64,000 nt of DNA from a virus. This document shows positions 1-64,000 of the stretch, piece by piece. The notes beneath the pieces were generated by a model. That model did no database searches, was not told where the DNA came from, and was given only the letters and a program-made list of their open reading frames with translations. Both the position numbers and the translations under genes were made by a program. How positions within the stretch are numbered: position 1 is the stretch's first letter; every line of letters starts with the position of its first letter. Location: positions 1 to 64,000 of the IMG/VR virus record IMGVR_UViG_3300042991_000131; one strand, written 5' to 3'.

Positions 1-867
1 ACCTGGGAAAGCGACAGGCGTGAGTACTATCTACGCTACCTGACAGAACGTGTACCCAAGGTGCAACAGACCGCGCCGATGGCCATTGGTTCGGCATTTG
101 ATGGTATGGTCAAGAACGCGATTGAAAAGATGCTGGGCCTCGATGTAAAGGACTACACGCGCCAGGTTGAGGGCGAGATTGACAGTGCTGTGCACTGTCA
201 GGCTATGAAGGAAGGCGCCCGCGTCCTTGATTTCTATCGTCAGGTTGGTGGGATCAATAGATTATTAGTGACGGGTGTACCACGGATGGAGTTCTCTGTC
301 CAATGTGCCGTTCCCGGTACCGAATCCTGTATAGGTGGACCGGTCATCCTCTTAGGGAAACCTGACTTATACTATAGGGTTGGGCATAGGATTGTGCATG
401 ATTGGAAGGTGAATGGTTACTACAGTAAAGCATCGCCACAGAAGGGCTATGTGTGGGATTCGAAGACCCGGTCGCATCATAAGGATATCTTTCCCAAGAA
501 GGTTGGTTCACTGTCACTAGGACGCAGTGATTATTTCAACCCTGAGTGGCTGGATCAGTTGACCGGGTATGGTTGGTGTCTAGGTGAACCGATTGGGGAA
601 GAGTTCGTGCTCCAGATCCATCAGATTACGAACGCCGGGGGCGATGCCCCCGGAGCCGCATTACGTCTGACCGAGCACCGGGTACTAGCTGATCCTACGC
701 ATCAGCTGTCCCTTCGGGACAGGCTCGTCGGCTGCTGGGAGGCTATCCACTCTGGTAGAGTATTTACCGATATGACATTGGAACAGGATCTTGCAGAGCA
801 GGAGCATTGCGACAGGATTGCTGCCGGTATGCAGGACTCGGTCTTTAATCTTGTGTGTGGAAGGTAA
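1..867 (+). CDS. PD-(D/E)XK superfamily nuclease, 5' partial
   Basis: Frame +1 is open from base 1 (TWESDRREYYLRYL...); GSAFD, LLGKPDL and VHDWKV resemble phage RecB/Cas4-like exonuclease motifs; QL..Y motif follows. Confidence 0.65.
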   Translation, partial: TWESDRREYYLRYLTERVPKVQQTAPMAIGSAFDGMVKNAIEKMLGLDVKDYTRQVEGEIDSAVHCQAMKEGARVLDFYRQVGGINRLLVTGVPRMEFSVQCAVPGTESCIGGPVILLGKPDLYYRVGHRIVHDWKVNGYYSKASPQKGYVWDSKTRSHHKDIFPKKVGSLSLGRSDYFNPEWLDQLTGYGWCLGEPIGEEFVLQIHQITNAGGDAPGAALRLTEHRVLADPTHQLSLRDRLVGCWEAIHSGRVFTDMTLEQDLAEQEHCDRIAAGMQDSVFNLVCGR

Positions 868-875
868 CTCCCTTT

Positions 876-1154
876 ATGCCTACATGCCCTAAGTGTAAGC
901 ACGAGTGGGTGGATGTTACCTGGAGAGATTATCTCAAGAAACAGCCAGGTCACAAGGTTCATTTCTTCAGTAACGAGAGTAAAGATACTGAGCCTGAGGT
1001 TCGGCGCACCAGGCTACATTTCAAGTTAGACACTGATAAAGCCGTAATCCGAGCGGCATTGGAGCTTATACAGATAGAACACCGCACGGATCCATTCTTC
1101 CGCTGGTGTGATACCGCTGAGGGTACGATAGACTCCATAATCATGCGTCTGTAA
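876..1154 (+). CDS. hypothetical protein with N-terminal CPKC zinc knuckle
   Basis: ATG 876 just after the upstream stop; followed by a hairpin. Confidence 0.6.
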   Translation: MPTCPKCKHEWVDVTWRDYLKKQPGHKVHFFSNESKDTEPEVRRTRLHFKLDTDKAVIRAALELIQIEHRTDPFFRWCDTAEGTIDSIIMRL

Positions 1155-1157
1155 TCC

Positions 1158-1197
1158 AAGACACCCGACACAAGATTCTTGTGTCGGGTGTCTTTAT
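1158..1197 (+). terminator. intrinsic terminator-like hairpin
   Basis: Perfect 17-bp stem AAGACACCCGACACAAG / CTTGTGTCGGGTGTCTT with ATT loop, 3 nt after the stop. Confidence 0.75.
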
Positions 1198-1241
1198 TAA
1201 TTGGCTTCGGGGAGCACTTTCTAGCGTAATCCGTTCCCTCA

Positions 1242-1933
1242 ACGGGGAGCAGTTTTAATCCATAATTGTTAACCAGTCCTTTGTAAAGATGCTACTGTGT
1301 CATTTTGACATGGCCTCAGTACTGACTAGTATTGATACTAGGGTCCGTCTGGATATAGGTTCAGACAGTATACGGGTGCCATTCTGACCCTATAAATAGC
1401 GCCATTCCTAGCCATTATTCTGCCGACCCTAGCCAGGATATGAGTTTGCCTAGATAGTGCGCCATTTGCACAGGAAAGGGCATTGGCGAGCCTTCTAGGG
1501 CATTGGTGAAGGGCCATTTGACTTTCCAAGGGGCATTGGATAAAAACTAGATCACTGACAAGGGGCCTATTCCTTATCTTTCATATAGACTAATTTTATT
1601 TTATAAATAGTCTATTAAAGGATAAGAGAGGTTAGTATGAGTCAATTAGTAAGTGTCTATAGGACAAGGACTTAGGAACCCGTAAAAAGTGACTGCTTTT
1701 GTACAATTTGCCGTAATGTTGTAAGTGCTTATATGCCAACATGCTTGGACAAAATGCATCCACCGGTTTTCATGTCGTTTTGATACACCATGTCACTTTG
1801 ACATAGTAGCGGGAGCAGACATACAGGTGTTGACTTTATCGACAAGTGTGTTGCATATCGCAACGTGTGACAATAATTGTCATAAGAGATATTAGTAACT
1901 GGTTAACAACTTTGGACAAATAGTGCTCCCCGT
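1242..1933. repeat. 36-bp imperfect inverted repeat (1242-1277 / 1898-1933)
   Basis: Both arms read ACGGGGAGCA-N7-TCCA-N3-TTGTTAACCAGT; related copies at 1209, 4773 and 4860-4890(-). Confidence 0.8.
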
Positions 1934-2470
1934 ACTATGACCTAAATACTCCTATAATCTACCATGTCATAATGACATGGTACACCGTGTCATAATGACA
2001 CGATAAAATGTAATCTAACCACTGACAAAATTTGTCACAAGAGCCTTAATCAAGCACCATGCTCAAAAGCGTCTTGTCTACGTCTGTCACAGACCGGCTA
2101 TACAGGCAAAATAAAATGGATAGGTTTACCGAAACAGGCGTTTTATATAATACGCTCAAAACACCCACCAAAATAAAAGAGTCCAGCAGTCAGATTAATC
2201 ACCTTCTCATGGGTAAAATAATGATTAATCAGGCATATAGGTTCCTGGTGATAAAAAGTGAATACCAGGCCATAAAAGTCCTTTTCGGTATCTTAGAAAC
2301 CGATAATGACTTTTAATGACTGTCAGTGATAAAAAGTGATTATGAGTATCCAAGATACTCGATGTACCTTTTCGGTATCCAAGATACTCGATAGGCCATC
2401 CCGGTACTTGGCACAAAACAATACCGGTCCCACGAAAACCAGGCCGGGCGCTGGCCATGTCGTAATGACA
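1298..2470. repeat. cluster of TGTCA-N3-TGACA and TGACA-N5-TGTCA palindromes
   Basis: N3 type at 1298, 1791, 1965, 1988 (near matches 1773, 2458); N5 type at 1868, 2023 and 43553. Confidence 0.8.
1570..1726. repeat. dispersed repeat, copy 1 (copy 2 at 43377-43533)
   Basis: Collinear conserved blocks, including an identical 30-mer TTTTGTACAATTTGCCGTAATGTTGTAAGT. Confidence 0.9.
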
Positions 2471-2642
2471 CGGCGCTGCGCAATTACCGTGCAGCCTCGA
2501 TCGCGCAAGCGACAAGTTGGAAAGTCTCTAGGATCAATAATTCCAGGCCGCTCGACCCATGGCATAGGGTCTAGGAATAGTGGCTAGAATAGCCTGCAAA
2601 CAGCCCTAGCGGGGGAAAACAATTGGTCCCGCCCTAACTTAC

Positions 2643-2682
2643 AACGACAAACCCCAGCCGGATCCGGCTGGGGTTTGTCGTT
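2643..2682. repeat. perfect 40-bp palindrome; probable terminator or processing hairpin of the - strand islet
   Basis: AACGACAAACCCCAGCCGGA|TCCGGCTGGGGTTTGTCGTT. Confidence 0.8.
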
Positions 2683-2891
2683 CTCGTGCATCTGGTCGTT
2701 GTCACCATGAAGCCGGTACGCATGCGCGGAGTATTGCTAGCGTGACTGCACCGGCGATGCAACAGACCGCAAACGGTAAGAGTCTCACTTGCGCCTCACG
2801 ATACGCACCATGGGCAGGCTATGGCCACAAGCCCGGCAATTGCCAAGCCCAGGAAGGGCCGGGGCCGAGCAGCACAAAGCGCAAACCCGCT

Positions 2892-3125
2892 TCACAGATG
2901 CCGCCGGAGAATATCAAGCATGGCGCGGTCTCCGGCCTTGCGTGCCTTTTCCATCTGCCGGTAGGTGTCGGCACGGATCCCGGCCAGCGCATGCGGCAGG
3001 AAACAGCCGAGGGACGATCCCTCCGCGTCACGTTCCAGCGCATGTCCTCGCTGGTGTATGTCGTTGCACTTCGCATGCATCTGGTCGCGTGCTTCGCGGA
3101 GTAGTTGTAGGATATCGGGGTCCAT
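2892..3125 (-). CDS. hypothetical protein
   Basis: ATG preceded by AGAAGGA SD; downstream of the ParB-like gene on the same strand. Confidence 0.6.
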   Translation of the reverse strand: MDPDILQLLREARDQMHAKCNDIHQRGHALERDAEGSSLGCFLPHALAGIRADTYRQMEKARKAGDRAMLDILRRHL

Positions 3126-3147
3126 GGGGTTTCCTTCTGCCGGGGTT

Positions 3148-3226
3148 AGGGTCCAGCGTCAGGGGCCGGAAGGGATCTTCCGGCCCCTGACGCTGGACCC
3201 TTGGCGTTGTGCGCCAAGGGTCCAGC
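3148..3226 (-). promoter_or_regulatory. two overlapping, mutually exclusive hairpins
   Basis: 25-bp stem 3148-3172/3177-3201 and 15-bp stem 3192-3206/3212-3226 share 3192-3201. Confidence 0.7.
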
Positions 3227-3231
3227 CGGTA

Positions 3232-4155
3232 TCAGTTCGCGTGCTTCGCGATCCAGTCCGACACGGCCTTGCCGTCACCCGTGGCGAGGATCGTGCCGAA
3301 TTCGCGTAGGTTGCCCGTCGCCTTTTCGTTCACGGTCTGGAGGGCCTTGGCTACGCTCTGGATGCTGACGGCCTTCTCGCGGGTGCTGGTCTGCATCGCC
3401 GCCAGCATCGCCGCCGCCTCGCTGGCGGTCGGGGTCGGACGCTTGCCCTTCGTGTCGGGCAGCAGGCTGGCCCACTCTTCCTTACCGGGGCAACGTGCCG
3501 TGTAGTCGGGGGTCAGGTCATGCATCACGATCGCGGAGGCGGCGCGGTGCATGAGCTGGCCGTCGCCACGCTTCACCTTAGCGAGTGCCATCAATTCGGA
3601 CTCCGACAAGAGCCGGTTGGCGCGAAGTGCATCCGTCGCCGCCTGCACCTTGGCCCACGCATCCAGCCGCGAAGCCATGTCATGCAGGCCGTTGGGAATG
3701 ATCCCGGCCGCTTCCGCCGCCTGCTCCGTGGTCGCCTCGATCCCCTGACAGTCGATATCCTCCCGGCCGCACCCGACCGCGATGATAGCGGCGATGCAGC
3801 GGCGGCGACCGTCCAGCGCGATCCCAGCCGCCTTGCGGTCGGCGATATCGGCCAGCCGACGCTTGAAGAGTTCGATGGTTGTCCCGTTGATGATCGGTTT
3901 GACGGTCCCGCTTTCGGCGCGGCGGGTGTCCAGACCGGCAGTCACTTCCGCCGCCAGTTCGGCCATGGTGATCTTGTCATCGTTGCGGGTGTAGAGGATA
4001 GCGGCGGTCGGCAGGATGGAGAAACCATCGCGGAGCATGAGTCCCGCCAGTCCGGACATACCGGCGTTGGCAAGGCTGACGGCCTCCTGTCGCACCGTCC
4101 ATGTGCTGGAGCGGCCGGGGTTCGGGAGGTTCGGGTTAAAAGTGAAGAGGCGCAT
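3232..4155 (-). CDS. divergent ParB/Srx-like protein
   Basis: ATG 4155 after AAAGGA; LDGRRR arginine patch; RANRLLSESELMALAKV aligns with TRNPLMTESELAVKLGK of the 43957 ParB. Confidence 0.5.
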   Translation of the reverse strand: MRLFTFNPNLPNPGRSSTWTVRQEAVSLANAGMSGLAGLMLRDGFSILPTAAILYTRNDDKITMAELAAEVTAGLDTRRAESGTVKPIINGTTIELFKRRLADIADRKAAGIALDGRRRCIAAIIAVGCGREDIDCQGIEATTEQAAEAAGIIPNGLHDMASRLDAWAKVQAATDALRANRLLSESELMALAKVKRGDGQLMHRAASAIVMHDLTPDYTARCPGKEEWASLLPDTKGKRPTPTASEAAAMLAAMQTSTREKAVSIQSVAKALQTVNEKATGNLREFGTILATGDGKAVSDWIAKHAN

Positions 4156-4481
4156 GGGGTAGTCCTTTGGACTGGGGTTTGTGGAATTGGCCGGGAAGGT
4201 TGCGGGGTCGACACTTGGCCGAGTTGTCGCTTCCTTCCCTTCTGAGGGCAGGTTGTAGGGCCGGGGAGCATGGTGCAATGGCTTTCTTCGGACCATGCGG
4301 AATCAATAAATTGTCGCTTGCCTTTTCCTCCCGAGCATATCAGGGTCGCGGCCTGGTTTTTGTCTGTGATAACAGATGCAAGCATCGAGTCATCTGTATC
4401 AGTCACTAGTGTATCACTGTCCAAACTTGTCGCTTGACATCGAGTGTGTCACACCGGCCTGGTGGGAGGGTTAGTTTGCGC

Positions 4482-4508
4482 TTGACAACTGGACCCGGCG
4501 TGTATAAT
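4482..4508 (+). promoter_or_regulatory. sigma70-like promoter candidate
   Basis: Perfect TTGACA and TATAAT but only a 15-bp spacer; faces the virion operon. Confidence 0.4.
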
Positions 4509-4625
4509 CCCCATACCTAGTATCCACACGCTATACGCGGTGTTTTTCCTAGGCGTCTCGCGTCAAAATAAATATAAAATCAGCTTAACGCGGTGTTTTA
4601 GGAGGAGGTCTGATTACAGGAGAGC

Positions 4626-4674
4626 CAAGATGCAAGATGCAAGATGCAAGATGCAAGATGCAAGATGCAGGATC
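4626..4674. repeat. tandem heptamer (CAAGATG)x6 plus one degenerate unit
   Basis: Read directly from the sequence. Confidence 0.95.
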
Positions 4675-4890
4675 CGATTACACAAGACAGGGTACCTGGG
4701 AGGGTTAAATGCCTTGCAAGGATTATACCACCTGGGAGGGTTATCTTATATGCTAATCCTAAAATAATTTTACGGGGAGCACTTTCTGACAAGAAACGTT
4801 TTCTGGTTATAATTTTACGGGCCTTGCCGTCTAGTAGAGTGTAGCAAGGCTGCGAGCTTGATTAACAATCCTTGACAGAAAGTGCTCCCC

Positions 4891-5499
4891 ATGGCTCTTG
4901 ACACTTCGATTAAGCGTTGCGAAGCAGACAGTCCTAATCGCTGCCAAGCCCTTGGCGCGCAGGGCAGCCAGTGTCTCAATGAGGCAATGAGATTATCGGA
5001 TGGTACTTTTGCTAAGAACTGCTCATTCCACGGTGGCGTGGATGAAGAGAACAAAAAGTCAACCCATAGGCAGAATATGTACCGTCTAGCTAAGTTCGGT
5101 GAGCGGGTCAAGGATTTCGCCAGCCATAATCAGGTGAAAGGTCTCCGAGACGAGATTGGCATCCTGCGTATGGTCCTAGAGGAACGCCTGAATAGGTGTC
5201 AGGATAATGACGAGCTGATCCTGTCCTCGAACGTGATCGGCGACTTGGTACTCAAGATCGAGCGCCTCGTTACTTCTTGCCATAAGCTGGAAGCGTCGAT
5301 GGGTCAGCTACTCGATCGTCAGCAGATTATCCAGTTCGCCGAGGCTGTAGTTAAGGTAGTGGCAGATCATATTCAGGATCCTGCTGCTTTGGCGCTTATT
5401 GCTGGTGCTATCGAACGCATCACTGAGGAGCAGTTAAGCGGCGCGGAGAAGAAGCATGAAGAGGCTAAGTCAACGCCTATGCGTACGGCTCTTGAGTAG
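4891..5499 (+). CDS. terS: terminase small subunit (probable)
   Basis: Directly upstream of TerL; N-terminal C..C..CxxHGG zinc finger followed by a helical region. Confidence 0.6.
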   Translation: MALDTSIKRCEADSPNRCQALGAQGSQCLNEAMRLSDGTFAKNCSFHGGVDEENKKSTHRQNMYRLAKFGERVKDFASHNQVKGLRDEIGILRMVLEERLNRCQDNDELILSSNVIGDLVLKIERLVTSCHKLEASMGQLLDRQQIIQFAEAVVKVVADHIQDPAALALIAGAIERITEEQLSGAEKKHEEAKSTPMRTALE

Positions 5500-5504
5500 C
5501 CACC

Positions 5505-7148
5505 ATGTCGATCCTAGGCAACCTGCTACGTGATCGCGTAGCGGCTGGCCTAAGCAGAAAAAGTATCCAGTCCTGCTCTGCTTGGGCATTAAAATATCGG
5601 GTGATGGGTAAGCCTTATCCGGGTCCATGGTCTTTTGAGAATCATCCCTGGTTAAAGGACATGCACGACTGCCGCGATGAGCTAATTGTCGGGCAGAAGT
5701 CAGCACAGATGGGCTACACAGAGGTAGCACTTAATCGTAGCTTCTACACGATTGACGTACTCGGCGAGTCAGTCCTGTATATCTTACCAGCGTCAACCCC
5801 TGACGCAACAGACTTTTCCACGAGCCGCTTCGACCCGGCGCTAGAACTATCAGAACATCTAGCTAATCTCTTTAGTGACGTTAAGAACATAGGCCATAAG
5901 CGCGCTGGGTCAGCTAATTTATTTATCCGCGGTTCACGGTCCAGGAGCCAATTAAAGAGCTTACCAGTCAGCACAATCATCGAGGACGAAGTCGATGAAA
6001 TGGTGCAGGAAAATATCGCACTTGCTGCTGAACGTACATCTGGTCAGTTAACTAAATCAATATATAAAATCTCCACCCCGACAATAGATAACTACGGTAT
6101 CAATGCAGATTTCCGCAATTCGTCCCAGGATCACTACTGGTTCCAGTGTCCGCACTGTAACCGGCTAGTCGAGCTAACGTTTCCAGCCTGTTTGGTAATC
6201 ACAGCTGAGGATTGGACAGACGATAGTATTTATAAGAGTCACGTCATATGCCCAGCGTGTAAGCATGAGCTAGAGCACGCGGCGAAAAGAAGCATCCTTA
6301 AGTCTGGCAGGTGGGTGCCAACCTACTTGAACAAGACTGCAAGAGGCTTTCACATTAATCAATTATACTCTCCGACAGTTCGACCGTTTGACATTGCCAT
6401 AGCCTGGCTAAAAGCTCAAACGAATCCCTCTGACGAGCAAGAGTTCTATAACTCAAAGCTGGGTTTGACCCATGCTGTTGAGGGCGCGAAGATTACTGAT
6501 GCTCAGATAGCTAAGCTAATCGCTGGTTACAAGAAGCAAGTCAAAGGTCGTCCAGGCACAATAGTTACGATGGGCGTAGACGTAGGTAAATGGCTGCATG
6601 TGGAGATTACCGAGTACATAATCACTGGCAACGGTCCAGACGTCAATACACTCTCCCATGCTAGAGTCATCCATCAGGTCAAGGTACTCAATTTTGAGGA
6701 CCTAGACAGTCTGATGGTCGAGTACGGTGTGAACTTCTGCTGCATAGACGCGAACCCAGAACGGCGCAAGGCCATGGAGTTCGCGCAAAGGCAATGGGGT
6801 AGAGTAAAATTAGTGTTCTACGGTGTCGGCATAAATAGTAAAGTAATCTCTGTACACTCCGATGAAGAGCATACGATTACTGTTGACAGAACAAGCTGGC
6901 TGGATCTATCGCTGGGACGGTTCAGGAATGAAAAGATAGCTCTACCGGCTGATACAGATATCGAATATAAGCAGCAACTCAAGGCTCTGGTGCGCATCTA
7001 CGCCAAGGACCAACAGGGTAATCCTGTTGGTAAATACGTTTGTGGTAACGAAGATGATCACTATGCGCATGCTCGCAACTACAATGAGATAGCTTTCGCG
7101 ATGGCAGCTGGAAATGTCGGTCACTCAGATATACGATCACCAGTATAG
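5505..7148 (+). CDS. terL: terminase large subunit, lambda gpA-like
   Basis: KSAQMGYT deviant Walker A, IIEDEVDE Walker B, ISTPT, CPHC/CPAC zinc pair, GVDVG nuclease motif, DDHY. Confidence 0.92.
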   Translation: MSILGNLLRDRVAAGLSRKSIQSCSAWALKYRVMGKPYPGPWSFENHPWLKDMHDCRDELIVGQKSAQMGYTEVALNRSFYTIDVLGESVLYILPASTPDATDFSTSRFDPALELSEHLANLFSDVKNIGHKRAGSANLFIRGSRSRSQLKSLPVSTIIEDEVDEMVQENIALAAERTSGQLTKSIYKISTPTIDNYGINADFRNSSQDHYWFQCPHCNRLVELTFPACLVITAEDWTDDSIYKSHVICPACKHELEHAAKRSILKSGRWVPTYLNKTARGFHINQLYSPTVRPFDIAIAWLKAQTNPSDEQEFYNSKLGLTHAVEGAKITDAQIAKLIAGYKKQVKGRPGTIVTMGVDVGKWLHVEITEYIITGNGPDVNTLSHARVIHQVKVLNFEDLDSLMVEYGVNFCCIDANPERRKAMEFAQRQWGRVKLVFYGVGINSKVISVHSDEEHTITVDRTSWLDLSLGRFRNEKIALPADTDIEYKQQLKALVRIYAKDQQGNPVGKYVCGNEDDHYAHARNYNEIAFAMAAGNVGHSDIRSPV

Positions 7149-7156
7149 AGGCTTAA

Positions 7157-8872
7157 ATGACCATACCTTCACATCCCGATTATGTCACAGATAGCATCAA
7201 TTGGGAGAAGTACCGTCTTTCGTACGAGGGCGGTCGTGATTTCGTCGAAAAGTACCTCAAGCAGTACACAAGCAGAGAGGACAGTGCTGATTTCACTCTC
7301 CGCAAATCGATAACCTACTGCCCGGCGCATGCAAAAGCTGCGATTATGGAGATTAAAAACTCCATTTTTGAGCGAATGAGCGACGTTTTACGCATTGGTG
7401 GGCCGCAATCGTACCAAGAAGCAATTAACGGCGTCGAAGGTGGTGTCGATTTCACTGGTCGGAACATGACCAGCTTCGTTGGCGCTGAGGTATTGCCTGA
7501 ACTCCTCGTCATGCGCCGTGTTGGCGTATTCGTGGACAAGGCACCAGTGAAAGAAGTGCGTACCAAAGCCGAAGATAAGGGCATCCGGCCATATCTCTAT
7601 GTGTATAAGGCCGAAGATATCCTGTCTTGGGCTTATAACAGCAAGAATGAACTAGTCTCCGTGCTGCTCCGCAGTAACGAGACGGTGATCGACCCGATTA
7701 CTGGTCTCGCTACAGGTGTCGAAGAGAAACTGCGGCTGCTGAGGCTCGTTGACGGCGTGGTCACCGTGACGATGATGGACAAGGACGGTAAGTTGGGCGA
7801 GGCAACGGTCTTAAAGCTCAAGCAGATACCGTTTGTGATGTTTGAAATGACCGAGAGCCTGATGTGCGATATCGCTGATTACCAGATTGCACTGCTGAAC
7901 CTGGAATCATCCGACCTAGCTTACTTGCTGAAGTCGAACTTCCCATTCTATACAGAACAGACGAACCAGCTCTCTGACATGGCTAATCTTGCCCGTCAGG
8001 GCCAGGTGACGCTTGATGCCGATGGTAAGCCGATTGTAGCAGTGGCTGACGGCGCACAATCCGTCAGCATCGGTGCTACAACTGGTCGTCGTTACCCGAA
8101 GGGTACTGAGCGGCCCGGCTTCATTCATCCGTCTCCTGAGCCGATGGAAGTGTCCATGGCTAAGCAGACAGATATGAAGTCCGCTATCAGGCAGCTAGTG
8201 CAATTAGCACTCAGCAACTTGGCGCCCCAGCGCGCCAGTGGTGAGTCTAAGCAGATGGACCAGCAGGGTCTAGAGGCTGGTCTAGCTTATATCGGCCTCG
8301 TCCTTGAGACGGGTGAGAACAAGATCGCCAAGATTTGGGCTGAGTATGAAGGTGAGGATCCTGCACTAGTCGCTTATCCCGACCAGTACAGCTTACTCTC
8401 GGATGCAGACAGGCTGACGCTGGCTAAGGAACTAGCTACGCATCTGCCGAAGGTGCCTAGCTTGACGGCTCAGAAGGCTATCGCTAAGAAGATAGCCTTC
8501 TTAATCATTGGCCGTGGTATCACGCTGAAGCAGGAACAAGACATAATCAAAGAGATTGATGATGCCGAAATCATCGCTATCGACCCGGAAGTGCTGCGGC
8601 TTGATATTGAGGCTGGCTTAGTTGGCCTCGAACTAGCTTCTAGTGCTCGCCTGTACCCGAAGGGTCAGGTTGCTATAGCTAAGAAGGAGCATATCGCTCG
8701 TCTTGCTGCGATTGCTATAGCGCAGGCTCCTGGCGGCGGTGCTGGTAGTGATGCTGCACGTGGCATCCCGACGGGTGCACAAGATAAGAGTGGCAAAGAG
8801 GAAAAGGACGATAGTCAAGATTCAGATAAGCAAGAGCTTGGTAAGGGTAAGGCAGTCAGAGGCAAAGAGTAG
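7157..8872 (+). CDS. portal protein
   Basis: 571 aa following TerL; HPDY...W..YR..YEGG start and ASGES motif typical of portals. Confidence 0.8.
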   Translation: MTIPSHPDYVTDSINWEKYRLSYEGGRDFVEKYLKQYTSREDSADFTLRKSITYCPAHAKAAIMEIKNSIFERMSDVLRIGGPQSYQEAINGVEGGVDFTGRNMTSFVGAEVLPELLVMRRVGVFVDKAPVKEVRTKAEDKGIRPYLYVYKAEDILSWAYNSKNELVSVLLRSNETVIDPITGLATGVEEKLRLLRLVDGVVTVTMMDKDGKLGEATVLKLKQIPFVMFEMTESLMCDIADYQIALLNLESSDLAYLLKSNFPFYTEQTNQLSDMANLARQGQVTLDADGKPIVAVADGAQSVSIGATTGRRYPKGTERPGFIHPSPEPMEVSMAKQTDMKSAIRQLVQLALSNLAPQRASGESKQMDQQGLEAGLAYIGLVLETGENKIAKIWAEYEGEDPALVAYPDQYSLLSDADRLTLAKELATHLPKVPSLTAQKAIAKKIAFLIIGRGITLKQEQDIIKEIDDAEIIAIDPEVLRLDIEAGLVGLELASSARLYPKGQVAIAKKEHIARLAAIAIAQAPGGGAGSDAARGIPTGAQDKSGKEEKDDSQDSDKQELGKGKAVRGKE

Positions 8873-8900
8873 ATTGACGCACAAACCTAAGGATTAATCC

Positions 8901-11900
8901 ATGGCCACCATCACAGTCGATACATTCCTTGATGGTGGCGTGGCCCGTACGGCTGGTGAGGCCATGGCTATTGGTGCAGGTGCGAAGTTCACAATCAGAA
9001 CAGACACACGTGTGCATGCGAACGCGCCTGCGAGCTTCCTCGGTTCATTAGGCAGCCCAACCTTCACTGACATTGGTGGAGAGTTACTAATCGACGCAAC
9101 GGCTGTCCGCTGGCTAGCCTACGACACTGGATCTGGTAACGTTCCTGCTATAGGCACGACGATTACTCAGGGCGGTGTGACCGGCTACCTGCTTGGCGTC
9201 TGGTCTGCACTTAACGCTGCTCCGACTGCTGTTGGTGCAGCTATGCCAGCCAGTGGCTTTCTTAAGTTCCGTGAAGTAAGCGGCACCTATACTGCTGGAG
9301 CATTGATAGGCATAGGTGCCTCTGCTCTTGGTGCAGATGTGACCGGCTGGATTGAGTGTGCCTGGGACGCAGGCGCCAACTTTGTCGTTGGTCGTGTCGG
9401 TAAATTCACTTCCCGTGGTGGCTGGTTCTATCTAGCTGATACAAACGGCTCTATAGGTCAACAGATTCAGGTACCTAGCACAAGTGTGGCAACTAACAAC
9501 AATTGCCCTGGTGCATGGGTTGAGATATCGCCCGGATCATCCGAGTATGAGTTCTGGCCCGGATTAAAGAATGCTGCTAACGGCTGGACACGTACTGCTC
9601 TTGGCTTCGCCGAGGGCTTTACTGATCGCCGTGGTCGCTTCGTTTGGTCTGCTGCCAATGGACTCTTCCAATTCGGTGAGACAGCAACTCTAGCCGCGAC
9701 ATATGCTAGCGTGGCTGCACAAGCCAGCACATATGCTGGTATCGCCATCATAGGCACTTACACTTGGGATGCCGATGTAGTCACAGTGAATACAGCGGCC
9801 ACGGCACATCTTCTGGAAGATGGCCAGGTAATCGGCCTTGACTTCACATCAGGTTCTGGTGTGGATGCAGCTACATTCGTCGTTACAGTCATTGATGCTT
9901 ATAACTTCAGCTGCGCATATGCCGGCTCTGGCACTGGCGGCAACGTTACTGTACGCCCTGGTGTGACAGTAACGTTCACTAGTCACGGTCTTAATCAGGG
10001 TGAGTCAACCTATTGTGACTTCACTACTGGTACTGGTGTCGACGGCACTTACGAGGTCTATGCTATAACAGGTGCCAATACATATTTGATTAGTATGCCG
10101 CATACTGCGCCCATTACTTCCGGCGCTGTTTCTTGCTTGCATACATTGCAGATTACCTATACAGCACATGGCCACGCAATCGGCAATGAAGTCTACTGTG
10201 ACTTCACAACTGGTGGTGCGACTAATGGCCGGTATGTGATGAAGGCTGTTGCTGCCAATACGATTAACATCAACTATGCTCATAGCGTGGCTATTGGCGT
10301 TAGTAACGTTACGCTGCGTTGGACTATTGGACACGTGCCGCCCAGCGGCTGCAAGGTGCGCATACCGAACGTAATGTTCGCTGAGTGTGCAACTGGTGCT
10401 CGCGCATTGAATACTGTTCCAAATAGCACAACGACATCACGGCCTGAGTTCACGACCACAACTGCTGGCGCTATTGACCTGGAATATCTATACTGTTGGT
10501 CAGTGCGCGCTGCATTTGATCAGGCTTACTCAGTTCGTCTAATAAATTGTGCATTCGTTGATATCTTGCAAGTAACAGAATGTGCTACTGCACTTGACAT
10601 AGATGGTATTGGTGTAAGCCAATATAGTAACCAGGATGCACGTGCAGTCCAGTTGACAAGCTGTTTCGCTGGCGGTACTGTACGTAATGTAGTGTCGCAG
10701 CGTGCTACACTTGGCACGACAGACCATGCAATGGAGATTGCCAATTGTGCCGGACAAACGTTTGAAGATATTGATGCCGGTATAATCCTGTATGCACGTA
10801 GCTCTGGTATACCGCTAAATATTGTTACATGCCAGAACCTAGTCATTAGACGTCCGCGCGTATTCAATGGTAACGTACCAATACAGTCCAGTGTGAATAT
10901 TGTAATTGAAGACTTGGATTACAATGATCGTTTCATCGGACATACAACTGCTTCGACACCTTATACGGCATTCACTATTGGTGCTGGATGCGATAAGATA
11001 ACGCTCGATGGCCTGACGCTGGGTATGGGTGGCACAATTGATGACTGCCATCCATATAATGGATTAGTCTACACACTTGGTGCAACGAATATCAAGTTCC
11101 GTAATCTGGGTACGGCTGCTGCATACCTAAAGACTGGAGTGTGGGCTCCTAATTATGCTGCATGTGCCCGGGCCTTCTCAACTGGTGGCAACAATAATAC
11201 AATTAAGGTACAGCGCGTATTCTGTGGAAAGATGCGCTCTGGCTTAATAAGCACGATTAACAGCGATAAGAACATAACTTTCGAGCAGATTCTTGCTAAC
11301 AGTCCGTGGCTGCATTCTGCTAAGGCTGGCTTCGGATCAACATTAGCCAGCTTGAATACGCAACAACGTGGATGCTATGCTGGCGTTTGGTCTGCTACAG
11401 GTCAGACATCAGTCTATGGCACGCATTGGCATGATTTGTTCCTTGGTAAAGCATATGGTGGTCTATTGCTGACTATGAATGAGCCAACTGCTGAAACAGT
11501 CAGCTTATTCACCGTTAATGCGGGTATCTGTAAGTTCAACTCGGCCGGCGGCATCGAAATGCGTGCCATCGGTGCAAAAGCCACTTGGGAAATGCCGTAT
11601 TTCTCGAAGGGTCACACTGGTTTCGCCAATATCACACCTGTGATGATAGGTGGCGGTGCGATCGGTAACTTCCGCTTTAAGTATCAGATTAACACAGGTT
11701 CTGGTTGGTCAGCACTTAGTGGACAGTTAACTGCTGCACAGCTGCAAACTGCACTAGTGTCTGAGACAATCAGTCCTTCTGTTGGCTTCAAATTGCGTAT
11801 TGAAATAGAAACAGTAACTACTAATACTGCTGCCATAACTTTCTTGCGCATTCACACGACTACAACTATCGCTGCACAAAATGCCATTGATTATGTTCTG

Positions 11901-12161
11901 GATACGAATACGCTAGCCATCACTGGCCTGCAAGTCGGTTCAGATGTTGTAATCTATGAAGCTGGCACGACAACTATACTTGATAATGTTGATTCCAATG
12001 GTAGTTCCTCCTGGAATTATATCTTCAGTGGCGCTGATACAATTGATATCGGTATTTTCAAAGCCGGTTATATACCAGCATATATTCGTAATTATGCTTT
12101 GAGTGTGGCTGATGCTTCTGTCCCTGTGAGTCAAGTCCTAGATAGAAACTATCAGCCCTAA
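8901..12161 (+). CDS. large virion protein with three beta repeats and a probable beta-helix region
   Basis: 1086 aa, G/T/A-rich; three T.HG...G..V..DFT.G repeats; SD TAAGGA. Confidence 0.6.
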   Translation: MATITVDTFLDGGVARTAGEAMAIGAGAKFTIRTDTRVHANAPASFLGSLGSPTFTDIGGELLIDATAVRWLAYDTGSGNVPAIGTTITQGGVTGYLLGVWSALNAAPTAVGAAMPASGFLKFREVSGTYTAGALIGIGASALGADVTGWIECAWDAGANFVVGRVGKFTSRGGWFYLADTNGSIGQQIQVPSTSVATNNNCPGAWVEISPGSSEYEFWPGLKNAANGWTRTALGFAEGFTDRRGRFVWSAANGLFQFGETATLAATYASVAAQASTYAGIAIIGTYTWDADVVTVNTAATAHLLEDGQVIGLDFTSGSGVDAATFVVTVIDAYNFSCAYAGSGTGGNVTVRPGVTVTFTSHGLNQGESTYCDFTTGTGVDGTYEVYAITGANTYLISMPHTAPITSGAVSCLHTLQITYTAHGHAIGNEVYCDFTTGGATNGRYVMKAVAANTININYAHSVAIGVSNVTLRWTIGHVPPSGCKVRIPNVMFAECATGARALNTVPNSTTTSRPEFTTTTAGAIDLEYLYCWSVRAAFDQAYSVRLINCAFVDILQVTECATALDIDGIGVSQYSNQDARAVQLTSCFAGGTVRNVVSQRATLGTTDHAMEIANCAGQTFEDIDAGIILYARSSGIPLNIVTCQNLVIRRPRVFNGNVPIQSSVNIVIEDLDYNDRFIGHTTASTPYTAFTIGAGCDKITLDGLTLGMGGTIDDCHPYNGLVYTLGATNIKFRNLGTAAAYLKTGVWAPNYAACARAFSTGGNNNTIKVQRVFCGKMRSGLISTINSDKNITFEQILANSPWLHSAKAGFGSTLASLNTQQRGCYAGVWSATGQTSVYGTHWHDLFLGKAYGGLLLTMNEPTAETVSLFTVNAGICKFNSAGGIEMRAIGAKATWEMPYFSKGHTGFANITPVMIGGGAIGNFRFKYQINTGSGWSALSGQLTAAQLQTALVSETISPSVGFKLRIEIETVTTNTAAITFLRIHTTTTIAAQNAIDYVLDTNTLAITGLQVGSDVVIYEAGTTTILDNVDSNGSSSWNYIFSGADTIDIGIFKAGYIPAYIRNYALSVADASVPVSQVLDRNYQP

Positions 12162-12169
12162 GGAATGCA

Positions 12170-13519
12170 ATGGCCAAAATAACCAATAAAAGCCAACTCA
12201 ACGTCGGTACAGAACTGACGATTGACGAAGTGGCTCGCACATTCACACTAAATGTGGCCGGTAATCTAGTCGCCAAAGATGGCGTCAGTATACAGGCACT
12301 ATATTCCAAGTTTGTCGATCTCTGGACTAACATGAGTTATCAAGACAGCCCGTTCCCGATGTATGCCATCGACGTGCTGTCTGGCCAGTTCCAATTCGGT
12401 ACAGACGGAAGCACATTCAGCGGCTGGAAACCAGCTAATGACACTGTTCGCAATATGCTTCGTGATGGTGGCTGGTCAGAATATTCAGCTGCTGGTGTGC
12501 TTAATCGACAATATGCTGGTTTTAATGGTCTAGGCGGCATCAACACTGGTGCGCAGCCTTATTATCATCTTGATGCAGCTGATGCTCCTACGAATTTTCC
12601 ATTTGATGACCAGTTCAATGTCGGTGTGCAAGTCTTTGGTGATGCTGCCAATGGTAACTTCGACAAGCGCACCTTTGCCAAAACATTCGTGCGTGAGTAT
12701 GGCAAGAAGTATAAGGACTCGGTCCTAGCCGATACTGGTAAGACTGCTACTGGTGCCTTCAAGGTCGATTTCTTGATTAGTAATGAAGATGACCTTAAGA
12801 TCCAGGCTAATGACGCTGCCATGACTGGCGCGCCCTATAGCGGGATTACTGTTGAGTTCTTCGCTGTTGACCAGATGAAGACAATTGGTGGCGGTAGCTA
12901 CCCTTTCCGGATTATCATCGAGGGTAACAACGCTACACTTGAGCAGATTTACACAAAGGTCCAGTACCTGCTTCGTCAGGCCACTGATATTGACGCTGGC
13001 GCTGGTACAGTCACTGGTAAGACTGCTGCCGCTATGTTGGAGTTCGTTGGCGATACGCTTAACACTAAGACTGGCGTCTTCATCAACAATATTCAAGCAA
13101 ACGACATTAATCGCATAGTTCTGAAAGATCAGAACGGTGTCGATCGCACATATCCGTATGTGGCTGCTGGTACTCTGAGCTTTAATGCTTCGCTAATCGG
13201 TGCAGGTTCTAGCTATCGCCTGATGTTCACAGCGCCTCCTGGTGCTGGCAATGATTACGGCGAAGCTGGTGCTATCACTGTGAATGATGGTAGCGGTACG
13301 CCGATCACTGGTACGATTAGTGCAGCCTCGATAGGCTTCACCTTCGACTACGACGGTAACGTTCAAGGTGGCTTCACTGCTGGCACTGATCGTCCTGTCA
13401 CCTTGATCGGTATCCGCCCCGGTTACGGTAAGTTCGCTGTCGCAACCGGCACACTGTCCCGCTCAAAGGGCATAAGCCTCTCGCTTGTTGCTGAGCAGGA
13501 CCGCGCGTATGCGGCCTAA
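12170..13519 (+). CDS. putative virion structural protein
   Basis: In the structural operon, SD TAAGGA, beta-rich, biased codon usage. Confidence 0.55.
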   Translation: MAKITNKSQLNVGTELTIDEVARTFTLNVAGNLVAKDGVSIQALYSKFVDLWTNMSYQDSPFPMYAIDVLSGQFQFGTDGSTFSGWKPANDTVRNMLRDGGWSEYSAAGVLNRQYAGFNGLGGINTGAQPYYHLDAADAPTNFPFDDQFNVGVQVFGDAANGNFDKRTFAKTFVREYGKKYKDSVLADTGKTATGAFKVDFLISNEDDLKIQANDAAMTGAPYSGITVEFFAVDQMKTIGGGSYPFRIIIEGNNATLEQIYTKVQYLLRQATDIDAGAGTVTGKTAAAMLEFVGDTLNTKTGVFINNIQANDINRIVLKDQNGVDRTYPYVAAGTLSFNASLIGAGSSYRLMFTAPPGAGNDYGEAGAITVNDGSGTPITGTISAASIGFTFDYDGNVQGGFTAGTDRPVTLIGIRPGYGKFAVATGTLSRSKGISLSLVAEQDRAYAA

Positions 13520-13521
13520 TC

Positions 13522-14145
13522 ATGATAACATTCGACGGGCCGAACAAGATCATCGAGCTTGACGGTACGTTGCGAGTGTCAATTAGAGGCATCTACAGCC
13601 GCTGGGTTGATTGGATGGCTCAAAGTGACAATCTCAAATACCTTCCAGCTTTCTCAGTAATCGCTGACCCGCCTAAGATCCCCGTATATGCCACGCTAGA
13701 AAATGGCTGGCGTATACGTCCCTTAGGCCAAGCAACACCATACGTCTTAACACTGTTTGATGGCTTCTTAGCCACAGCAGAAGAGACGGATCCGCTACTT
13801 TTCGTGTCTAGTGGAGCTAATCCGCGTGTGGTACTTGAGTCACCAGTCATAGCCGTTGGCTTTGAAATGGGCGGCACATCACTAACGCCAGAAGATATCT
13901 GGACGCATGAACCCAGGACGCTGACTGGTGGAGGCGGCGCTGGACCTAGCGGTGTGATCCACGTAATTGGAGACACTATTATCGTCAGCGACGAAACTGC
14001 TGCAACGATTAGTGAACTCAGTGATAGCGAAATGACAGTACAGAGTCCTGATTACAGTGTTGCCTCTGATCCAGATGCTAACATTCAGTTACCTGATGAT
14101 TCCTCAACTGCCACAGTGGAGCCGGACTCCACGATAGGAACGTAA
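13522..14145 (+). CDS. putative virion protein with acidic C-terminal tail
   Basis: Operon context; IYSRWVDW echoes LYSKFVDLW of the upstream gene. Confidence 0.5.
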   Translation: MITFDGPNKIIELDGTLRVSIRGIYSRWVDWMAQSDNLKYLPAFSVIADPPKIPVYATLENGWRIRPLGQATPYVLTLFDGFLATAEETDPLLFVSSGANPRVVLESPVIAVGFEMGGTSLTPEDIWTHEPRTLTGGGGAGPSGVIHVIGDTIIVSDETAATISELSDSEMTVQSPDYSVASDPDANIQLPDDSSTATVEPDSTIGT

Positions 14146-14498
14146 TGCCTACCATCTACTCCGGTGACACTTGGCCGTTCACCGCAACACTCAAAGTTGG
14201 CGTCGTAATCTTTCCTGTAGCCGGTGCCACACCTGGCCCGGCAGATACAGTTACTGCTAAGTTCATTGATAGCAAGACGTCTGTGCCGATTACGAATGAT
14301 ATCACATGCTTGGAAGCCACTCCTGGCGCAGATTGGCTCAACGGCAAGGTTGCTATCGCGCCTTCTGACGTCGAAAGCATTAAGCTAGAGCCTTTCGTCG
14401 GTAAGCCTGTTCTGCTAGTTATCCAAGTGCAGCGTACTGGTTATGGCAAGAAAGAGTGGCAGACTTCCTACACAATTAAGAAGGGCTGGATAGCCTAA
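14145..14498 (+). CDS. small beta-sandwich virion protein (BppU N-terminal-like)
   Basis: IYSGDT start; TAATG coupling. Confidence 0.4.
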   Translation: MPTIYSGDTWPFTATLKVGVVIFPVAGATPGPADTVTAKFIDSKTSVPITNDITCLEATPGADWLNGKVAIAPSDVESIKLEPFVGKPVLLVIQVQRTGYGKKEWQTSYTIKKGWIA

Positions 14499-14941
14499 TG
14501 GCATATATCGACGCGTCAGGTGGCGATGCCTATATGGCTACACGCGTCGGTAGCGATGCGTGGGATGAGGCCGAGACAGCCGACAAGGATAAGGCACTTG
14601 GCCATGCTACTCGGATTATTGATAACCTGAACTATCTTGGTATGAAGGCTGTGGCCGATCAGGAGAATGCTTTCCCTCGCCATGGTCAGACTGATGTGCC
14701 TAGCGATGTGTTAAATGCTTGCTGTGAGATTGCTCTAGCGTTACTTGATGGTGTTAATCCGGAACTAGAACTTGAAAACCTGAGTCAAGTTGCCTCAGGG
14801 TATGCCAACGTCAAAACTACCTTCAATCGTGACTCGCTACCGGAACACATCCTGGCAGGTGTTCCATCTTCGACAGCTTGGCGCTATCTTAAGCCCTGGT
14901 TGCAAGATAATCGTAGCGTGAACATGATAAGGGTGTCCTAA
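14498..14941 (+). CDS. head-tail connector (DnaT-like family)
   Basis: AY...ADAY-like start, ALGHATRIID, Q..AFPR, VP.DV.NACCEIAL. Confidence 0.7.
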   Translation: MAYIDASGGDAYMATRVGSDAWDEAETADKDKALGHATRIIDNLNYLGMKAVADQENAFPRHGQTDVPSDVLNACCEIALALLDGVNPELELENLSQVASGYANVKTTFNRDSLPEHILAGVPSSTAWRYLKPWLQDNRSVNMIRVS

Positions 14942-14951
14942 GGACAAACAG

Positions 14952-15743
14952 ATGCGTCTCAATATCATTTCTACTCTACTGCTACTCGCCTATGAAGGTG
15001 AGGAAACGCCCGAAGCGAAGGCTGCTGCCGAAGCTGCCCGAAAGGCCGCCGAAGATGAAAAGAATGGTAAGAAGTTCTCTCAGGAAGATGTGAACAAGAT
15101 CGTTGCTGAAGAGAAGCGCAAGACACAGGCTGCACAGGCCAAGCTCGTCACTGAGCTTGAAGCCATGCGGAATAAGGCTAATCTCACCGCCAGCGAGCGC
15201 GAAGAGATTGAGCAGCGTCTTGAGAGCGTCAAGTCTGAGTTCATGACGAAGGAGGAACTTCTCAAGCAAGAGAAGGCCAAGAGCGAGAAGAAGCTCAAGG
15301 AAGAACTGGATACTAAGTCGAAGGAAGCCGAGAACTGGCGCGGCCGGTTCACTCAGTCCACTATCACGCGTTCGATTACTGATGCGGCCGTCGCTTCGGA
15401 TGCTTTCAGCCCGAAGCAGATTGTTGCTCAGTTAGCACCAAATACTCGCCTTGTCGATGTGCTTGGCGAGGACAACAAACCTACTGGTGAGTTCGTGGCA
15501 AAGGTGAAAATCACCGTGAAGGACAAGGACAGTAAAGACGTTACTCTCGACCTTCCGGTCGACGAGGCAGTGAAGAAGATGAGTGAGCAGGACGAGTTCG
15601 CTAATCTGTTCAAGGGTAAGGGCACCGGCGGTACTGGCGGTCAGAACCGTGGCGGTGGCAAGACCCCTGATTTAGTTACAGCGGCTCAGGGCGACCCTGC
15701 AACATATCGTCGTCTTCGCAAAGAAGGTAAGATCAGTCTCTAA
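14952..15743 (+). CDS. capsid scaffolding protein
   Basis: K/E-rich coiled coil, FSQEDVNKIV, LFK-G-rich C-terminus; immediately upstream of the capsid gene. Confidence 0.8.
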   Translation: MRLNIISTLLLLAYEGEETPEAKAAAEAARKAAEDEKNGKKFSQEDVNKIVAEEKRKTQAAQAKLVTELEAMRNKANLTASEREEIEQRLESVKSEFMTKEELLKQEKAKSEKKLKEELDTKSKEAENWRGRFTQSTITRSITDAAVASDAFSPKQIVAQLAPNTRLVDVLGEDNKPTGEFVAKVKITVKDKDSKDVTLDLPVDEAVKKMSEQDEFANLFKGKGTGGTGGQNRGGGKTPDLVTAAQGDPATYRRLRKEGKISL

Positions 15744-15795
15744 TCACCTGTGCCACGAAGCATAGCTTCTGTCACACTCCCAAGGAAATCTACAA

Positions 15796-17151
15796 GTGCG
15801 TACTCTCAATCTGATCCCCACAATCATCCTGCTGGCCTACGCGAACGACAATGATGCGTTCGTTCCCGAGGTCTGGGCGCAGGAATCCCTGATGATCCTA
15901 GAGAATAACATGGTTGCGACCAATCTGGTCCACCGTGACTTCTCGAATCAGATCGCTTCGTTTGGTGATGTGGTCAACACCCGCAAGCCCGGCACCTTCA
16001 CTGCTACACGCAAGGGTAACAATGATGATGTGACCGATCAGGATGCAAGCGCGACCAACGTGCCGGTGCCTCTCGATCAGCACCTGCACACCAGTTTCGT
16101 CATCAAGGATGGCGAGGAATCGAAGAGCATGAAGTCGCTGGTTGAGGAGTACCTCAAGCCGGCTGCTATCTCGCTCGCCGAGGCTGCCGACCAGATCGTT
16201 CTCGGTCAGGTCTACAAGTTCCTGGGCAACGCGGTCGGTAAGCTCGGCACAACGATCACCAAGGATGTGGTCATCGCTGCGCGTGAGAAGATGAACGCGA
16301 ACAAGGTTCCGCTCCAGGGCCGCAACTTCCTGATCAGCCCGAACATGGAAGGTGCCCTGCTTGGCATCGCTGATTTCGTCAACGCTGAGAAGGTTGGCGA
16401 TGATGGCACTGCTCTCCGCGAAGGTTCGGTCGGCCGCAAGTTCGGCTTCGATACCTACATGGCTCAGCAGGTTCCGTCGATCGTTGGTGCTGCTCAGTCT
16501 GCTAGCGTCACTACGACCTCGGGCTACGCCGCCGGTGTTAGCACTGTTGCTTGCACCACGACCACAACTGCTCTGACAGTTGGTACGTGGGTCACAATCG
16601 ACGGTCAGCCGTACCAGATCGCTGCCGGCACAACCGCGACCTCGTTGGTCCTGGCTAGCCCGCTGCGTCAGGCTATCCTGACTGCCTCTGTGGTTGTTCC
16701 GTACGCTGCCTCCCTGATCAATCAGGTCGGTGGCTACGTTGCTGGTTGGTACAAGGCGATGAACTACGACACAGTGACACCGATCAAGGTCGGTCAGCTG
16801 ATTTCGTCCGGTGCCGGTATCTACTCGGCCATCGGCGGCACGGATGCGACCAAGCTCGTGCTTGATCGCCCCCTGGCTGCGACTGCCGCCGATGATGCCG
16901 TCCTGGGTCGCGGCCCGAACGGTGAGTATGGCTTCGCGTTCCACCGGAATGCGCTGGCCTTCGTCACCCGCCCGCTTGCCCAGCCCCGCGCTGGCATGGG
17001 CGCTCTGTCGTCCGTCGCGTCGTACAATGGTCTCGGCCTGCGCGTGACCATGACCTACGACGGCAAGGCTCAGGGCACACGTGTGACCCTCGACATGCTG
17101 GCTGGTGTCAAGGAACTGGATCTGGCTCTCGGCTGCCCGGTCCTTGGCTAA
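15796..17151 (+). CDS. major capsid protein, P22 coat-like, with inserted domains
   Basis: PEVWAQESL, VHRDF, GDVVN, FHRNALAFVTRPL, GLGLRV, LDMLAGVK; strong codon bias; GTG after AAGGA. Confidence 0.88.
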   Translation: MRTLNLIPTIILLAYANDNDAFVPEVWAQESLMILENNMVATNLVHRDFSNQIASFGDVVNTRKPGTFTATRKGNNDDVTDQDASATNVPVPLDQHLHTSFVIKDGEESKSMKSLVEEYLKPAAISLAEAADQIVLGQVYKFLGNAVGKLGTTITKDVVIAAREKMNANKVPLQGRNFLISPNMEGALLGIADFVNAEKVGDDGTALREGSVGRKFGFDTYMAQQVPSIVGAAQSASVTTTSGYAAGVSTVACTTTTTALTVGTWVTIDGQPYQIAAGTTATSLVLASPLRQAILTASVVVPYAASLINQVGGYVAGWYKAMNYDTVTPIKVGQLISSGAGIYSAIGGTDATKLVLDRPLAATAADDAVLGRGPNGEYGFAFHRNALAFVTRPLAQPRAGMGALSSVASYNGLGLRVTMTYDGKAQGTRVTLDMLAGVKELDLALGCPVLG

Positions 17152-17160
17152 TTAGGTAAA

Positions 17161-17200
17161 ACTAGTGCCTGTGCAGGAGTAATCCTGCACAGGCATTGGT
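17161..17200 (+). terminator. hairpin after the capsid gene (weak terminator or stabiliser)
   Basis: TGCCTGTGCAGGA-GTAA-TCCTGCACAGGCA; no U-tract. Confidence 0.6.
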
Positions 17201-17208
17201 CCTAAGCC

Positions 17209-17601
17209 ATGAATATCATCACCGACATAACATCGGGATTAGTTGTTATAGCAGGTGCAGTAGTAGCAGAGGCCGCAACTGATCCAGTCACGCATTATGC
17301 CGGGCTGTTTGAGAAATTCGGCGTCATGGCCTGCTTACTGCTGTACTTTCTTGTTCGCGATTACTATCGTAACAAAGCTGATATGGCCGAGAAGATGGCC
17401 AACGCAGCCAAGCACGATGCCTTGGAAGATTTTATACGTATAGAGTTAATGAAGCAACTCACTGATAGCACTGGTGCTATACGCTCAAGTGAGAAAACTC
17501 ATAAGCGTCTCTTAGAAGCATTAGAACATAAGACGCCGTGTCTTGCTGATGCTGCTAAGAAAGCTTCTCAGGCTGCCAAGAAAGAGACTGATTCGCAATG
17601 A
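17209..17601 (+). CDS. membrane protein, possible BhlA-like holin
   Basis: Hydrophobic segments (FGVMACLLLYFLV) followed by a charged coiled tail. Confidence 0.45.
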   Translation: MNIITDITSGLVVIAGAVVAEAATDPVTHYAGLFEKFGVMACLLLYFLVRDYYRNKADMAEKMANAAKHDALEDFIRIELMKQLTDSTGAIRSSEKTHKRLLEALEHKTPCLADAAKKASQAAKKETDSQ

Positions 17602-18044
17602 AAAATAATCTTCGCCAGATTGAATTAATCCTGTACCGGCTCAAGCGTGAGTACGGCCTGCCAATCGTTGTACGTAAGCAAACGCAAAACGACAACGATA
17701 TTCAAACTGGCAAGATTACCTCTGCTTATGATGTGTACAAGATTAAGCGAGCGATCTGCTTACCTGCCGATTTAATGCGAACATTCATCTACGATTTAAC
17801 TTATGTTGCTGCTAATAAAAACTTCGCCTATGGTGGACATTTCGATAAATTAACTAAGGTATTTATTATTGATAAGAAAGATATTAAGGTCGATGGTGTC
17901 AAGGTAGTGATCGGGTTGGATTGTCACATCGTCTATAAGGAACGTCGGTACGATATAGTCGCCGCCGACGAGACTGAGGACGAGACAAGCTACTTGATTA
18001 AGGCCAAGAACGTCGATCAGACACCTATTATATTAGACCCGTGA
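17598..18044 (+). CDS. head closure/adaptor protein (putative)
   Basis: Size and position; HIVYKERRYDIV. Confidence 0.45.
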   Translation: MKNNLRQIELILYRLKREYGLPIVVRKQTQNDNDIQTGKITSAYDVYKIKRAICLPADLMRTFIYDLTYVAANKNFAYGGHFDKLTKVFIIDKKDIKVDGVKVVIGLDCHIVYKERRYDIVAADETEDETSYLIKAKNVDQTPIILDP

Positions 18045-18050
18045 GGACAA

Positions 18051-18527
18051 ATGCCAGCTAACCACAATTGGCCACGTTGGATATTTGCCTCAGTTAGCAA
18101 GCACTTCAGCGACCGCCGCGGAACGCTTGCTTTCTATATAGAGGGTCAAGAGCGTAATGTGCCTGCTCCTAAGGATCTTTTAGAGTTAAGGCTTGACGGC
18201 CCGTACTTGACGGAGGTCAATAAAGATTACTGGAGGCTTTACATCGAGGTTAGCGTTCTAGTACAGGCTATAAAAGACGACAGTGATTATCATAGGATAC
18301 ACAGTCACACAGGTCTTGTAGCCCAGGCATTTACGACGATACCAGTCTACAAGTTCGGCGATGGCGAGGATGATGACCAGACCCAACTTGGTTGCCTCGA
18401 ACTGGTGCAAAATCTTGGTAAGCGAGAACGCATCCAAATTAATAACTTTGGTCAAATTGAACAATCGACTCCGTTGCTCCAATCAAGCGTAGAGGGACAT
18501 TTTGAAATGTACCTCTCAACCCAATAA
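18051..18527 (+). CDS. tail terminator (putative)
   Basis: Size and position immediately before the tail tube gene. Confidence 0.45.
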   Translation: MPANHNWPRWIFASVSKHFSDRRGTLAFYIEGQERNVPAPKDLLELRLDGPYLTEVNKDYWRLYIEVSVLVQAIKDDSDYHRIHSHTGLVAQAFTTIPVYKFGDGEDDDQTQLGCLELVQNLGKRERIQINNFGQIEQSTPLLQSSVEGHFEMYLSTQ

Positions 18528-18535
18528 GGATAATC

Positions 18536-19237
18536 ATGGCTCAGATCGACATGAAGAATGCGCTGCTGAAGATTCGCGACGGTGGCAACAATACAGTTGT
18601 TTCCACTGGTACGATCACAGCTATCGCAGCTATTGGTGCTACTGTCCTGGCTGGTACATACTCCGCAACACCCGTCGTCGGTGGCTATGCTACGATTAGC
18701 GGCCGACGCTATAAGCTGACTGCCGGTTCAACAACTTCGATCACGCTGGAAGCTCCTGGCCTGCTTGAGGCCACTACTGCTGGTGAGGCTGTCTCCTGCA
18801 CAGGTCTTGAGAACTCGATCACCGTCAAGGTTGGCGATGGTACACTCACTTATTCCGAGAAGCGGAATATGGAGTACACCCTGGATCGCGGTATTCTTGA
18901 CGAGGTTCGTGAAGGCGATGAAGTCCCGATGGACGTCAAGTTCGACTTCGTTTGGGAATACATCAAGGGTTCGGCTGTGGCTCTCTCGCCGCCTAGCGTC
19001 GAGGATGCTCTCAAGAAGATCGGTCTGGCTAGCACATGGGTTAGCTCTGATACCGATGCTTGCAAGCCGTACGCTGTTGACCTGCTGGTACTCTACGTGC
19101 CGCAGTGCACTGGTGACCAGGAAGAAATTGTGCTCGAAGACTTCCGTTGGGAGTCTCTGGATCACGATCTGAAGGCTGGTACGATTAGCTGCACAGGTAA
19201 GTGCAACAAGAAGACCGCGACCGTGCTGCGCGGATAA
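18536..19237 (+). CDS. major tail tube protein
   Basis: SD TAAGGA, biased codons, followed by a terminator, frameshifted chaperone and tape measure. Confidence 0.7.
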   Translation: MAQIDMKNALLKIRDGGNNTVVSTGTITAIAAIGATVLAGTYSATPVVGGYATISGRRYKLTAGSTTSITLEAPGLLEATTAGEAVSCTGLENSITVKVGDGTLTYSEKRNMEYTLDRGILDEVREGDEVPMDVKFDFVWEYIKGSAVALSPPSVEDALKKIGLASTWVSSDTDACKPYAVDLLVLYVPQCTGDQEEIVLEDFRWESLDHDLKAGTISCTGKCNKKTATVLRG

Positions 19238-19250
19238 TCCGAGTAATATG

Positions 19251-19279
19251 GCCCGGCAGGACGTTCCTGCCGGGCTTTT
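19251..19279 (+). terminator. intrinsic terminator
   Basis: GCCCGGCAGGA-CGT-TCCTGCCGGGC-TTTT. Confidence 0.75.
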
Positions 19280-19310
19280 ACCCTCTACTAGCAACTATAG
19301 GAGCTAGGTC

Positions 19311-19775
19311 ATGAAGATCAAAGGTCGTAAGTTAGACAAGCCTCAGGTTGAGGTTTGTGTCATTCCTCGTCACGATGGCGATATCGTGTTCAAGGCACAG
19401 CCAGTGGTTGATTTCACTGATTTCGTTGCACTATGCCCGATGCCTCAAGCTCCAGTTATTCTGAAGCGTGGCGGCACCGAGTCAAGGGATGTTGAGGATA
19501 AGGATTACAAGGCTGCCCTGGACAAGTGGGCCGAGCAGCGTACCGACTGGATGATTATCAAGTCACTGCAAGCCACTGAGGAACTGGAGTGGGAGACGGT
19601 CAATGTCTCTGATCCTTCCACTTGGTCTAATTTCCGTCTTGAGTTCGAGAAGAGTGGTCTGACTGGTATCGAAGTCAATGCTGTCATTAGCATCGTCATT
19701 GACGCTTGCGGTCTTAATCAGAAGAAGATTGAGGAGGCAACCAAGCGTTTTTTAGCTGGTCAGGTGCCGGCGTAA
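19311..19775 (+). CDS. tail assembly chaperone (gpG-like)
   Basis: SD GGAG; slippery T TTT TTA near the 3' end. Confidence 0.75.
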   Translation: MKIKGRKLDKPQVEVCVIPRHDGDIVFKAQPVVDFTDFVALCPMPQAPVILKRGGTESRDVEDKDYKAALDKWAEQRTDWMIIKSLQATEELEWETVNVSDPSTWSNFRLEFEKSGLTGIEVNAVISIVIDACGLNQKKIEEATKRFLAGQVPA

Positions 19776-19942
19776 AGAAGGCAATTATACCGAAATATAG
19801 AACTGAACACTATGCTATTTGGCGCGCTTGTGAACGTTTCAGCATATTGCCACCAGACGTAAAGACTGAGTGGGATGAGTGTGACGTTATAACGCAAGCT
19901 GAGCTTCTGGCATACGATCAGTTACGGTCAACAGAAGAGTGA
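19748..19942 (+). CDS. -1 frameshift extension of the tail chaperone (gpGT-like)
   Basis: -1 frame open from the slip site to TGA 19940-19942 (SWSGAGVKKAIIPKYRTEHYAIWRACERF...STEE). Confidence 0.75.
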   Translation, partial: FFSWSGAGVKKAIIPKYRTEHYAIWRACERFSILPPDVKTEWDECDVITQAELLAYDQLRSTEE

Positions 19943-19974
19943 TAGAGATATTCAATCAACCCTGGACTTAAGAC

Positions 19975-20517
19975 ATGCAAGCTTCACTCATCCGAGTAAA
20001 GGGTCTTAAGCCCAGGGTTGATGTATTTAGTAAAAAGCTCCACGAAAATATGACTCGACTGTGGAAGGACGCCACCAAGGAGTTCATTGTCGAGGCAATA
20101 AAACTTGTGCATATTGATACAGGAATGTCGCGTAGTTCACTGCTACCACTAGGGCGACTCGTTCGCATGGTTACTGCGATTAAAGCATACGGATCACGTA
20201 CACCCGGTAAGGGCGGACCTGTCCGCAAGAGTCGTACAGGCTATACTGACCTAGCAGGTAATTACGATCCTACTATTAATCGTACTGCTGCATTAGGTGA
20301 GAAACTTGGTGAGCGAGCCTTTCGACTTAACTTTGGCTCTCCTGCTAGACCGGTATTCCATTTTGAATTCAACATTAAAGTATACCAATATGCACTGCAT
20401 GAAGAGGATTGGGAGTCTATTGAGCGTGGTCAAGAAGCCTTCCTGGCCTATCTAAAAAACAACGCTATCAACTATGTGCCAAAACTGGCCGAGTGGATAC
20501 TCCCGGAGACGACCTAA
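19975..20517 (+). CDS. neck/tail completion protein (HK97 gp10-like, putative)
   Basis: VHIDTGMSRSS resembles the PVDTG.LR.S motif. Confidence 0.45.
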   Translation: MQASLIRVKGLKPRVDVFSKKLHENMTRLWKDATKEFIVEAIKLVHIDTGMSRSSLLPLGRLVRMVTAIKAYGSRTPGKGGPVRKSRTGYTDLAGNYDPTINRTAALGEKLGERAFRLNFGSPARPVFHFEFNIKVYQYALHEEDWESIERGQEAFLAYLKNNAINYVPKLAEWILPETT

Positions 20518-23500
20518 ATGCCCGATAACATCTATACGTTAATATTAGACGCAGCACCGTATCTTAAAGGCGCACACGTCGCAGCCGGTGGCAATAAGCT
20601 ACTTGATGATGCATTCAAGACAAGTACACAAGGTGCGCTCGTCTTTAATAGCAAAATGGAAGTTATACAAAAGACTCTTAAAAGTGTGACGTCCTCTGGC
20701 GAGATAATGACTAAGACTGTCAAGCGAATTGGCGATGATTGGTATATTGCATCTACTAAAATGACACAGGGATTAGGTGCCGCTAAGAAAGCTGCTGAGG
20801 CACTGGCCGCTGCCGAGGCTGCTGCTCAAGGCAGATCAGCTACACGCGGCATAGCTTCTGGCCAGGCTGCTGTTGGTATCGTTGGCAAAACACCGCTACC
20901 TACTGGTGGTTCGAGCAACGAGCTACTAGCGTATAATCGTGCATTGGCTGGCCTACAGAAGTTCACGCAGGAAAATGTTACTTCTGCTGCACGTGTACAG
21001 AAGGTCTGGACGGATGTTAACAACAATGTCTTTTCGGCTAATCCAAAGTATCAAGCTCTGCAGAATCAACTTGTCAAGGTTAAGAATGCCATTGCAGATA
21101 TTGGTGCTGAGTCACGTAGAGCTAAAGAATCGTCTGATAATTACTTCTTGTCATGGCGCAATATCATGCGCTTCTTTGAGGCTCGTCTACTCTATAACGG
21201 TGTTAGTGATCTTGTTGGTGCTGTAAAGGCTGGTACGTCAAGGGCAATCGAATTCGAGCAGGTGCTCGGGCGCATCACTACACTAGCACCTACGCTAGCC
21301 GGTGGCTACAAAGAGTGGGGCGAATCCGTTAAGCGTGTAGCTACGACATTTGGCGTCGATGCTACAGATGCTGCTAAATCCTATTACTCTGCACTGTCTA
21401 ATCAGATCGGTAACAGTATTCAAGAGATTGAATCGTTCACCAGGACAACTGCTGAGTTTGCCCGTGTCACTGGCTCTACCGCGGAGCAAGCCAACAATTT
21501 ATTCTCGTCAGCGATTAACGCCTTTGGTAAGTCTGCCGGTGAAGCTAACGATATTGCTGCCAAGTTCTTCAAGACAATCGACTTGGGCCGCGTCACTGCT
21601 GCCGGATTAAGTGGCTCATTCGGTCGTACAGCCGTTGCTGCAAGCACGTTAGGCGTTAAGTACGAAGAACTACTTGCCTCGCTGTCAACACTCAGTCGTC
21701 AAGGTGTGACCGACGCAGACGCGCAGACTCAGACTCTTAACTTATTCAATAAGTTAATCAAGCCTACTGAGAAGTTAAAGGAAATGTTGCAGGAGTGGGG
21801 CTATGAAAGTGGTCAGGCTCTAGTAGCAAATGAAGGCTTAGTCGGCGTGTTGCGCCGCTTAGATAAGGAATTACAAGCTAACGGTGTAGCTCGACTCGGC
21901 GAGTTAATCAACGATATTCGTGGTCTACGTGGTACATTTGGTCTAACTGGTAAGGGCTTGCAAGAGTTCAACCACGACTTGGAGTTAATTCGTAATTCTA
22001 CAGATGATTATCGTAAGGCTGTCGAGTTAACTGCAGATACAACTGGTCAGAAGTGGGCTAAGCAACTTAATGAAGTTAAGATTGCATTCACAAGCCTAGG
22101 ACAGAACGCGTTAGGCGTACTTGTACCTATATCTGATTTCATTGGCGGGCTGGTTAACGGGATAAAAATATTAATTTCCTCTGTTATAATCTTAGCAACA
22201 CACATGTATGGTCTGCGTATTGCCATACCTGTTATTAATTTCATACGTGATGCTTGGGCTGGTGTGACTTTAGCAGCTAAGCATGCAACATATGCAATAG
22301 AACTAGCCAAAGCTGCTGCTACATTTGGTATTTCATTAGCCATTGGTGCTATTATCTCGTATTTTGCTTTAGCAGAAAATGCCGCTAAGCGTGGCAAACG
22401 GGTGTACGCCGAGGCACAAGAGGCTACTCGCGAAGCTACAAAGAATGCTCTTGAGTATATAACAAAGGGCTATGATAGATTAGCAAGAAGCATTGAGGAC
22501 TCATTTAAGCCTGGTCTTGATTCCATTGCTTTAACACGCCGCGCATATGTACGAACACTAGCAGAGATTGATGATGGTTTCAAGGATCTTAAGAAGACAC
22601 TTAAGAGCTTTGAAGATGAAACATTCCGTCAACTAGATGACCGCATCAGTGATATAACGAGTAGCCTATCATCGCTACGTAGCGAAACAAAGACACTTGA
22701 AGCAGAGCTAAGCAAAGCATTCAATGCTGACGAGCTTGCCAACTTCCGCGACACACTTGACGATCTTACAGCCGGCAAGAAAGCCCGTGCTGTCGAAGCT
22801 AAGATTAAAGCTGCTTTACAGGAAGCGACTGGTCTAGCCAGATTATCTCTTACTAAAACAGATGGTGCTGAACGCGCAAAGCTAATCAAGCAGTCGCGTG
22901 AGAAGAAAGATATTGCTGAGTCCTTAGCAACTGATTTGAAGGCACTTGCACGTGAGTCAATTAAGGATAAAGAAGCCGCTGACCGTGATGCAGAGAAGTA
23001 TACGAAGAAGAACGTTGCAAGAGAACGTACACAGCTTAAGTTACAGCAAGAGATTAAGACATTAGAAAATGAGAAGCGCGCCAACGCTGGCAAGTTGAAA
23101 GATGAATCACGTGAAGATGCTAATAGGCGCCAGCTTTTATATGCTAGTCAAATTGCCGAGAAGCAAGAAGAACTTAATCGTTACGAGGAAGAAGGTCGTA
23201 AGGCGCGTGAACTAGTTAAGGTTACTACAAGGGATATTTATGAGTATAATAAAGGCATAGTCGATCTTGAAAAGGAACGTGTTGCATTGATTAATGCTCA
23301 ATTGGATGTGACTAGGTTGATGACTAAGGAGAAACAAGCGGAACAGGAATCGTTAAAAAAGACTAAAGAAGGTTTGACAAATATATTTGAAGAGATTAGC
23401 GATCTAATGACGAGTAAAGATACTGGTCTAACGTCTGAGCAAACTATTAAAAAGGTAGAAACGCTGCGTAACGAGTACAAGAAACTTGTCAACGTTGCTA

Positions 23501-24507
23501 GTGATCCAGCTGCTTTCCAACAGCTACTGCAATATTCTGATAAAATAGTCGAACGCGCTAGGGCTGCACAAGGACTAGCTGATAACGGTAAATTACAAGC
23601 TAAGTATCAAAATGAATTGAAAGAGTCAGTTGAACGTGTAAATACGTTAAAGGGCAAGGATCTAAAACTGACTGAACAGATTCGTGACACTATTAACAAG
23701 ACTCAGGGTGAGTTGGCAGCAATACCTAGTTTCTCCTTTAATCTCTCTGGTGTCACTGATGAGGAGGGCGAGGCTTATATTAAAATGAGAGATGAGCTAG
23801 ATGCAATTATAGCTCGTGTACGTGAGACACCTGATGCGTTAGACTCTAATTTACCTAGATTGAAGGAGTTAAAAGATCAGCTCAACACATTTAGACTAGA
23901 TAATGCAGAGGCTATGAGTGAAGCAAGTATTAAGAATATTGAGAATATATCTTTGTTGATTACTTCACTATCAAGGTCGTCTAAAGAGTTGTCTGGAGTT
24001 CGCACAGAGCAAGATAAATTGATAGCTATGCAGCCTGTATTGCAAAAGGCTCTTAATGATCCGCTTACAACAGCTGCCGAAAGCGCAAAGACGCTAACTG
24101 AACGCATGCAAGAGTCCGCACAAGAGATCAATGCATCTGCTGATGCAATGGCCAGGATGCGTGGTATCATCAGTGCAGAAGATAAGGCTACGCCGATTAA
24201 TGTTGGCAAAGCTGGTGGCGGTATGATGCGCTTCGCAGGTGGTGGTCAGCCATATGGTAGTGATAAGATTCCTGCTATGTTATCTCCTGGTGAGTTCGTT
24301 GTCAACGCTGGCGCAAGTAGGAAGTTCTACTCACAGCTTGTAGCAATGAATAGTGGCAGCCGCAACTATGCAGGTGGCGGTAACGTTAATACGTCAGTCG
24401 GTGATGTTAATATCTCTATGTCCTCAAGCGGTAACGCTGCTACAGATGTTGTTCGTATTGGTAAGTTACTAAGGCGTGAGATACGACGCGGCACAGTCAA
24501 ACTCTAA
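20518..24507 (+). CDS. tape measure protein
   Basis: 1329 aa helical, TP901-like core, hydrophobic middle, C-terminal GSDKIPAMLSPGEFVVNA. Confidence 0.9.
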   Translation: MPDNIYTLILDAAPYLKGAHVAAGGNKLLDDAFKTSTQGALVFNSKMEVIQKTLKSVTSSGEIMTKTVKRIGDDWYIASTKMTQGLGAAKKAAEALAAAEAAAQGRSATRGIASGQAAVGIVGKTPLPTGGSSNELLAYNRALAGLQKFTQENVTSAARVQKVWTDVNNNVFSANPKYQALQNQLVKVKNAIADIGAESRRAKESSDNYFLSWRNIMRFFEARLLYNGVSDLVGAVKAGTSRAIEFEQVLGRITTLAPTLAGGYKEWGESVKRVATTFGVDATDAAKSYYSALSNQIGNSIQEIESFTRTTAEFARVTGSTAEQANNLFSSAINAFGKSAGEANDIAAKFFKTIDLGRVTAAGLSGSFGRTAVAASTLGVKYEELLASLSTLSRQGVTDADAQTQTLNLFNKLIKPTEKLKEMLQEWGYESGQALVANEGLVGVLRRLDKELQANGVARLGELINDIRGLRGTFGLTGKGLQEFNHDLELIRNSTDDYRKAVELTADTTGQKWAKQLNEVKIAFTSLGQNALGVLVPISDFIGGLVNGIKILISSVIILATHMYGLRIAIPVINFIRDAWAGVTLAAKHATYAIELAKAAATFGISLAIGAIISYFALAENAAKRGKRVYAEAQEATREATKNALEYITKGYDRLARSIEDSFKPGLDSIALTRRAYVRTLAEIDDGFKDLKKTLKSFEDETFRQLDDRISDITSSLSSLRSETKTLEAELSKAFNADELANFRDTLDDLTAGKKARAVEAKIKAALQEATGLARLSLTKTDGAERAKLIKQSREKKDIAESLATDLKALARESIKDKEAADRDAEKYTKKNVARERTQLKLQQEIKTLENEKRANAGKLKDESREDANRRQLLYASQIAEKQEELNRYEEEGRKARELVKVTTRDIYEYNKGIVDLEKERVALINAQLDVTRLMTKEKQAEQESLKKTKEGLTNIFEEISDLMTSKDTGLTSEQTIKKVETLRNEYKKLVNVASDPAAFQQLLQYSDKIVERARAAQGLADNGKLQAKYQNELKESVERVNTLKGKDLKLTEQIRDTINKTQGELAAIPSFSFNLSGVTDEEGEAYIKMRDELDAIIARVRETPDALDSNLPRLKELKDQLNTFRLDNAEAMSEASIKNIENISLLITSLSRSSKELSGVRTEQDKLIAMQPVLQKALNDPLTTAAESAKTLTERMQESAQEINASADAMARMRGIISAEDKATPINVGKAGGGMMRFAGGGQPYGSDKIPAMLSPGEFVVNAGASRKFYSQLVAMNSGSRNYAGGGNVNTSVGDVNISMSSSGNAATDVVRIGKLLRREIRRGTVKL

Positions 24508-24516
24508 GGAAACAAA

Positions 24517-24885
24517 ATGCTCACCTTAATCGGCGACACAACACTAGTTGTTAAGAACCCTAAGGTGGGCAACCTTGAGACCGTTGACACCGGCGTGACG
24601 TTAAATGCGTCACGTCGGGGCGTCATCGGTGGTGCGATAGTCAGTCCAACAATTAAGAAACGTAGGTTCGACTTCCAGTGTCTGACACTACAGGAGAAAG
24701 AGGACTTGATTACTTGGTTATTGCAACATATTGGTCGTGCTGTCACAGTACAATGGACCAGTGGTGGCAGCTGTAACGTTCAGACGATTAATGAGCAATA
24801 TATCATTGATGACCAGCCTCTTGAGACAATAACCGTACGTGACGCAGACGACTATGACTGCATGACATACTGGATCAAAGTATGA
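24517..24885 (+). CDS. distal tail-like protein 1
   Basis: Follows the tape measure; paralogous to the next two ORFs. Confidence 0.5.
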   Translation: MLTLIGDTTLVVKNPKVGNLETVDTGVTLNASRRGVIGGAIVSPTIKKRRFDFQCLTLQEKEDLITWLLQHIGRAVTVQWTSGGSCNVQTINEQYIIDDQPLETITVRDADDYDCMTYWIKV

Positions 24886-25352
24886 TTACAATGACAGGTG
24901 TCGGTACGGTTAGTTTTAGGAATCCCGATATTGCAAATAAATATAGCCTCGATGCTAATATACTAGTTAGATATACTCGCGGACAAAAGGTCATCGTCTA
25001 TAAGGATACAAACTGGCAGAATATCGAAACAGAGATATTTGCCTTCCAGCATATACGCGAGAGTAAGAGAGACGAGATAGTTGATTTCTTCAATGATAAT
25101 CTTGGCAAAGAAATATCTATCACGCGCCCACGTCGTGATGACTGTACAGTAGTTGACCACACGTTCACAGGTTTCATCTACTCTGATGTTGTTGAGTATA
25201 AGACTAAAGGTGAGAACTGTGAACAAGTCTATGACTTCGGCCTTGTCGTTCTCTATAAGATAACTGTGCTCGACTTAAAGTACCTACTCGCTGAAACTGG
25301 TATACAGTTAATCACAGAAGCCGGTTCCAAGCTCAAGATAGAGGCAGACTAA
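24882..25352 (+). CDS. distal tail-like protein 2
   Basis: ATGA overlap; shared M.T....NP..[GA][ND] start. Confidence 0.5.
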   Translation: MITMTGVGTVSFRNPDIANKYSLDANILVRYTRGQKVIVYKDTNWQNIETEIFAFQHIRESKRDEIVDFFNDNLGKEISITRPRRDDCTVVDHTFTGFIYSDVVEYKTKGENCEQVYDFGLVVLYKITVLDLKYLLAETGIQLITEAGSKLKIEAD

Positions 25353-25714
25353 TGCTAACTCTAGCTGCTCCCTATGGAGCCATAATTACTACGATCAATT
25401 TGCCTAATCCTACATTGGGTGATAGCGTTAGTCATAGTCTCAAGACTAAGTTTGGCTTCGCTATGTCTGGTCGTATAGTAACAACAATCAGTGTACAGCC
25501 CGAGAAGAAGATCCAGTACAATTTCGATAAGCTGAAACGATCCCAAGTCGATGCACTGCTTGCTTTCCTAGCATTACATGCTGATGACGATATACAGTTG
25601 ACTGACTGGACTAGCACTATTTATCGTGTTAAGTGTCTAAGTAACCCTATTGAATTCACAGAAAATCTGAACTTCTATTCCTGCTCACTCGACTTCCAGG
25701 GGACAAAGATATGA
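25352..25714 (+). CDS. distal tail-like protein 3
   Basis: TAATG overlap; same pattern. Confidence 0.5.
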   Translation: MLTLAAPYGAIITTINLPNPTLGDSVSHSLKTKFGFAMSGRIVTTISVQPEKKIQYNFDKLKRSQVDALLAFLALHADDDIQLTDWTSTIYRVKCLSNPIEFTENLNFYSCSLDFQGTKI

Positions 25715-26043
25715 CCGAGATTAAAGTCTCAGAGCTACCGGAAGTCACGTCGCTAGATGATGTAGACCTGCTCATGGGTGTGCATCTAGCTGATGGGCTT
25801 GATGGTAGCAAAAAGATTACTGTTGCAAATATGCGTAGCCTAATGGGCAGTAGTGGCTATACTCATGTACAAGCTGTACCAGCAACAGTTTGGTCAGTTA
25901 TACACAACTTAGGGCGTCACCCATCTGTCACTGTTGTTGACTCCGGTGGCACAGTTGGCTGGTGTGAAGTACTCTATAACGATGCCAACTCGCTCACAAT
26001 AACAGTAGCTGCTGCCTTTGCTGGCACGGCATACCTCAACTAA
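25711..26043 (+). CDS. small tail-fibre-associated protein
   Basis: KVSELP start; YTH.Q..PA..W...HNLGRHPSVTVVD domain. Confidence 0.6.
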   Translation: MTEIKVSELPEVTSLDDVDLLMGVHLADGLDGSKKITVANMRSLMGSSGYTHVQAVPATVWSVIHNLGRHPSVTVVDSGGTVGWCEVLYNDANSLTITVAAAFAGTAYLN

Positions 26044-26052
26044 GGACAATCA

Positions 26053-27066
26053 ATGGCTATCCCATTCCGCGCAAATGTTGACTTCAACAAGAATGAACTC
26101 CAGAATGCCCGTGTTCAGAACCTGGCCAGCGATCCAGGTACGCCGGTCGCAGGCCAGTTATACTTCAACAGCACCGGCGGCGTGCTGGTAATCAAGTTCT
26201 ACACGGGATCAACGTGGATCACACTTGGGCGCCTTGACCAGATCAGTGCCCCGACTAGCGACGTTAGCTTCAACAGCCAGAAGGCGACCAACCTAGCCAC
26301 GCCGACCGCCGGCACTGATGGCGCCAATAAGGACTACGTTGACAGCGTGGCCCAGGGCCTGGACATCAAGGCGAGTGTGCGAGCGGCGACTACTGTCGCT
26401 GGTACATTAGCATCGTCATTCATTGCCGGTGCATCCATAGATGGCGTGACGCTGGTGCTTGGCGACCGTATCTTGCTTAAGAATCAAGCAGCCCAGGCAG
26501 AAAATGGTATCCGCGTCGTCACAGCCGGTACACCGACACGTGCCACTGACTTCGATGCCTGGACTGAGGTTCCTGGTGCATTCGTGTTCGTCGAAGAGGG
26601 CACAGCTAATGCTGATACTGGCTGGGTATGCAGTGCAAATGCCGGCGGTACACTTGACACGACTGCGATTACCTTTGTTCAGTTCAGCGCAGCTGGTATA
26701 GTCACTGCCTCTGGCGGTTTGACAAAAACTGGCAACGATATTGCCATGACCAATATGGTGCAAGCCACAGTTAAGGGTCGTGCTGCCGGCGCCGGTACAG
26801 GGGCACCAACTGATTTGACCGTAGCGCAGTTACTTACAATGCTTGGGATGGTTGCGCCTTTTGCACAGACACTGTCAACTAGTGCTACGTCATATGTAAT
26901 CACGCACAGCAAGGGGACGAAGGATCTGATCGTCCAGGTATACGATGTCGCGAATAGCCCATATCAACAAGTGTTCTGTGATGTTGAGTATACTGATACA
27001 AATAACGTGACATTACGTTTTGCCGTTGCACCAACTGCTAACCAATACCGAGTTATAATCAAGTGA
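26053..27066 (+). CDS. tail fibre protein
   Basis: NLATPT..TDGANKDYVD, GLD.K.SVRAATT, GDRILLKNQ...ENG motifs. Confidence 0.75.
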   Translation: MAIPFRANVDFNKNELQNARVQNLASDPGTPVAGQLYFNSTGGVLVIKFYTGSTWITLGRLDQISAPTSDVSFNSQKATNLATPTAGTDGANKDYVDSVAQGLDIKASVRAATTVAGTLASSFIAGASIDGVTLVLGDRILLKNQAAQAENGIRVVTAGTPTRATDFDAWTEVPGAFVFVEEGTANADTGWVCSANAGGTLDTTAITFVQFSAAGIVTASGGLTKTGNDIAMTNMVQATVKGRAAGAGTGAPTDLTVAQLLTMLGMVAPFAQTLSTSATSYVITHSKGTKDLIVQVYDVANSPYQQVFCDVEYTDTNNVTLRFAVAPTANQYRVIIK

Positions 27067-29153
27067 GCCTAAAGCTAAAAAATGGCTTCAATGCCATCGC
27101 CAAGGCTACGGCCGGGGCTCCGACCACGGGCACGTGGGCGGTTGGCGATGTCGTGTGTGATAGTGTAGGTGAATATTTCCGTTGCACCGTAGCGGGCACG
27201 CCGGGCACCTGGAGCAGTCTAGGTAGTGTTGCTCTAGCAGCTGACCGCGAGGTCAGCACGACTAAGCCGCCGGCATCCAGCGACTCGCGCCTGCGGAATC
27301 CGTTCACGATCAACTACATCAAGAACCCGGACTCGGAAGCCGACACGAACCCGGCGCACGTTGGCTGGGTCGAGTACGCCGACGCGGCGGGCACGCAGCC
27401 GGTGAACGGGACCGGCGGCTCGCCTGTCTCCGCTCTGACGGGCGCGTATTCCGACACCGCGTTGCGCGGCAGCAAGACATTCCATTTCATCAAGGTCACA
27501 GGGGCCAGCCGCCAGGGCGAGGGCTTCAGCTACGACTTCACCATCGACGGAGCCGACAAGAACCGCTCCCTCACCGTCGCGTTCGAGTGCCTGCTTCTCG
27601 GCGCTGGCTACACCGCAGGCGACATGTCGGTGTGGGTGTACGATGTCACGAACAGCCGCCTCTGCCCAATCAGCGCCAACAGCATCGCCGGTCCGGGGCG
27701 ATTCTCGGCGCAGTTCAGCACCAGCGACAGCACCAGCTATCGCCTGTGCATGCATGTGAGCAGCACGTTCACCGGCGAATGGCAGATGCGGTTCGATGAC
27801 TTCTACGTAGGACCGACCTACCTCCCCAGCGCACCGGCAATGAGCGACTGGCAGGACGGCGGCGCGGTCACGATTGAAGCGACCACGACGAACCCGACGA
27901 AGGGGACCGTGCTGCGCGATAAGGTCTGGTGGCGTCGTGTGGGGGATTCCGCGGAGATTCGTTTTGAGTACGAGCAGAGCACTGGCGGTTCGGCTGGCAG
28001 CGGGGACTATCTATGGGGGCTGCCCGCCGGCCTGAGCATTGATCTGGCGAAGGTCCAGAACCAAAATGGAACCGCCACCGCGAATCAACGGGGGCAGCCG
28101 GCTGTTGGCGTTGCCAGTTACGCAGATGGCGCTGTCGGCATGCTCGTCGGGTCCGTCGCGCCGTATGACGCGACGCGCGTTCGGCTTGCCGTGCTGTACA
28201 GCGGTGCGAATAACTTCATCAATTCGGCTATATGCGATCTCAACAACGCCAACTCAAAATGGTCTGCGACGTTCACGGTCCCCATCTCCGGATGGTCCGG
28301 CACCACCGCCGTCCAGCCCGGCAGCCGCTACCTGTGGGCGCAGCGGTTCGCAGCGAATGCGGTGCGCGTCACGTCAGCGCCGAGCAAGCCGGGGGAATAT
28401 CGGGCGCAGCGTAGCGGCGTGGACACCGCTCCGACAACCGCTCCGACCGCTGCGGACGGAGCGCGCATCGACAGCAATACCCCCGCCGGGCGCATCAATA
28501 GATACTATTTCTACGTTGGCCCTGGGAAAGTCGTTCAGCCGGTTTGGTACCAGACTACCGGGCGCAGCGGGAACATTATCGCGGAGGTATTCTACGTCTC
28601 TGCGTGGCGAGGCATCGGATGGACATACGACCCGGCAACCGGCGTTGTCACCGTCCTCTGCGGAAGTGGCGCGTCCGACCTTGTCGGGATCGGTGACGAT
28701 CTATCCACGACCTATTCCACCGGCTATTTCGACATCCTTATTGCCGACGATCCGGTCCCCGTGGCCCTGGCCCCGGCGGTGTATGTCGAGGCGAGTAGTG
28801 ATGCGGGGCAGGTCCTGACGGCGAACGTGAGCGACATCCAGTTCGAGGACAAAGTCATCGACACGCACGGCGCGTGGAGTGGAACGGTGTTCACGGCTCC
28901 TGTTGCTGGCATATATGATTTCTATGGAGCCTTCTACTCGAACGGGGCAGGCGTCTACATCGTGCTGTGGTACAACGGGAACAACGCAGAGCTGATCGGG
29001 TACATCCGCGACAACTTGACGCTGGGCCTGTTCCACGGACGGCGGAAGATGGCCGCAGGTGATACCATCAAGTTTCGGTCCAACACCAACTGCACTAGGG
29101 ATAACTCAGGGACCACCAACTGGCTCCGCATCACCCGCATCGGAGACGCCTAA
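27063..29153 (+). CDS. tail fibre / receptor-binding protein with C-terminal C1q-like domain
   Basis: PTTGTWAVGD start; FTAPVAGIYDF; GC-rich body. Confidence 0.65.
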   Translation: MSLKLKNGFNAIAKATAGAPTTGTWAVGDVVCDSVGEYFRCTVAGTPGTWSSLGSVALAADREVSTTKPPASSDSRLRNPFTINYIKNPDSEADTNPAHVGWVEYADAAGTQPVNGTGGSPVSALTGAYSDTALRGSKTFHFIKVTGASRQGEGFSYDFTIDGADKNRSLTVAFECLLLGAGYTAGDMSVWVYDVTNSRLCPISANSIAGPGRFSAQFSTSDSTSYRLCMHVSSTFTGEWQMRFDDFYVGPTYLPSAPAMSDWQDGGAVTIEATTTNPTKGTVLRDKVWWRRVGDSAEIRFEYEQSTGGSAGSGDYLWGLPAGLSIDLAKVQNQNGTATANQRGQPAVGVASYADGAVGMLVGSVAPYDATRVRLAVLYSGANNFINSAICDLNNANSKWSATFTVPISGWSGTTAVQPGSRYLWAQRFAANAVRVTSAPSKPGEYRAQRSGVDTAPTTAPTAADGARIDSNTPAGRINRYYFYVGPGKVVQPVWYQTTGRSGNIIAEVFYVSAWRGIGWTYDPATGVVTVLCGSGASDLVGIGDDLSTTYSTGYFDILIADDPVPVALAPAVYVEASSDAGQVLTANVSDIQFEDKVIDTHGAWSGTVFTAPVAGIYDFYGAFYSNGAGVYIVLWYNGNNAELIGYIRDNLTLGLFHGRRKMAAGDTIKFRSNTNCTRDNSGTTNWLRITRIGDA

Positions 29154-29680
29154 TGCTGCTCTGCAAAGTGCACAATCTGGTCACCGACCAGCGGTACGAG
29201 TTCCAGGCTGCCGACCAAGCCGAGATCGACGCTCGCCTGCTCCGCAAGGCGGCGACCTACGGGCGCGATGCGTGGACCGAGACGATCCCGGCTTGGACGC
29301 AGACCGGCGTTTGGTCAACCGACGAGCCGCCCGTGTTCGATCCCGAGGCGACCCTGGTGTGGCCTGAGCAGGTGATCGACCACCCGAGCGAGCGCACCGT
29401 CGAGGTAGTCGACCTTGCGCCGCAGGAGCAGGCTGCTGCCAAGCAAGCTGTAATCATGTTGATACAGGTGCGCTTAGACACGCTCGCACAGTCCTGGGGC
29501 TATGATGATATTAAGAGTGGTTGCACGTATGCAGGTGATCCGTATGCACGGTTCAATGCAGAAGGTACGGCTATGCGTAACTGGCGTTCAGCCACGTGGG
29601 CAGCAGTCGACCAGCATCAAGATGCTACAAGTGTTGAAGAGTTGTTCACTTTCTTACCGCCTATACCGGAGAGACCATGA
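29153..29680 (+). CDS. tail fibre assembly-like protein
   Basis: LDTLAQSWGYDDI...CTY...F.AEG...WRS..W domain, commonly found after fibre genes. Confidence 0.6.
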   Translation: MLLCKVHNLVTDQRYEFQAADQAEIDARLLRKAATYGRDAWTETIPAWTQTGVWSTDEPPVFDPEATLVWPEQVIDHPSERTVEVVDLAPQEQAAAKQAVIMLIQVRLDTLAQSWGYDDIKSGCTYAGDPYARFNAEGTAMRNWRSATWAAVDQHQDATSVEELFTFLPPIPERP

Positions 29681-30408
29681 GTAATCATTTGATACGCACG
29701 CTTATACTTGGTAGTAGTCCACTTATATGGATAGTGATTATATTTTTACTGGCCGGCTGTGGCATGCCTGAAACTGCCCGCTCTGCCAAACAGGCAGAGC
29801 AGGGTGTCGAGGCTATCGGTGAAATAATCACTGTTGCTGCACCATTCATTGACGAGATAGACGATGAAGCCCAGCGCGAGAAACTGCGCGAGGCTTTCAA
29901 GAAAGTAATTACATTAGTGCAGTCTGCTAGACTAAGCTTACAGCCGGTGTTAGCGTACCTAGGTGATGGCAAAGAGATTAAGGTTGAGACTACCGTGAAA
30001 GAGGCTGTTGCATCGCCAGAAGTATTCGCTACCAAGGCTGCACTGCAAGCTGGTAGGGCTGCTATTGAGGTTGAAGATAGATTAACCTGGACAGATATGT
30101 TCTTACAGTTCCTTGATCCGAGTGCTATAGAAGGCATAATCATGAACTTGAGTCTTCTGCTAACAGGTTCCGGTGCTGCTGGCTACGTTGCTATTCGCAT
30201 ATTCAAGACCATAAAGACTTATAAAGAAGCACTGATTGATCAGGTTATGTACACTAAGAAGACAAAAGAACTTGATGCTTCTGACCCTGATGATGCTAAA
30301 GAAATAGACAGAATTAAGGAACAGGAAGCTATGCGTCAGAAAGCACGTGGCACAAAGCCAATAATCGACGAAGCTTTACAGAAAGTCAAAGATGGCTCGC
30401 ACGCTTAG
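29677..30408 (+). CDS. lipoprotein with a second transmembrane helix (unimolecular-spanin-like topology)
   Basis: Lipobox LLAG-C28; hydrophobic IIMNLSLLLTGSGAAGYVAIRIF; charged tail. Confidence 0.5.
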   Translation: MSNHLIRTLILGSSPLIWIVIIFLLAGCGMPETARSAKQAEQGVEAIGEIITVAAPFIDEIDDEAQREKLREAFKKVITLVQSARLSLQPVLAYLGDGKEIKVETTVKEAVASPEVFATKAALQAGRAAIEVEDRLTWTDMFLQFLDPSAIEGIIMNLSLLLTGSGAAGYVAIRIFKTIKTYKEALIDQVMYTKKTKELDASDPDDAKEIDRIKEQEAMRQKARGTKPIIDEALQKVKDGSHA

Positions 30409-33400
30409 TGGTCCACTTACAACGAAGATAGGCCAGCAGTATGGCGCAGAGCCGCTAACGGTCGTCAAGATCGAGTGGCCTGCTGGTACACGTTACTACA
30501 GCGATAAGGCTTACACGTTCGGAGTGAACGTCTGTGAAGCCAAGATCCTGGATCTAGGTAATATCGTCTCTCAAGCTAGGACTGATGCTAGCTCTGAGGT
30601 TGGTTCGGCGTCGATCAGCTTGGACGATACTGATGCCACAATCAAGAACTCTGTTAATCGCGATCTGATGGCTGGTACCAAAGTTACGATCTATCAGACA
30701 TATAGCGGCCTAAGTGTAGCTGATAGCTTAATCGTGCTAGCTGGACGTATCAGTAATGATATAGCTTGGTCAGAGGGTCAGCGTACGATAGGCTTCACTG
30801 TCGATACGAGTTTCTATATCGGTGAACTAGGTCACGCTCCAAAGAAGGGCGATCTTGCTAATCTTAGTGTTGATGCCGAAGGTAAGCTCTGGCCAATAGT
30901 CTTTGGCTCTTGTCTCAATGTTCCTGCTGTCCAGATTTATAAGTCTGTCTATGGTGACTATCCGAATAGTGAGGCAATGAGCTTCACGCCTGGATCGACA
31001 TTCTACGTCTCTGGTGGCGAGAACTTCCCAAGCGGCTCCATTAAGATTAGGATGAAGCAGGGTGTATGCTTAGAGGGTAGTTTCACGGGTAATCTGTTCA
31101 CTGTTGCAACTAATAATGTTGCCTACCACACGAACCTTTCTATTGCGGCTCGTGTAGCCGATGCCGATGAACTTAATCCTAACGTTCTTTGGTTGACTGG
31201 CCAGCGGTATCTAGTTGGTCAATATTGCTATATTGATGATGGTGCCAATACAATGTCTAATCTCTGCACGTATCAAGAGGGTAAAAAATGCTGGTTCGCA
31301 AAGCCTTGGAAGGTGCTTGGTCAAAATACGCCTGTTGCACTGGCCACTGGTATAATCGACGAGACATCACACTTCTACCGCACAGCTTGGACAGTGCCAT
31401 TCACTGTTGAGATACTGGTCGGGTCAACCTGGACACCTGTTAACTACTATACAACTTGGAAAACTAGCTACGCGCATGATGTAGCACTGGTGACGACACA
31501 GATCCCAACTTATATAGTCAATTATGCGCCTAGCACGATTAAGAGTGTATATGCATATCGTACATATATGGGTAAGCGTACACTTGAGCAGGTGCCAACC
31601 TCTTACTATACTAAATATAATAGTACGACAATAGATGGCAAGACTGTTGCAGCCTTAGAGTTCCATAATGAGCTAACTGATTATGTTGATGAAGGCTGGG
31701 AACAAGATGTCTTCGTTTCATTAACATCTAGTCTCAGCGCGAATACAAGTGCTGTTATTGAATACCTGCTTGAGACATATACAGCTTTCACTGTTGATGG
31801 TACGTTCGCAACAGTTGCAACAAAGATTGCTAATTATCCGTCTAATTTCGCCGTGTTAAATCAGCAAGATGTACTTAGTCTGGTAGCCGATATTGCTTTC
31901 CAAGCACGTCTAGCCGTGCGCTTCGACGGCTCAGTTGCCAAACTGTATTACCTATCTGAGATACCTTCGACGATACGCAACTTTACAGATGATTATATTG
32001 CGCAAAAGTCTCTTGACTTCGGCTTCACATCTGTTGACGATATCGTTACGAAGTATACTGCTAAATGGCGTCCTAGCTACACTGCTAAAGATGCAGAGTA
32101 TGTCTACAAGAATAACATTGCCACGTTTGGTAACAAAGAAGATGAACGCGATTACTTCATCTACAATATTGAGTCGCTAGTAGTTCTCAGCGTCAACTTT
32201 TGGGGCAACAGATTATCTAACTCCTGGCGCACCTGTCGTCTAGGTTCTTTCTTATCGGCACTGGCCGTAGAGACATTTGACTGTGTTAGTGTTGCTACAA
32301 GCACACTCTCCGGTGCTGGTATCCGTGGCGAGGTTCTAGCTACTACACATGATACGATGAATGACTTGCTTAACTTCGATATCAAGCTAGCCTCTAAGAG
32401 CGGTGTCCATAGTTCTGGTGCGATCATTGAGGATACGACGTTCTTCACAGGTGGCGTGACTGGTGCTGAGCCAGCGCCTGCTGATCCAACGAACGGATTA
32501 GCTGAGCGCGATTATGTTGTCTATCATGAGCCAAAAGAAAATACTACTCCTGGTAACAAGGTCACGAAGTATATTAAGTTCACGGTCACGCCGGAACTTA
32601 TCGTCCGTGGCCAAGCTTTCAGCATAAGTGCTAAGATCATTAATCAAGATGAGTCAGTCTTCAACGTCAATGAGACATTTAACTTCACGGTATCTACTTC
32701 TGTCGGCAGTGAAACACCTAACATTGGTACGATAACATTTACAAATGGATTAGCAACTGTTAACCGTTCAGTGACTGGCGGCTCAACCGATACTGAAGCT
32801 GTGCTTAATATCGTTGGCAAGACTGTTGGCGATGTTACTTATCAAACTGCTCTCAGTGATGGCATACCTATAACGTCTGAGCCTACCTTAGCGTGGGGCA
32901 TTGATCACACGGCTGTGGCTCGTGGCTCTGATTTTACAGTAACTATAACTGGTGGACTGCCTTCGACTACATATACAATTACGCTTGATAGTCAAGATGC
33001 CAGCGAAGAGTTGTATAACGCGGCAACACCTGTAACATCTTTCACAACTGATGCGTCTGGTAATTATACAGCTACTTGGCATTTCGCTGATGGTGTTGAG
33101 GCTATCAATAGTGTCAACATTATTGCAACACATGCCGGACACGCGCAGTCTAGTCCTGAGTTCATAGTTATAGCAGGTGGCGGTGGAAAGAATGTAGCTT
33201 TCGTCGGTAAGATTATAAGCAAGAGCAGTGGTCTAATCTATAACGTTACTATCTATCCTGATTATCCTGCTTTGACACCAGCTTGGACTGCGACTGTTAC
33301 ACAGTTACAGGGTGACTCTGCACAAACTATACCTGCTAATACATGGGCCATAATTGCATCTAGGTTAAAAGATGGCTTCTCTGGTACTGCCACAACAGAC

Positions 33401-33436
33401 TTCGATCACTTCATGCAAGTACCGATCTGGCTATGA
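30392..33436 (+). CDS. tail tip / baseplate hub protein
   Basis: 1014 aa; GKLWPIVFG.C.NVPAVQ hub-like motif; Ig-like C-terminal region. Confidence 0.65.
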   Translation: MARTLSGPLTTKIGQQYGAEPLTVVKIEWPAGTRYYSDKAYTFGVNVCEAKILDLGNIVSQARTDASSEVGSASISLDDTDATIKNSVNRDLMAGTKVTIYQTYSGLSVADSLIVLAGRISNDIAWSEGQRTIGFTVDTSFYIGELGHAPKKGDLANLSVDAEGKLWPIVFGSCLNVPAVQIYKSVYGDYPNSEAMSFTPGSTFYVSGGENFPSGSIKIRMKQGVCLEGSFTGNLFTVATNNVAYHTNLSIAARVADADELNPNVLWLTGQRYLVGQYCYIDDGANTMSNLCTYQEGKKCWFAKPWKVLGQNTPVALATGIIDETSHFYRTAWTVPFTVEILVGSTWTPVNYYTTWKTSYAHDVALVTTQIPTYIVNYAPSTIKSVYAYRTYMGKRTLEQVPTSYYTKYNSTTIDGKTVAALEFHNELTDYVDEGWEQDVFVSLTSSLSANTSAVIEYLLETYTAFTVDGTFATVATKIANYPSNFAVLNQQDVLSLVADIAFQARLAVRFDGSVAKLYYLSEIPSTIRNFTDDYIAQKSLDFGFTSVDDIVTKYTAKWRPSYTAKDAEYVYKNNIATFGNKEDERDYFIYNIESLVVLSVNFWGNRLSNSWRTCRLGSFLSALAVETFDCVSVATSTLSGAGIRGEVLATTHDTMNDLLNFDIKLASKSGVHSSGAIIEDTTFFTGGVTGAEPAPADPTNGLAERDYVVYHEPKENTTPGNKVTKYIKFTVTPELIVRGQAFSISAKIINQDESVFNVNETFNFTVSTSVGSETPNIGTITFTNGLATVNRSVTGGSTDTEAVLNIVGKTVGDVTYQTALSDGIPITSEPTLAWGIDHTAVARGSDFTVTITGGLPSTTYTITLDSQDASEELYNAATPVTSFTTDASGNYTATWHFADGVEAINSVNIIATHAGHAQSSPEFIVIAGGGGKNVAFVGKIISKSSGLIYNVTIYPDYPALTPAWTATVTQLQGDSAQTIPANTWAIIASRLKDGFSGTATTDFDHFMQVPIWL

Positions 33437-34755
33437 CAATACTTAATTACGTCGGGCATGAAATGGGTACAACGTACCCTCGTCGTGAAGGTCTAAAACA
33501 AGGTCAGTTCATAAATAATACCGATAATAAGAAGCACGCTTTGTTTGTGCTTGGTATAACGTCGTTAGGTTATCAGAATGTGCCTTATGATGAAACAATG
33601 GATGGTTGGTTCTTAGACGAAGATGCTCCTAATTATAGTACAGGTGTTCTGCTATTATCCTGTGACGGGCCTCCAGAGGCACCTATAGATGTATCATGTG
33701 TGCAATACGCTACGGCTAATCCTATAACAAACGTTTCACAGTGCTGGAAAGACTTCATCTGGTTTGACTATGTTAGATCGTTCATAGCTAGCGGTGCTAG
33801 TGGCAGTACAACGAAAGCTACAAATGCTTTTGTTACAGATGACTATGAGAACGTCAATGAAGTAGACCCTGATTTATCAACACGTGGCATATTTGCCTAC
33901 ACTGCTGCCAGCACAGGATTACTATCGCTGGCAGCAATGACAAATTGGCTTATAGCAGTCCGTGGCACAGCTAGTAAAGCAACTTACGGTAATAATAAAT
34001 ATAACCGTGTTGACGGTACGTTAATATCTGTACCATTCAAGCTACCGGCTTATGTAAATAAATGGGGTTATAAAGGTGGACTTAATCAACTACTAGCTGG
34101 TGGTGCTACTGGTTGGAATAAAACAATACGCGTTGGTTATGTGTTAAAGATACAACCAGCAACAGCTTCATTTACCGGTGACGGTGCCAATAATAAATCA
34201 ATTGTAAGCGGAACATTAGAATATGGCATGGAAGCCAGTGTTATGGCTAAGTATACTACTGCTGTTGTAGGCAGTTCTATATCTTTTGAGCGCCTTGACA
34301 ATAATCCTCCATATACTGCATGCATACCTTATACTACATATACAATGTTACCAGTATCCTCACAGTGTGATTACATTATTAATGCAACGCTTACTATTAT
34401 AGACGATGCTTATAAAATGGTGCTTATGGTCACTAAGTTAAAGACTGTTATACCTGCTCCTGTTGCGCCATTATTCGCCGCAGTCGGTATGCATGGTACT
34501 ACATATTCTTGTGCATATTCTGCTGTTACACCGACCAAGATGACTGATATAGTTATTGAACAAGTTTTAATGAACACAAATAATATAATCTCATATAGCC
34601 TAGACGGCACTACTGGCGGCACTATTGACTTTAAGGTTAATGTTGATGTCGATGGAAAGATAACGCTGCTAGAAGTCAAAGCTACGCCAGGAACGACAGC
34701 AGTAGATGTTGGTACAGGTATCCACGATTACTTCGTACATTACCTAGGAAGCTAA
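33433..34755 (+). CDS. putative virion protein
   Basis: ATGA coupling; T/G/Y-rich; AT-richer DNA. Confidence 0.5.
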   Translation: MTILNYVGHEMGTTYPRREGLKQGQFINNTDNKKHALFVLGITSLGYQNVPYDETMDGWFLDEDAPNYSTGVLLLSCDGPPEAPIDVSCVQYATANPITNVSQCWKDFIWFDYVRSFIASGASGSTTKATNAFVTDDYENVNEVDPDLSTRGIFAYTAASTGLLSLAAMTNWLIAVRGTASKATYGNNKYNRVDGTLISVPFKLPAYVNKWGYKGGLNQLLAGGATGWNKTIRVGYVLKIQPATASFTGDGANNKSIVSGTLEYGMEASVMAKYTTAVVGSSISFERLDNNPPYTACIPYTTYTMLPVSSQCDYIINATLTIIDDAYKMVLMVTKLKTVIPAPVAPLFAAVGMHGTTYSCAYSAVTPTKMTDIVIEQVLMNTNNIISYSLDGTTGGTIDFKVNVDVDGKITLLEVKATPGTTAVDVGTGIHDYFVHYLGS

Positions 34756-34756
34756 C

Positions 34757-35881
34757 GTGGCTATTCTACACGACATAATAGTTGTTAAAGTTAGCATTAA
34801 GTTCAGTTCCACATTAGGCGATATATCTGTAGCCAGGAATGCTGATACGGCAGAGGATCTATGGCTTGATCTTGCTAACTCAACTGTGTTACCGTACGAG
34901 TTTGGCGGCACGTTATACTATTATGCAAGAGTCAGTAATCTTGCATTAACGCGTAACTCAGTAACACGACCTGCTGTTGTATTAGTAGCTTTCCATAGCC
35001 ATACTAGTCCAGTTGTTCCGACGCAGATTGAAGTAGCACAGACTTCAGCTACAAATGCTATTTGCTATCTATTGGACAGCGCCGATGCCAGAATTAAAAC
35101 TTATGGTACATTGTATGACGGCGAAGATCAAATATTTAGATATCAGGGCATGTACAATGCAGCAGTTGGTTGGAAGCTTAGACTGCCAACGCCACTGGTT
35201 TGGGATAAATCTAATTTAGCCATCTTGAAACGAGTGCCATCTGGCTATTCAGATCCGTCCAGCGGTAATCTTGAATATTTAGGCGGCCCATCGACACTGT
35301 GCGATATTACTGAATTAAATAGCTGGCTAGCTACTAACTTACCTGAATATGGTACTACACTTTCTATCTACGGTTATGCAATGTTTCAGCCATATGATTA
35401 CGTATCAGGTTGGCATATTTACGTGAACCATACTGGCCTACAGTTCAAGTTGCGTATCTCAAGTTCTGGTGGCAATAATATGACGTATAGTATTTCTGCC
35501 GTCGACTCTAGTGGTCGCTATGCTCGTAGAGTAGAAACAGGCGGGCCGTCATGTGGCGGTGGAAATGTGAATGCTGGCGATAACATTTGTGACGTAACAA
35601 CTAGCACTACTAGTCTAGGTGGCATAGGCTTAAGTGGCAAGCCATTAACTGGCGTCTATTCAGACGGCACAACTGGTAACTTGCCGCCTGCTGCTTCATT
35701 AACAGGCACAGCACGTTTCGGTTCAGCCTCAAATAATATCTACTCAACACTTACATTTACTCTAGGTGTTACAAATGGCAGGTACTCCAGCCTATCCTTA
35801 ACCGGCACTTGTGCTTGGTCTGCACTTGACGTAATAGATGGGTACGCAATAGTTCAAGGAGCAGGAGGGTCTAAAGTATGA
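34757..35881 (+). CDS. putative virion protein
   Basis: Operon context; S/T/G-rich. Confidence 0.5.
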   Translation: MAILHDIIVVKVSIKFSSTLGDISVARNADTAEDLWLDLANSTVLPYEFGGTLYYYARVSNLALTRNSVTRPAVVLVAFHSHTSPVVPTQIEVAQTSATNAICYLLDSADARIKTYGTLYDGEDQIFRYQGMYNAAVGWKLRLPTPLVWDKSNLAILKRVPSGYSDPSSGNLEYLGGPSTLCDITELNSWLATNLPEYGTTLSIYGYAMFQPYDYVSGWHIYVNHTGLQFKLRISSSGGNNMTYSISAVDSSGRYARRVETGGPSCGGGNVNAGDNICDVTTSTTSLGGIGLSGKPLTGVYSDGTTGNLPPAASLTGTARFGSASNNIYSTLTFTLGVTNGRYSSLSLTGTCAWSALDVIDGYAIVQGAGGSKV

Positions 35882-36921
35882 GAGTATTTCTTAATCCTCA
35901 TCCTAAGTTCGGAGTGTTCATAAGAGATTACTTATCGTTTGTGCATGCTTGGTACAAAGAGGGTGACGTTATCTGCTGTAAGAAAGAATGGGAATACTAT
36001 TTGCCAGGTCCATGTGAAGAGATAACAGATGCTGAGGCATGGACTAAATATGGTAAGAGTATAGCATATATTGGTAATGTCGATATCAAGCCTAGCATTG
36101 TAGTTTCTGATCCTATAGAATGTGACATAGTAATCTCACCTAGAGCTAAGTGTGGCGACCGTAAAGATAATTATGATTGGGCAGGTCTTGTCACAAAACT
36201 TAAAGCTGCTGGTAGACATGTTACAGTTATCGGGCACGAGAAACAGTCGCAAGAAGTTAAAGCAGATCAGTATAGCTGGAATATTGAGCGTGGTGATATA
36301 AGATTAATGGCTGGTGCTAAGATGGCAATTACACTTGACTCAGGCGTCGGGCATCTGGCCTCATTACTTAATACACCGCAACTAGTTATATATGAGAAAT
36401 CTGGCTATGAAAATGCTAATCTTGAACTTGAACCTGGCCTATATAGTCAGATGCGTTTTAATGATATGGCCGCTTGGAATGAGCGATTCGCAAAACCAGT
36501 CTATTCGCAGGATGAAATTATGGCCATAGTCAATAGTGAAATAATTTACGTAACTGATAAAGAACTTGAGTATCTTAAGGGCTTCAACGTCAGTAGCACA
36601 AAGTATAAAGCTGGCTCTGTTTTCCATTCTCCTAATGCTACGCTAATCATGCGTAGCGATGGTAACACTTATACTAAAACACCTGGCTTAATAAAGAAGG
36701 CATTTAATCTTACTGTTACGATAGCAGAAGCTACGGCAGGTGTAATAGCTGGTGACGATCTACTAGTGCCTGAGCTAGTGGCTAATCACAGAATGCAGCT
36801 CTGCAAGAGTTGCAGTTATCATGATGCTGAGGCTTTCTGTAGATCATGTGGTTGTATAACAGAAGCTAAGGTCAAGTTGACAAAAGCCAGATGCCCAATT
36901 GGGCTTTGGTCTAGTCTCTAG
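35878..36921 (+). CDS. GT9-like glycosyltransferase fused to a C-terminal Cys-rich (DUF6171-like) domain
   Basis: ITLDSGVGHLASLLNTP; R..LCKSC...C..CGC...AKV......CP.G.W. Confidence 0.65.
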   Translation: MRVFLNPHPKFGVFIRDYLSFVHAWYKEGDVICCKKEWEYYLPGPCEEITDAEAWTKYGKSIAYIGNVDIKPSIVVSDPIECDIVISPRAKCGDRKDNYDWAGLVTKLKAAGRHVTVIGHEKQSQEVKADQYSWNIERGDIRLMAGAKMAITLDSGVGHLASLLNTPQLVIYEKSGYENANLELEPGLYSQMRFNDMAAWNERFAKPVYSQDEIMAIVNSEIIYVTDKELEYLKGFNVSSTKYKAGSVFHSPNATLIMRSDGNTYTKTPGLIKKAFNLTVTIAEATAGVIAGDDLLVPELVANHRMQLCKSCSYHDAEAFCRSCGCITEAKVKLTKARCPIGLWSSL

Positions 36922-36927
36922 AAACGA

Positions 36928-36969
36928 AGAGGCCCAGGCAGGATTATCCTGCCTGGGCCTCTCTGTTTT
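36928..36969. terminator. terminator between convergent operons
   Basis: AGAGGCCCAGGCAGGA-TTA-TCCTGCCTGGGCCTCT. Confidence 0.8.
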
Positions 36970-37655
36970 CAGAATAGTCCGCCAGCCTTCAGTAGTCGCT
37001 TGTAGACTTCAGCAGTCTTCAAGCAATCGGCTAGCGCATCGTGAGCCTTGTCTCCGCCAATCCCGAGCGTGGTAGCTAGGTACTGCAAGTTAACCTTCGG
37101 GAAGGGTACCTTCTCAGCACGCATACCAGCGCGGTCATTCATGAACAGTGCGCTATTCATCGTATCACGATAGTGATAATGGAAATATTGATTGTACTGC
37201 TCAACACCGAGCCAGGCTTGAATAAAAGCCTTGTCGAAGCTGTAGTTCTGACCAAGCGGCATAATCTTGTTGCCATTGCCATACTTGTTGTTCTTGATGC
37301 CAAGCTTCTTGAACCAAGCCTCAAACATATCGGCAGCCTTATCGCGGTCGAAGCCGGTGTTCATGATGTTGGCCATGTCGAGCTTGTTAATCTCGATGGC
37401 CTTAGCATCTACGCGCTCGGGATAGTTGGGCTTCAAGTTCACATAGAAGGGCATCATGCCCTTTAGCGGATTGAAGTTGCTATCAAGGGCTATGACACAA
37501 ATCTGCACAATCTCGTGGAAGTTCGGATCCAGACCAGTTGTCTCAGTATCCATGACACAACACATGTTGTTGTTGAAATGTACCATAGCGTAATTGCCTG
37601 GATCGAAAGGCTCATTAGCTACTTCCTTGTCCAGATTAGTAATAGTATCTGCCAT
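36969..37655 (-). CDS. DEDDh 3'-5' exonuclease (DnaQ-like)
   Basis: MDTETTGL, QNYSFD, HDALAD. Confidence 0.9.
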   Translation of the reverse strand: MADTITNLDKEVANEPFDPGNYAMVHFNNNMCCVMDTETTGLDPNFHEIVQICVIALDSNFNPLKGMMPFYVNLKPNYPERVDAKAIEINKLDMANIMNTGFDRDKAADMFEAWFKKLGIKNNKYGNGNKIMPLGQNYSFDKAFIQAWLGVEQYNQYFHYHYRDTMNSALFMNDRAGMRAEKVPFPKVNLQYLATTLGIGGDKAHDALADCLKTAEVYKRLLKAGGLF

Positions 37656-37657
37656 GA

Positions 37658-38179
37658 CTATGTTCCTTCGTGAGCGTAGAGTGTGCGATTAACTATCTTT
37701 GACAGCTTCGGCCTTGATAGACCATACTTACTACATATCTCTTTGTTATTTATACCAGATCCATGCATCTTGCGAATGTTAACTATGTCCTCATCAGAAA
37801 ATCGTTGACGAGGATTGCCATCTTGAGACCATTTAATGCGTTGCGCCTTTGGAATATCGGTGAAGTTCGCGCTGTCATTACCTATCAGGATATTATCTGG
37901 AAGATTATTAAGCTTATTATTGTCCTTATGTCTGACGACAATCGCTTCAAGAAATATCTTATCTCCAAATTTCTGATAGGCTTGAAGCCTGTGCACAAAT
38001 ATATTAACCGATTTTGTCTCATACTGTATACAGAAAGTAAGATACTCGTTTCGTACACAACCATCCAGTATCTTGCCTACAGGATTAACTATCTTGCCAG
38101 TTGCACTAATCTTGTAGCCTTTCTTGGCTGCATAGATTAGTGCTCTATTAGCAAGTGTAGGAGTATCCAGAAACAACAC
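37658..38179 (-). CDS. HNH homing endonuclease with C-terminal HTH
   Basis: VHRLQA, VRHKDNNKLNN; AT-rich. Confidence 0.8.
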   Translation of the reverse strand: MLFLDTPTLANRALIYAAKKGYKISATGKIVNPVGKILDGCVRNEYLTFCIQYETKSVNIFVHRLQAYQKFGDKIFLEAIVVRHKDNNKLNNLPDNILIGNDSANFTDIPKAQRIKWSQDGNPRQRFSDEDIVNIRKMHGSGINNKEICSKYGLSRPKLSKIVNRTLYAHEGT

Positions 38180-38439
38180 TATTTCTTCCTTATCGGGATG
38201 AGTAGTGCGCGGACAACCTTGGTACCTTTATGCTTCCAGTACCTAGCTTGGCTTCTGGAACCGTAGACAACTATATGAGCTTCATCTGGTTGTTCTTCCA
38301 TCCAGCCTAACTTAGCACCGGACTTGACCAACTGGTCAATAGCAGTAATCTGATCAGCTAGTAGCTCAAGCTCCTTGCGCTTGTTGCGTGGTAGCTTGGC
38401 TGTCTGCCTAGTTATGAAGTTACCTTTTGACGTACTCAT
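38179..38439 (-). CDS. hypothetical protein
   Basis: Contiguous in the operon; ATG 38439. Confidence 0.5.
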   Translation of the reverse strand: MSTSKGNFITRQTAKLPRNKRKELELLADQITAIDQLVKSGAKLGWMEEQPDEAHIVVYGSRSQARYWKHKGTKVVRALLIPIRKK

Positions 38440-38599
38440 TGAGCGCCCTTTCAAGAGCTTGTTGGAGTTCAGCGGGATCATACTCTATAGGCATAACGCC
38501 GGCATTGACACTTATATGTATATCGTATATCTGGTCACGAAAGATGTAGCCCTTGGCTTCCTTCGTACTGTGCTGGACGAACATTCTTTCAATGAGCAT
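38420..38599 (-). CDS. hypothetical protein
   Basis: ATG 38599 after AAGGA; overlaps both neighbours. Confidence 0.5.
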   Translation of the reverse strand: MLIERMFVQHSTKEAKGYIFRDQIYDIHISVNAGVMPIEYDPAELQQALERALNEYVKR

Positions 38600-39464
38600 T
38601 GCTTTCCTTAATCCAGAGTTTCTCGGTGGCATCACCACGATTAGTGTCACCGTGGCTCTTGTTGTTCTCGTCAGTGAAGGCTAACGCCTTGGCTGTCGAT
38701 CTAACATCCCAATGGAATACCTTATCCCAGGGCTGCTTGTCGTACAGTGGATTAGGATATCCGCTGATAGCGACGAAGCCCTTGAGCGTAAATATCGTCT
38801 CGATGAGCTTCGTATGTTGCTCAATGCTCATTTCATATTCATACGTGCCGCGGAATGCATCTACATACGGCGGATCAAGGTAGAACACAGTATCGACGCT
38901 ATCATAGTCGCGCAGTATATTGCTCCAGTCAGCGTTCTCTATTTGGACTTGCTTGAACCGATCATGAATCTCAGGAAGCGACCTAAGACCATTCCTAATC
39001 TTTCCAGCAAGACTACCGTCACCGCCAGTAGAACGACCCCAATTACGACCAAGACTACCAAAGGAATAATTAACCATAGCGAACCAACGTCCAGCCCTTT
39101 CAACAGGATCCTTCTGATCTTGCCACGTATCCCGGTTTGCCAGGAACTCTTCCCGGCTATGTAGAGTATTGTCCAACCAAGCACAGAGACGATCAAAGAG
39201 AACGCGATCACGCATGCAACGATAGAAATCAGTAACGCCTGAATGTCGATCATTGAATACCTCTAGCTTGCTTTTGGGCCGATTAAGCGTGATAACTGCA
39301 CTGCCACCGAATACCTCTACCCAAACCTTGCGTACAGGCAGGTGCTCCATGATGTATTTCACGGAGCGGCTTTTACCACCTGGATAACTGAATGGTGCTT
39401 TGACGATTGTTTCGCGCTTCTCGGACTGTTCACTCTGTGCATCGAGGCTATCGAAAAGCGTCAT
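38589..39464 (-). CDS. DNA adenine methyltransferase, D12/Dam class
   Basis: YPGGKS, EVFGGS, FND, FYLDPPY. Confidence 0.92.
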   Translation of the reverse strand: MTLFDSLDAQSEQSEKRETIVKAPFSYPGGKSRSVKYIMEHLPVRKVWVEVFGGSAVITLNRPKSKLEVFNDRHSGVTDFYRCMRDRVLFDRLCAWLDNTLHSREEFLANRDTWQDQKDPVERAGRWFAMVNYSFGSLGRNWGRSTGGDGSLAGKIRNGLRSLPEIHDRFKQVQIENADWSNILRDYDSVDTVFYLDPPYVDAFRGTYEYEMSIEQHTKLIETIFTLKGFVAISGYPNPLYDKQPWDKVFHWDVRSTAKALAFTDENNKSHGDTNRGDATEKLWIKESNAH

Positions 39465-40027
39465 TTCCGTGTCCTGTAGAAGATTTGCTCGATCAGTCCG
39501 TCAAGCTGATAATGACTACCACTGTTGTCAAACACGATATCGAACATATAATCGGGAATGGGCATTTCACTCGCATGCAGGAGGCCAAGCATGCGCCTGA
39601 TATGCCAGATAGCGCGCATGAATATGTTACTCACCTGTATACCACGACCTTTCAGCTTAACCGTAACGACACTCCCGACGATACCAAATGACTTAGCGGC
39701 TTCATACTCATTGCGGAACCTAAGGTCATCGCAGATGATTACCTCGTTGTCAAGTTCCAGGTCAACGAGTGCTTTCTTCCACTTGCTGACCCACAGATCC
39801 TCGCTGATGCACTTGCGGCCACACTCAGTACCAAGGAGTTGAAGCAGGCGACGACCCTTAGCATCCTTCTTCCCGTCCCAGCCAAGTAGCTTGGCATAGT
39901 CCTTGAGTGGCTTAGCGAAGGGCAGCACAGTAGCTGTATGCCCCTCCATCTTAGCCCTCTCAGCAATAAGATTGGCTATGGTCGATTTGCCGCTGCCCAT
40001 AGGGCCATGTAGAACAACGATAATCAC
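39461..40027 (-). CDS. deoxynucleoside monophosphate kinase
   Basis: GPMGSGKST, FAKPLK, RRLLQLLGTECGR, DDLRFRNE, HASE. Confidence 0.88.
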   Translation of the reverse strand: MIIVVLHGPMGSGKSTIANLIAERAKMEGHTATVLPFAKPLKDYAKLLGWDGKKDAKGRRLLQLLGTECGRKCISEDLWVSKWKKALVDLELDNEVIICDDLRFRNEYEAAKSFGIVGSVVTVKLKGRGIQVSNIFMRAIWHIRRMLGLLHASEMPIPDYMFDIVFDNSGSHYQLDGLIEQIFYRTRK

Positions 40028-40212
40028 GGTGTGACCTCCGGTGCGCTCATGCGCTCGATGCTATCAGCTAGCACCTTCAATTGGAGGCCGAAAACACGAG
40101 CTTCATTTGGCGTAAGCTCCACATGAAGAGTAACGCCATTCGAGTTTTCAAGACCCAAGAGTATTGCAGGCTTTTTGTTCTCGGTAGGCAGGATGCCAGC
40201 TAGGACTTTCAT
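40024..40212 (-). CDS. hypothetical protein
   Basis: Coupled ORF with GGAG SD. Confidence 0.55.
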   Translation of the reverse strand: MKVLAGILPTENKKPAILLGLENSNGVTLHVELTPNEARVFGLQLKVLADSIERMSAPEVTP

Positions 40213-40400
40213 GGTTTCTCTCCGTAAGCGTAAAGCCCTTCACGGGCGGTTGTGGTGACTTCAGCAGGGATATTGACACCAACCCAATAATGCTTACCTT
40301 TGTACTCTACATCGAACTTGGCCGTGTACTCATTCTCGAAGGCATCGCGCATCTGGAGATACTCATCTGGCATCAGGGATTCGAGTAGTTCACTAATCAT
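40209..40400 (-). CDS. hypothetical protein
   Basis: ATGA-coupled ORF. Confidence 0.55.
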   Translation of the reverse strand: MISELLESLMPDEYLQMRDAFENEYTAKFDVEYKGKHYWVGVNIPAEVTTTAREGLYAYGEKP

Positions 40401-43084
40401 GACACTAGATCCAGGAAGGTATCAATCAACGTCCAGATTTTACCCTCTTCAACAACCTGTGGCTGAGCCTTGAACTCGATGTTACCAATGTAGAATTGAT
40501 TATCCTTACGGCTACGACCCTTCGGGAAGTGATGCGGTAACTCTTTGCCTACACGTATCTTCGACCAGCGGCTAACCTGATTCGGGTCACACTTCTCAAG
40601 GAACCTATCGTAGAGGTCGCTGAACTTGAGCGTGGCTCCTGGCTTCTTAATCGTATACTCATCGAGGAACACTTCAAGCTCATTTCTGTTCAAGCTCTGG
40701 GCAAGCAGCTTATCTTCAGTTTCGATGGCCGGAATATTGAGGCGATCATTAGAAGCAGGTAGCTCTAGATTCAATACCTCAGCTAGAAAGTCAGGTGCCT
40801 CCTTCTCCAGCAGCACAGTTATTTGCTTCCTAGGGATTAGATCCGCAACAGGGATCCGCTCCACATGGATCATAACGATACGAGTATCTTCCCCAAATAT
40901 GGGACAGGACTGATAATCGTTAGAGCATTGTACCCAGTGGGTCGTATTCGGGACTTGGTAGGGCGTGCCGCCCTTAGGATGAATAAGAAGCTCACGCCCA
41001 GTGACCCAATCTTTAATCCTATTATATGCCACCTTATTATTCTTGAGGTCGATTTCTTCGACCGAACAAAGGATAGCTCCATGAAGCTCATCATTGAATC
41101 CTTGCTGTGATGTTAGAGCAGCTTCTGCCTTCTGGCATCCTTTAGTCAGGAGAAGCTGTATACTCTCCCAGAAACTACTCTTACCAGTGTTCTGTTCCTT
41201 GCTGTGGAAGAATAGATATGGCAGCGGTTGGCCAGGCTCTCGCAGCATGCTGGCGATCCAGCATTTCAGGTAGTCTGCGCCGGTGAGTATACCGTTACTC
41301 TTGCACCAGGGATTTTTCTTAACTGCCTCGTTAAGTCCCTTGCCACAGTGATTGAGAATCTTTTGCCATGTTGGGTACTGGAGATTATCTGTATCTTGTG
41401 TTGGTGTGAACCGAAACTGAGCAGCGTTCCTGTTCCATTCGCGGTCGCCGGGATACTCAGACTGGAAAGGCTTATTCACAATCCGCCATGGACGTAGAAC
41501 AGCACCACCAACTACACCAGTGACCTCTTCACCTTTGAGGCCAGTCGATGCCAGTGCCTTGAGTACGTGACTCAGAGGCTCAGCACACCATTCGATATCA
41601 GACTTGATTACCCAACCAGCATCCTCGCCGCCACTAACAAGGTGCCGTGTCATATCGTCATAGTTACCAACTTCAACCTCAGTCTTAGCAGTTGTCTGCG
41701 TGTTGTAGAGTCGGATCCACTTATCCTTCTCAGGTAACCAGCCAGGCATTTCCTCTGCCTTATCGCTATCCTTACGCTCGACCGTGACCTGTAATCTTCC
41801 GTCTTTGTGATGCTTGAGCTTTGTCTCGCGTGTCGAGTAATGGCTTGTTAGATTAAGATGCACACCAAGTAGAGCAGCAGCCTTCATGGCCGTCTCAGAC
41901 TCTCTGAAATTGAACGCTCCCTTTGTATCTTCTAATCCACCAAACGATTTGGCGGCCGTTGGTAGGTCTGCCTCGCGATTCAGATAGCACCGAGTCCAGC
42001 CACTAGAATCTTGCGTCCACGACTCATGTTCCTGCACACCCATACCGAAACGGCGTACAGACCATGAGCCACGACGTTGTGGATATGCAAAAACGTTCTG
42101 GCCATTAAGATCCTTACCTTGAGATGATGTATCGAACACGCCTTTAAGCCCAAGGTCTGTGTGAGCTTTTTTGAGCCATACAGTATGTGTAACAAGCATA
42201 TGATTATCTTGATCCCACCACCACATTGCATCGTTGGTCTTAAGATACTCGATCAGCTTCTTATGCTCATCATCCAGAGGAATCTTAGGTTGCTTACCAG
42301 TAAGCTCCTCGAAAACATCAGTCTGACCAGCAGACTCAATATCTTGTGGCAGATTCTTGCGACGGGTGCCGCTAATCACCTTAACGTGATCTTTCCAGTT
42401 AGCTGGAACATCCGTCAGTACACAACCCTGCTTAATCATTGTCAGGCCATCTGTACCAACCATCTTACGTGCCCATACCCACATATTACCGCCACAAGTG
42501 TCTACTTTAGACACATAATCGTAGCCTGTCAACGCAGATAGCTTACCTAGGATAGCACGTGCAAGAGCAGCATGCTCCGTGTGCGTATTCGTAGGTACTT
42601 CATCTAGCAGTACATATAGGTGTAGACCCTTACCAGCGGTAGACTTGCGTACTGTGACCCAATCAACATTCATTGCAGCTTGCTTAACCTTCTCAAGTTC
42701 CTCGTTGCTTAGCTTCTTCGTATGTTTGTCACTGTGACCAGTAATCGCATCAAAGTCAAAAGCTACCCAGCGAGAAACCTTGTTGAACCAATCCCAGCCA
42801 GTCATACCGATAGCTTCGGCATGAGCGGCCAGATCGTACTTCATGTCTGAGTCTTTGTACTCAGGCTCAGTATTAGCCTTGTACGGAATACGGAAAGGCT
42901 TCCAAGTGGTAGCTCCGTCCGACCATCCCTGCCAACGCTTGCCCTTGAACTCACCCTCTATACGCTCACCGCCATCTTGTGCGACGTTAATCTGCACTTC
43001 CATGTTGTGATTATAGAGCTTTGCCAGGTCTTCACGCGTCACAGCGTGAAGGAACCTGCTAATCGCTTCAGTCTTTGTCGGCAC
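40397..43084 (-). CDS. primase-polymerase / SF3 (D5-like) helicase fusion
   Basis: FDFDA and GKGLHLY primase motifs; QNTGKS Walker A, VEE Walker B, CSN sensor. Confidence 0.8.
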   Translation of the reverse strand: MPTKTEAISRFLHAVTREDLAKLYNHNMEVQINVAQDGGERIEGEFKGKRWQGWSDGATTWKPFRIPYKANTEPEYKDSDMKYDLAAHAEAIGMTGWDWFNKVSRWVAFDFDAITGHSDKHTKKLSNEELEKVKQAAMNVDWVTVRKSTAGKGLHLYVLLDEVPTNTHTEHAALARAILGKLSALTGYDYVSKVDTCGGNMWVWARKMVGTDGLTMIKQGCVLTDVPANWKDHVKVISGTRRKNLPQDIESAGQTDVFEELTGKQPKIPLDDEHKKLIEYLKTNDAMWWWDQDNHMLVTHTVWLKKAHTDLGLKGVFDTSSQGKDLNGQNVFAYPQRRGSWSVRRFGMGVQEHESWTQDSSGWTRCYLNREADLPTAAKSFGGLEDTKGAFNFRESETAMKAAALLGVHLNLTSHYSTRETKLKHHKDGRLQVTVERKDSDKAEEMPGWLPEKDKWIRLYNTQTTAKTEVEVGNYDDMTRHLVSGGEDAGWVIKSDIEWCAEPLSHVLKALASTGLKGEEVTGVVGGAVLRPWRIVNKPFQSEYPGDREWNRNAAQFRFTPTQDTDNLQYPTWQKILNHCGKGLNEAVKKNPWCKSNGILTGADYLKCWIASMLREPGQPLPYLFFHSKEQNTGKSSFWESIQLLLTKGCQKAEAALTSQQGFNDELHGAILCSVEEIDLKNNKVAYNRIKDWVTGRELLIHPKGGTPYQVPNTTHWVQCSNDYQSCPIFGEDTRIVMIHVERIPVADLIPRKQITVLLEKEAPDFLAEVLNLELPASNDRLNIPAIETEDKLLAQSLNRNELEVFLDEYTIKKPGATLKFSDLYDRFLEKCDPNQVSRWSKIRVGKELPHHFPKGRSRKDNQFYIGNIEFKAQPQVVEEGKIWTLIDTFLDLVS

Positions 43085-43126
43085 ATCAGTCCTTTCCAGG
43101 TTGATGGTTAATCGTAAATGGCCTTC

Positions 43127-43157
43127 TTGATTTGATTACAACGTGTAATCAAATCAA
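43127..43157. promoter_or_regulatory. operator-like palindrome
   Basis: TTGATTTGATTACA-ACG-TGTAATCAAATCAA; half-sites recur at 49114, 49188, 62503, 62700 and 62716. Confidence 0.75.
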
Positions 43158-43376
43158 CTTGATATTTACTGGTATCTTAAAAGTACCGACATATCACTGA
43201 TATATGTAGCTGACTGCTTACTGACTAGACGGCAAAAGGACTGCAAAATATAATGGTTATATTTTATTTTACGGTATCAAACTATGCAATAACTCATTTC
43301 TTTTCTGGTTACTGAAAAGTCACTTTTGTAAAGTGTTCCAGGGTAATGGCTTACGGAATGTCTGACTAGGCCCCGT

Positions 43377-43533
43377 TTCCTTATCTTTCCTATAACCCTA
43401 ATTTTATTTATTATTATTCTATTAAAGGATAAAGGAAGATAGTAATAGTAAAGCGGTAAGTCGCTAGCATATAAGCACTTATAGACCGCTAAAAATTGAC
43501 TAATTTTGTACAATTTGCCGTAATGTTGTAAGT
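43377..43533. repeat. dispersed repeat, copy 2; candidate replication origin
   Basis: Collinear with 1570-1726; AT-rich; in the divergent gap beside the primase-helicase. Confidence 0.85.
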
Positions 43534-43656
43534 CATTGCTACAACTCACGCTTGACAAAAATTGTCAGACTGTTTTATAGGTTCAAGTGGACCCATGCAC
43601 CAGGGCCGAGCCGTCAAACTGGACCCTAGAACACTGCCAGGATCGACGCTAGCCCT

Positions 43657-43741
43657 GTTTCCTGTTGATCCTAGCGACTATTCCGGCGGAATGGTGCTAG
43701 GTTGTCGTCCGCTATATTAGTCGCTAGGATCGACGGGAAAC
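43657..43741 (+). promoter_or_regulatory. long RNA hairpin in the ParB leader
   Basis: 24-bp stem 43657-43680/43718-43741; both mismatches are U-G on the + strand. Confidence 0.65.
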
Positions 43742-43956
43742 CCGGTTATATTTTACGACCCTTTGCCGTGTAGGCTATTGACAGACACTCGAAAAGACGC
43801 TAATTTCGAGTTACGAGTAACTCATAAATCAACCGATTATTGAGGTACTCATAATTCGTTAATCATTCCGATTGACGAATTGAACTGCTAATCATCCTTA
43901 CCATGTGGATGATTAGTTAACCTATTCTAGTGCTGCGCAGCACAAGGAGAACACAC

Positions 43957-44916
43957 GTGGGTGATATCAAGAAGATTAGCTTAGCCCTCATTCGTGAGAA
44001 CGAGGTTGCTCTGCGTACCGTCAACCGTGAGTCCGAGGATTACCTGGGCCTGGTTGAGTCGATCCGCCAGAAGGGCTTCATGGGCGCGATTACCGTCCGT
44101 GCGAAGGTCGATGCCGAGACGAAGGAGCATTTCTACGAGCTAATCGACGGCCTCCATCGCTTCAACGCGTCGAAGGACGCGGGGCTGTCGGAGATTAACG
44201 TCGATGTGGTGGATCTGAATGAGGACCAGGTTCTCGAAGCTCAGATCATGACGAACATCCACAAGGTGGAGACCCGTCCGGTCGAGTATTCGCAGCAGCT
44301 CAAGCGCATCCTGACCCGCAATCCGCTGATGACCGAGAGCGAGCTGGCTGTCAAGCTCGGCAAGTCGCCGGTCTGGATTAAGGAGCGTCTGGGCCTGACC
44401 AAGATCACCAACAGCGAGATTACTGCCCTCATCAACGATGGCAAGATCAAGCTGGCCAACGCCTACGCTCTGGCCAAGCTGCCCGAGACCGAGCAGCAGG
44501 ACTTCGTTGAGCGTGCGATGACCCTCAGCCCGGACGAGTTCGTTCCGGCTGTCCAGGCTCGCGTCAAGGAGATTAACGAAGCCAAGCGTCAGGGCAAGGA
44601 AGCCGGCGCCGCCGAGTTCGTCCCGACCCCGCACCTCCAGAAGCTCAGCGACCTCAAGGCGCTGCTGGAAAACCGTACCGCTGCTGCCAAGCTCGTCGCG
44701 GGCGTGTCGGATCCGGTCGAGGCTGCCATCATCGCGATTAAGTGGGCGCTCCACCTTGACGCCGACAGCGTTGCCGCTGCCAAGGCCAAGGATGATGCCC
44801 GCCGCGCCGAGCAGGCCGAGGCGAAGAAGAAGCGCGATCAGGCGAAGCTGGAGAAGGCTGCCGCCGCCGCGAAGGATGCCGCTGAGAAGGCCGCCGCTGC
44901 CGCGAAGCAGGGCTAA
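43957..44916 (+). CDS. ParB-family protein with Ala/Lys-rich tail
   Basis: GTG after AAGGAG; LVESIRQKG...ITVR, YELIDGLHRF, HTH ESELAVKLGKSPVWI. Confidence 0.85.
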   Translation: MGDIKKISLALIRENEVALRTVNRESEDYLGLVESIRQKGFMGAITVRAKVDAETKEHFYELIDGLHRFNASKDAGLSEINVDVVDLNEDQVLEAQIMTNIHKVETRPVEYSQQLKRILTRNPLMTESELAVKLGKSPVWIKERLGLTKITNSEITALINDGKIKLANAYALAKLPETEQQDFVERAMTLSPDEFVPAVQARVKEINEAKRQGKEAGAAEFVPTPHLQKLSDLKALLENRTAAAKLVAGVSDPVEAAIIAIKWALHLDADSVAAAKAKDDARRAEQAEAKKKRDQAKLEKAAAAAKDAAEKAAAAAKQG

Positions 44917-44918
44917 TC

Positions 44919-45345
44919 ATTTGAGGAGCGCGCTCCTCAAAGTCCTACGGGATTAAGTCCTGTAGTTGAATAAGTTTCCTGGCCCGGCTTATTAAAGCAG
45001 AGCTTCGCCGACCGCGTGGATTAGATACCCACAAATACCGGCTTCTTAGCGGGCAACAGAAGCGCAACTATTAATCAAGTGAGATCGTCGCACTAAGCTG
45101 CGTAGACCCACTTACAATCACAACAAATAGCGCTATTGGTGCGTACTGCACTTGACGGCGGGTAAATAGCCGCGCTCTTTTGGTGGTAGATGATTAACAG
45201 ATAGAGAGATATGCCGTATCAGTGAGCTAGGTGTGGGCATACCCGTTAGAGGAATCTCACTGCAACTATCTGTTAATCATCTGCCACCAAAAGACCTTGG
45301 TTAATGTCCTGATTAGCTAATCATTCAACACGAACCGAGGACATT
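44919..45345 (+). ncRNA. putative structured non-coding RNA / leader
   Basis: ~430 nt with no listed ORF, tiled with stems, including a 29-bp stem 45176-45204/45266-45294 with one U-G pair. Confidence 0.5.
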
Positions 45346-45349
45346 CAAC

Positions 45350-45997
45350 ATGGGCGAACTCATTAATCTTGCCGGAGCCGGCGCAGTTCAAAAGTACGAC
45401 GATAAGGCTTTCGAGGCTTCGGCTTCGAGCGGCAATTATCTTCCTCGTCTGCAACTGATGACCAGCAACAGTGAGAAGTGCAAGAGTGGCGAATTTCCGA
45501 TTAACAACTATGCTCTAGTCGTTGGAGAAATTTACAACGATCTTGGCAAGGAGACTGATGTTCTTCTGATTGCTTGGCGCCCGAAGGCCATCGAGATGGG
45601 TGACGCTGTGATTAGCGTCTACAATCACGAGGACGATGAGTTCAAGCGGATCGCGGCGAAGAGCGAGCAGCCTAATTCGGGTTGCATGTTCGGACCTGAG
45701 TTCCTGGTGTGGGTGCCTTCCAAGAAGAAGTTTGCAACCTTCTTCCTGGGTAGCAAGTCTGGTCGCAAGGAAGCCCCTGCGCTCAAGGCTCTGCTCCAGC
45801 AGGCTGCCACGCTGAAGTCGAAGAAGATTAGCACCCCTCAGTTCACCTGGTTTGCTGCTCAGGCCGTTCCGTGCAACACGCCGTTCGATATCCCTGCAAT
45901 GGACGATATCAAGGTGGAATTGGAGAAGTTCAACAATCCGCCAGCTAAGACAGCCGAGAAGGCGCCTGACGCTGGCACCGAAGGTCGCGCCCGATAA
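45350..45997 (+). CDS. replication-module protein, possibly ssDNA-binding
   Basis: LPRLQLM..NS motif; GAGG SD; biased codons; followed by its own terminator. Confidence 0.45.
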   Translation: MGELINLAGAGAVQKYDDKAFEASASSGNYLPRLQLMTSNSEKCKSGEFPINNYALVVGEIYNDLGKETDVLLIAWRPKAIEMGDAVISVYNHEDDEFKRIAAKSEQPNSGCMFGPEFLVWVPSKKKFATFFLGSKSGRKEAPALKALLQQAATLKSKKISTPQFTWFAAQAVPCNTPFDIPAMDDIKVELEKFNNPPAKTAEKAPDAGTEGRAR

Positions 45998-46003
45998 CGG
46001 AAT

Positions 46004-46039
46004 GGAGGCCAGGATATCGAAAGGTATCCTGGCCTTTTT
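46004..46039 (+). terminator. intrinsic terminator
   Basis: AGGCCAGGATATC-GAAA-GGTATCCTGGCCT-TTTT. Confidence 0.8.
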
Positions 46040-46044
46040 CGTTT

Positions 46045-46120
46045 GCTGTTGTAGCTCAGTCGGTAGAGCACCGCTTTTGTAAAGCGGGGGTCGCGTGTTC
46101 AAGTCACGCCGACAGCACCA
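46045..46120 (+). tRNA. tRNA-Thr(UGU)
   Basis: 76-nt cloverleaf; acceptor GCTGTTG/CGACAGC; anticodon TGT 46078-46080; TTCAAGT T-loop; encoded CCA. Confidence 0.95.
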
Positions 46121-46139
46121 ATCATTCCACGGAGCCAAG

Positions 46140-46619
46140 ATGCTTACGCCAGTAGCTTGTACAATTGTTGATTGGCAAACATATATTGCCATTCACGAGA
46201 AGCTTGGTATACCTGCGCCTACACGGGCGTTAGATGGTATTGGATTAGATCCTAAGTCACCCGCTAGTTTCCTTGCCACTGTTGGTGGCCTGGATCCTAC
46301 GAGTAACTTGCGTAGGGCTTATGTTAATAAGCATACCGATCTAATCCACATGATATATGTTATCGAATCGGAAGATGATCTACTGGCTAATCTGCAACAG
46401 ACTAGACTCGTGTGTGTTAATCATGGTGAAGTCACATTTCTAAGTGGTACTTTAACACAGTTCATGGATGCGATTATCTCTTGTTCAGTACGCAACAATC
46501 CGTTACTAAGACTGATGAACGCGCTGTTCGTATATCTCGATAGAGGCGGCTTCAAAGAGTGCTTCTACGATTACACACGCGAGTCAGACAACTCAACATT
46601 CACACTCAAACATAGATAA
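46140..46619 (+). CDS. hypothetical protein (possible degenerate ThyX fold)
   Basis: ATG after GGAG; weak pattern similarity to the ThyX exteins. Confidence 0.5.
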   Translation: MLTPVACTIVDWQTYIAIHEKLGIPAPTRALDGIGLDPKSPASFLATVGGLDPTSNLRRAYVNKHTDLIHMIYVIESEDDLLANLQQTRLVCVNHGEVTFLSGTLTQFMDAIISCSVRNNPLLRLMNALFVYLDRGGFKECFYDYTRESDNSTFTLKHR

Positions 46620-46630
46620 GGCGGTTTCTA

Positions 46631-48652
46631 ATGCTAGCAAAAGGCCAAGTTAAGTTAGTTAAGATGCGTGTAGGTGACTACATGTATCCGGTCACGCTCA
46701 CATGTACCGGTACACGCATTGAGACACAGTTCGGCTACAATCCGAAGTTGCAAGCTGAGATTAAGATGATGCAGGGAGCCAAGTATCATGGCTTCGATGA
46801 AACTAATCCTCGCAAGATGTGGTCGGTAGCAAACTCATTCCGCAATTGGTTCCAGATTAAGTACCTAATGGGTGAGAACCCTTATGCATGGTATGACCGT
46901 AAGCCATTGGAGTTGACGTTTGATCGTGACCTGATGAGCCATCAGAGGATGATGGTTAATCATGGCATGACATATCACTACATGATATGGGCGTGCGAAA
47001 TGGGCACTGGTAAGTCGCTCGCGGCCATCGAGATTGCCGAGCGTTGTGGTTATAAGGATATCTGGTACATCGGTCCTCGCAGCGGTGTCAAGGCTGTTGG
47101 CCTTGAGTTAATCAAGTGGAATGCTAAGGTCAAGATTCGCATGATGACGTATGAGCAACTTGTCACGATTGTCCAGAACTGGAAGCCGGGTGACCCTGCT
47201 CCGCAGATGCTAATCTATGATGAAGCTTCCAAGATTAAGACGCCAACGGCTAAGCGTAGCCAGGCTGCATATCATGTTGCAGAAGCAATGAGGGCTGAAC
47301 ATGGCATCGAAAACTCAATCTGTCTCCTGCTCTCTGGTACGCCTGCACCGAAGTCACCTGTTGACTGGTGGCATCTTGGTGAAGTCGCTTGTCCCGGATT
47401 CATCAAAGAAGGCGATATCCATAAGTTCAAGAATCGGCTGTGTCTCGTTGAGCAGCGTGAGTCCCTCTCAGGCGGAATGTATCCGCATCTGATTAGCTGG
47501 CTCGATGATGACAAGAAGTGCAAGACCTGTGGACAATATGCCGATCATGGCGTCCATATGCTGCACAGCAAGAAGGACGCTGTTGACGCTACCTTGAATA
47601 AGCTCCAGGGATTCAAGTTCGGTGGCAAGACTGAGGAAGCTGCTAAGCCTACTGAGGCTAAGCCTACCAGTGTTGAGCCTCATGCTTGGGCGCCGTCCAA
47701 GAATGAGGTTGCCTATCTCTATGAGCGCATGAAGGGATTAGTTATAGTTCTGTTCAAGAAGGACTGCATGGACCTTCCTGAGAAGCGGTACGTTGAACTT
47801 CGTGCCAAGCCTACTGTTGACATGATCCGTGCTGCTCGTATGATTACTGCGCAGAGTCGCCGCGCTGTCCAAGCGCTAACATTACTAAGAGAGTTATCAG
47901 ATGGCTTCCAGTACGAAGAAGTTGAGACTGGTGAAGTGCATTGCTCTGCTTGCGCTGGTGTCGGCGAGCGCGAGATACCAGTACCGATTGATGACATTGA
48001 TTTAACGGCTCCGACTACTGGTGAAGGCAAGTTCACCCTCAAGATGACGCCTTGTGACAAGTGTGATGGCTCGGGCTACATGCCCAAGATGAGCCGTGAA
48101 GCACATTTCGTCGGTAGCCCGAAAGACGAGCTACTAATCGACCTGCTTGAGGATCATGAAGAGGTCGGTCGGTGCATCGTGTGGGGTGGTTTCCAGGCCA
48201 CGATTGATCGTATCGTTGACCTCTGCCACAAGCAGTCCTGGTCAACGCTTCGAATCGACGGCAGAGGATATCACGCTACTGATCCGCTTGGTAACGCACT
48301 TGACGCTAATGAGTGCTTAATCGCTATGGACGCCTCGCATAAGGACTCAAAGGCACTTAGGGAGAAACATGATCGACTATGTGTCGTCTCCAATGCTAAG
48401 GCCGGAGGAATGGCTCTTACTTTCACGGCCAGTCCGAGTGAAATCTTCTACTCCAATGGTTTCGATGGTGAAGCAAGATTCCAAGCAGAGGATCGTTTTC
48501 ACCGTCGAGGCGCAGATAAGAATCGTGGATGCACCATCTACGATATCATCTGCCTTCCTTCAGACCTGTTAGTCCTGAATAATCTCAAGAAGAAGCGTAA
48601 GTTGCAGGACATGTCGCTCGGTGAACTATCGCTGGCTATGGAGGCCAAATGA
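46631..48652 (+). CDS. SNF2-like SF2 helicase with zinc-finger inserts
   Basis: CEMGTGKS, YDEAS, SGTP, QAEDRFHRRG. Confidence 0.88.
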   Translation: MLAKGQVKLVKMRVGDYMYPVTLTCTGTRIETQFGYNPKLQAEIKMMQGAKYHGFDETNPRKMWSVANSFRNWFQIKYLMGENPYAWYDRKPLELTFDRDLMSHQRMMVNHGMTYHYMIWACEMGTGKSLAAIEIAERCGYKDIWYIGPRSGVKAVGLELIKWNAKVKIRMMTYEQLVTIVQNWKPGDPAPQMLIYDEASKIKTPTAKRSQAAYHVAEAMRAEHGIENSICLLLSGTPAPKSPVDWWHLGEVACPGFIKEGDIHKFKNRLCLVEQRESLSGGMYPHLISWLDDDKKCKTCGQYADHGVHMLHSKKDAVDATLNKLQGFKFGGKTEEAAKPTEAKPTSVEPHAWAPSKNEVAYLYERMKGLVIVLFKKDCMDLPEKRYVELRAKPTVDMIRAARMITAQSRRAVQALTLLRELSDGFQYEEVETGEVHCSACAGVGEREIPVPIDDIDLTAPTTGEGKFTLKMTPCDKCDGSGYMPKMSREAHFVGSPKDELLIDLLEDHEEVGRCIVWGGFQATIDRIVDLCHKQSWSTLRIDGRGYHATDPLGNALDANECLIAMDASHKDSKALREKHDRLCVVSNAKAGGMALTFTASPSEIFYSNGFDGEARFQAEDRFHRRGADKNRGCTIYDIICLPSDLLVLNNLKKKRKLQDMSLGELSLAMEAK

Positions 48653-49116
48653 GCAGCGAACAAGCACGATTACTCAGATCAGCAGTTGATCTACATAAGT
48701 CGATCATGCTGATGACTGAGACTTGGGCGAAGTGTCGGTCAAAGGATCCTAAGACTAAGGTTGGTTGTTGTATCTACGATCCTAAGACTGGCACAATGTT
48801 GTTCGGATACAACGGTTTCCCTGTCGGCATCGCCGACTTTGATTACCGCTGGGAACGTCCGACCAAGTACGAGTATGTTATCCATGCAGAAGAGAACGCT
48901 CTTCTCAAGGCCGTGCATTGTGCGTTTCCTGTAGATAGGGCAACACTCTACTGTACACATAAGCCGTGTCACAAATGCATGGGTAAGATTATCCAGATTG
49001 GTATCAAAACGATTATCTATCAGCATAAGCATGATGATTCAAAGATTACTGACGAGTTAGCTCGCGAGGCACGGATTAGGCTTGAGTGTTTGGCCGACTA
49101 TGAGATTCCATTCTGA
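48649..49116 (+). CDS. dCMP deaminase
   Basis: SKDPKTKVG, GYNG, HAEENA, PCHKC. Confidence 0.92.
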   Translation: MSSEQARLLRSAVDLHKSIMLMTETWAKCRSKDPKTKVGCCIYDPKTGTMLFGYNGFPVGIADFDYRWERPTKYEYVIHAEENALLKAVHCAFPVDRATLYCTHKPCHKCMGKIIQIGIKTIIYQHKHDDSKITDELAREARIRLECLADYEIPF

Positions 49117-49216
49117 TTTGATTAGCAGTTATATTTTGTAAAGTTTTGCCGTATAGTATGTTAGAGGATAGGCACCTATGCCTGTTCTGATTTGATTACC
49201 TCCAACAAGGATTATC

Positions 49217-50074
49217 ATGGCTCTTGCATCGACTGTATTAGAAATCCCGATTAGCGAAATATTGATTGACGAGGACTTCAACTGTCGTGGGCAGATTGCG
49301 CCTATTGACGTTGTTGATCTTGCCAAAGATATCGAACGTCAGGGATTAATTCAACCTGTCACAGTGATGGCGGTTGAAGGATTACCAGACGGTAAGAAGT
49401 ACAAGCTTCTTGCTGGTTTCCGGCGCTGCAAGGCTCATATTGTTCTGAAGAAGCCGACAATCTCAGCCGTCATACGTCTGGACAAGCTGACCGACGCTGA
49501 CGCTCGGGTGATTAACCTAGCTGAGAACCTGCATCGCAAAGACTTAAATGTTCTCCAGGAGGCCAAAGCGATTAGGCATTTGTTCATCTTCTTTGGAGAA
49601 GCTGAAGTTGCCAATCGTCTCGGTCAGTCTCGCGGCTGGGTCCAGATACGTGCCATGCTTCTCAAGCTGCCCGAAGTCGTGCAGAAGGAAGTTGAAGCTG
49701 GCATGATTAGCCACACGAACATTCGTGAGCTATATGCGATCCATCGCGCTGGCAACATGGACAATCTCTACGCTGCTGTCCGCAAGATTAAGGACGGTAA
49801 GCTCAAAGGCTTGAAGAAGGTGACAGTTAATCCTGCCATCATCGGCCAAGAGGCTACTGGTAAGTTATTAAGGAATAAGAAAGAAATGGAGGCCATGACA
49901 ATGTTCCTAGTCGATAGAAAGTGTAAGGGCCTGCATACTCGATTACTGGCATGGGCAGCTGGAAACGTATCGACAGAAAATATCGTTACTGATATTTCAG
50001 CTTGGGCCGATGATCAGGGCATCGAGTTCGTTCAACCTACAAAAGAAGAATTAGAGGCAATATGCGCGCGGTGA
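49217..50074 (+). CDS. ParB-family protein
   Basis: GLIQPVTV, LLAGFRR, NLAENLHRKDLN, HTH EVANRLGQSRGWV. Confidence 0.9.
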   Translation: MALASTVLEIPISEILIDEDFNCRGQIAPIDVVDLAKDIERQGLIQPVTVMAVEGLPDGKKYKLLAGFRRCKAHIVLKKPTISAVIRLDKLTDADARVINLAENLHRKDLNVLQEAKAIRHLFIFFGEAEVANRLGQSRGWVQIRAMLLKLPEVVQKEVEAGMISHTNIRELYAIHRAGNMDNLYAAVRKIKDGKLKGLKKVTVNPAIIGQEATGKLLRNKKEMEAMTMFLVDRKCKGLHTRLLAWAAGNVSTENIVTDISAWADDQGIEFVQPTKEELEAICAR

Positions 50075-51834
50075 CTCCTGAAGTGTTCTTAATTTCCAAG
50101 ACAAGTGATCTGGAGATTAACGAATACATGAAGTCGATTGGTAGTCCGGCCTGGCAACCTGATGATTCAGTTAGCGATAGCGAGAATCTGGTCGAAGCTG
50201 CTGGTCGCATGTGCTATCGGTCTTGGGAGCCTTATAACAGCGAAAAGAAGGACGCTACTAATCCTAACGTCACTCGTGTTCGCAAAGGCAACGCGGCCTA
50301 CATCGCTAATCTTCTTGAGACTGGTCATGGTTGCTACGACAAAGAAACAGAGGTTCTGACAAAAGATGGTTGGAAGTTCTGGGCTGATGTAACGATGACA
50401 GATGAGTTTGCCACTATTAATACTAAATCATATAAGATTAGCTATCAAAAACCTAGCCGTCTAGTGCGCTTCACGCACAAAGGACGCATGTATCAAGTGG
50501 ATAGCCCAGAAGTGGATCTACTTGTTACACCTAATCACAAGATGTTTGCGTGTGAGACAAGGACAAAGACTGGCCGCAAGAAAGAAAACTACGGGCTAAT
50601 CATGGCATGGCAGCTTGACTGCGATAGCCATGCATATATGAAGAACGCAGCTCCGGTGGCAAGTGATGATTTGCTTGAGAGTGATATTGCTTTTGGCAAG
50701 CTGTTAGGGTTCGCTATCGGAGACGGTCATTACAGTCAAGAGCGCCTAGAGTTTCATCTAAGGAAAGAGCGCAAGATTAGCTACCTTCGTAGCATTTGCG
50801 ACAGCGCCGGACTAAAATTAGAAGAAGATGGCGACAAGTTCTATGTGCGTTTCAGCACGGTATATGAGAAACAGTGCTTTGAGAATATGTACCAAGCTAA
50901 TGGTGAGAAGCAGATACCGATTAATATAACTGCTATGTGCTTTGAAGAACTCGAAGCTCTATATGACGGGCTAATCAATAGTGACGGCTGCACGACCGAC
51001 ACTGGCATCTGTTATGACACAGTTAGCGCTAAGTTAGCCGGTCAGTTTCAGCAACTATGTCTGCATCTTGGCAAATCAGCAAACATCTCGCAAGCCGATT
51101 GCTATAAGGATAGAACTACTTCCTTTGGGACCAAGCCGATTTATCGGTGTTATGTGATTGAGCGCAATAATCGGCCTATTGTCAATAAGGTGAAAGGTGC
51201 TAAGGGCAGAACAAACTGGATAGAAAACTGGGAAGGCGAAGTGTTCTGTGCTGAAGTCCCTAATCACACGTTGTATGTCAGACGTAACGGTAAGCCAGTT
51301 TGGTCTGGTAATTCAGTCCTAGAACATGCAAACATGACATTCGTCCTCAAGGACGTTAGCCGGGTCGTGACACATGAGCTTGTTCGTCATCGTGCCGGAT
51401 GCGCCTATTCTCAGGAGTCCTTACGTTACGTTCGTCTCACCGACATCAAAGCTTCGATTCCTGATTGTTTCGCAAAGAATCCCGAGGCGCTTGCACTGTT
51501 CACCAGTACGATTGAACATCTTGAGTTCGTACAAAGCCAGTTGGCTGAAATCTATAAGACTGACCTCGGTGGAACGGACTTCGCCCGCAAGAAGGAACTC
51601 ACATCCGCCTTTCGTCGTCTGGCACCAATTGGATTGGCCACAAGCATCACCTTCACAGCTAACATTCGTGCGCTACGTCATATAATCGAAATGCGTACCG
51701 CAATGGCTGCTGAGGCCGAGATTAGGCTCGTGTTCAAGCAGGTGGCTACCATCTGCAAGACCGAGCATCCGAATTTCTTCTCCGACATGACAATCGGCTC
51801 GGACGGCGTGTGCTCGTTCGAGCATTCGACCTGA
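50062..51834 (+). CDS. thyX: flavin-dependent thymidylate synthase with intein
   Basis: AGRMCY, GHG|SVLEH after splicing, HELVRHR..YSQESLRY, NIRALRH..EMR, AEAEIR. Confidence 0.92.
   Translation: MRAVTPEVFLISKTSDLEINEYMKSIGSPAWQPDDSVSDSENLVEAAGRMCYRSWEPYNSEKKDATNPNVTRVRKGNAAYIANLLETGHGCYDKETEVLTKDGWKFWADVTMTDEFATINTKSYKISYQKPSRLVRFTHKGRMYQVDSPEVDLLVTPNHKMFACETRTKTGRKKENYGLIMAWQLDCDSHAYMKNAAPVASDDLLESDIAFGKLLGFAIGDGHYSQERLEFHLRKERKISYLRSICDSAGLKLEEDGDKFYVRFSTVYEKQCFENMYQANGEKQIPINITAMCFEELEALYDGLINSDGCTTDTGICYDTVSAKLAGQFQQLCLHLGKSANISQADCYKDRTTSFGTKPIYRCYVIERNNRPIVNKVKGAKGRTNWIENWEGEVFCAEVPNHTLYVRRNGKPVWSGNSVLEHANMTFVLKDVSRVVTHELVRHRAGCAYSQESLRYVRLTDIKASIPDCFAKNPEALALFTSTIEHLEFVQSQLAEIYKTDLGGTDFARKKELTSAFRRLAPIGLATSITFTANIRALRHIIEMRTAMAAEAEIRLVFKQVATICKTEHPNFFSDMTIGSDGVCSFEHST
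50332..51312 (+). mobile_element. intein with LAGLIDADG-type endonuclease (327 aa)
   Basis: Starts CYDKETEVLT; VTPNH block B; LLGFAIGDG and GLINSDG; ends VWSGN followed by Ser. Confidence 0.92.
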
Positions 51835-51875
51835 GCTAACAAGCTCTTAACTTGGTTCAAGAAAGGACCATCATC

Positions 51876-52223
51876 GTGCCAAAGCATTTTACCGCTGAAA
51901 TGACTCGTGAGACTGCCGAAGCAATCGGCGCTAACACGAATCACTGTGTTACCGGCTACTACTTCTTCCGCTTCCTGGAAGGGATTAAGGTCGGCGAGAC
52001 CTTGGTCCCGCTCAAGGTTGCGCTGACTGGTGAGTTCGCTCAGAAGATGGGCGTCGAAGGCAAGATCATCACGGTCAAGCCCACTGGTTTCTTCGACGAG
52101 GAAGGCGTGCGCATCGACGACATCTGGACGATTAATCTAGTTCTCGGCGAGACGAACTTCAAGTTCGGTGTGCGCTTCAAGTGGGAAGTGACGCCCGACA
52201 AGCAGAAGATGTTCGTGAACTAA
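51876..52223 (+). CDS. hypothetical protein
   Basis: GTG after AAAGGA; biased codons. Confidence 0.6.
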   Translation: MPKHFTAEMTRETAEAIGANTNHCVTGYYFFRFLEGIKVGETLVPLKVALTGEFAQKMGVEGKIITVKPTGFFDEEGVRIDDIWTINLVLGETNFKFGVRFKWEVTPDKQKMFVN

Positions 52224-52265
52224 TCGTTCACATGGTCGTGACCGAATTAGCCGGTCGCGTAACTT

Positions 52266-52370
52266 GGAGGCTATTTGCAAGCCTCCTGACCATGAATGGC
52301 TGTGAAAGGATTAACACTCGTTGTGTTAGTCTGAGTCTTAGCGGGCAACACAGCCATTCATAGTCAGGAG
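52266..52370 (+). promoter_or_regulatory. RBS-sequestering leader of the C5-MTase
   Basis: 22-bp stem 52283-52304/52349-52370 buries AGGAG; competing hairpin at 52266-52286. Confidence 0.6.
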
Positions 52371-52377
52371 AAACAAC

Positions 52378-53184
52378 GTGGGAGGATTAAGTGAGCTGGC
52401 ACTATTTGCAGGGGCAGGTTTCGGCATCCTGGGAGGCAAGCTCCTTGGATGGCGCACCCGATGCGCTGTTGAAATTGATCCCATACGTCGAAGGATGCTC
52501 TTTGAGCGCCAGCGCGATGGGATGCTCGAAAGATTCCCGATATGGGATGATGTACGATCTTTTGATGGCAAACAATGGCAAGGTGCCATTGATGTTGTCA
52601 CCGGAGGATTTCCTTGCCAAGACATTAGTGGCATGGGCAGCCGCGAAGGATTATTGGGAGATAAATCGGGTCTGTGGAGCCACATGGCAAGGATTGTCGG
52701 CGAAGTTAGACCCACTTACGTGTTCGTGGAAAATGTCAGGAATCTCACTCGACAAGGACTCGGCGTCGTGCTTGGCGATTTGGCCACTCTCGGGTATGAT
52801 GCAAGGTGGTGTTGCCTGGGAGCAGACGAGGTCGGTGCTAATCACAAAAGGGACCGTATCTGGATTCTGGCCTACTCCTACTGTGCAAGGGGATGCCAGA
52901 CGCGAGACAATCAGAAAGCCAGGTCAGCTATCGCATACTGGCACGACGCTCCTCGATGCGGTGATGCTGTATCCTACGCCAACGAGCAGCGATTACAGAC
53001 GTTGCGACCCAAACGAGCGCCGGGGACAATTGACTTCAATGTTCAATGGTGGGCTTCTGAACCCAGATTGGGTAGAGTGGTTGCAGGGTGTACCAATCGG
53101 TTGGACCGGATTAAAGCCATTGGGAATGGACAAGTACCAGCAGTGGTACAGGCTGCATGGACTATCCTTGGAGGAATCACTTAA
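52378..53184 (+). CDS. DNA cytosine-C5 methyltransferase, alpha polypeptide
   Basis: LFAGAG (I), GGFPCQ (IV), ENV (VI), HKRDRI (VIII), IGNG (X); motif IX not seen. Confidence 0.88.
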   Translation: MGGLSELALFAGAGFGILGGKLLGWRTRCAVEIDPIRRRMLFERQRDGMLERFPIWDDVRSFDGKQWQGAIDVVTGGFPCQDISGMGSREGLLGDKSGLWSHMARIVGEVRPTYVFVENVRNLTRQGLGVVLGDLATLGYDARWCCLGADEVGANHKRDRIWILAYSYCARGCQTRDNQKARSAIAYWHDAPRCGDAVSYANEQRLQTLRPKRAPGTIDFNVQWWASEPRLGRVVAGCTNRLDRIKAIGNGQVPAVVQAAWTILGGIT

Positions 53185-53203
53185 GATAAAGGCAATCAAA
53201 TGA
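52391..53203 (+). CDS. C5-MTase beta polypeptide in an overlapping frame
   Basis: Own SD GGAGG 52381-52385; WPTP/YPTP and LNPDWVEWLQGVPIGWT (motif IX-like), as in M.EcoHK31I. Confidence 0.7.
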   Translation: MSWHYLQGQVSASWEASSLDGAPDALLKLIPYVEGCSLSASAMGCSKDSRYGMMYDLLMANNGKVPLMLSPEDFLAKTLVAWAAAKDYWEINRVCGATWQGLSAKLDPLTCSWKMSGISLDKDSASCLAIWPLSGMMQGGVAWEQTRSVLITKGTVSGFWPTPTVQGDARRETIRKPGQLSHTGTTLLDAVMLYPTPTSSDYRRCDPNERRGQLTSMFNGGLLNPDWVEWLQGVPIGWTGLKPLGMDKYQQWYRLHGLSLEESLKIKAIK

Positions 53204-53400
53204 TCATCAGCAACTCTACGTTGATTCATTTCAAGTGTGCCGGCGGACCTGGCTGCTGTGGCTACGAGGAAGATGTAGGTGTTGGCATCCAGATGGGCAT
53301 TGTGGTAATCGGTTCAATATCGATTATCTGCCCTAAGTGCGGTAATATCACAGTAGCTAATCCTGTGACAATTGCTGTACGTGCGACACCTGTTAAGTGA
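53200..53400 (+). CDS. small Cys-rich zinc-ribbon protein
   Basis: C....GCC and CPKC. Confidence 0.5.
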   Translation: MIISNSTLIHFKCAGGPGCCGYEEDVGVGIQMGIVVIGSISIICPKCGNITVANPVTIAVRATPVK

Positions 53401-53422
53401 CTAACCAATATACACCCTAAGG

Positions 53423-54028
53423 GTGACCATGACAACGGAAACTATGCCTGCAAATCAAAATCGCGACCCTGGTGAGAAAACTCATCAGGGTAGTTTTGTG
53501 TATATTGAAAAGATTATTGAAGGTTTTCCACATTATGCTATTGCAAACAACGGTAATCTAATAAGTCTAACTAGGTACGTTAAAAATGGCAACGGATTAA
53601 AACTAGTTACAAGAAAAGTATTGGCAGGTAGCGTCGGTAAAGATGGTTACAAAATAGCTACAATAAGTAATGACACTGAATCGGTCACTGTTAGTCATCA
53701 CAAACTAGTTGCGGAATATTTCTTACCCACTAAGCCGACTGATTTGCATGTTCCGAATCATAAAGACGGCATCAAAGTAAATAACCACATTAATAATCTT
53801 GAATGGATGACACGGAAGGAGAATACAGAACATGCTATAGTGGTTTTAGGATGGAAACCAGTTGGTGTTAAAGGGTATGCTAATCCTTTGTGCAAACGTT
53901 CTCCGGAACTAATACTTGAAGTTAAAAGACTAAAGGCATTCGGTATAAAGCAAATAGAAATTGCTAAGACAACTAAATTAAGTCAAACTATTATCTCTAG
54001 GATATTAACCGGAGTATACGATGCCTAA
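53423..54028 (+). CDS. NUMOD4-like HNH homing endonuclease
   Basis: IEGFPHYAIANNG, NHKDGIKVNNHINNLEW; AT-rich. Confidence 0.85.
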   Translation: MTMTTETMPANQNRDPGEKTHQGSFVYIEKIIEGFPHYAIANNGNLISLTRYVKNGNGLKLVTRKVLAGSVGKDGYKIATISNDTESVTVSHHKLVAEYFLPTKPTDLHVPNHKDGIKVNNHINNLEWMTRKENTEHAIVVLGWKPVGVKGYANPLCKRSPELILEVKRLKAFGIKQIEIAKTTKLSQTIISRILTGVYDA

Positions 54029-56546
54029 GTTCACTTACATAGATACTGAGACCTGCGGCCTATACGGCCCAATTGTGCTAATCCAATATGCTCACGACGA
54101 TGGCGAGGTACAACTCTATTGCCCGTGGGAAAATCCTGTTATTGATACTTTGAAGCTATTTGAAAGCTTCTTGGAATCTGATTGTCTAGTATTTTTTAAC
54201 GCGACTTTTGACTGGTTTCATATAGTCCAGATGTATACAACGATGTGCTTATTAGACGGTGATAAGGAACCGGACATAGAGGAATATGCGATTGCAGAAG
54301 CTAAGGCACACTCTGGACCGTGTATAAAGCCTAAAAGTGCACTGGATCTGCTACTGCATGCACGAAAAGGGCCATACCAGTCAATGATGGAGCGCGAGGA
54401 CGTAAGAATCAAGAAGATCCCGCGTGTGTTAGCTAGTCCGTTAATTGAAGAACTTAATCATCGTATCAAGTTGAAAGATACATATTTTGCGCGTAGGAAG
54501 GATCGCAAACAGCGGTGGAAAGCACATGATATCACGGATGATCTTGGTGATGTTGTGCCTGATTTCGTTGATCTTGTTCTGGCTTTTGCACCAAGTAGTG
54601 CCTTAAAAGCCCTGGCCCAAGATGCTCTCGGCTATGATCCAGATGAGATTACCGTCTTCAAGGATGTTGAGCTTGATCTAACGCTGCGACCTGTTGAGCA
54701 TGGATTTGCTCCATTTGCTATGAGTGTCGGTAAGCCGGGATTAGGTAACTGGAATAAGGCATGGCCGGCTGTAATCAAAGAGCATCTTACACACTGGCGT
54801 TTTAATAAAATGGCTCGTGAGTATGCTAAGGATGACGTTAAGTATACGCGCCAATTACATTATTTCTTCTCAGCACAGATACTTGGTTATTCGGATGACG
54901 AAGCTAGGACTATCGCTAAGAGCGAGAATCCCACTGAATTAATCATGGGTGGTGATGACGACTCGATCCTAGCCTGCATGGTTGCTGGTGTTAGGTGGCG
55001 CGGCTACGAGATTAATATTGAGAAACTGACAGAGCTACGTAAGAGTGCTGTTAAGACACAGGCCGAGTCAAAGTATAACTTCAATAGCGTGGACGTTACA
55101 CGCAAGTATCTCGGTCAGGTTCTCACGCCGACCGAGTCTTTGGTTATGTCGCGTGATAACAAGATCAGTACAGAGGGTATAATCCTTGAAGAAATTGCTA
55201 AATGGAAGGTTGAGTCCATCTGCGAGGCATGTGGAGGCATTGGATGCAGTACATGCAGCAATGAAGGGACCATTAAAACAGATGAACGTCATCCCGCAGC
55301 CTTGCGGGCGCAAGAGATCCTTGATTATCGTCACGCCGGTAAGGAAATCGAGCTGTATGATAAGTTGCTTCTTGCGGGTCGATTTTTCGCTAGCTTTAAT
55401 GTTATTGGCGCACTCTCGGGTCGAATGTCGGGTGCTGATGCACTTAATCCTCAAGGAATTAAGCGCACTAAAGAAGTACGCTCATGCTTCCCTCTTGCAC
55501 CAGAAGGTTATCAACTCACTGGTGGAGATTTCGCTGGATTCGAAGTCTGCCTCGCGGACGCGGTCTACAACGACCCCGAGCTACGAGCCGACCTACTTAC
55601 CCGTAGACCCTGTAAGAAATGCGCCAAGACTACGAAGAAAGCACCCGGCACTGGTGAAGCGTTCGAGTGGGAAAATAACGGCGAGAAGATAGCCCTAGTC
55701 AAACATGCTAACTGTGGAGACTGTGCCGGCACTGGATTAGAAGATACCAAGATCCACGCGCTATTCGGACAGTTCCTGTTTCCGCCAAATACTTACGATC
55801 AGATTTATGATAGTAAGGGATTACCCGGCGATAAGGATCTATACTCACGCAGTAAGCAGGGTGTGTTCGCGCTGCTGTATGGTGGTGAAGCTTACACACT
55901 TGTTACTAGGACAGGCGTCCAAGAGGCTGTCGCTAATGAAGCCTATCAACGTTGGATCCAACGGTATCTAGTGTGGGGCGAAGCTCGTAAGAAGATTATC
56001 ACCATGTTCTGCTCCATGAAGCAGACTGGCGGGCTAGGTAGCAAGGTCGAGTGGGAAGATCCTGCCGATTACATCGAGTCCATGCTTGGCTTCAAGCGTT
56101 ACTTTACTCTTGAGAACATGATCTGCAAGGCACTGTTCCAATTAGCTGAAGATCCGCCTAAGGAATGGTTCAAGTTCAAGATTAAGGTCGTACGTCGGGA
56201 TCGCGAGCAGACGGTAGCCGGTGCCGTTCGTAGTGCGCTCTTCGGAGCAGCTTTCGCGATCCAAGCTGGTAACATGCGTGCTGCTGCTAATCACGTTATC
56301 CAGTCGTCTGGCGCGCAGATTACCAAGCAGTTGCAGTGCAAGTTGTGGGAGATTCAACCTGCTGGCGTGCATGAATGGCTAGTCATTCCGATGAATATTC
56401 ATGACGAAATCATGAACCCATGCAAGCCGCATGTCGTGCCACTTATCCAGCCGATTATCGACGCGTTCATAACCAATCTGCGTACATACGTGCCTCTAGC
56501 TGGCATTGACTGGTCTAATAACCTAAAGACATGGGCTGATAAATGA
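54021..56546 (+). CDS. polA: DNA polymerase family A
   Basis: IDTET and FNATFD exonuclease motifs; SGRMSG; DFAGFE (A), RSKQGVFALLYG (B), NHVIQSS, NIHDE (C). Confidence 0.93.
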   Translation: MPKFTYIDTETCGLYGPIVLIQYAHDDGEVQLYCPWENPVIDTLKLFESFLESDCLVFFNATFDWFHIVQMYTTMCLLDGDKEPDIEEYAIAEAKAHSGPCIKPKSALDLLLHARKGPYQSMMEREDVRIKKIPRVLASPLIEELNHRIKLKDTYFARRKDRKQRWKAHDITDDLGDVVPDFVDLVLAFAPSSALKALAQDALGYDPDEITVFKDVELDLTLRPVEHGFAPFAMSVGKPGLGNWNKAWPAVIKEHLTHWRFNKMAREYAKDDVKYTRQLHYFFSAQILGYSDDEARTIAKSENPTELIMGGDDDSILACMVAGVRWRGYEINIEKLTELRKSAVKTQAESKYNFNSVDVTRKYLGQVLTPTESLVMSRDNKISTEGIILEEIAKWKVESICEACGGIGCSTCSNEGTIKTDERHPAALRAQEILDYRHAGKEIELYDKLLLAGRFFASFNVIGALSGRMSGADALNPQGIKRTKEVRSCFPLAPEGYQLTGGDFAGFEVCLADAVYNDPELRADLLTRRPCKKCAKTTKKAPGTGEAFEWENNGEKIALVKHANCGDCAGTGLEDTKIHALFGQFLFPPNTYDQIYDSKGLPGDKDLYSRSKQGVFALLYGGEAYTLVTRTGVQEAVANEAYQRWIQRYLVWGEARKKIITMFCSMKQTGGLGSKVEWEDPADYIESMLGFKRYFTLENMICKALFQLAEDPPKEWFKFKIKVVRRDREQTVAGAVRSALFGAAFAIQAGNMRAAANHVIQSSGAQITKQLQCKLWEIQPAGVHEWLVIPMNIHDEIMNPCKPHVVPLIQPIIDAFITNLRTYVPLAGIDWSNNLKTWADK

Positions 56547-56818
56547 TTATCACTAGACAGAAACTAGACCCAAAGAGCCTGATCCTTACAGGGCCAGACT
56601 TGCATACTGTTTCGATGGAGTGCTATCACTGTCACGGTGTCACTAAGGTGCATGACGTACAGATTATCGATGCAGTAGCAGACATGTATAGGCAGATGTA
56701 CGAGGATCTAAAAGGTAGAATGAATGAGGCAATCAGAAACAGTCACATGATACACGGCGATGATCCTATGCGGCAGGATTTCGTAGCCGCCCTAATCAAG
56801 ATACGGGAGTCCTTGTGA
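56543..56818 (+). CDS. hypothetical protein
   Basis: ATGA coupling. Confidence 0.55.
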   Translation: MIITRQKLDPKSLILTGPDLHTVSMECYHCHGVTKVHDVQIIDAVADMYRQMYEDLKGRMNEAIRNSHMIHGDDPMRQDFVAALIKIRESL

Positions 56819-57021
56819 AACTAATCGACCTACCGCCTAATCAGCACAAGTCCAAGTCTCTTGATAAGGGCATTGATGTTTTCGCTCCTAAGTATCGGCA
56901 AGGCAGCAAACGCTACCAGTTGCAAGGATTAAAACGTTGGGAGAAGGCTCATCCAGATGCAGTAAGCGAAGGTGAGTTTGAGCCAGAAGATTCAGGACTC
57001 TCATTTCAGGATACTTTCTGA
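56815..57021 (+). CDS. hypothetical protein
   Basis: GTGA coupling, GGAG SD. Confidence 0.5.
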   Translation: MKLIDLPPNQHKSKSLDKGIDVFAPKYRQGSKRYQLQGLKRWEKAHPDAVSEGEFEPEDSGLSFQDTF

Positions 57022-57233
57022 TGAGCTTTGAACCTACAGAAGATTTCCTAGTTCTGACAAATCTACAGATGATACGCCAGCACAGAGCTTGGTTAGATTG
57101 CGAGTTCACATTGTATCAGAAGTTATGTCATAATCGTGAAGTTGTTCTTGAACTACAGTTAAAGCTGATTAAAGCCTCATACAAAAAGGAACAACGTGAC
57201 GCCGCTCGCCGCACTAACTCAAAAACTATCTGA
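57021..57233 (+). CDS. hypothetical protein
   Basis: TGATG coupling. Confidence 0.45.
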   Translation: MSFEPTEDFLVLTNLQMIRQHRAWLDCEFTLYQKLCHNREVVLELQLKLIKASYKKEQRDAARRTNSKTI

Positions 57234-57492
57234 CGTAAGACACATGATACATGTGGTTAGTGGGTGTAATTTCTGTAAGGTGTACGAGCGGTGCAAAGAT
57301 AAAGACTATATTGATACGGTGATTAAGGCTGGCGACAGAGTGGCATTGGACAGCTGGATGAAAGCAAATCAGAACCTCGATGATCTGTCTATACGCGAGT
57401 TGCGTGTGATGGCATCGAACAAACAGATTCCATGCTACTCCCGCATGGATAAATCTACCTTAGTAAAGGCCCTCAATGTCAAGCACCCTTAA
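57196..57492 (+). CDS. protein with C-terminal Rho_N/HeH-like domain
   Basis: LSIRELRVMASNKQIPCYSRMDKSTLVKAL. Confidence 0.55.
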   Translation: MTPLAALTQKLSDVRHMIHVVSGCNFCKVYERCKDKDYIDTVIKAGDRVALDSWMKANQNLDDLSIRELRVMASNKQIPCYSRMDKSTLVKALNVKHP

Positions 57493-57892
57493 GCAAATAG
57501 TTTCAATGTTGGAAGATATGCGTCCAACACTGGAACGCGTCAAATTAGGAGATAAGTTTGTAATCTTTGCCAACTGTGATAAATTGCCAGGTTATTGTCT
57601 AGAAGATGCGATGAAGTGGTTGCATGAAGTCTACACGACGACGTTCAAAGAGTGTCAACGTATCAGGCGCATGCAATCCGAGGAAATGTGGAAGCGTTAC
57701 GAGGCCTGGGGCGATGAGTTCGCCGACCACCGTGAAGTGAAGCTGTATGCGGAACGGCTGGTTATGTTCAAGCAATCTTGCCGTAACCGTCCATTAATCT
57801 TCAAGCATAATAGCTGTGAAATGGCTATTACCGAGAATCAGAAGGCCAAACCAAAGAATAAGGCTAAGAAGCCTAAGAAGGACGACGCATGA
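57476..57892 (+). CDS. hypothetical protein
   Basis: Contiguous ORF. Confidence 0.55.
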   Translation: MSSTLKQIVSMLEDMRPTLERVKLGDKFVIFANCDKLPGYCLEDAMKWLHEVYTTTFKECQRIRRMQSEEMWKRYEAWGDEFADHREVKLYAERLVMFKQSCRNRPLIFKHNSCEMAITENQKAKPKNKAKKPKKDDA

Positions 57893-58116
57893 AAATCAAG
57901 CTCCCCCGTAAGATTCTCGCCTCTAAGCTCTTGAAGCTTAAGATGGCTTGCATGACAGATCACGCCAATCTCATGTATCCTCATATGGATGCAGCCTACA
58001 TGCGCCAACGTGCTAAGGAAGAGATTATCAGCAATGGTGATTTAGCCATGGCTCAGCGTCTCTTAATCATGGCTGATGTGAAGGATGAACATGAATCCAA
58101 AAATAGCAAGAAGTAA
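57889..58116 (+). CDS. hypothetical protein
   Basis: ATGA coupling, AAGGA SD. Confidence 0.55.
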   Translation: MKIKLPRKILASKLLKLKMACMTDHANLMYPHMDAAYMRQRAKEEIISNGDLAMAQRLLIMADVKDEHESKNSKK

Positions 58117-58441
58117 GCGTGGTCCGGAACATATCATACAGGACGACATTATCTGTATGCTTAAAAATTATAACTGGTTCGTAAAAACATTAAGTAGCTC
58201 ACAGTTCCAGTCCGGCATGCCAGATTTATTTGCCTGCCATACACGTTATGGCATACGATTAATCGAAGTTAAATTACCGGGAATGGTAGGCAGCAAGTTC
58301 ACGTCTGCGCAGCTTGAGGACTTCCCGAAGCTAACTGCAAATGGCGCAGGTGTGTGGATACTCACAGCAGCCACAGAAGAAGAGTATAAGAAGTTATTTG
58401 AGAGATTTAACTGGTGGAAATATTTGGATATAATGAAATGA
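58085..58441 (+). CDS. VRR-NUC nuclease / Holliday junction resolvase
   Basis: E..IQ..I, GMPDL, IEVK, SAQ. Confidence 0.8.
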   Translation: MNMNPKIARSKRGPEHIIQDDIICMLKNYNWFVKTLSSSQFQSGMPDLFACHTRYGIRLIEVKLPGMVGSKFTSAQLEDFPKLTANGAGVWILTAATEEEYKKLFERFNWWKYLDIMK

Positions 58442-58965
58442 TCTGGAAGCAAATTCCCAGCCAGCCGACTATTGAAGCCAGTGAAGATGGTCAGATTAGA
58501 GACTTAGATACAAAAGTAACATTTATTACTTTTCTAGCTGGTGGGCACGACGGAAAAGGTTATAGAGCTTTCTGCTTATCAGGAAGTAGAGTAATGCTAT
58601 TTGTGCATAGATTAGTTTGTGAAGCCTTTCACGGCCCTAGTAGTCTTGACGCAGATCATGTCGATGAAAATAAAATGAATAATGCAGAATCAAATCTACA
58701 GTGGCTTACGCACGGCGCAAATAGCAGCAAAGCAAATAGACTACGTATACGCACAAGCCATGAAAAGATTAATCGAGGAAAAGCTCAGCGAGGCGAGAAT
58801 AATCCTATAGCGAGATTAACTGACGCAGATGTTATTGTTATTAAAAGGCAATTATTATTCGGTATAACGCACGCTGAAATAGCAAAAAGATTCAAAGTCG
58901 CCAAGTCTACAATAGGCAATATCAAACAAGGAAACAGCTGGAAATCTATAGGAGTAATGAAATGA
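58438..58965 (+). CDS. HNH homing endonuclease
   Basis: VHRLVCEAFHGP, DHVDENKMNN. Confidence 0.85.
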   Translation: MIWKQIPSQPTIEASEDGQIRDLDTKVTFITFLAGGHDGKGYRAFCLSGSRVMLFVHRLVCEAFHGPSSLDADHVDENKMNNAESNLQWLTHGANSSKANRLRIRTSHEKINRGKAQRGENNPIARLTDADVIVIKRQLLFGITHAEIAKRFKVAKSTIGNIKQGNSWKSIGVMK

Positions 58966-59144
58966 GCTACAGAGAACACAGTGTAGTACCTGCCTTTATA
59001 GCTATGCTAGTTATAGGATTCTTAATAGGTATACCTGTAGCTACCGCTGTTAACGATAACTACTGGAACAAGAAGCTAGTGAAAGAAGGCAAGTATTATT
59101 GGGTCGTAGACGAGAACGGCTACACGAATCTGGTTCCAAAATGA
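58962..59144 (+). CDS. small membrane protein
   Basis: One hydrophobic helix; ATGA coupling. Confidence 0.5.
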   Translation: MSYREHSVVPAFIAMLVIGFLIGIPVATAVNDNYWNKKLVKEGKYYWVVDENGYTNLVPK

Positions 59145-59311
59145 AGATTAAGTACGGAAACTATACGTACAAGATTAGCACGTATAAAGATATTGGTAGT
59201 GGTCTTGCAGAAGTTACTTTTGTCCGCAAACTAGCCAAGCGCACGATCATGGAGAAAACGATTGTGCGCGAGGCAGAAATAATGTTAGAAAGAAAGGCTA
59301 CGCCGCCATGA
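59141..59311 (+). CDS. hypothetical protein
   Basis: ATGA coupling at both ends. Confidence 0.5.
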   Translation: MKIKYGNYTYKISTYKDIGSGLAEVTFVRKLAKRTIMEKTIVREAEIMLERKATPP

Positions 59312-59775
59312 AACGATTAGGCATATTTGTTGACGTCAGTAATTTGTATTACTGCACTGAGAAGCAGTATCGGAAGAAGATTGATTATGCTAAGTATTTG
59401 GCCTTCTTGAACGATTTCGGAACAGCAAAATTCTCTATTGCCTATGCTGCTGTTATGGGTACACAAGCTGATGGCTTCCTGCATGCTCTAGCCGAGCTAG
59501 GTTTCCAGGTCAAGACCAGGACACCTAAGGAATATTCCATCCCTGGTGGCGGTGTTAAGCATAAGTGTGATTTCGATGTACAAATAGCATTGGATATGGT
59601 GCATATGCAATCACAAATGGATATGTGCATACTTGGTTCTGCTGACGGTGACTTGACACCAGCAGTCAAGTACCTGACGATACCAACGGTAATCTTTGCT
59701 TGCGGTATCAGTAACGAATTAGCCAAGTCGGCTAAGGCGGCCATCGAGATTCCACCTTCAATCCTTATAGGATAA
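59308..59775 (+). CDS. NYN domain (LabA/DUF88, PIN fold) ribonuclease-like protein
   Basis: IFVDVSNL, DVQIALDM, SADGDLTP, SNEL. Confidence 0.82.
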   Translation: MKRLGIFVDVSNLYYCTEKQYRKKIDYAKYLAFLNDFGTAKFSIAYAAVMGTQADGFLHALAELGFQVKTRTPKEYSIPGGGVKHKCDFDVQIALDMVHMQSQMDMCILGSADGDLTPAVKYLTIPTVIFACGISNELAKSAKAAIEIPPSILIG

Positions 59776-59777
59776 TC

Positions 59778-60176
59778 ATGATCATTATAGTCGCTTGCGG
59801 CGCATTAGCTTTAGGCTATATGTTTGGTACGATACATAATTATCCTAACGGAAAGAAGAGCGAAAAGCTTAATGCTGAAATTGTCGACAATATAATGCTC
59901 AAGGAACGCAACAAGGCTATGGCTAAGCGCGATGAGGCATTAGCTGAGAATGCGCGCCTGATAGTAGAGTCCGTGGTTATGGGCAACGAGCTTAAGGCAA
60001 TAGATGGGCCGTCTGGTTTCGGTAACTGTATGGCACTACAAGGATTAACACTAGTAGGTAAAGCTGGTAAATGTGTGCGTACGATACGCGAACTGCATTC
60101 TATCCTGCGTGATTATCCGAAGGGTCAGGATGATGGCACGTGGATTAAGCGTGTTGATGAGGCACTAAAATGCTGA
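59778..60176 (+). CDS. membrane-anchored coiled-coil protein
   Basis: N-terminal hydrophobic helix; AGGA SD. Confidence 0.5.
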   Translation: MIIIVACGALALGYMFGTIHNYPNGKKSEKLNAEIVDNIMLKERNKAMAKRDEALAENARLIVESVVMGNELKAIDGPSGFGNCMALQGLTLVGKAGKCVRTIRELHSILRDYPKGQDDGTWIKRVDEALKC

Positions 60177-60631
60177 TCTGGAAGCAGGTACCAAGCTATC
60201 CGTGGATTCTAGCAAGTAACACTGGCCTAGTTAGAAGTACAAAATCTGGTGTGCAATATAGCCAATGTGCTGACAAAAGAGGCTATCTAAGGATTTGTAC
60301 TTCTATAGATGGTTGCAATAAGTTGATCTTTGTTCACAGATTGGTATGTGAAGCCTTTCATGGCCCAAGTGATTTAACAGTAGAGCATAAAGATAAATGT
60401 ACCTCAAATAACAATGAGACAAATCTATGCTGGTTAAGTCTATTTAAGAACCAAAGTATATCTCACGCTGGTGAAAATAATCCGATGACTAATCTGACTA
60501 ATGCACAGGTCATGGAAATACGTCGTAAGCGATTCTTTGGTATTTCTTACAAGAATCTAATGAAAGAATATGACATAAGCAAAGATGTACTAGGCAACCT
60601 ATTAGCAAAGAGAACATGGAGCACCATCTAA
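60170..60631 (+). CDS. HNH homing endonuclease
   Basis: VHRLVCEAFHGP, EHKDKCTSNN. Confidence 0.8.
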   Translation: MLIWKQVPSYPWILASNTGLVRSTKSGVQYSQCADKRGYLRICTSIDGCNKLIFVHRLVCEAFHGPSDLTVEHKDKCTSNNNETNLCWLSLFKNQSISHAGENNPMTNLTNAQVMEIRRKRFFGISYKNLMKEYDISKDVLGNLLAKRTWSTI

Positions 60632-60840
60632 TGGCTTTAATCTTATATCCGATGATGATGCTAGATGATTCGATCTTGTGGCAGGTACTGAACAGCCAAG
60701 GCCGTGAGCTTTGGAGTCAGATGCTCCAGAAGGGCACTGATCCGATGCCATATGCTAAGACTTGCCTAAGTGGCGAGATAGTAGAATGCAAGGCTGATGA
60801 TCCCCGCGTGCTAGCAGCACAGGAAGCGAGCTTTACGTGA
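60631..60840 (+). CDS. hypothetical protein
   Basis: TAATG coupling. Confidence 0.45.
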   Translation: MALILYPMMMLDDSILWQVLNSQGRELWSQMLQKGTDPMPYAKTCLSGEIVECKADDPRVLAAQEASFT

Positions 60841-61523
60841 TTCTGGAGAAGAAAGAAGTCCCAACGATAGTACGCGTCGATAGAGCCTTCCTCGACTTAC
60901 ACGCGCCTAATCGCTATAAGCAGACGTACATTGCACCTGTGAAGAAGAAAAATATGCCTGACAAGTTGCGCGCATTCATGACGCAACCGCGCAGCACTAG
61001 GGAGATTACTGAGCATTTAGGTTGCTCGTATAGCTACGCTAAGTCGATACTGCAAGCTGCTGGTGCCAAGAATACTGTGCGTGGCACACCGCGTGCGCCC
61101 GGTATTTGGGCGTTACTGCTGCTACTGGCAACGGCATTGCATTCGTTAGAAAACGAGGTACCGTGTTGGGTGTTAGCCGGTATCATGGCGCAGGAGACTA
61201 GATCCAGCTACGCTATAGATGGTGACACGATTATTTATGTGGATCGACGTGTTGGTGCGGCAGGTGAACGTGGACCGTATCAGATGCGTCGTATAGCTTG
61301 GCAGCAGATTAAGCAGCCTGGCGAGAGGTTCGAGAATATTGCTACGGATATGCGCTATGCAGAACTGTGTGCAATGCGGTATCTGTTGTGGTTATATAAC
61401 AACTCGGCCAAAGGTTCCTGGCCACATGCGATCCAGTATTACAATGCAGGACCAGGTCGGCTGAACTACAAGTATTATGCTAACGTTGTTAACAAAGCTA
61501 GGAGGGCTGGGTATGTTGATTAA
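60837..61523 (+). CDS. lytic transglycosylase/lysozyme-fold protein with N-terminal HTH-like region
   Basis: AGIMAQET, GERGPYQM, AIQYYNAGP. Confidence 0.7.
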   Translation: MILEKKEVPTIVRVDRAFLDLHAPNRYKQTYIAPVKKKNMPDKLRAFMTQPRSTREITEHLGCSYSYAKSILQAAGAKNTVRGTPRAPGIWALLLLLATALHSLENEVPCWVLAGIMAQETRSSYAIDGDTIIYVDRRVGAAGERGPYQMRRIAWQQIKQPGERFENIATDMRYAELCAMRYLLWLYNNSAKGSWPHAIQYYNAGPGRLNYKYYANVVNKARRAGYVD

Positions 61524-61839
61524 GACAATCCAAATACCTGTATATGGCGGCAAGATTATTCTTGTTAAGGACAGGAAGCAATTCCACAGGTTGGCGCACA
61601 AATACAATAGAGAATGTGAACGCGATGACTACTGTTATGGTCGTTGTCTTGAGTTATCGCGTAAGGGCGTGACACATTATCTAGTTGGTGTATTTAATAA
61701 TGAGGATAGGACACTGGTACATGAGCTAGCCCATGCAACAATGTGGACACTGATCCGTGTCGGTATTAATCCGTCAGACTCAAACGGCGAGACATACTGC
61801 TATCTACTAGCACAACTATACGCGGAGGCTACAAAATGA
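61513..61839 (+). CDS. minimal zincin-like (HExxH) protein
   Basis: LVHELAHA and downstream ETYCY; GGAGG SD. Confidence 0.6.
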   Translation: MLIKTIQIPVYGGKIILVKDRKQFHRLAHKYNRECERDDYCYGRCLELSRKGVTHYLVGVFNNEDRTLVHELAHATMWTLIRVGINPSDSNGETYCYLLAQLYAEATK

Positions 61840-62273
61840 ATTGTACATTATGGTGCGCAAGCTATTTGCTTGGTATTGCTCCGTCTAAGTTAATCACAGA
61901 GATAGGACACTCCGGCGAAGAGATTCTTTGGCCGGAGTATACAGACTCGCGCAAGTATCGCGGCTACTCGATAGCAGAAGTGCAAGATTGTTTTTGGATG
62001 CGTCACCAACTCCTGGCGCCTATCTTTCTGTTCCCACGTATAGCGCCAGGCTTCGATGCTAAATCTATCCAGCTATGGTCTCATGAACGGGCAGGAAAAC
62101 GGCTCAACTATATGACAGCCGGCCGCAGGGCTATCGTACTTGGTCAGGTCGGAGACATAGGTCATGCAGTTGTATGGGACCAGGATCACTACGTCGATGT
62201 ACGCGGATTAGCCCCGAAAACAGAGATAGCGGACTTTAGTCCGCAAGAGGTATATATCGTATGCACATGCTAA
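61836..62273 (+). CDS. papain-like cysteine peptidase-fold protein (putative)
   Basis: N-terminal C...C.S.LLG and GHAVVWD. Confidence 0.4.
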   Translation: MNCTLWCASYLLGIAPSKLITEIGHSGEEILWPEYTDSRKYRGYSIAEVQDCFWMRHQLLAPIFLFPRIAPGFDAKSIQLWSHERAGKRLNYMTAGRRAIVLGQVGDIGHAVVWDQDHYVDVRGLAPKTEIADFSPQEVYIVCTC

Positions 62274-62500
62274 GTATGCGTAGTCTTAGTGAACGTATCA
62301 ACAAACTGACACCAGCACAACGTTGGATATATAATCTTCAGCGGCATAATCTGCGCGTCAAGTCATACCCGAAGGGTCCATATGTTGCCAGGCCGTGCAG
62401 CATATGTACGTTCAGGCACCTAGAACGCAACTGTATAATCTGCGGTCGTGATTATCTTGAGATACAATTAAAAAGATTACCATACGCGATGCAAGCGTAA
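62261..62500 (+). CDS. hypothetical protein with CxxC pairs
   Basis: CSIC and CIIC. Confidence 0.45.
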   Translation: MHMLSMRSLSERINKLTPAQRWIYNLQRHNLRVKSYPKGPYVARPCSICTFRHLERNCIICGRDYLEIQLKRLPYAMQA

Positions 62501-62635
62501 CTTGATTTGATTAGTGCGTGTGATACAGTCTATTGGCATGGCATGTGCTAGGGGCTTGACACGATAATTGGCACGCGGGGTGCTAGGGTCCGGCCAGCGG
62601 GACCATACAGAAGGCAGACCATGGCAAGCGACCCG

Positions 62636-62663
62636 TTGACACTATTCCCCGGCCCGTTAATGT
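62636..62663 (+). promoter_or_regulatory. sigma70-like promoter candidate for the early small genes
   Basis: TTGACA-16-TAATGT, between TGATTTGATTA sites at 62503 and 62700-62726. Confidence 0.4.
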
Positions 62664-62777
62664 CGGGGATCGCCAGCCGAAAGGGCAAACGCTAGCGAAT
62701 GATTTGATTAGTCCATAATCAAATCAAACCGGATGATCCAGCCTCGCGTAATCACCCCAACGCCGAAAGGCCAACGC

Positions 62778-62993
62778 ATGACCGCATATGCATCAATCAA
62801 CTTCAAGACGAAGAAGGCTCTCAAGGAGGCCGTCCAACGCGGTGAACGGATTACGGTCCGTTCAATCACACCCATGGGAACGAATCAGGTCACCAGCGGC
62901 AAGGAGGCCATCGCCGGTCCTTGGTATCCTGAACCGCACAAGTGGTACGCTCAGGTGGTAATTACGGACGGTAAGATCACGAGCGTCAAGTAA
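62778..62993 (+). CDS. small early protein
   Basis: ATG after GAAAGG; NFKTKKALKEAV...GPWYPEPHKWYA. Confidence 0.7.
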   Translation: MTAYASINFKTKKALKEAVQRGERITVRSITPMGTNQVTSGKEAIAGPWYPEPHKWYAQVVITDGKITSVK

Positions 62994-63042
62994 TCACGAG
63001 AACCCAGCTACTATAGTGGTAGCTGGGTTCAAGTGTCAACCC
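62991..63042 (+). repeat. intergenic hairpin element A
   Basis: TAATCACGA-14-bp stem with TAG loop-AAGTGTCAACCC. Confidence 0.85.
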
Positions 63043-63053
63043 AAGGAACCCTT

Positions 63054-63254
63054 ATGAACGCAGCCTCCTGTTTCTCAGTCCATGCAGGTAGCATGGGCGA
63101 CGGTGTCCCGCGCTGGATGGTACGCTCATCAATCCGCCAGGCCAAGACGCATGGCTGTAATCAGTTTCCGAGCGACGGACCACGTGGCAATCGGGCTGGT
63201 GTCGCCTACTGCTTCAAGTACCGGGCCGCGCCGGCTGAGTACAGGAAGGACTGA
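63054..63254 (+). CDS. hypothetical protein
   Basis: ATG after AAGGA. Confidence 0.55.
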   Translation: MNAASCFSVHAGSMGDGVPRWMVRSSIRQAKTHGCNQFPSDGPRGNRAGVAYCFKYRAAPAEYRKD

Positions 63255-63257
63255 GCC

Positions 63258-63473
63258 ATGCATGCCAACGACTTCATCACGAAGCGTGAAAAGCTGTGCA
63301 AGGCTCGGCATCGCGAGATAATCACGCAGGCTATATTCACCATGCAGATGCATCTGCTCTTTTGTGAGGCTCAGCTGAGCAAGGGCTGGGATGACGACGC
63401 CGAGAAAAGCGACGAGGTCTACGAGACCTGGGTCGACCAGCTTGAGGCAGAGATAGAGGCGCTGAGCAAATAA
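63258..63473 (+). CDS. hypothetical protein
   Basis: ATG after AAGGA. Confidence 0.55.
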   Translation: MHANDFITKREKLCKARHREIITQAIFTMQMHLLFCEAQLSKGWDDDAEKSDEVYETWVDQLEAEIEALSK

Positions 63474-63522
63474 CTTGTAGGCCAGGTCGGATTATCCGGC
63501 CTGGCCTTAAGTGTCGAACCCC
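63471..63522 (+). repeat. intergenic hairpin element B (variant)
   Basis: TAA-AGGCCAGGTCGGA TTA TCCGGCCTGGCCT-TAAGTGTCGAACCCC. Confidence 0.75.
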
Positions 63523-63542
63523 AAAGCCGAAAGGGCTTACCC

Positions 63543-63893
63543 ATGTTCATCCTCACCCGTTCCACCAATCGCCCTGGCCTGACCGATCCGGTCGGAGTCG
63601 GTGGCCCCGTCCAGCTGAGTTCCTTCCTCAATAAGCTGCGCCCGCGTGATCGCAGCGCGATAATCGCCCTGGAGCCTGGCCAGCGCGCTCCCGCGATCCT
63701 CTGCCCGTTCGATGGCGACATCGGCTTCCCGGTCGAGGTCTTCCGCTGCCCCGGTGGCAACGAGCATGACGCACACTTCAACGGTGCGCTCAAGGCTGCG
63801 CGTGAGGGTGTGCCTTCGCCACTCAATAATCTCACGATGCGTCAGGCCAGGATCGTGAACAGCGCCTTGAGTGTTGCAAGTATGAAGCACTAA
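63543..63893 (+). CDS. hypothetical protein
   Basis: ATG after GAAAGG; bounded by elements B and C. Confidence 0.6.
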   Translation: MFILTRSTNRPGLTDPVGVGGPVQLSSFLNKLRPRDRSAIIALEPGQRAPAILCPFDGDIGFPVEVFRCPGGNEHDAHFNGALKAAREGVPSPLNNLTMRQARIVNSALSVASMKH

Positions 63894-63942
63894 TCACGAG
63901 AAGCCAGGCATCGTAGTGGTGCCTGGCTTCAAGTGTCAACCC
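63891..63942 (+). repeat. intergenic hairpin element C
   Basis: Same flanks and length as element A, with a covarying stem. Confidence 0.85.
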
Positions 63943-63956
63943 TAATAAGGCACCAT

Positions 63957-64000
63957 ATGCTCACCCCACTCAATGCCAAGTACGCCAAAGCCAAGCAGCC
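63957..64000 (+). CDS. hypothetical protein, 3' partial
   Basis: ATG after TAAGG; runs off the window. Confidence 0.5.
   Translation, partial: MLTPLNAKYAKAKQ

Follow-up and report, generated by a model that had tools for sequence, protein, structure and literature searches.

The head scaffolding protein and the major capsid (coat) protein of the phage analyzed here both begin with a short N-terminal leader, which is real, selected at the protein level and co-varying between scaffold and coat across the family, a pattern seen in well over a hundred relatives. The leader is placed exactly before the ancestral start, and leaderless relatives have it on neither scaffold nor coat. It is probably a clip-off leader, and a small cysteine peptidase encoded by the phage itself may do the cutting. 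The window is a stretch of 64,000 nt, positions 1 to 64,000 of the 76.8-kb IMG/VR record IMGVR_UViG_3300042991_000131, and all features described below lie on its forward strand.

The Head Module and the Two Leaders

The head module starts with the portal protein gene (7157..8872; phrog_145, E 1.9e-36), and the gene of the head-tail adaptor Ad1 (14498..14941; phrog_477, E 9.3e-17) is positioned directly upstream of the scaffold gene. The scaffold (14952..15743; phrog_206, E 4.8e-11) is a 263 aa protein with a coiled-coil middle and a basic C-terminal segment (…YRRLRKEGK…), the P..YR..RK motif of which is conserved in relatives. The coat (15796..17151) is a P22/HK97-type protein of 451 aa that matches PF11651 (E 2.1e-27) and phrog_283 (E 1.4e-63), and its score of 96.4 bits against a PF11651 cut-off of 24 places it among the P22-type coats. 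A total of 1984 coat homologues were found. Cultured close relatives were not found, with no DNA match and at most 34% coat identity in the phage collection.

The scaffold leader (14952..14993) consists of the 14 residues MRLNIISTLLLLAY; its junction is predicted behind Tyr14, where an acidic linker rich in Ala begins with EGEE. The scaffold gene starts with ATG, and AAGGA lies 7 nt upstream. The coat leader (15796..15840) consists of the 15 residues MRTLNLIPTIILLAY, with a predicted junction between Tyr15 and Ala16 of the following ANDN, and here the start is GTG, with AAGGAA 8 nt upstream. Both leaders contain a hydrophobic stretch (LNLIPTIILLAY and LNIISTLLLLAY) and end in LLAY, as described in the original prediction, and in a six-frame scan of the window only the scaffold and coat genes had the leader-end motif close to the start of an ORF. 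The residues shared by the two leaders stand mostly on different codons.

The GTG start of the coat gene could suggest an artefact, in which a start codon is wrongly assigned and the resemblance arose by chance, by recent DNA duplication or by gene conversion. We regard this as having next to no chance of being right. A true start further downstream had been named beforehand as a possible objection, but the next in-frame start, Met33, would delete the invariant N-arm, and in P0002, a homologue 86% identical to the window coat, the codon at this position is ATG. Chance is excluded by a permutation test and synonymous sites are random, as set out below.

Consensus and Co-variation of the Leader in the Family

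A leader with a median length of 13 aa, ending in Y or F and standing before A-N-D-x-D-A-F, is present in 116 of 120 database coat homologues. The leader consensus is [W/F]-x-x-[V/A]-[Y/F] followed by A, E or D. Among the 116 leaders, the last residue (P1) is Y in 62, F in 41, G in seven, H in four and S in two, with V or A at P2 and W or F at P5; the residue behind the junction, P1', is A in 85, E in 12 and D in eight. In the seven leaders that end in G, the preceding residue is Y, F, H or A and never a second G.

In relatives, the scaffold leader matches the one on the coat of the same phage, and a linker rich in D, E, G and P comes after it. In 55 non-redundant related phages, the last eight residues of each coat leader were matched against scaffold N-termini, which gave a mean score of 17.7 for a phage's own scaffold and of 8.7 for the leaders of other phages; a value as high as that observed did not occur in 10,000 permutations. 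The own scaffold ranked first for 16 of the 55 phages, and the window pair scores 27 at rank 2. Pairs of this kind are KFFKPVY, found in both proteins of L086, N[FY]VIANA..AF in L080, TVCY in L022 and AR.VCF in L023. Even P1 co-varies between the two proteins, with H in both for L170 and G in both for L188, L196, L201 and L190. At the 174 leader positions where scaffold and coat have the same residue, identical codons occur 79 times against 74.8 expected; identity of codons is thus at the level of chance, which excludes gene conversion and indicates selection at the protein level. The permutation test and the random synonymous codons together uphold the earlier claim that the leader is kept at the protein level in two otherwise unrelated proteins.

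The diversity of the leaders also bears on the idea, raised in the original prediction, that they act as a signal peptide or anchor tethering head assembly to the cytoplasmic membrane. The leaders of the window are indeed hydrophobic, but twelve hydrophobic residues are too short to span a membrane, and among homologous leaders, which go down to 8 residues, charged or polar ones are frequent (for example MKQFHVVY, MNTSRKFFAPVY, RSRSWYG). The AxA signal-peptidase motif is absent and the leaderless relatives assemble without any leader. Because the leaders are so diverse among relatives, the membrane anchor was rejected, and it appears to us very improbable.

The Junction and the Leaderless Relatives

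Several observations place a sharp boundary at the end of the leader. The coat profile matches (PF11651, phrog_283) begin at residue 16, that is, behind the leader, and in the AlphaFold model of the coat the pLDDT is 46-53 at residues 1-20 and 84-94 in the body from residue 21, so that in the model the leader is outside the coat fold. Furthermore, the leaderless coats begin exactly at P1', for example M-ANDLDAF in L096 and M-ANT… in L024, L035, L036, L038 and L040, and the same is true of the coats of P0052, Vibrio SSP002 and Streptomyces Hiyaa. With P0052 set aside, the scaffolds of these phages are without a leader as well. The mature coat start that had been predicted, ANDNDAF, is therefore the exact natural start of the leaderless relatives.

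Taken as a whole, scaffold residues 1-14 and coat residues 1-15 would form a modular leader that both proteins need for recognition by one common partner in head assembly and that is most likely cut off after the final Tyr, between Y14 and E15 in the scaffold and between Y15 and A16 in the coat. The product would be a coat starting ANDNDAF, like that of the leaderless relatives. As cutter, the leading candidate is the phage's small papain-fold cysteine peptidase (61836-62273), a protein similar to the C39 peptidases by which bacteriocin precursors lose their leaders. Both the removal and the remover are what we infer, and we hold this explanation to be about evenly poised between right and wrong.

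The same leaders could serve as an assembly tag. The tag would not be removed, or its removal would be incidental, and the C39-like protein would be employed elsewhere, for example in an early-gene or counter-defence role; we find this possible but lean against it. Under this reading both leaders would dock to one phage- or host-specific partner (for instance the portal, the coat itself or a chaperone) or to each other and so coordinate folding and co-assembly of scaffold and coat. The co-variation and the joint absence of the leaders fit any shared partner or leader-leader contact. Against a tag that stays in place stand the sharp junction with its conserved P1/P1' pair, the start of leaderless relatives exactly at P1' and the coat model, in which the leader does not pack against the coat body.

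No Prohead Protease, and No Prp in the Phage or Candidate Hosts

In relatives the head module has the order portal, adaptor, scaffold and coat, and no protease gene lies in the portal-to-coat interval of the window or of these relatives. Searches of the whole 76.8-kb record with the S78, ClpP and Prp families gave no match, and no protease family was matched among the approximately 65 ORFs of at least 90 aa that were taken as genes. The original observation that no prohead protease gene is evident was thus borne out. Besides the protein at 61836-62273, no other conserved protease-like gene was found.

With the head module lacking a protease gene, a host protease could cut off the leader, as happens in Staphylococcus phage 80alpha, and the differences between phages would then reflect different hosts. 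In favour of this, the short leader, with an aromatic residue and then Ala or an acidic residue, has a Prp-like format. However, Prp (PF04327) was found neither in the phage record nor in five candidate host genomes, while control genomes were matched; ribosomal protein L27 begins MAHKKG in candidate host genomes, or MASTKA in a Saccharibacteria bin, with no extension in any of the four inspected, and the hosts of most contigs are assigned by metagenome binning only. In addition, the leaders are very diverse even at similar coats: the coats of G011 and G013 are 63% identical and their leaders are unrelated, which is hard to reconcile with a single conserved host enzyme. A host Prp acting on an L27-like signal, or mimicry of L27, was discarded on the results for Prp and L27, and removal by a host protease in general seems improbable.

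A Candidate Leader Peptidase Encoded by the Phage

Two phage proteins had been put forward as possible leader peptidases, and only one of them held up. The HExxH protein at 61477-61839 (61513-61839 in the original prediction) matches phrog_1365 only, occurs in none of 18 related contigs and has no homologue beside the peptidase elsewhere. The other (61836..62273) is a small stand-alone papain-fold cysteine peptidase-like protein of 145 aa, in which a putative catalytic triad of Cys3, His110 and Asp121 is invariant in an alignment of 19 peptidase sequences. Its AlphaFold model has a pLDDT of 95.4, and the six top VIA-align matches of this model are C39 domains (Z 9.4-10.2), the best being the leader peptidase domains of PCAT1, LahT150 and ComA (Z 9.6-10.2, rmsd 2.3-2.6 over 107-110 residues). 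In the ESM atlas, Peptidase_C39 is the nearest of the named clusters. On the strength of these models, a conserved C39-like protein is present in the family, and the likely cutter would be an enzyme of the phage itself that belongs with the bacteriocin leader peptidases. Cell-wall amidases and deubiquitinase-like enzymes have papain folds too, and the resemblance to Josephin-type deubiquitinases (Z 9.0) can be read in favour of a retained assembly tag with the peptidase employed elsewhere.

At the sequence level, none of the 19 peptidase members matched a Pfam family, PF03412 and PF13529 included, at E up to 1, and no PDB sequence was matched at E up to 10. Most of the relatives' peptidases have a Gln 5-7 residues before the catalytic Cys (…Q-x4-6-C…), where C39 peptidases have their conserved oxyanion-hole Gln; this residue is absent from the window peptidase and its three nearest homologues, all of which start MNC or MKNTNC.

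Of 20 related viral contigs, 17 encode a homologue of the peptidase, the three without it being 34-62% complete, and each of the seven complete genomes has one. The presence of a protein with a leader-trimming fold in every complete genome speaks for the proposed cutter and against a leader that merely serves as a tag. A Pirellulales genome of 9.3 Mb has a single copy, which lies in a prophage region on the same contig as a leader-bearing coat and 45 kb from it. The peptidase was not found in the leaderless SSP002, Hiyaa, G031 (100% complete) and G032. G028 is the one close relative without a leader that sits on a long contig, but it cannot serve as a negative control because this contig is without the whole NYN/peptidase region. 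The presence or absence of the peptidase relative to the leader is confounded with lineage.

In relatives, the peptidase gene is located 25-45 kb from the coat gene in an early-looking block that comprises VRR-NUC, NYN, the peptidase and a further gene for a product of about 215 aa. The peptidase ORFs stand alone (137-170 aa), with NYN and VRR-NUC as neighbours and no fusion to an ABC exporter. A place in a lysis cassette was considered and dropped, the transglycosylase-like neighbour being confined to the window and its closest relative. The position of the gene outside the head module counts against a role as leader cutter.

Leader distances correlate with peptidase distances (r 0.53-0.59, Mantel; p 0.0002 at r 0.53), with a partial correlation of 0.54 given the coat body. 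The neighbouring NYN gene, used as a control, gave r 0.66 with leader distance, and given NYN the partial correlation between leader and peptidase was r 0.22 (p 0.09). Since the control performs equally well or better, there is no specific signal of leader-peptidase co-evolution, and the Mantel result was dropped as evidence. The lack of such a signal and the position among early-type genes both fit the view that the leader is a tag and the peptidase has other work.

Comparison With Known Systems

In 80alpha, the capsid protein (gp47) and the scaffold (gp46) share a leader that is cut between F and A by the host cysteine protease Prp, which also trims ribosomal protein L27 (PMC5744158; Wall et al. 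2015, cited there). Assembly of 80alpha needs the scaffold leader and not the cut, so that the leader is essential and cleavage dispensable (PMC5744158), a precedent for a leader that acts as an assembly tag. The analogy to the 80alpha leaders drawn in the original prediction proved apt as far as format is concerned. In both cases a short N-terminal leader, of 13-14 residues in 80alpha and 14-15 in the window phage, is common to two unrelated head proteins, an aromatic residue is followed by Ala or an acidic residue at the junction (F-A there; predicted Y-A and Y-E here), and a separate scaffold goes with the lack of a classical prohead protease. By contrast, the leader of the window is unlike an L27 extension, copies no host protein and varies widely between phages while being matched within each, Prp is lacking in the phage and the candidate hosts, and the candidate enzyme is phage-encoded, with a modelled papain/C39 rather than a Prp fold; cleavage is here only predicted.

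The 80alpha work alone was found in the literature on shared scaffold and coat leaders. To our knowledge, such leaders are known from one system only, the staphylococcal phages that use host Prp. The same leader logic is seen here in a large environmental phage family, with another consensus and no host template.

The C39 domains of bacteriocin and peptide exporters such as PCAT1, LahT150 and ComA remove double-glycine leaders, and C39 peptidases cut an N-terminal leader of 15-30 residues off several substrates that share it. The phage protein has in common with them a small papain fold and a Cys-His-Asp triad, as modelled. It differs in having no Pfam or PDB sequence match and, in the window, no upstream Gln, in being a stand-alone, cytoplasmic protein without an ABC transporter, and in its putative substrates, which end in [V/A]-[Y/F] (Y or F at P1 in 103 of 116) and not in Gly-Gly.

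Proteolytic head maturation is a classic theme of phage biology. In T4, internal proteins carry a capsid-targeting sequence, and the prohead protease gp21, a serine protease of the herpesvirus-assemblin type with the motif L/I-x-E, is encoded in the head module (see also PMC9026906). A short N-terminal tag on several head-associated proteins is common to T4 and the present family, as would be its removal, which follows assembly in T4 and is predicted here, whereas the tag in the present family is on scaffold and coat only and a head-module serine protease of the T4 type is lacking. With P22 are shared the PF11651 coat, the separate scaffold with a basic, coat-binding C-terminal end and the head module without a protease. 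As far as we know, neither the coat nor the scaffold of P22 has a leader or undergoes processing; in the present family a leader is added in front of a P22-type N-arm.

In its widest form, the proposal would be that a very large clade of uncultured phages, some of them infecting Planctomycetota, matures P22-type heads by a leader peptidase of its own, encoded by the phage and of the C39/papain kind, which would recognize a fast-evolving leader on scaffold and coat with a specificity that is orthogonal between related phages; this is conceivable, although we rather doubt it. If true, the peptidase would represent a third, so far undescribed class of phage head-maturation protease, beside the assemblin/ClpP-type prohead proteases and host Prp. 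If confirmed, it would provide a second, independent system in which the question of what the 80alpha leader is for could be tested, as well as a natural set of matched leader-peptidase pairs usable as orthogonal tags. The coat of this family forms well over a thousand clusters, and the peptidase 1,855 clusters at 50% identity.

Scaffold and Coat Genes and Their Shared Leader

The head module of the phage runs in the order terminase (5505–7148), portal (7157–8872), four extra genes, adaptor Ad1 (14498–14941), head scaffolding protein (14952–15743, + strand; phrog_206) and P22-type major coat protein (15796–17151, + strand; PF11651, phrog_283). The window covers the first 64 kb of a viral contig from IMG/VR, which is 76.8 kb long and has an estimated completeness of 83%. 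The scaffold opens with MRLNIISTLLLLAY, followed by EGEETPEAK…, and the coat, from a GTG start, with MRTLNLIPTIILLAY, followed by ANDNDAFVPEVWAQ…. Each of the two starts is preceded by a good ribosome-binding site. A coat homologue of 86% identity has ATG at the same codon as the GTG, and use of the next in-frame start, Met33, would delete an N-arm that is invariant across the family; profile matches to the coat start at residue 16. In a six-frame scan of the window, the leader-end motif lay near an ORF start in the scaffold and coat genes only.

The four genes between portal and Ad1 (8901–14498, + strand; 1086, 449, 207 and 117 aa) have no Pfam or PHROG match. The block looks inserted, because portal and Ad1 directly adjoin in relatives, and it may encode proteins of the fibre or spike kind, which would be an unusual location for them. 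Directly 3′ of the coat gene, a 130-aa protein (17209–17601, + strand) has hydrophobic segments near its N-terminus, a charged, helical tail and no family match; in the related locus L005, a similar small membrane-like ORF sits between Ad1 and scaffold.

Conservation and Matching of the Leaders

Around 200 related loci were fetched from viral, genome and metagenome collections; in them, portal is followed by Ad1, scaffold and coat, and none has a protease gene between portal and coat. An N-terminal extension is present in 116 of 120 database coat homologues (51–95% identity), with a median length of 13 residues (mostly 9–17), and is followed immediately by the invariant A-N-D-x-D-A-F-[IV]-P-E-[VI]-W. 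Among these 116 leaders, the last residue (P1) is Y in 62, F in 41, G in 7, H in 4 and S in 2, while W (65) or F (15) is found at P5, V (59) or A (39) at P2, and A (85), E (12) or D (8) at P1′, the first residue after the junction. In a minority of the phages, Gly, His or Ser takes the place of Tyr/Phe at P1: leaders of L188, L190, L191, L196 and L201 end in W-[FY]-G or I-G, that of L170 in H and that of L133 in S/H, the unusual residue usually being common to the scaffold and coat of one phage.

In the related loci, each scaffold opens with a copy-like version of its own phage's coat leader and continues into an acidic, Gly/Pro/Ala-rich linker, so that the leaders are matched within a phage and divergent between phages. 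The coat and scaffold leaders end, respectively, in KFFKPVY↓A and KFFKPVY↓E in L086, NFVIANARPVAF↓D and NYVIANAKVAAF↓D in L080, TLYTIQQPLF↓A and TLYTLQRPLF↓E in L183, TVCY↓D and TVCY↓E in L022, RLWYG↓N and RLWYG↓E in L190, and NVH↓L and TVH↓D in L170. When the last 8 residues of the coat leader were scored against the first 110 of the scaffold (best ungapped BLOSUM62), the mean was 17.7 for a phage's own pair versus 8.7 for other phages' leaders, in a set of 55 non-redundant phages that takes in several 5′-truncated scaffolds, which weigh against the match. The own pair ranked first in 16 of the 55, and the observed mean was not attained in any of 10,000 permutations. The shared leader of the original prediction is real and statistically solid. 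At the codon level, 79 of 174 same-residue leader positions have identical codons versus 74.8 expected from codon usage; the match is therefore upheld by selection on the protein and not by recent gene conversion.

Leaderless Relatives and Probable Leader Removal

Distant relatives from Clostridia, Alphaproteobacteria and other bins have coats that begin with M-A-N-T-…, which aligns with A16-N17-D18 of the window's coat. The same is true of two cultured phages, SSP002 of Vibrio and Hiyaa of Streptomyces, and the scaffolds of all these relatives have no leader of this kind. Among close family members, the coat of L096 begins M-ANDLDAF and its scaffold M-ADENVD, and in L112/L225 the coat starts M-ALPPNTVDAF and the scaffold probably M-PDEDPP. 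The leader is an add-on, absent from both proteins together. AlphaFold, whose model of the window's coat has a mean pLDDT of 82, renders residues 1–20 as a detached low-confidence helix (pLDDT 46–53), and the N-arm and body are confident from residue 21. Removal of the leader is likely, because the junction is sharp and conserved, the placement is exact and leaderless relatives exist.

Comparison With Phage 80alpha and Host Assignment

In phage 80alpha, the leaders on capsid and scaffold are copies of the L27 extension, and the host protease Prp cuts them at F↓A; assembly requires the leader of the scaffold but can do without the cut itself (PMC5744158). The analogy drawn with 80alpha holds for the format of the leaders and fails for the mechanism. 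Prp (PF04327) was found neither in the 76.8-kb phage record nor in five genomes holding related phage loci (Pirellulales, Aureliella, Opitutales, Saccharibacteria and Rhodoferax bins), and L27, found in four of the five, begins MAHKKG or MASTKA without an extension, which rules out a Prp system.

For the family, the most informative indication of a host comes from the related locus L023, which lies at one end of a Pirellulales contig of 698 kb. Other related contigs are binned with very different organisms (L020 with Methanomassiliicoccales, an archaeon; L019 with Saccharibacteria; L018 with Rhodoferax). These placements are probably binning errors, and host calls for the family should therefore rest on integrated copies such as L023.

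Candidate Leader Peptidases

Two small ORFs had been proposed as the leader peptidase, and one remains plausible. The rejected one (61477–61839, + strand) encodes a 120-aa protein with a HELAH zinc-peptidase-like motif and phrog_1365 as its only match; its reading frame overlaps both neighbours, a transglycosylase-like gene on the upstream side and the cysteine peptidase gene on the downstream side. It is missing from 18 related contigs and does not lie beside the cysteine peptidase gene in other phages.

The plausible one (61836–62273, + strand) encodes a candidate C39-like cysteine peptidase of 145 aa. It has few word-level homologues; of 20 related viral contigs, profile searches detected it in 17, the other three being 34–62% complete, and it is present in all seven genomes with terminal repeats or CheckV completeness of 100%. 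Cys3, His110 and Asp121 are the only residues common to 19 sequences; a Gln ahead of the catalytic Cys is present in most relatives and missing from the window peptidase and its nearest homologues. AlphaFold models the window's peptidase with confidence (pLDDT 95.4). Foldseek gave weak matches only, all papain-like, and VIA-align, which is independent of Foldseek, placed C39 leader-peptidase domains in its top six: PCAT1 (Z 10.2, rmsd 2.4 over 110 residues), LahT150 (Z 10.0), the PCAT1 peptidase domain (Z 9.9), 3b79 (Z 9.7), ComA (Z 9.6) and 3zua (Z 9.4), followed by Staphopain, PeiR and Josephin (Z 9.0–9.4). The ESM atlas agrees with this picture. The family is large (1,855 clusters at 50% identity) but lacks a Pfam model and any sequence relative in the PDB, and in a 9.3-Mb Pirellulales genome its sole copy shares a contig with a leader-bearing coat, about 45 kb away. 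The roughly 65 ORFs taken as genes among those of at least 90 aa yielded no match to another protease family, and neither did the whole record. On these circumstantial grounds, the phage's own C39-like peptidase is the best candidate for cutting the leaders. The papers searched contained no description of such a system.

A Mantel test over 18 genomes correlated leader with peptidase (r 0.53, p 0.0002) and not with coat body (r 0.05). The neighbouring NYN gene, used as a control, correlates just as strongly with the leader (r 0.66), and once NYN is taken into account only a weak partial correlation is left between leader and peptidase (r 0.22, p 0.09); the signal therefore reflects general relatedness of fast-evolving genes rather than specific co-evolution. 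The peptidase was not found in the leaderless phages examined, an absence confounded with lineage, and the sole close leaderless contig lacks the whole region where it would sit.

The peptidase gene lies outside the head module, in relatives after the VRR-NUC and NYN-domain genes and before a gene of about 215 aa. This early-type block (VRR-NUC, NYN-domain protein, small cysteine peptidase, ~215-aa protein) is conserved in the family, at 58085–62273 (+ strand) and in loci L208–L224; the window's version is split by HNH endonuclease genes (58414–58965, 60170–60631) and a transglycosylase-like gene (60837–61523). These HNH genes belong to four HNH_3 endonuclease genes scattered in the window, the others lying at 37658–38179 and 53423–54028. 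The ThyX thymidylate synthase gene (50062–51834, + strand) bears a LAGLIDADG domain, which probably represents an inserted intein or homing endonuclease.
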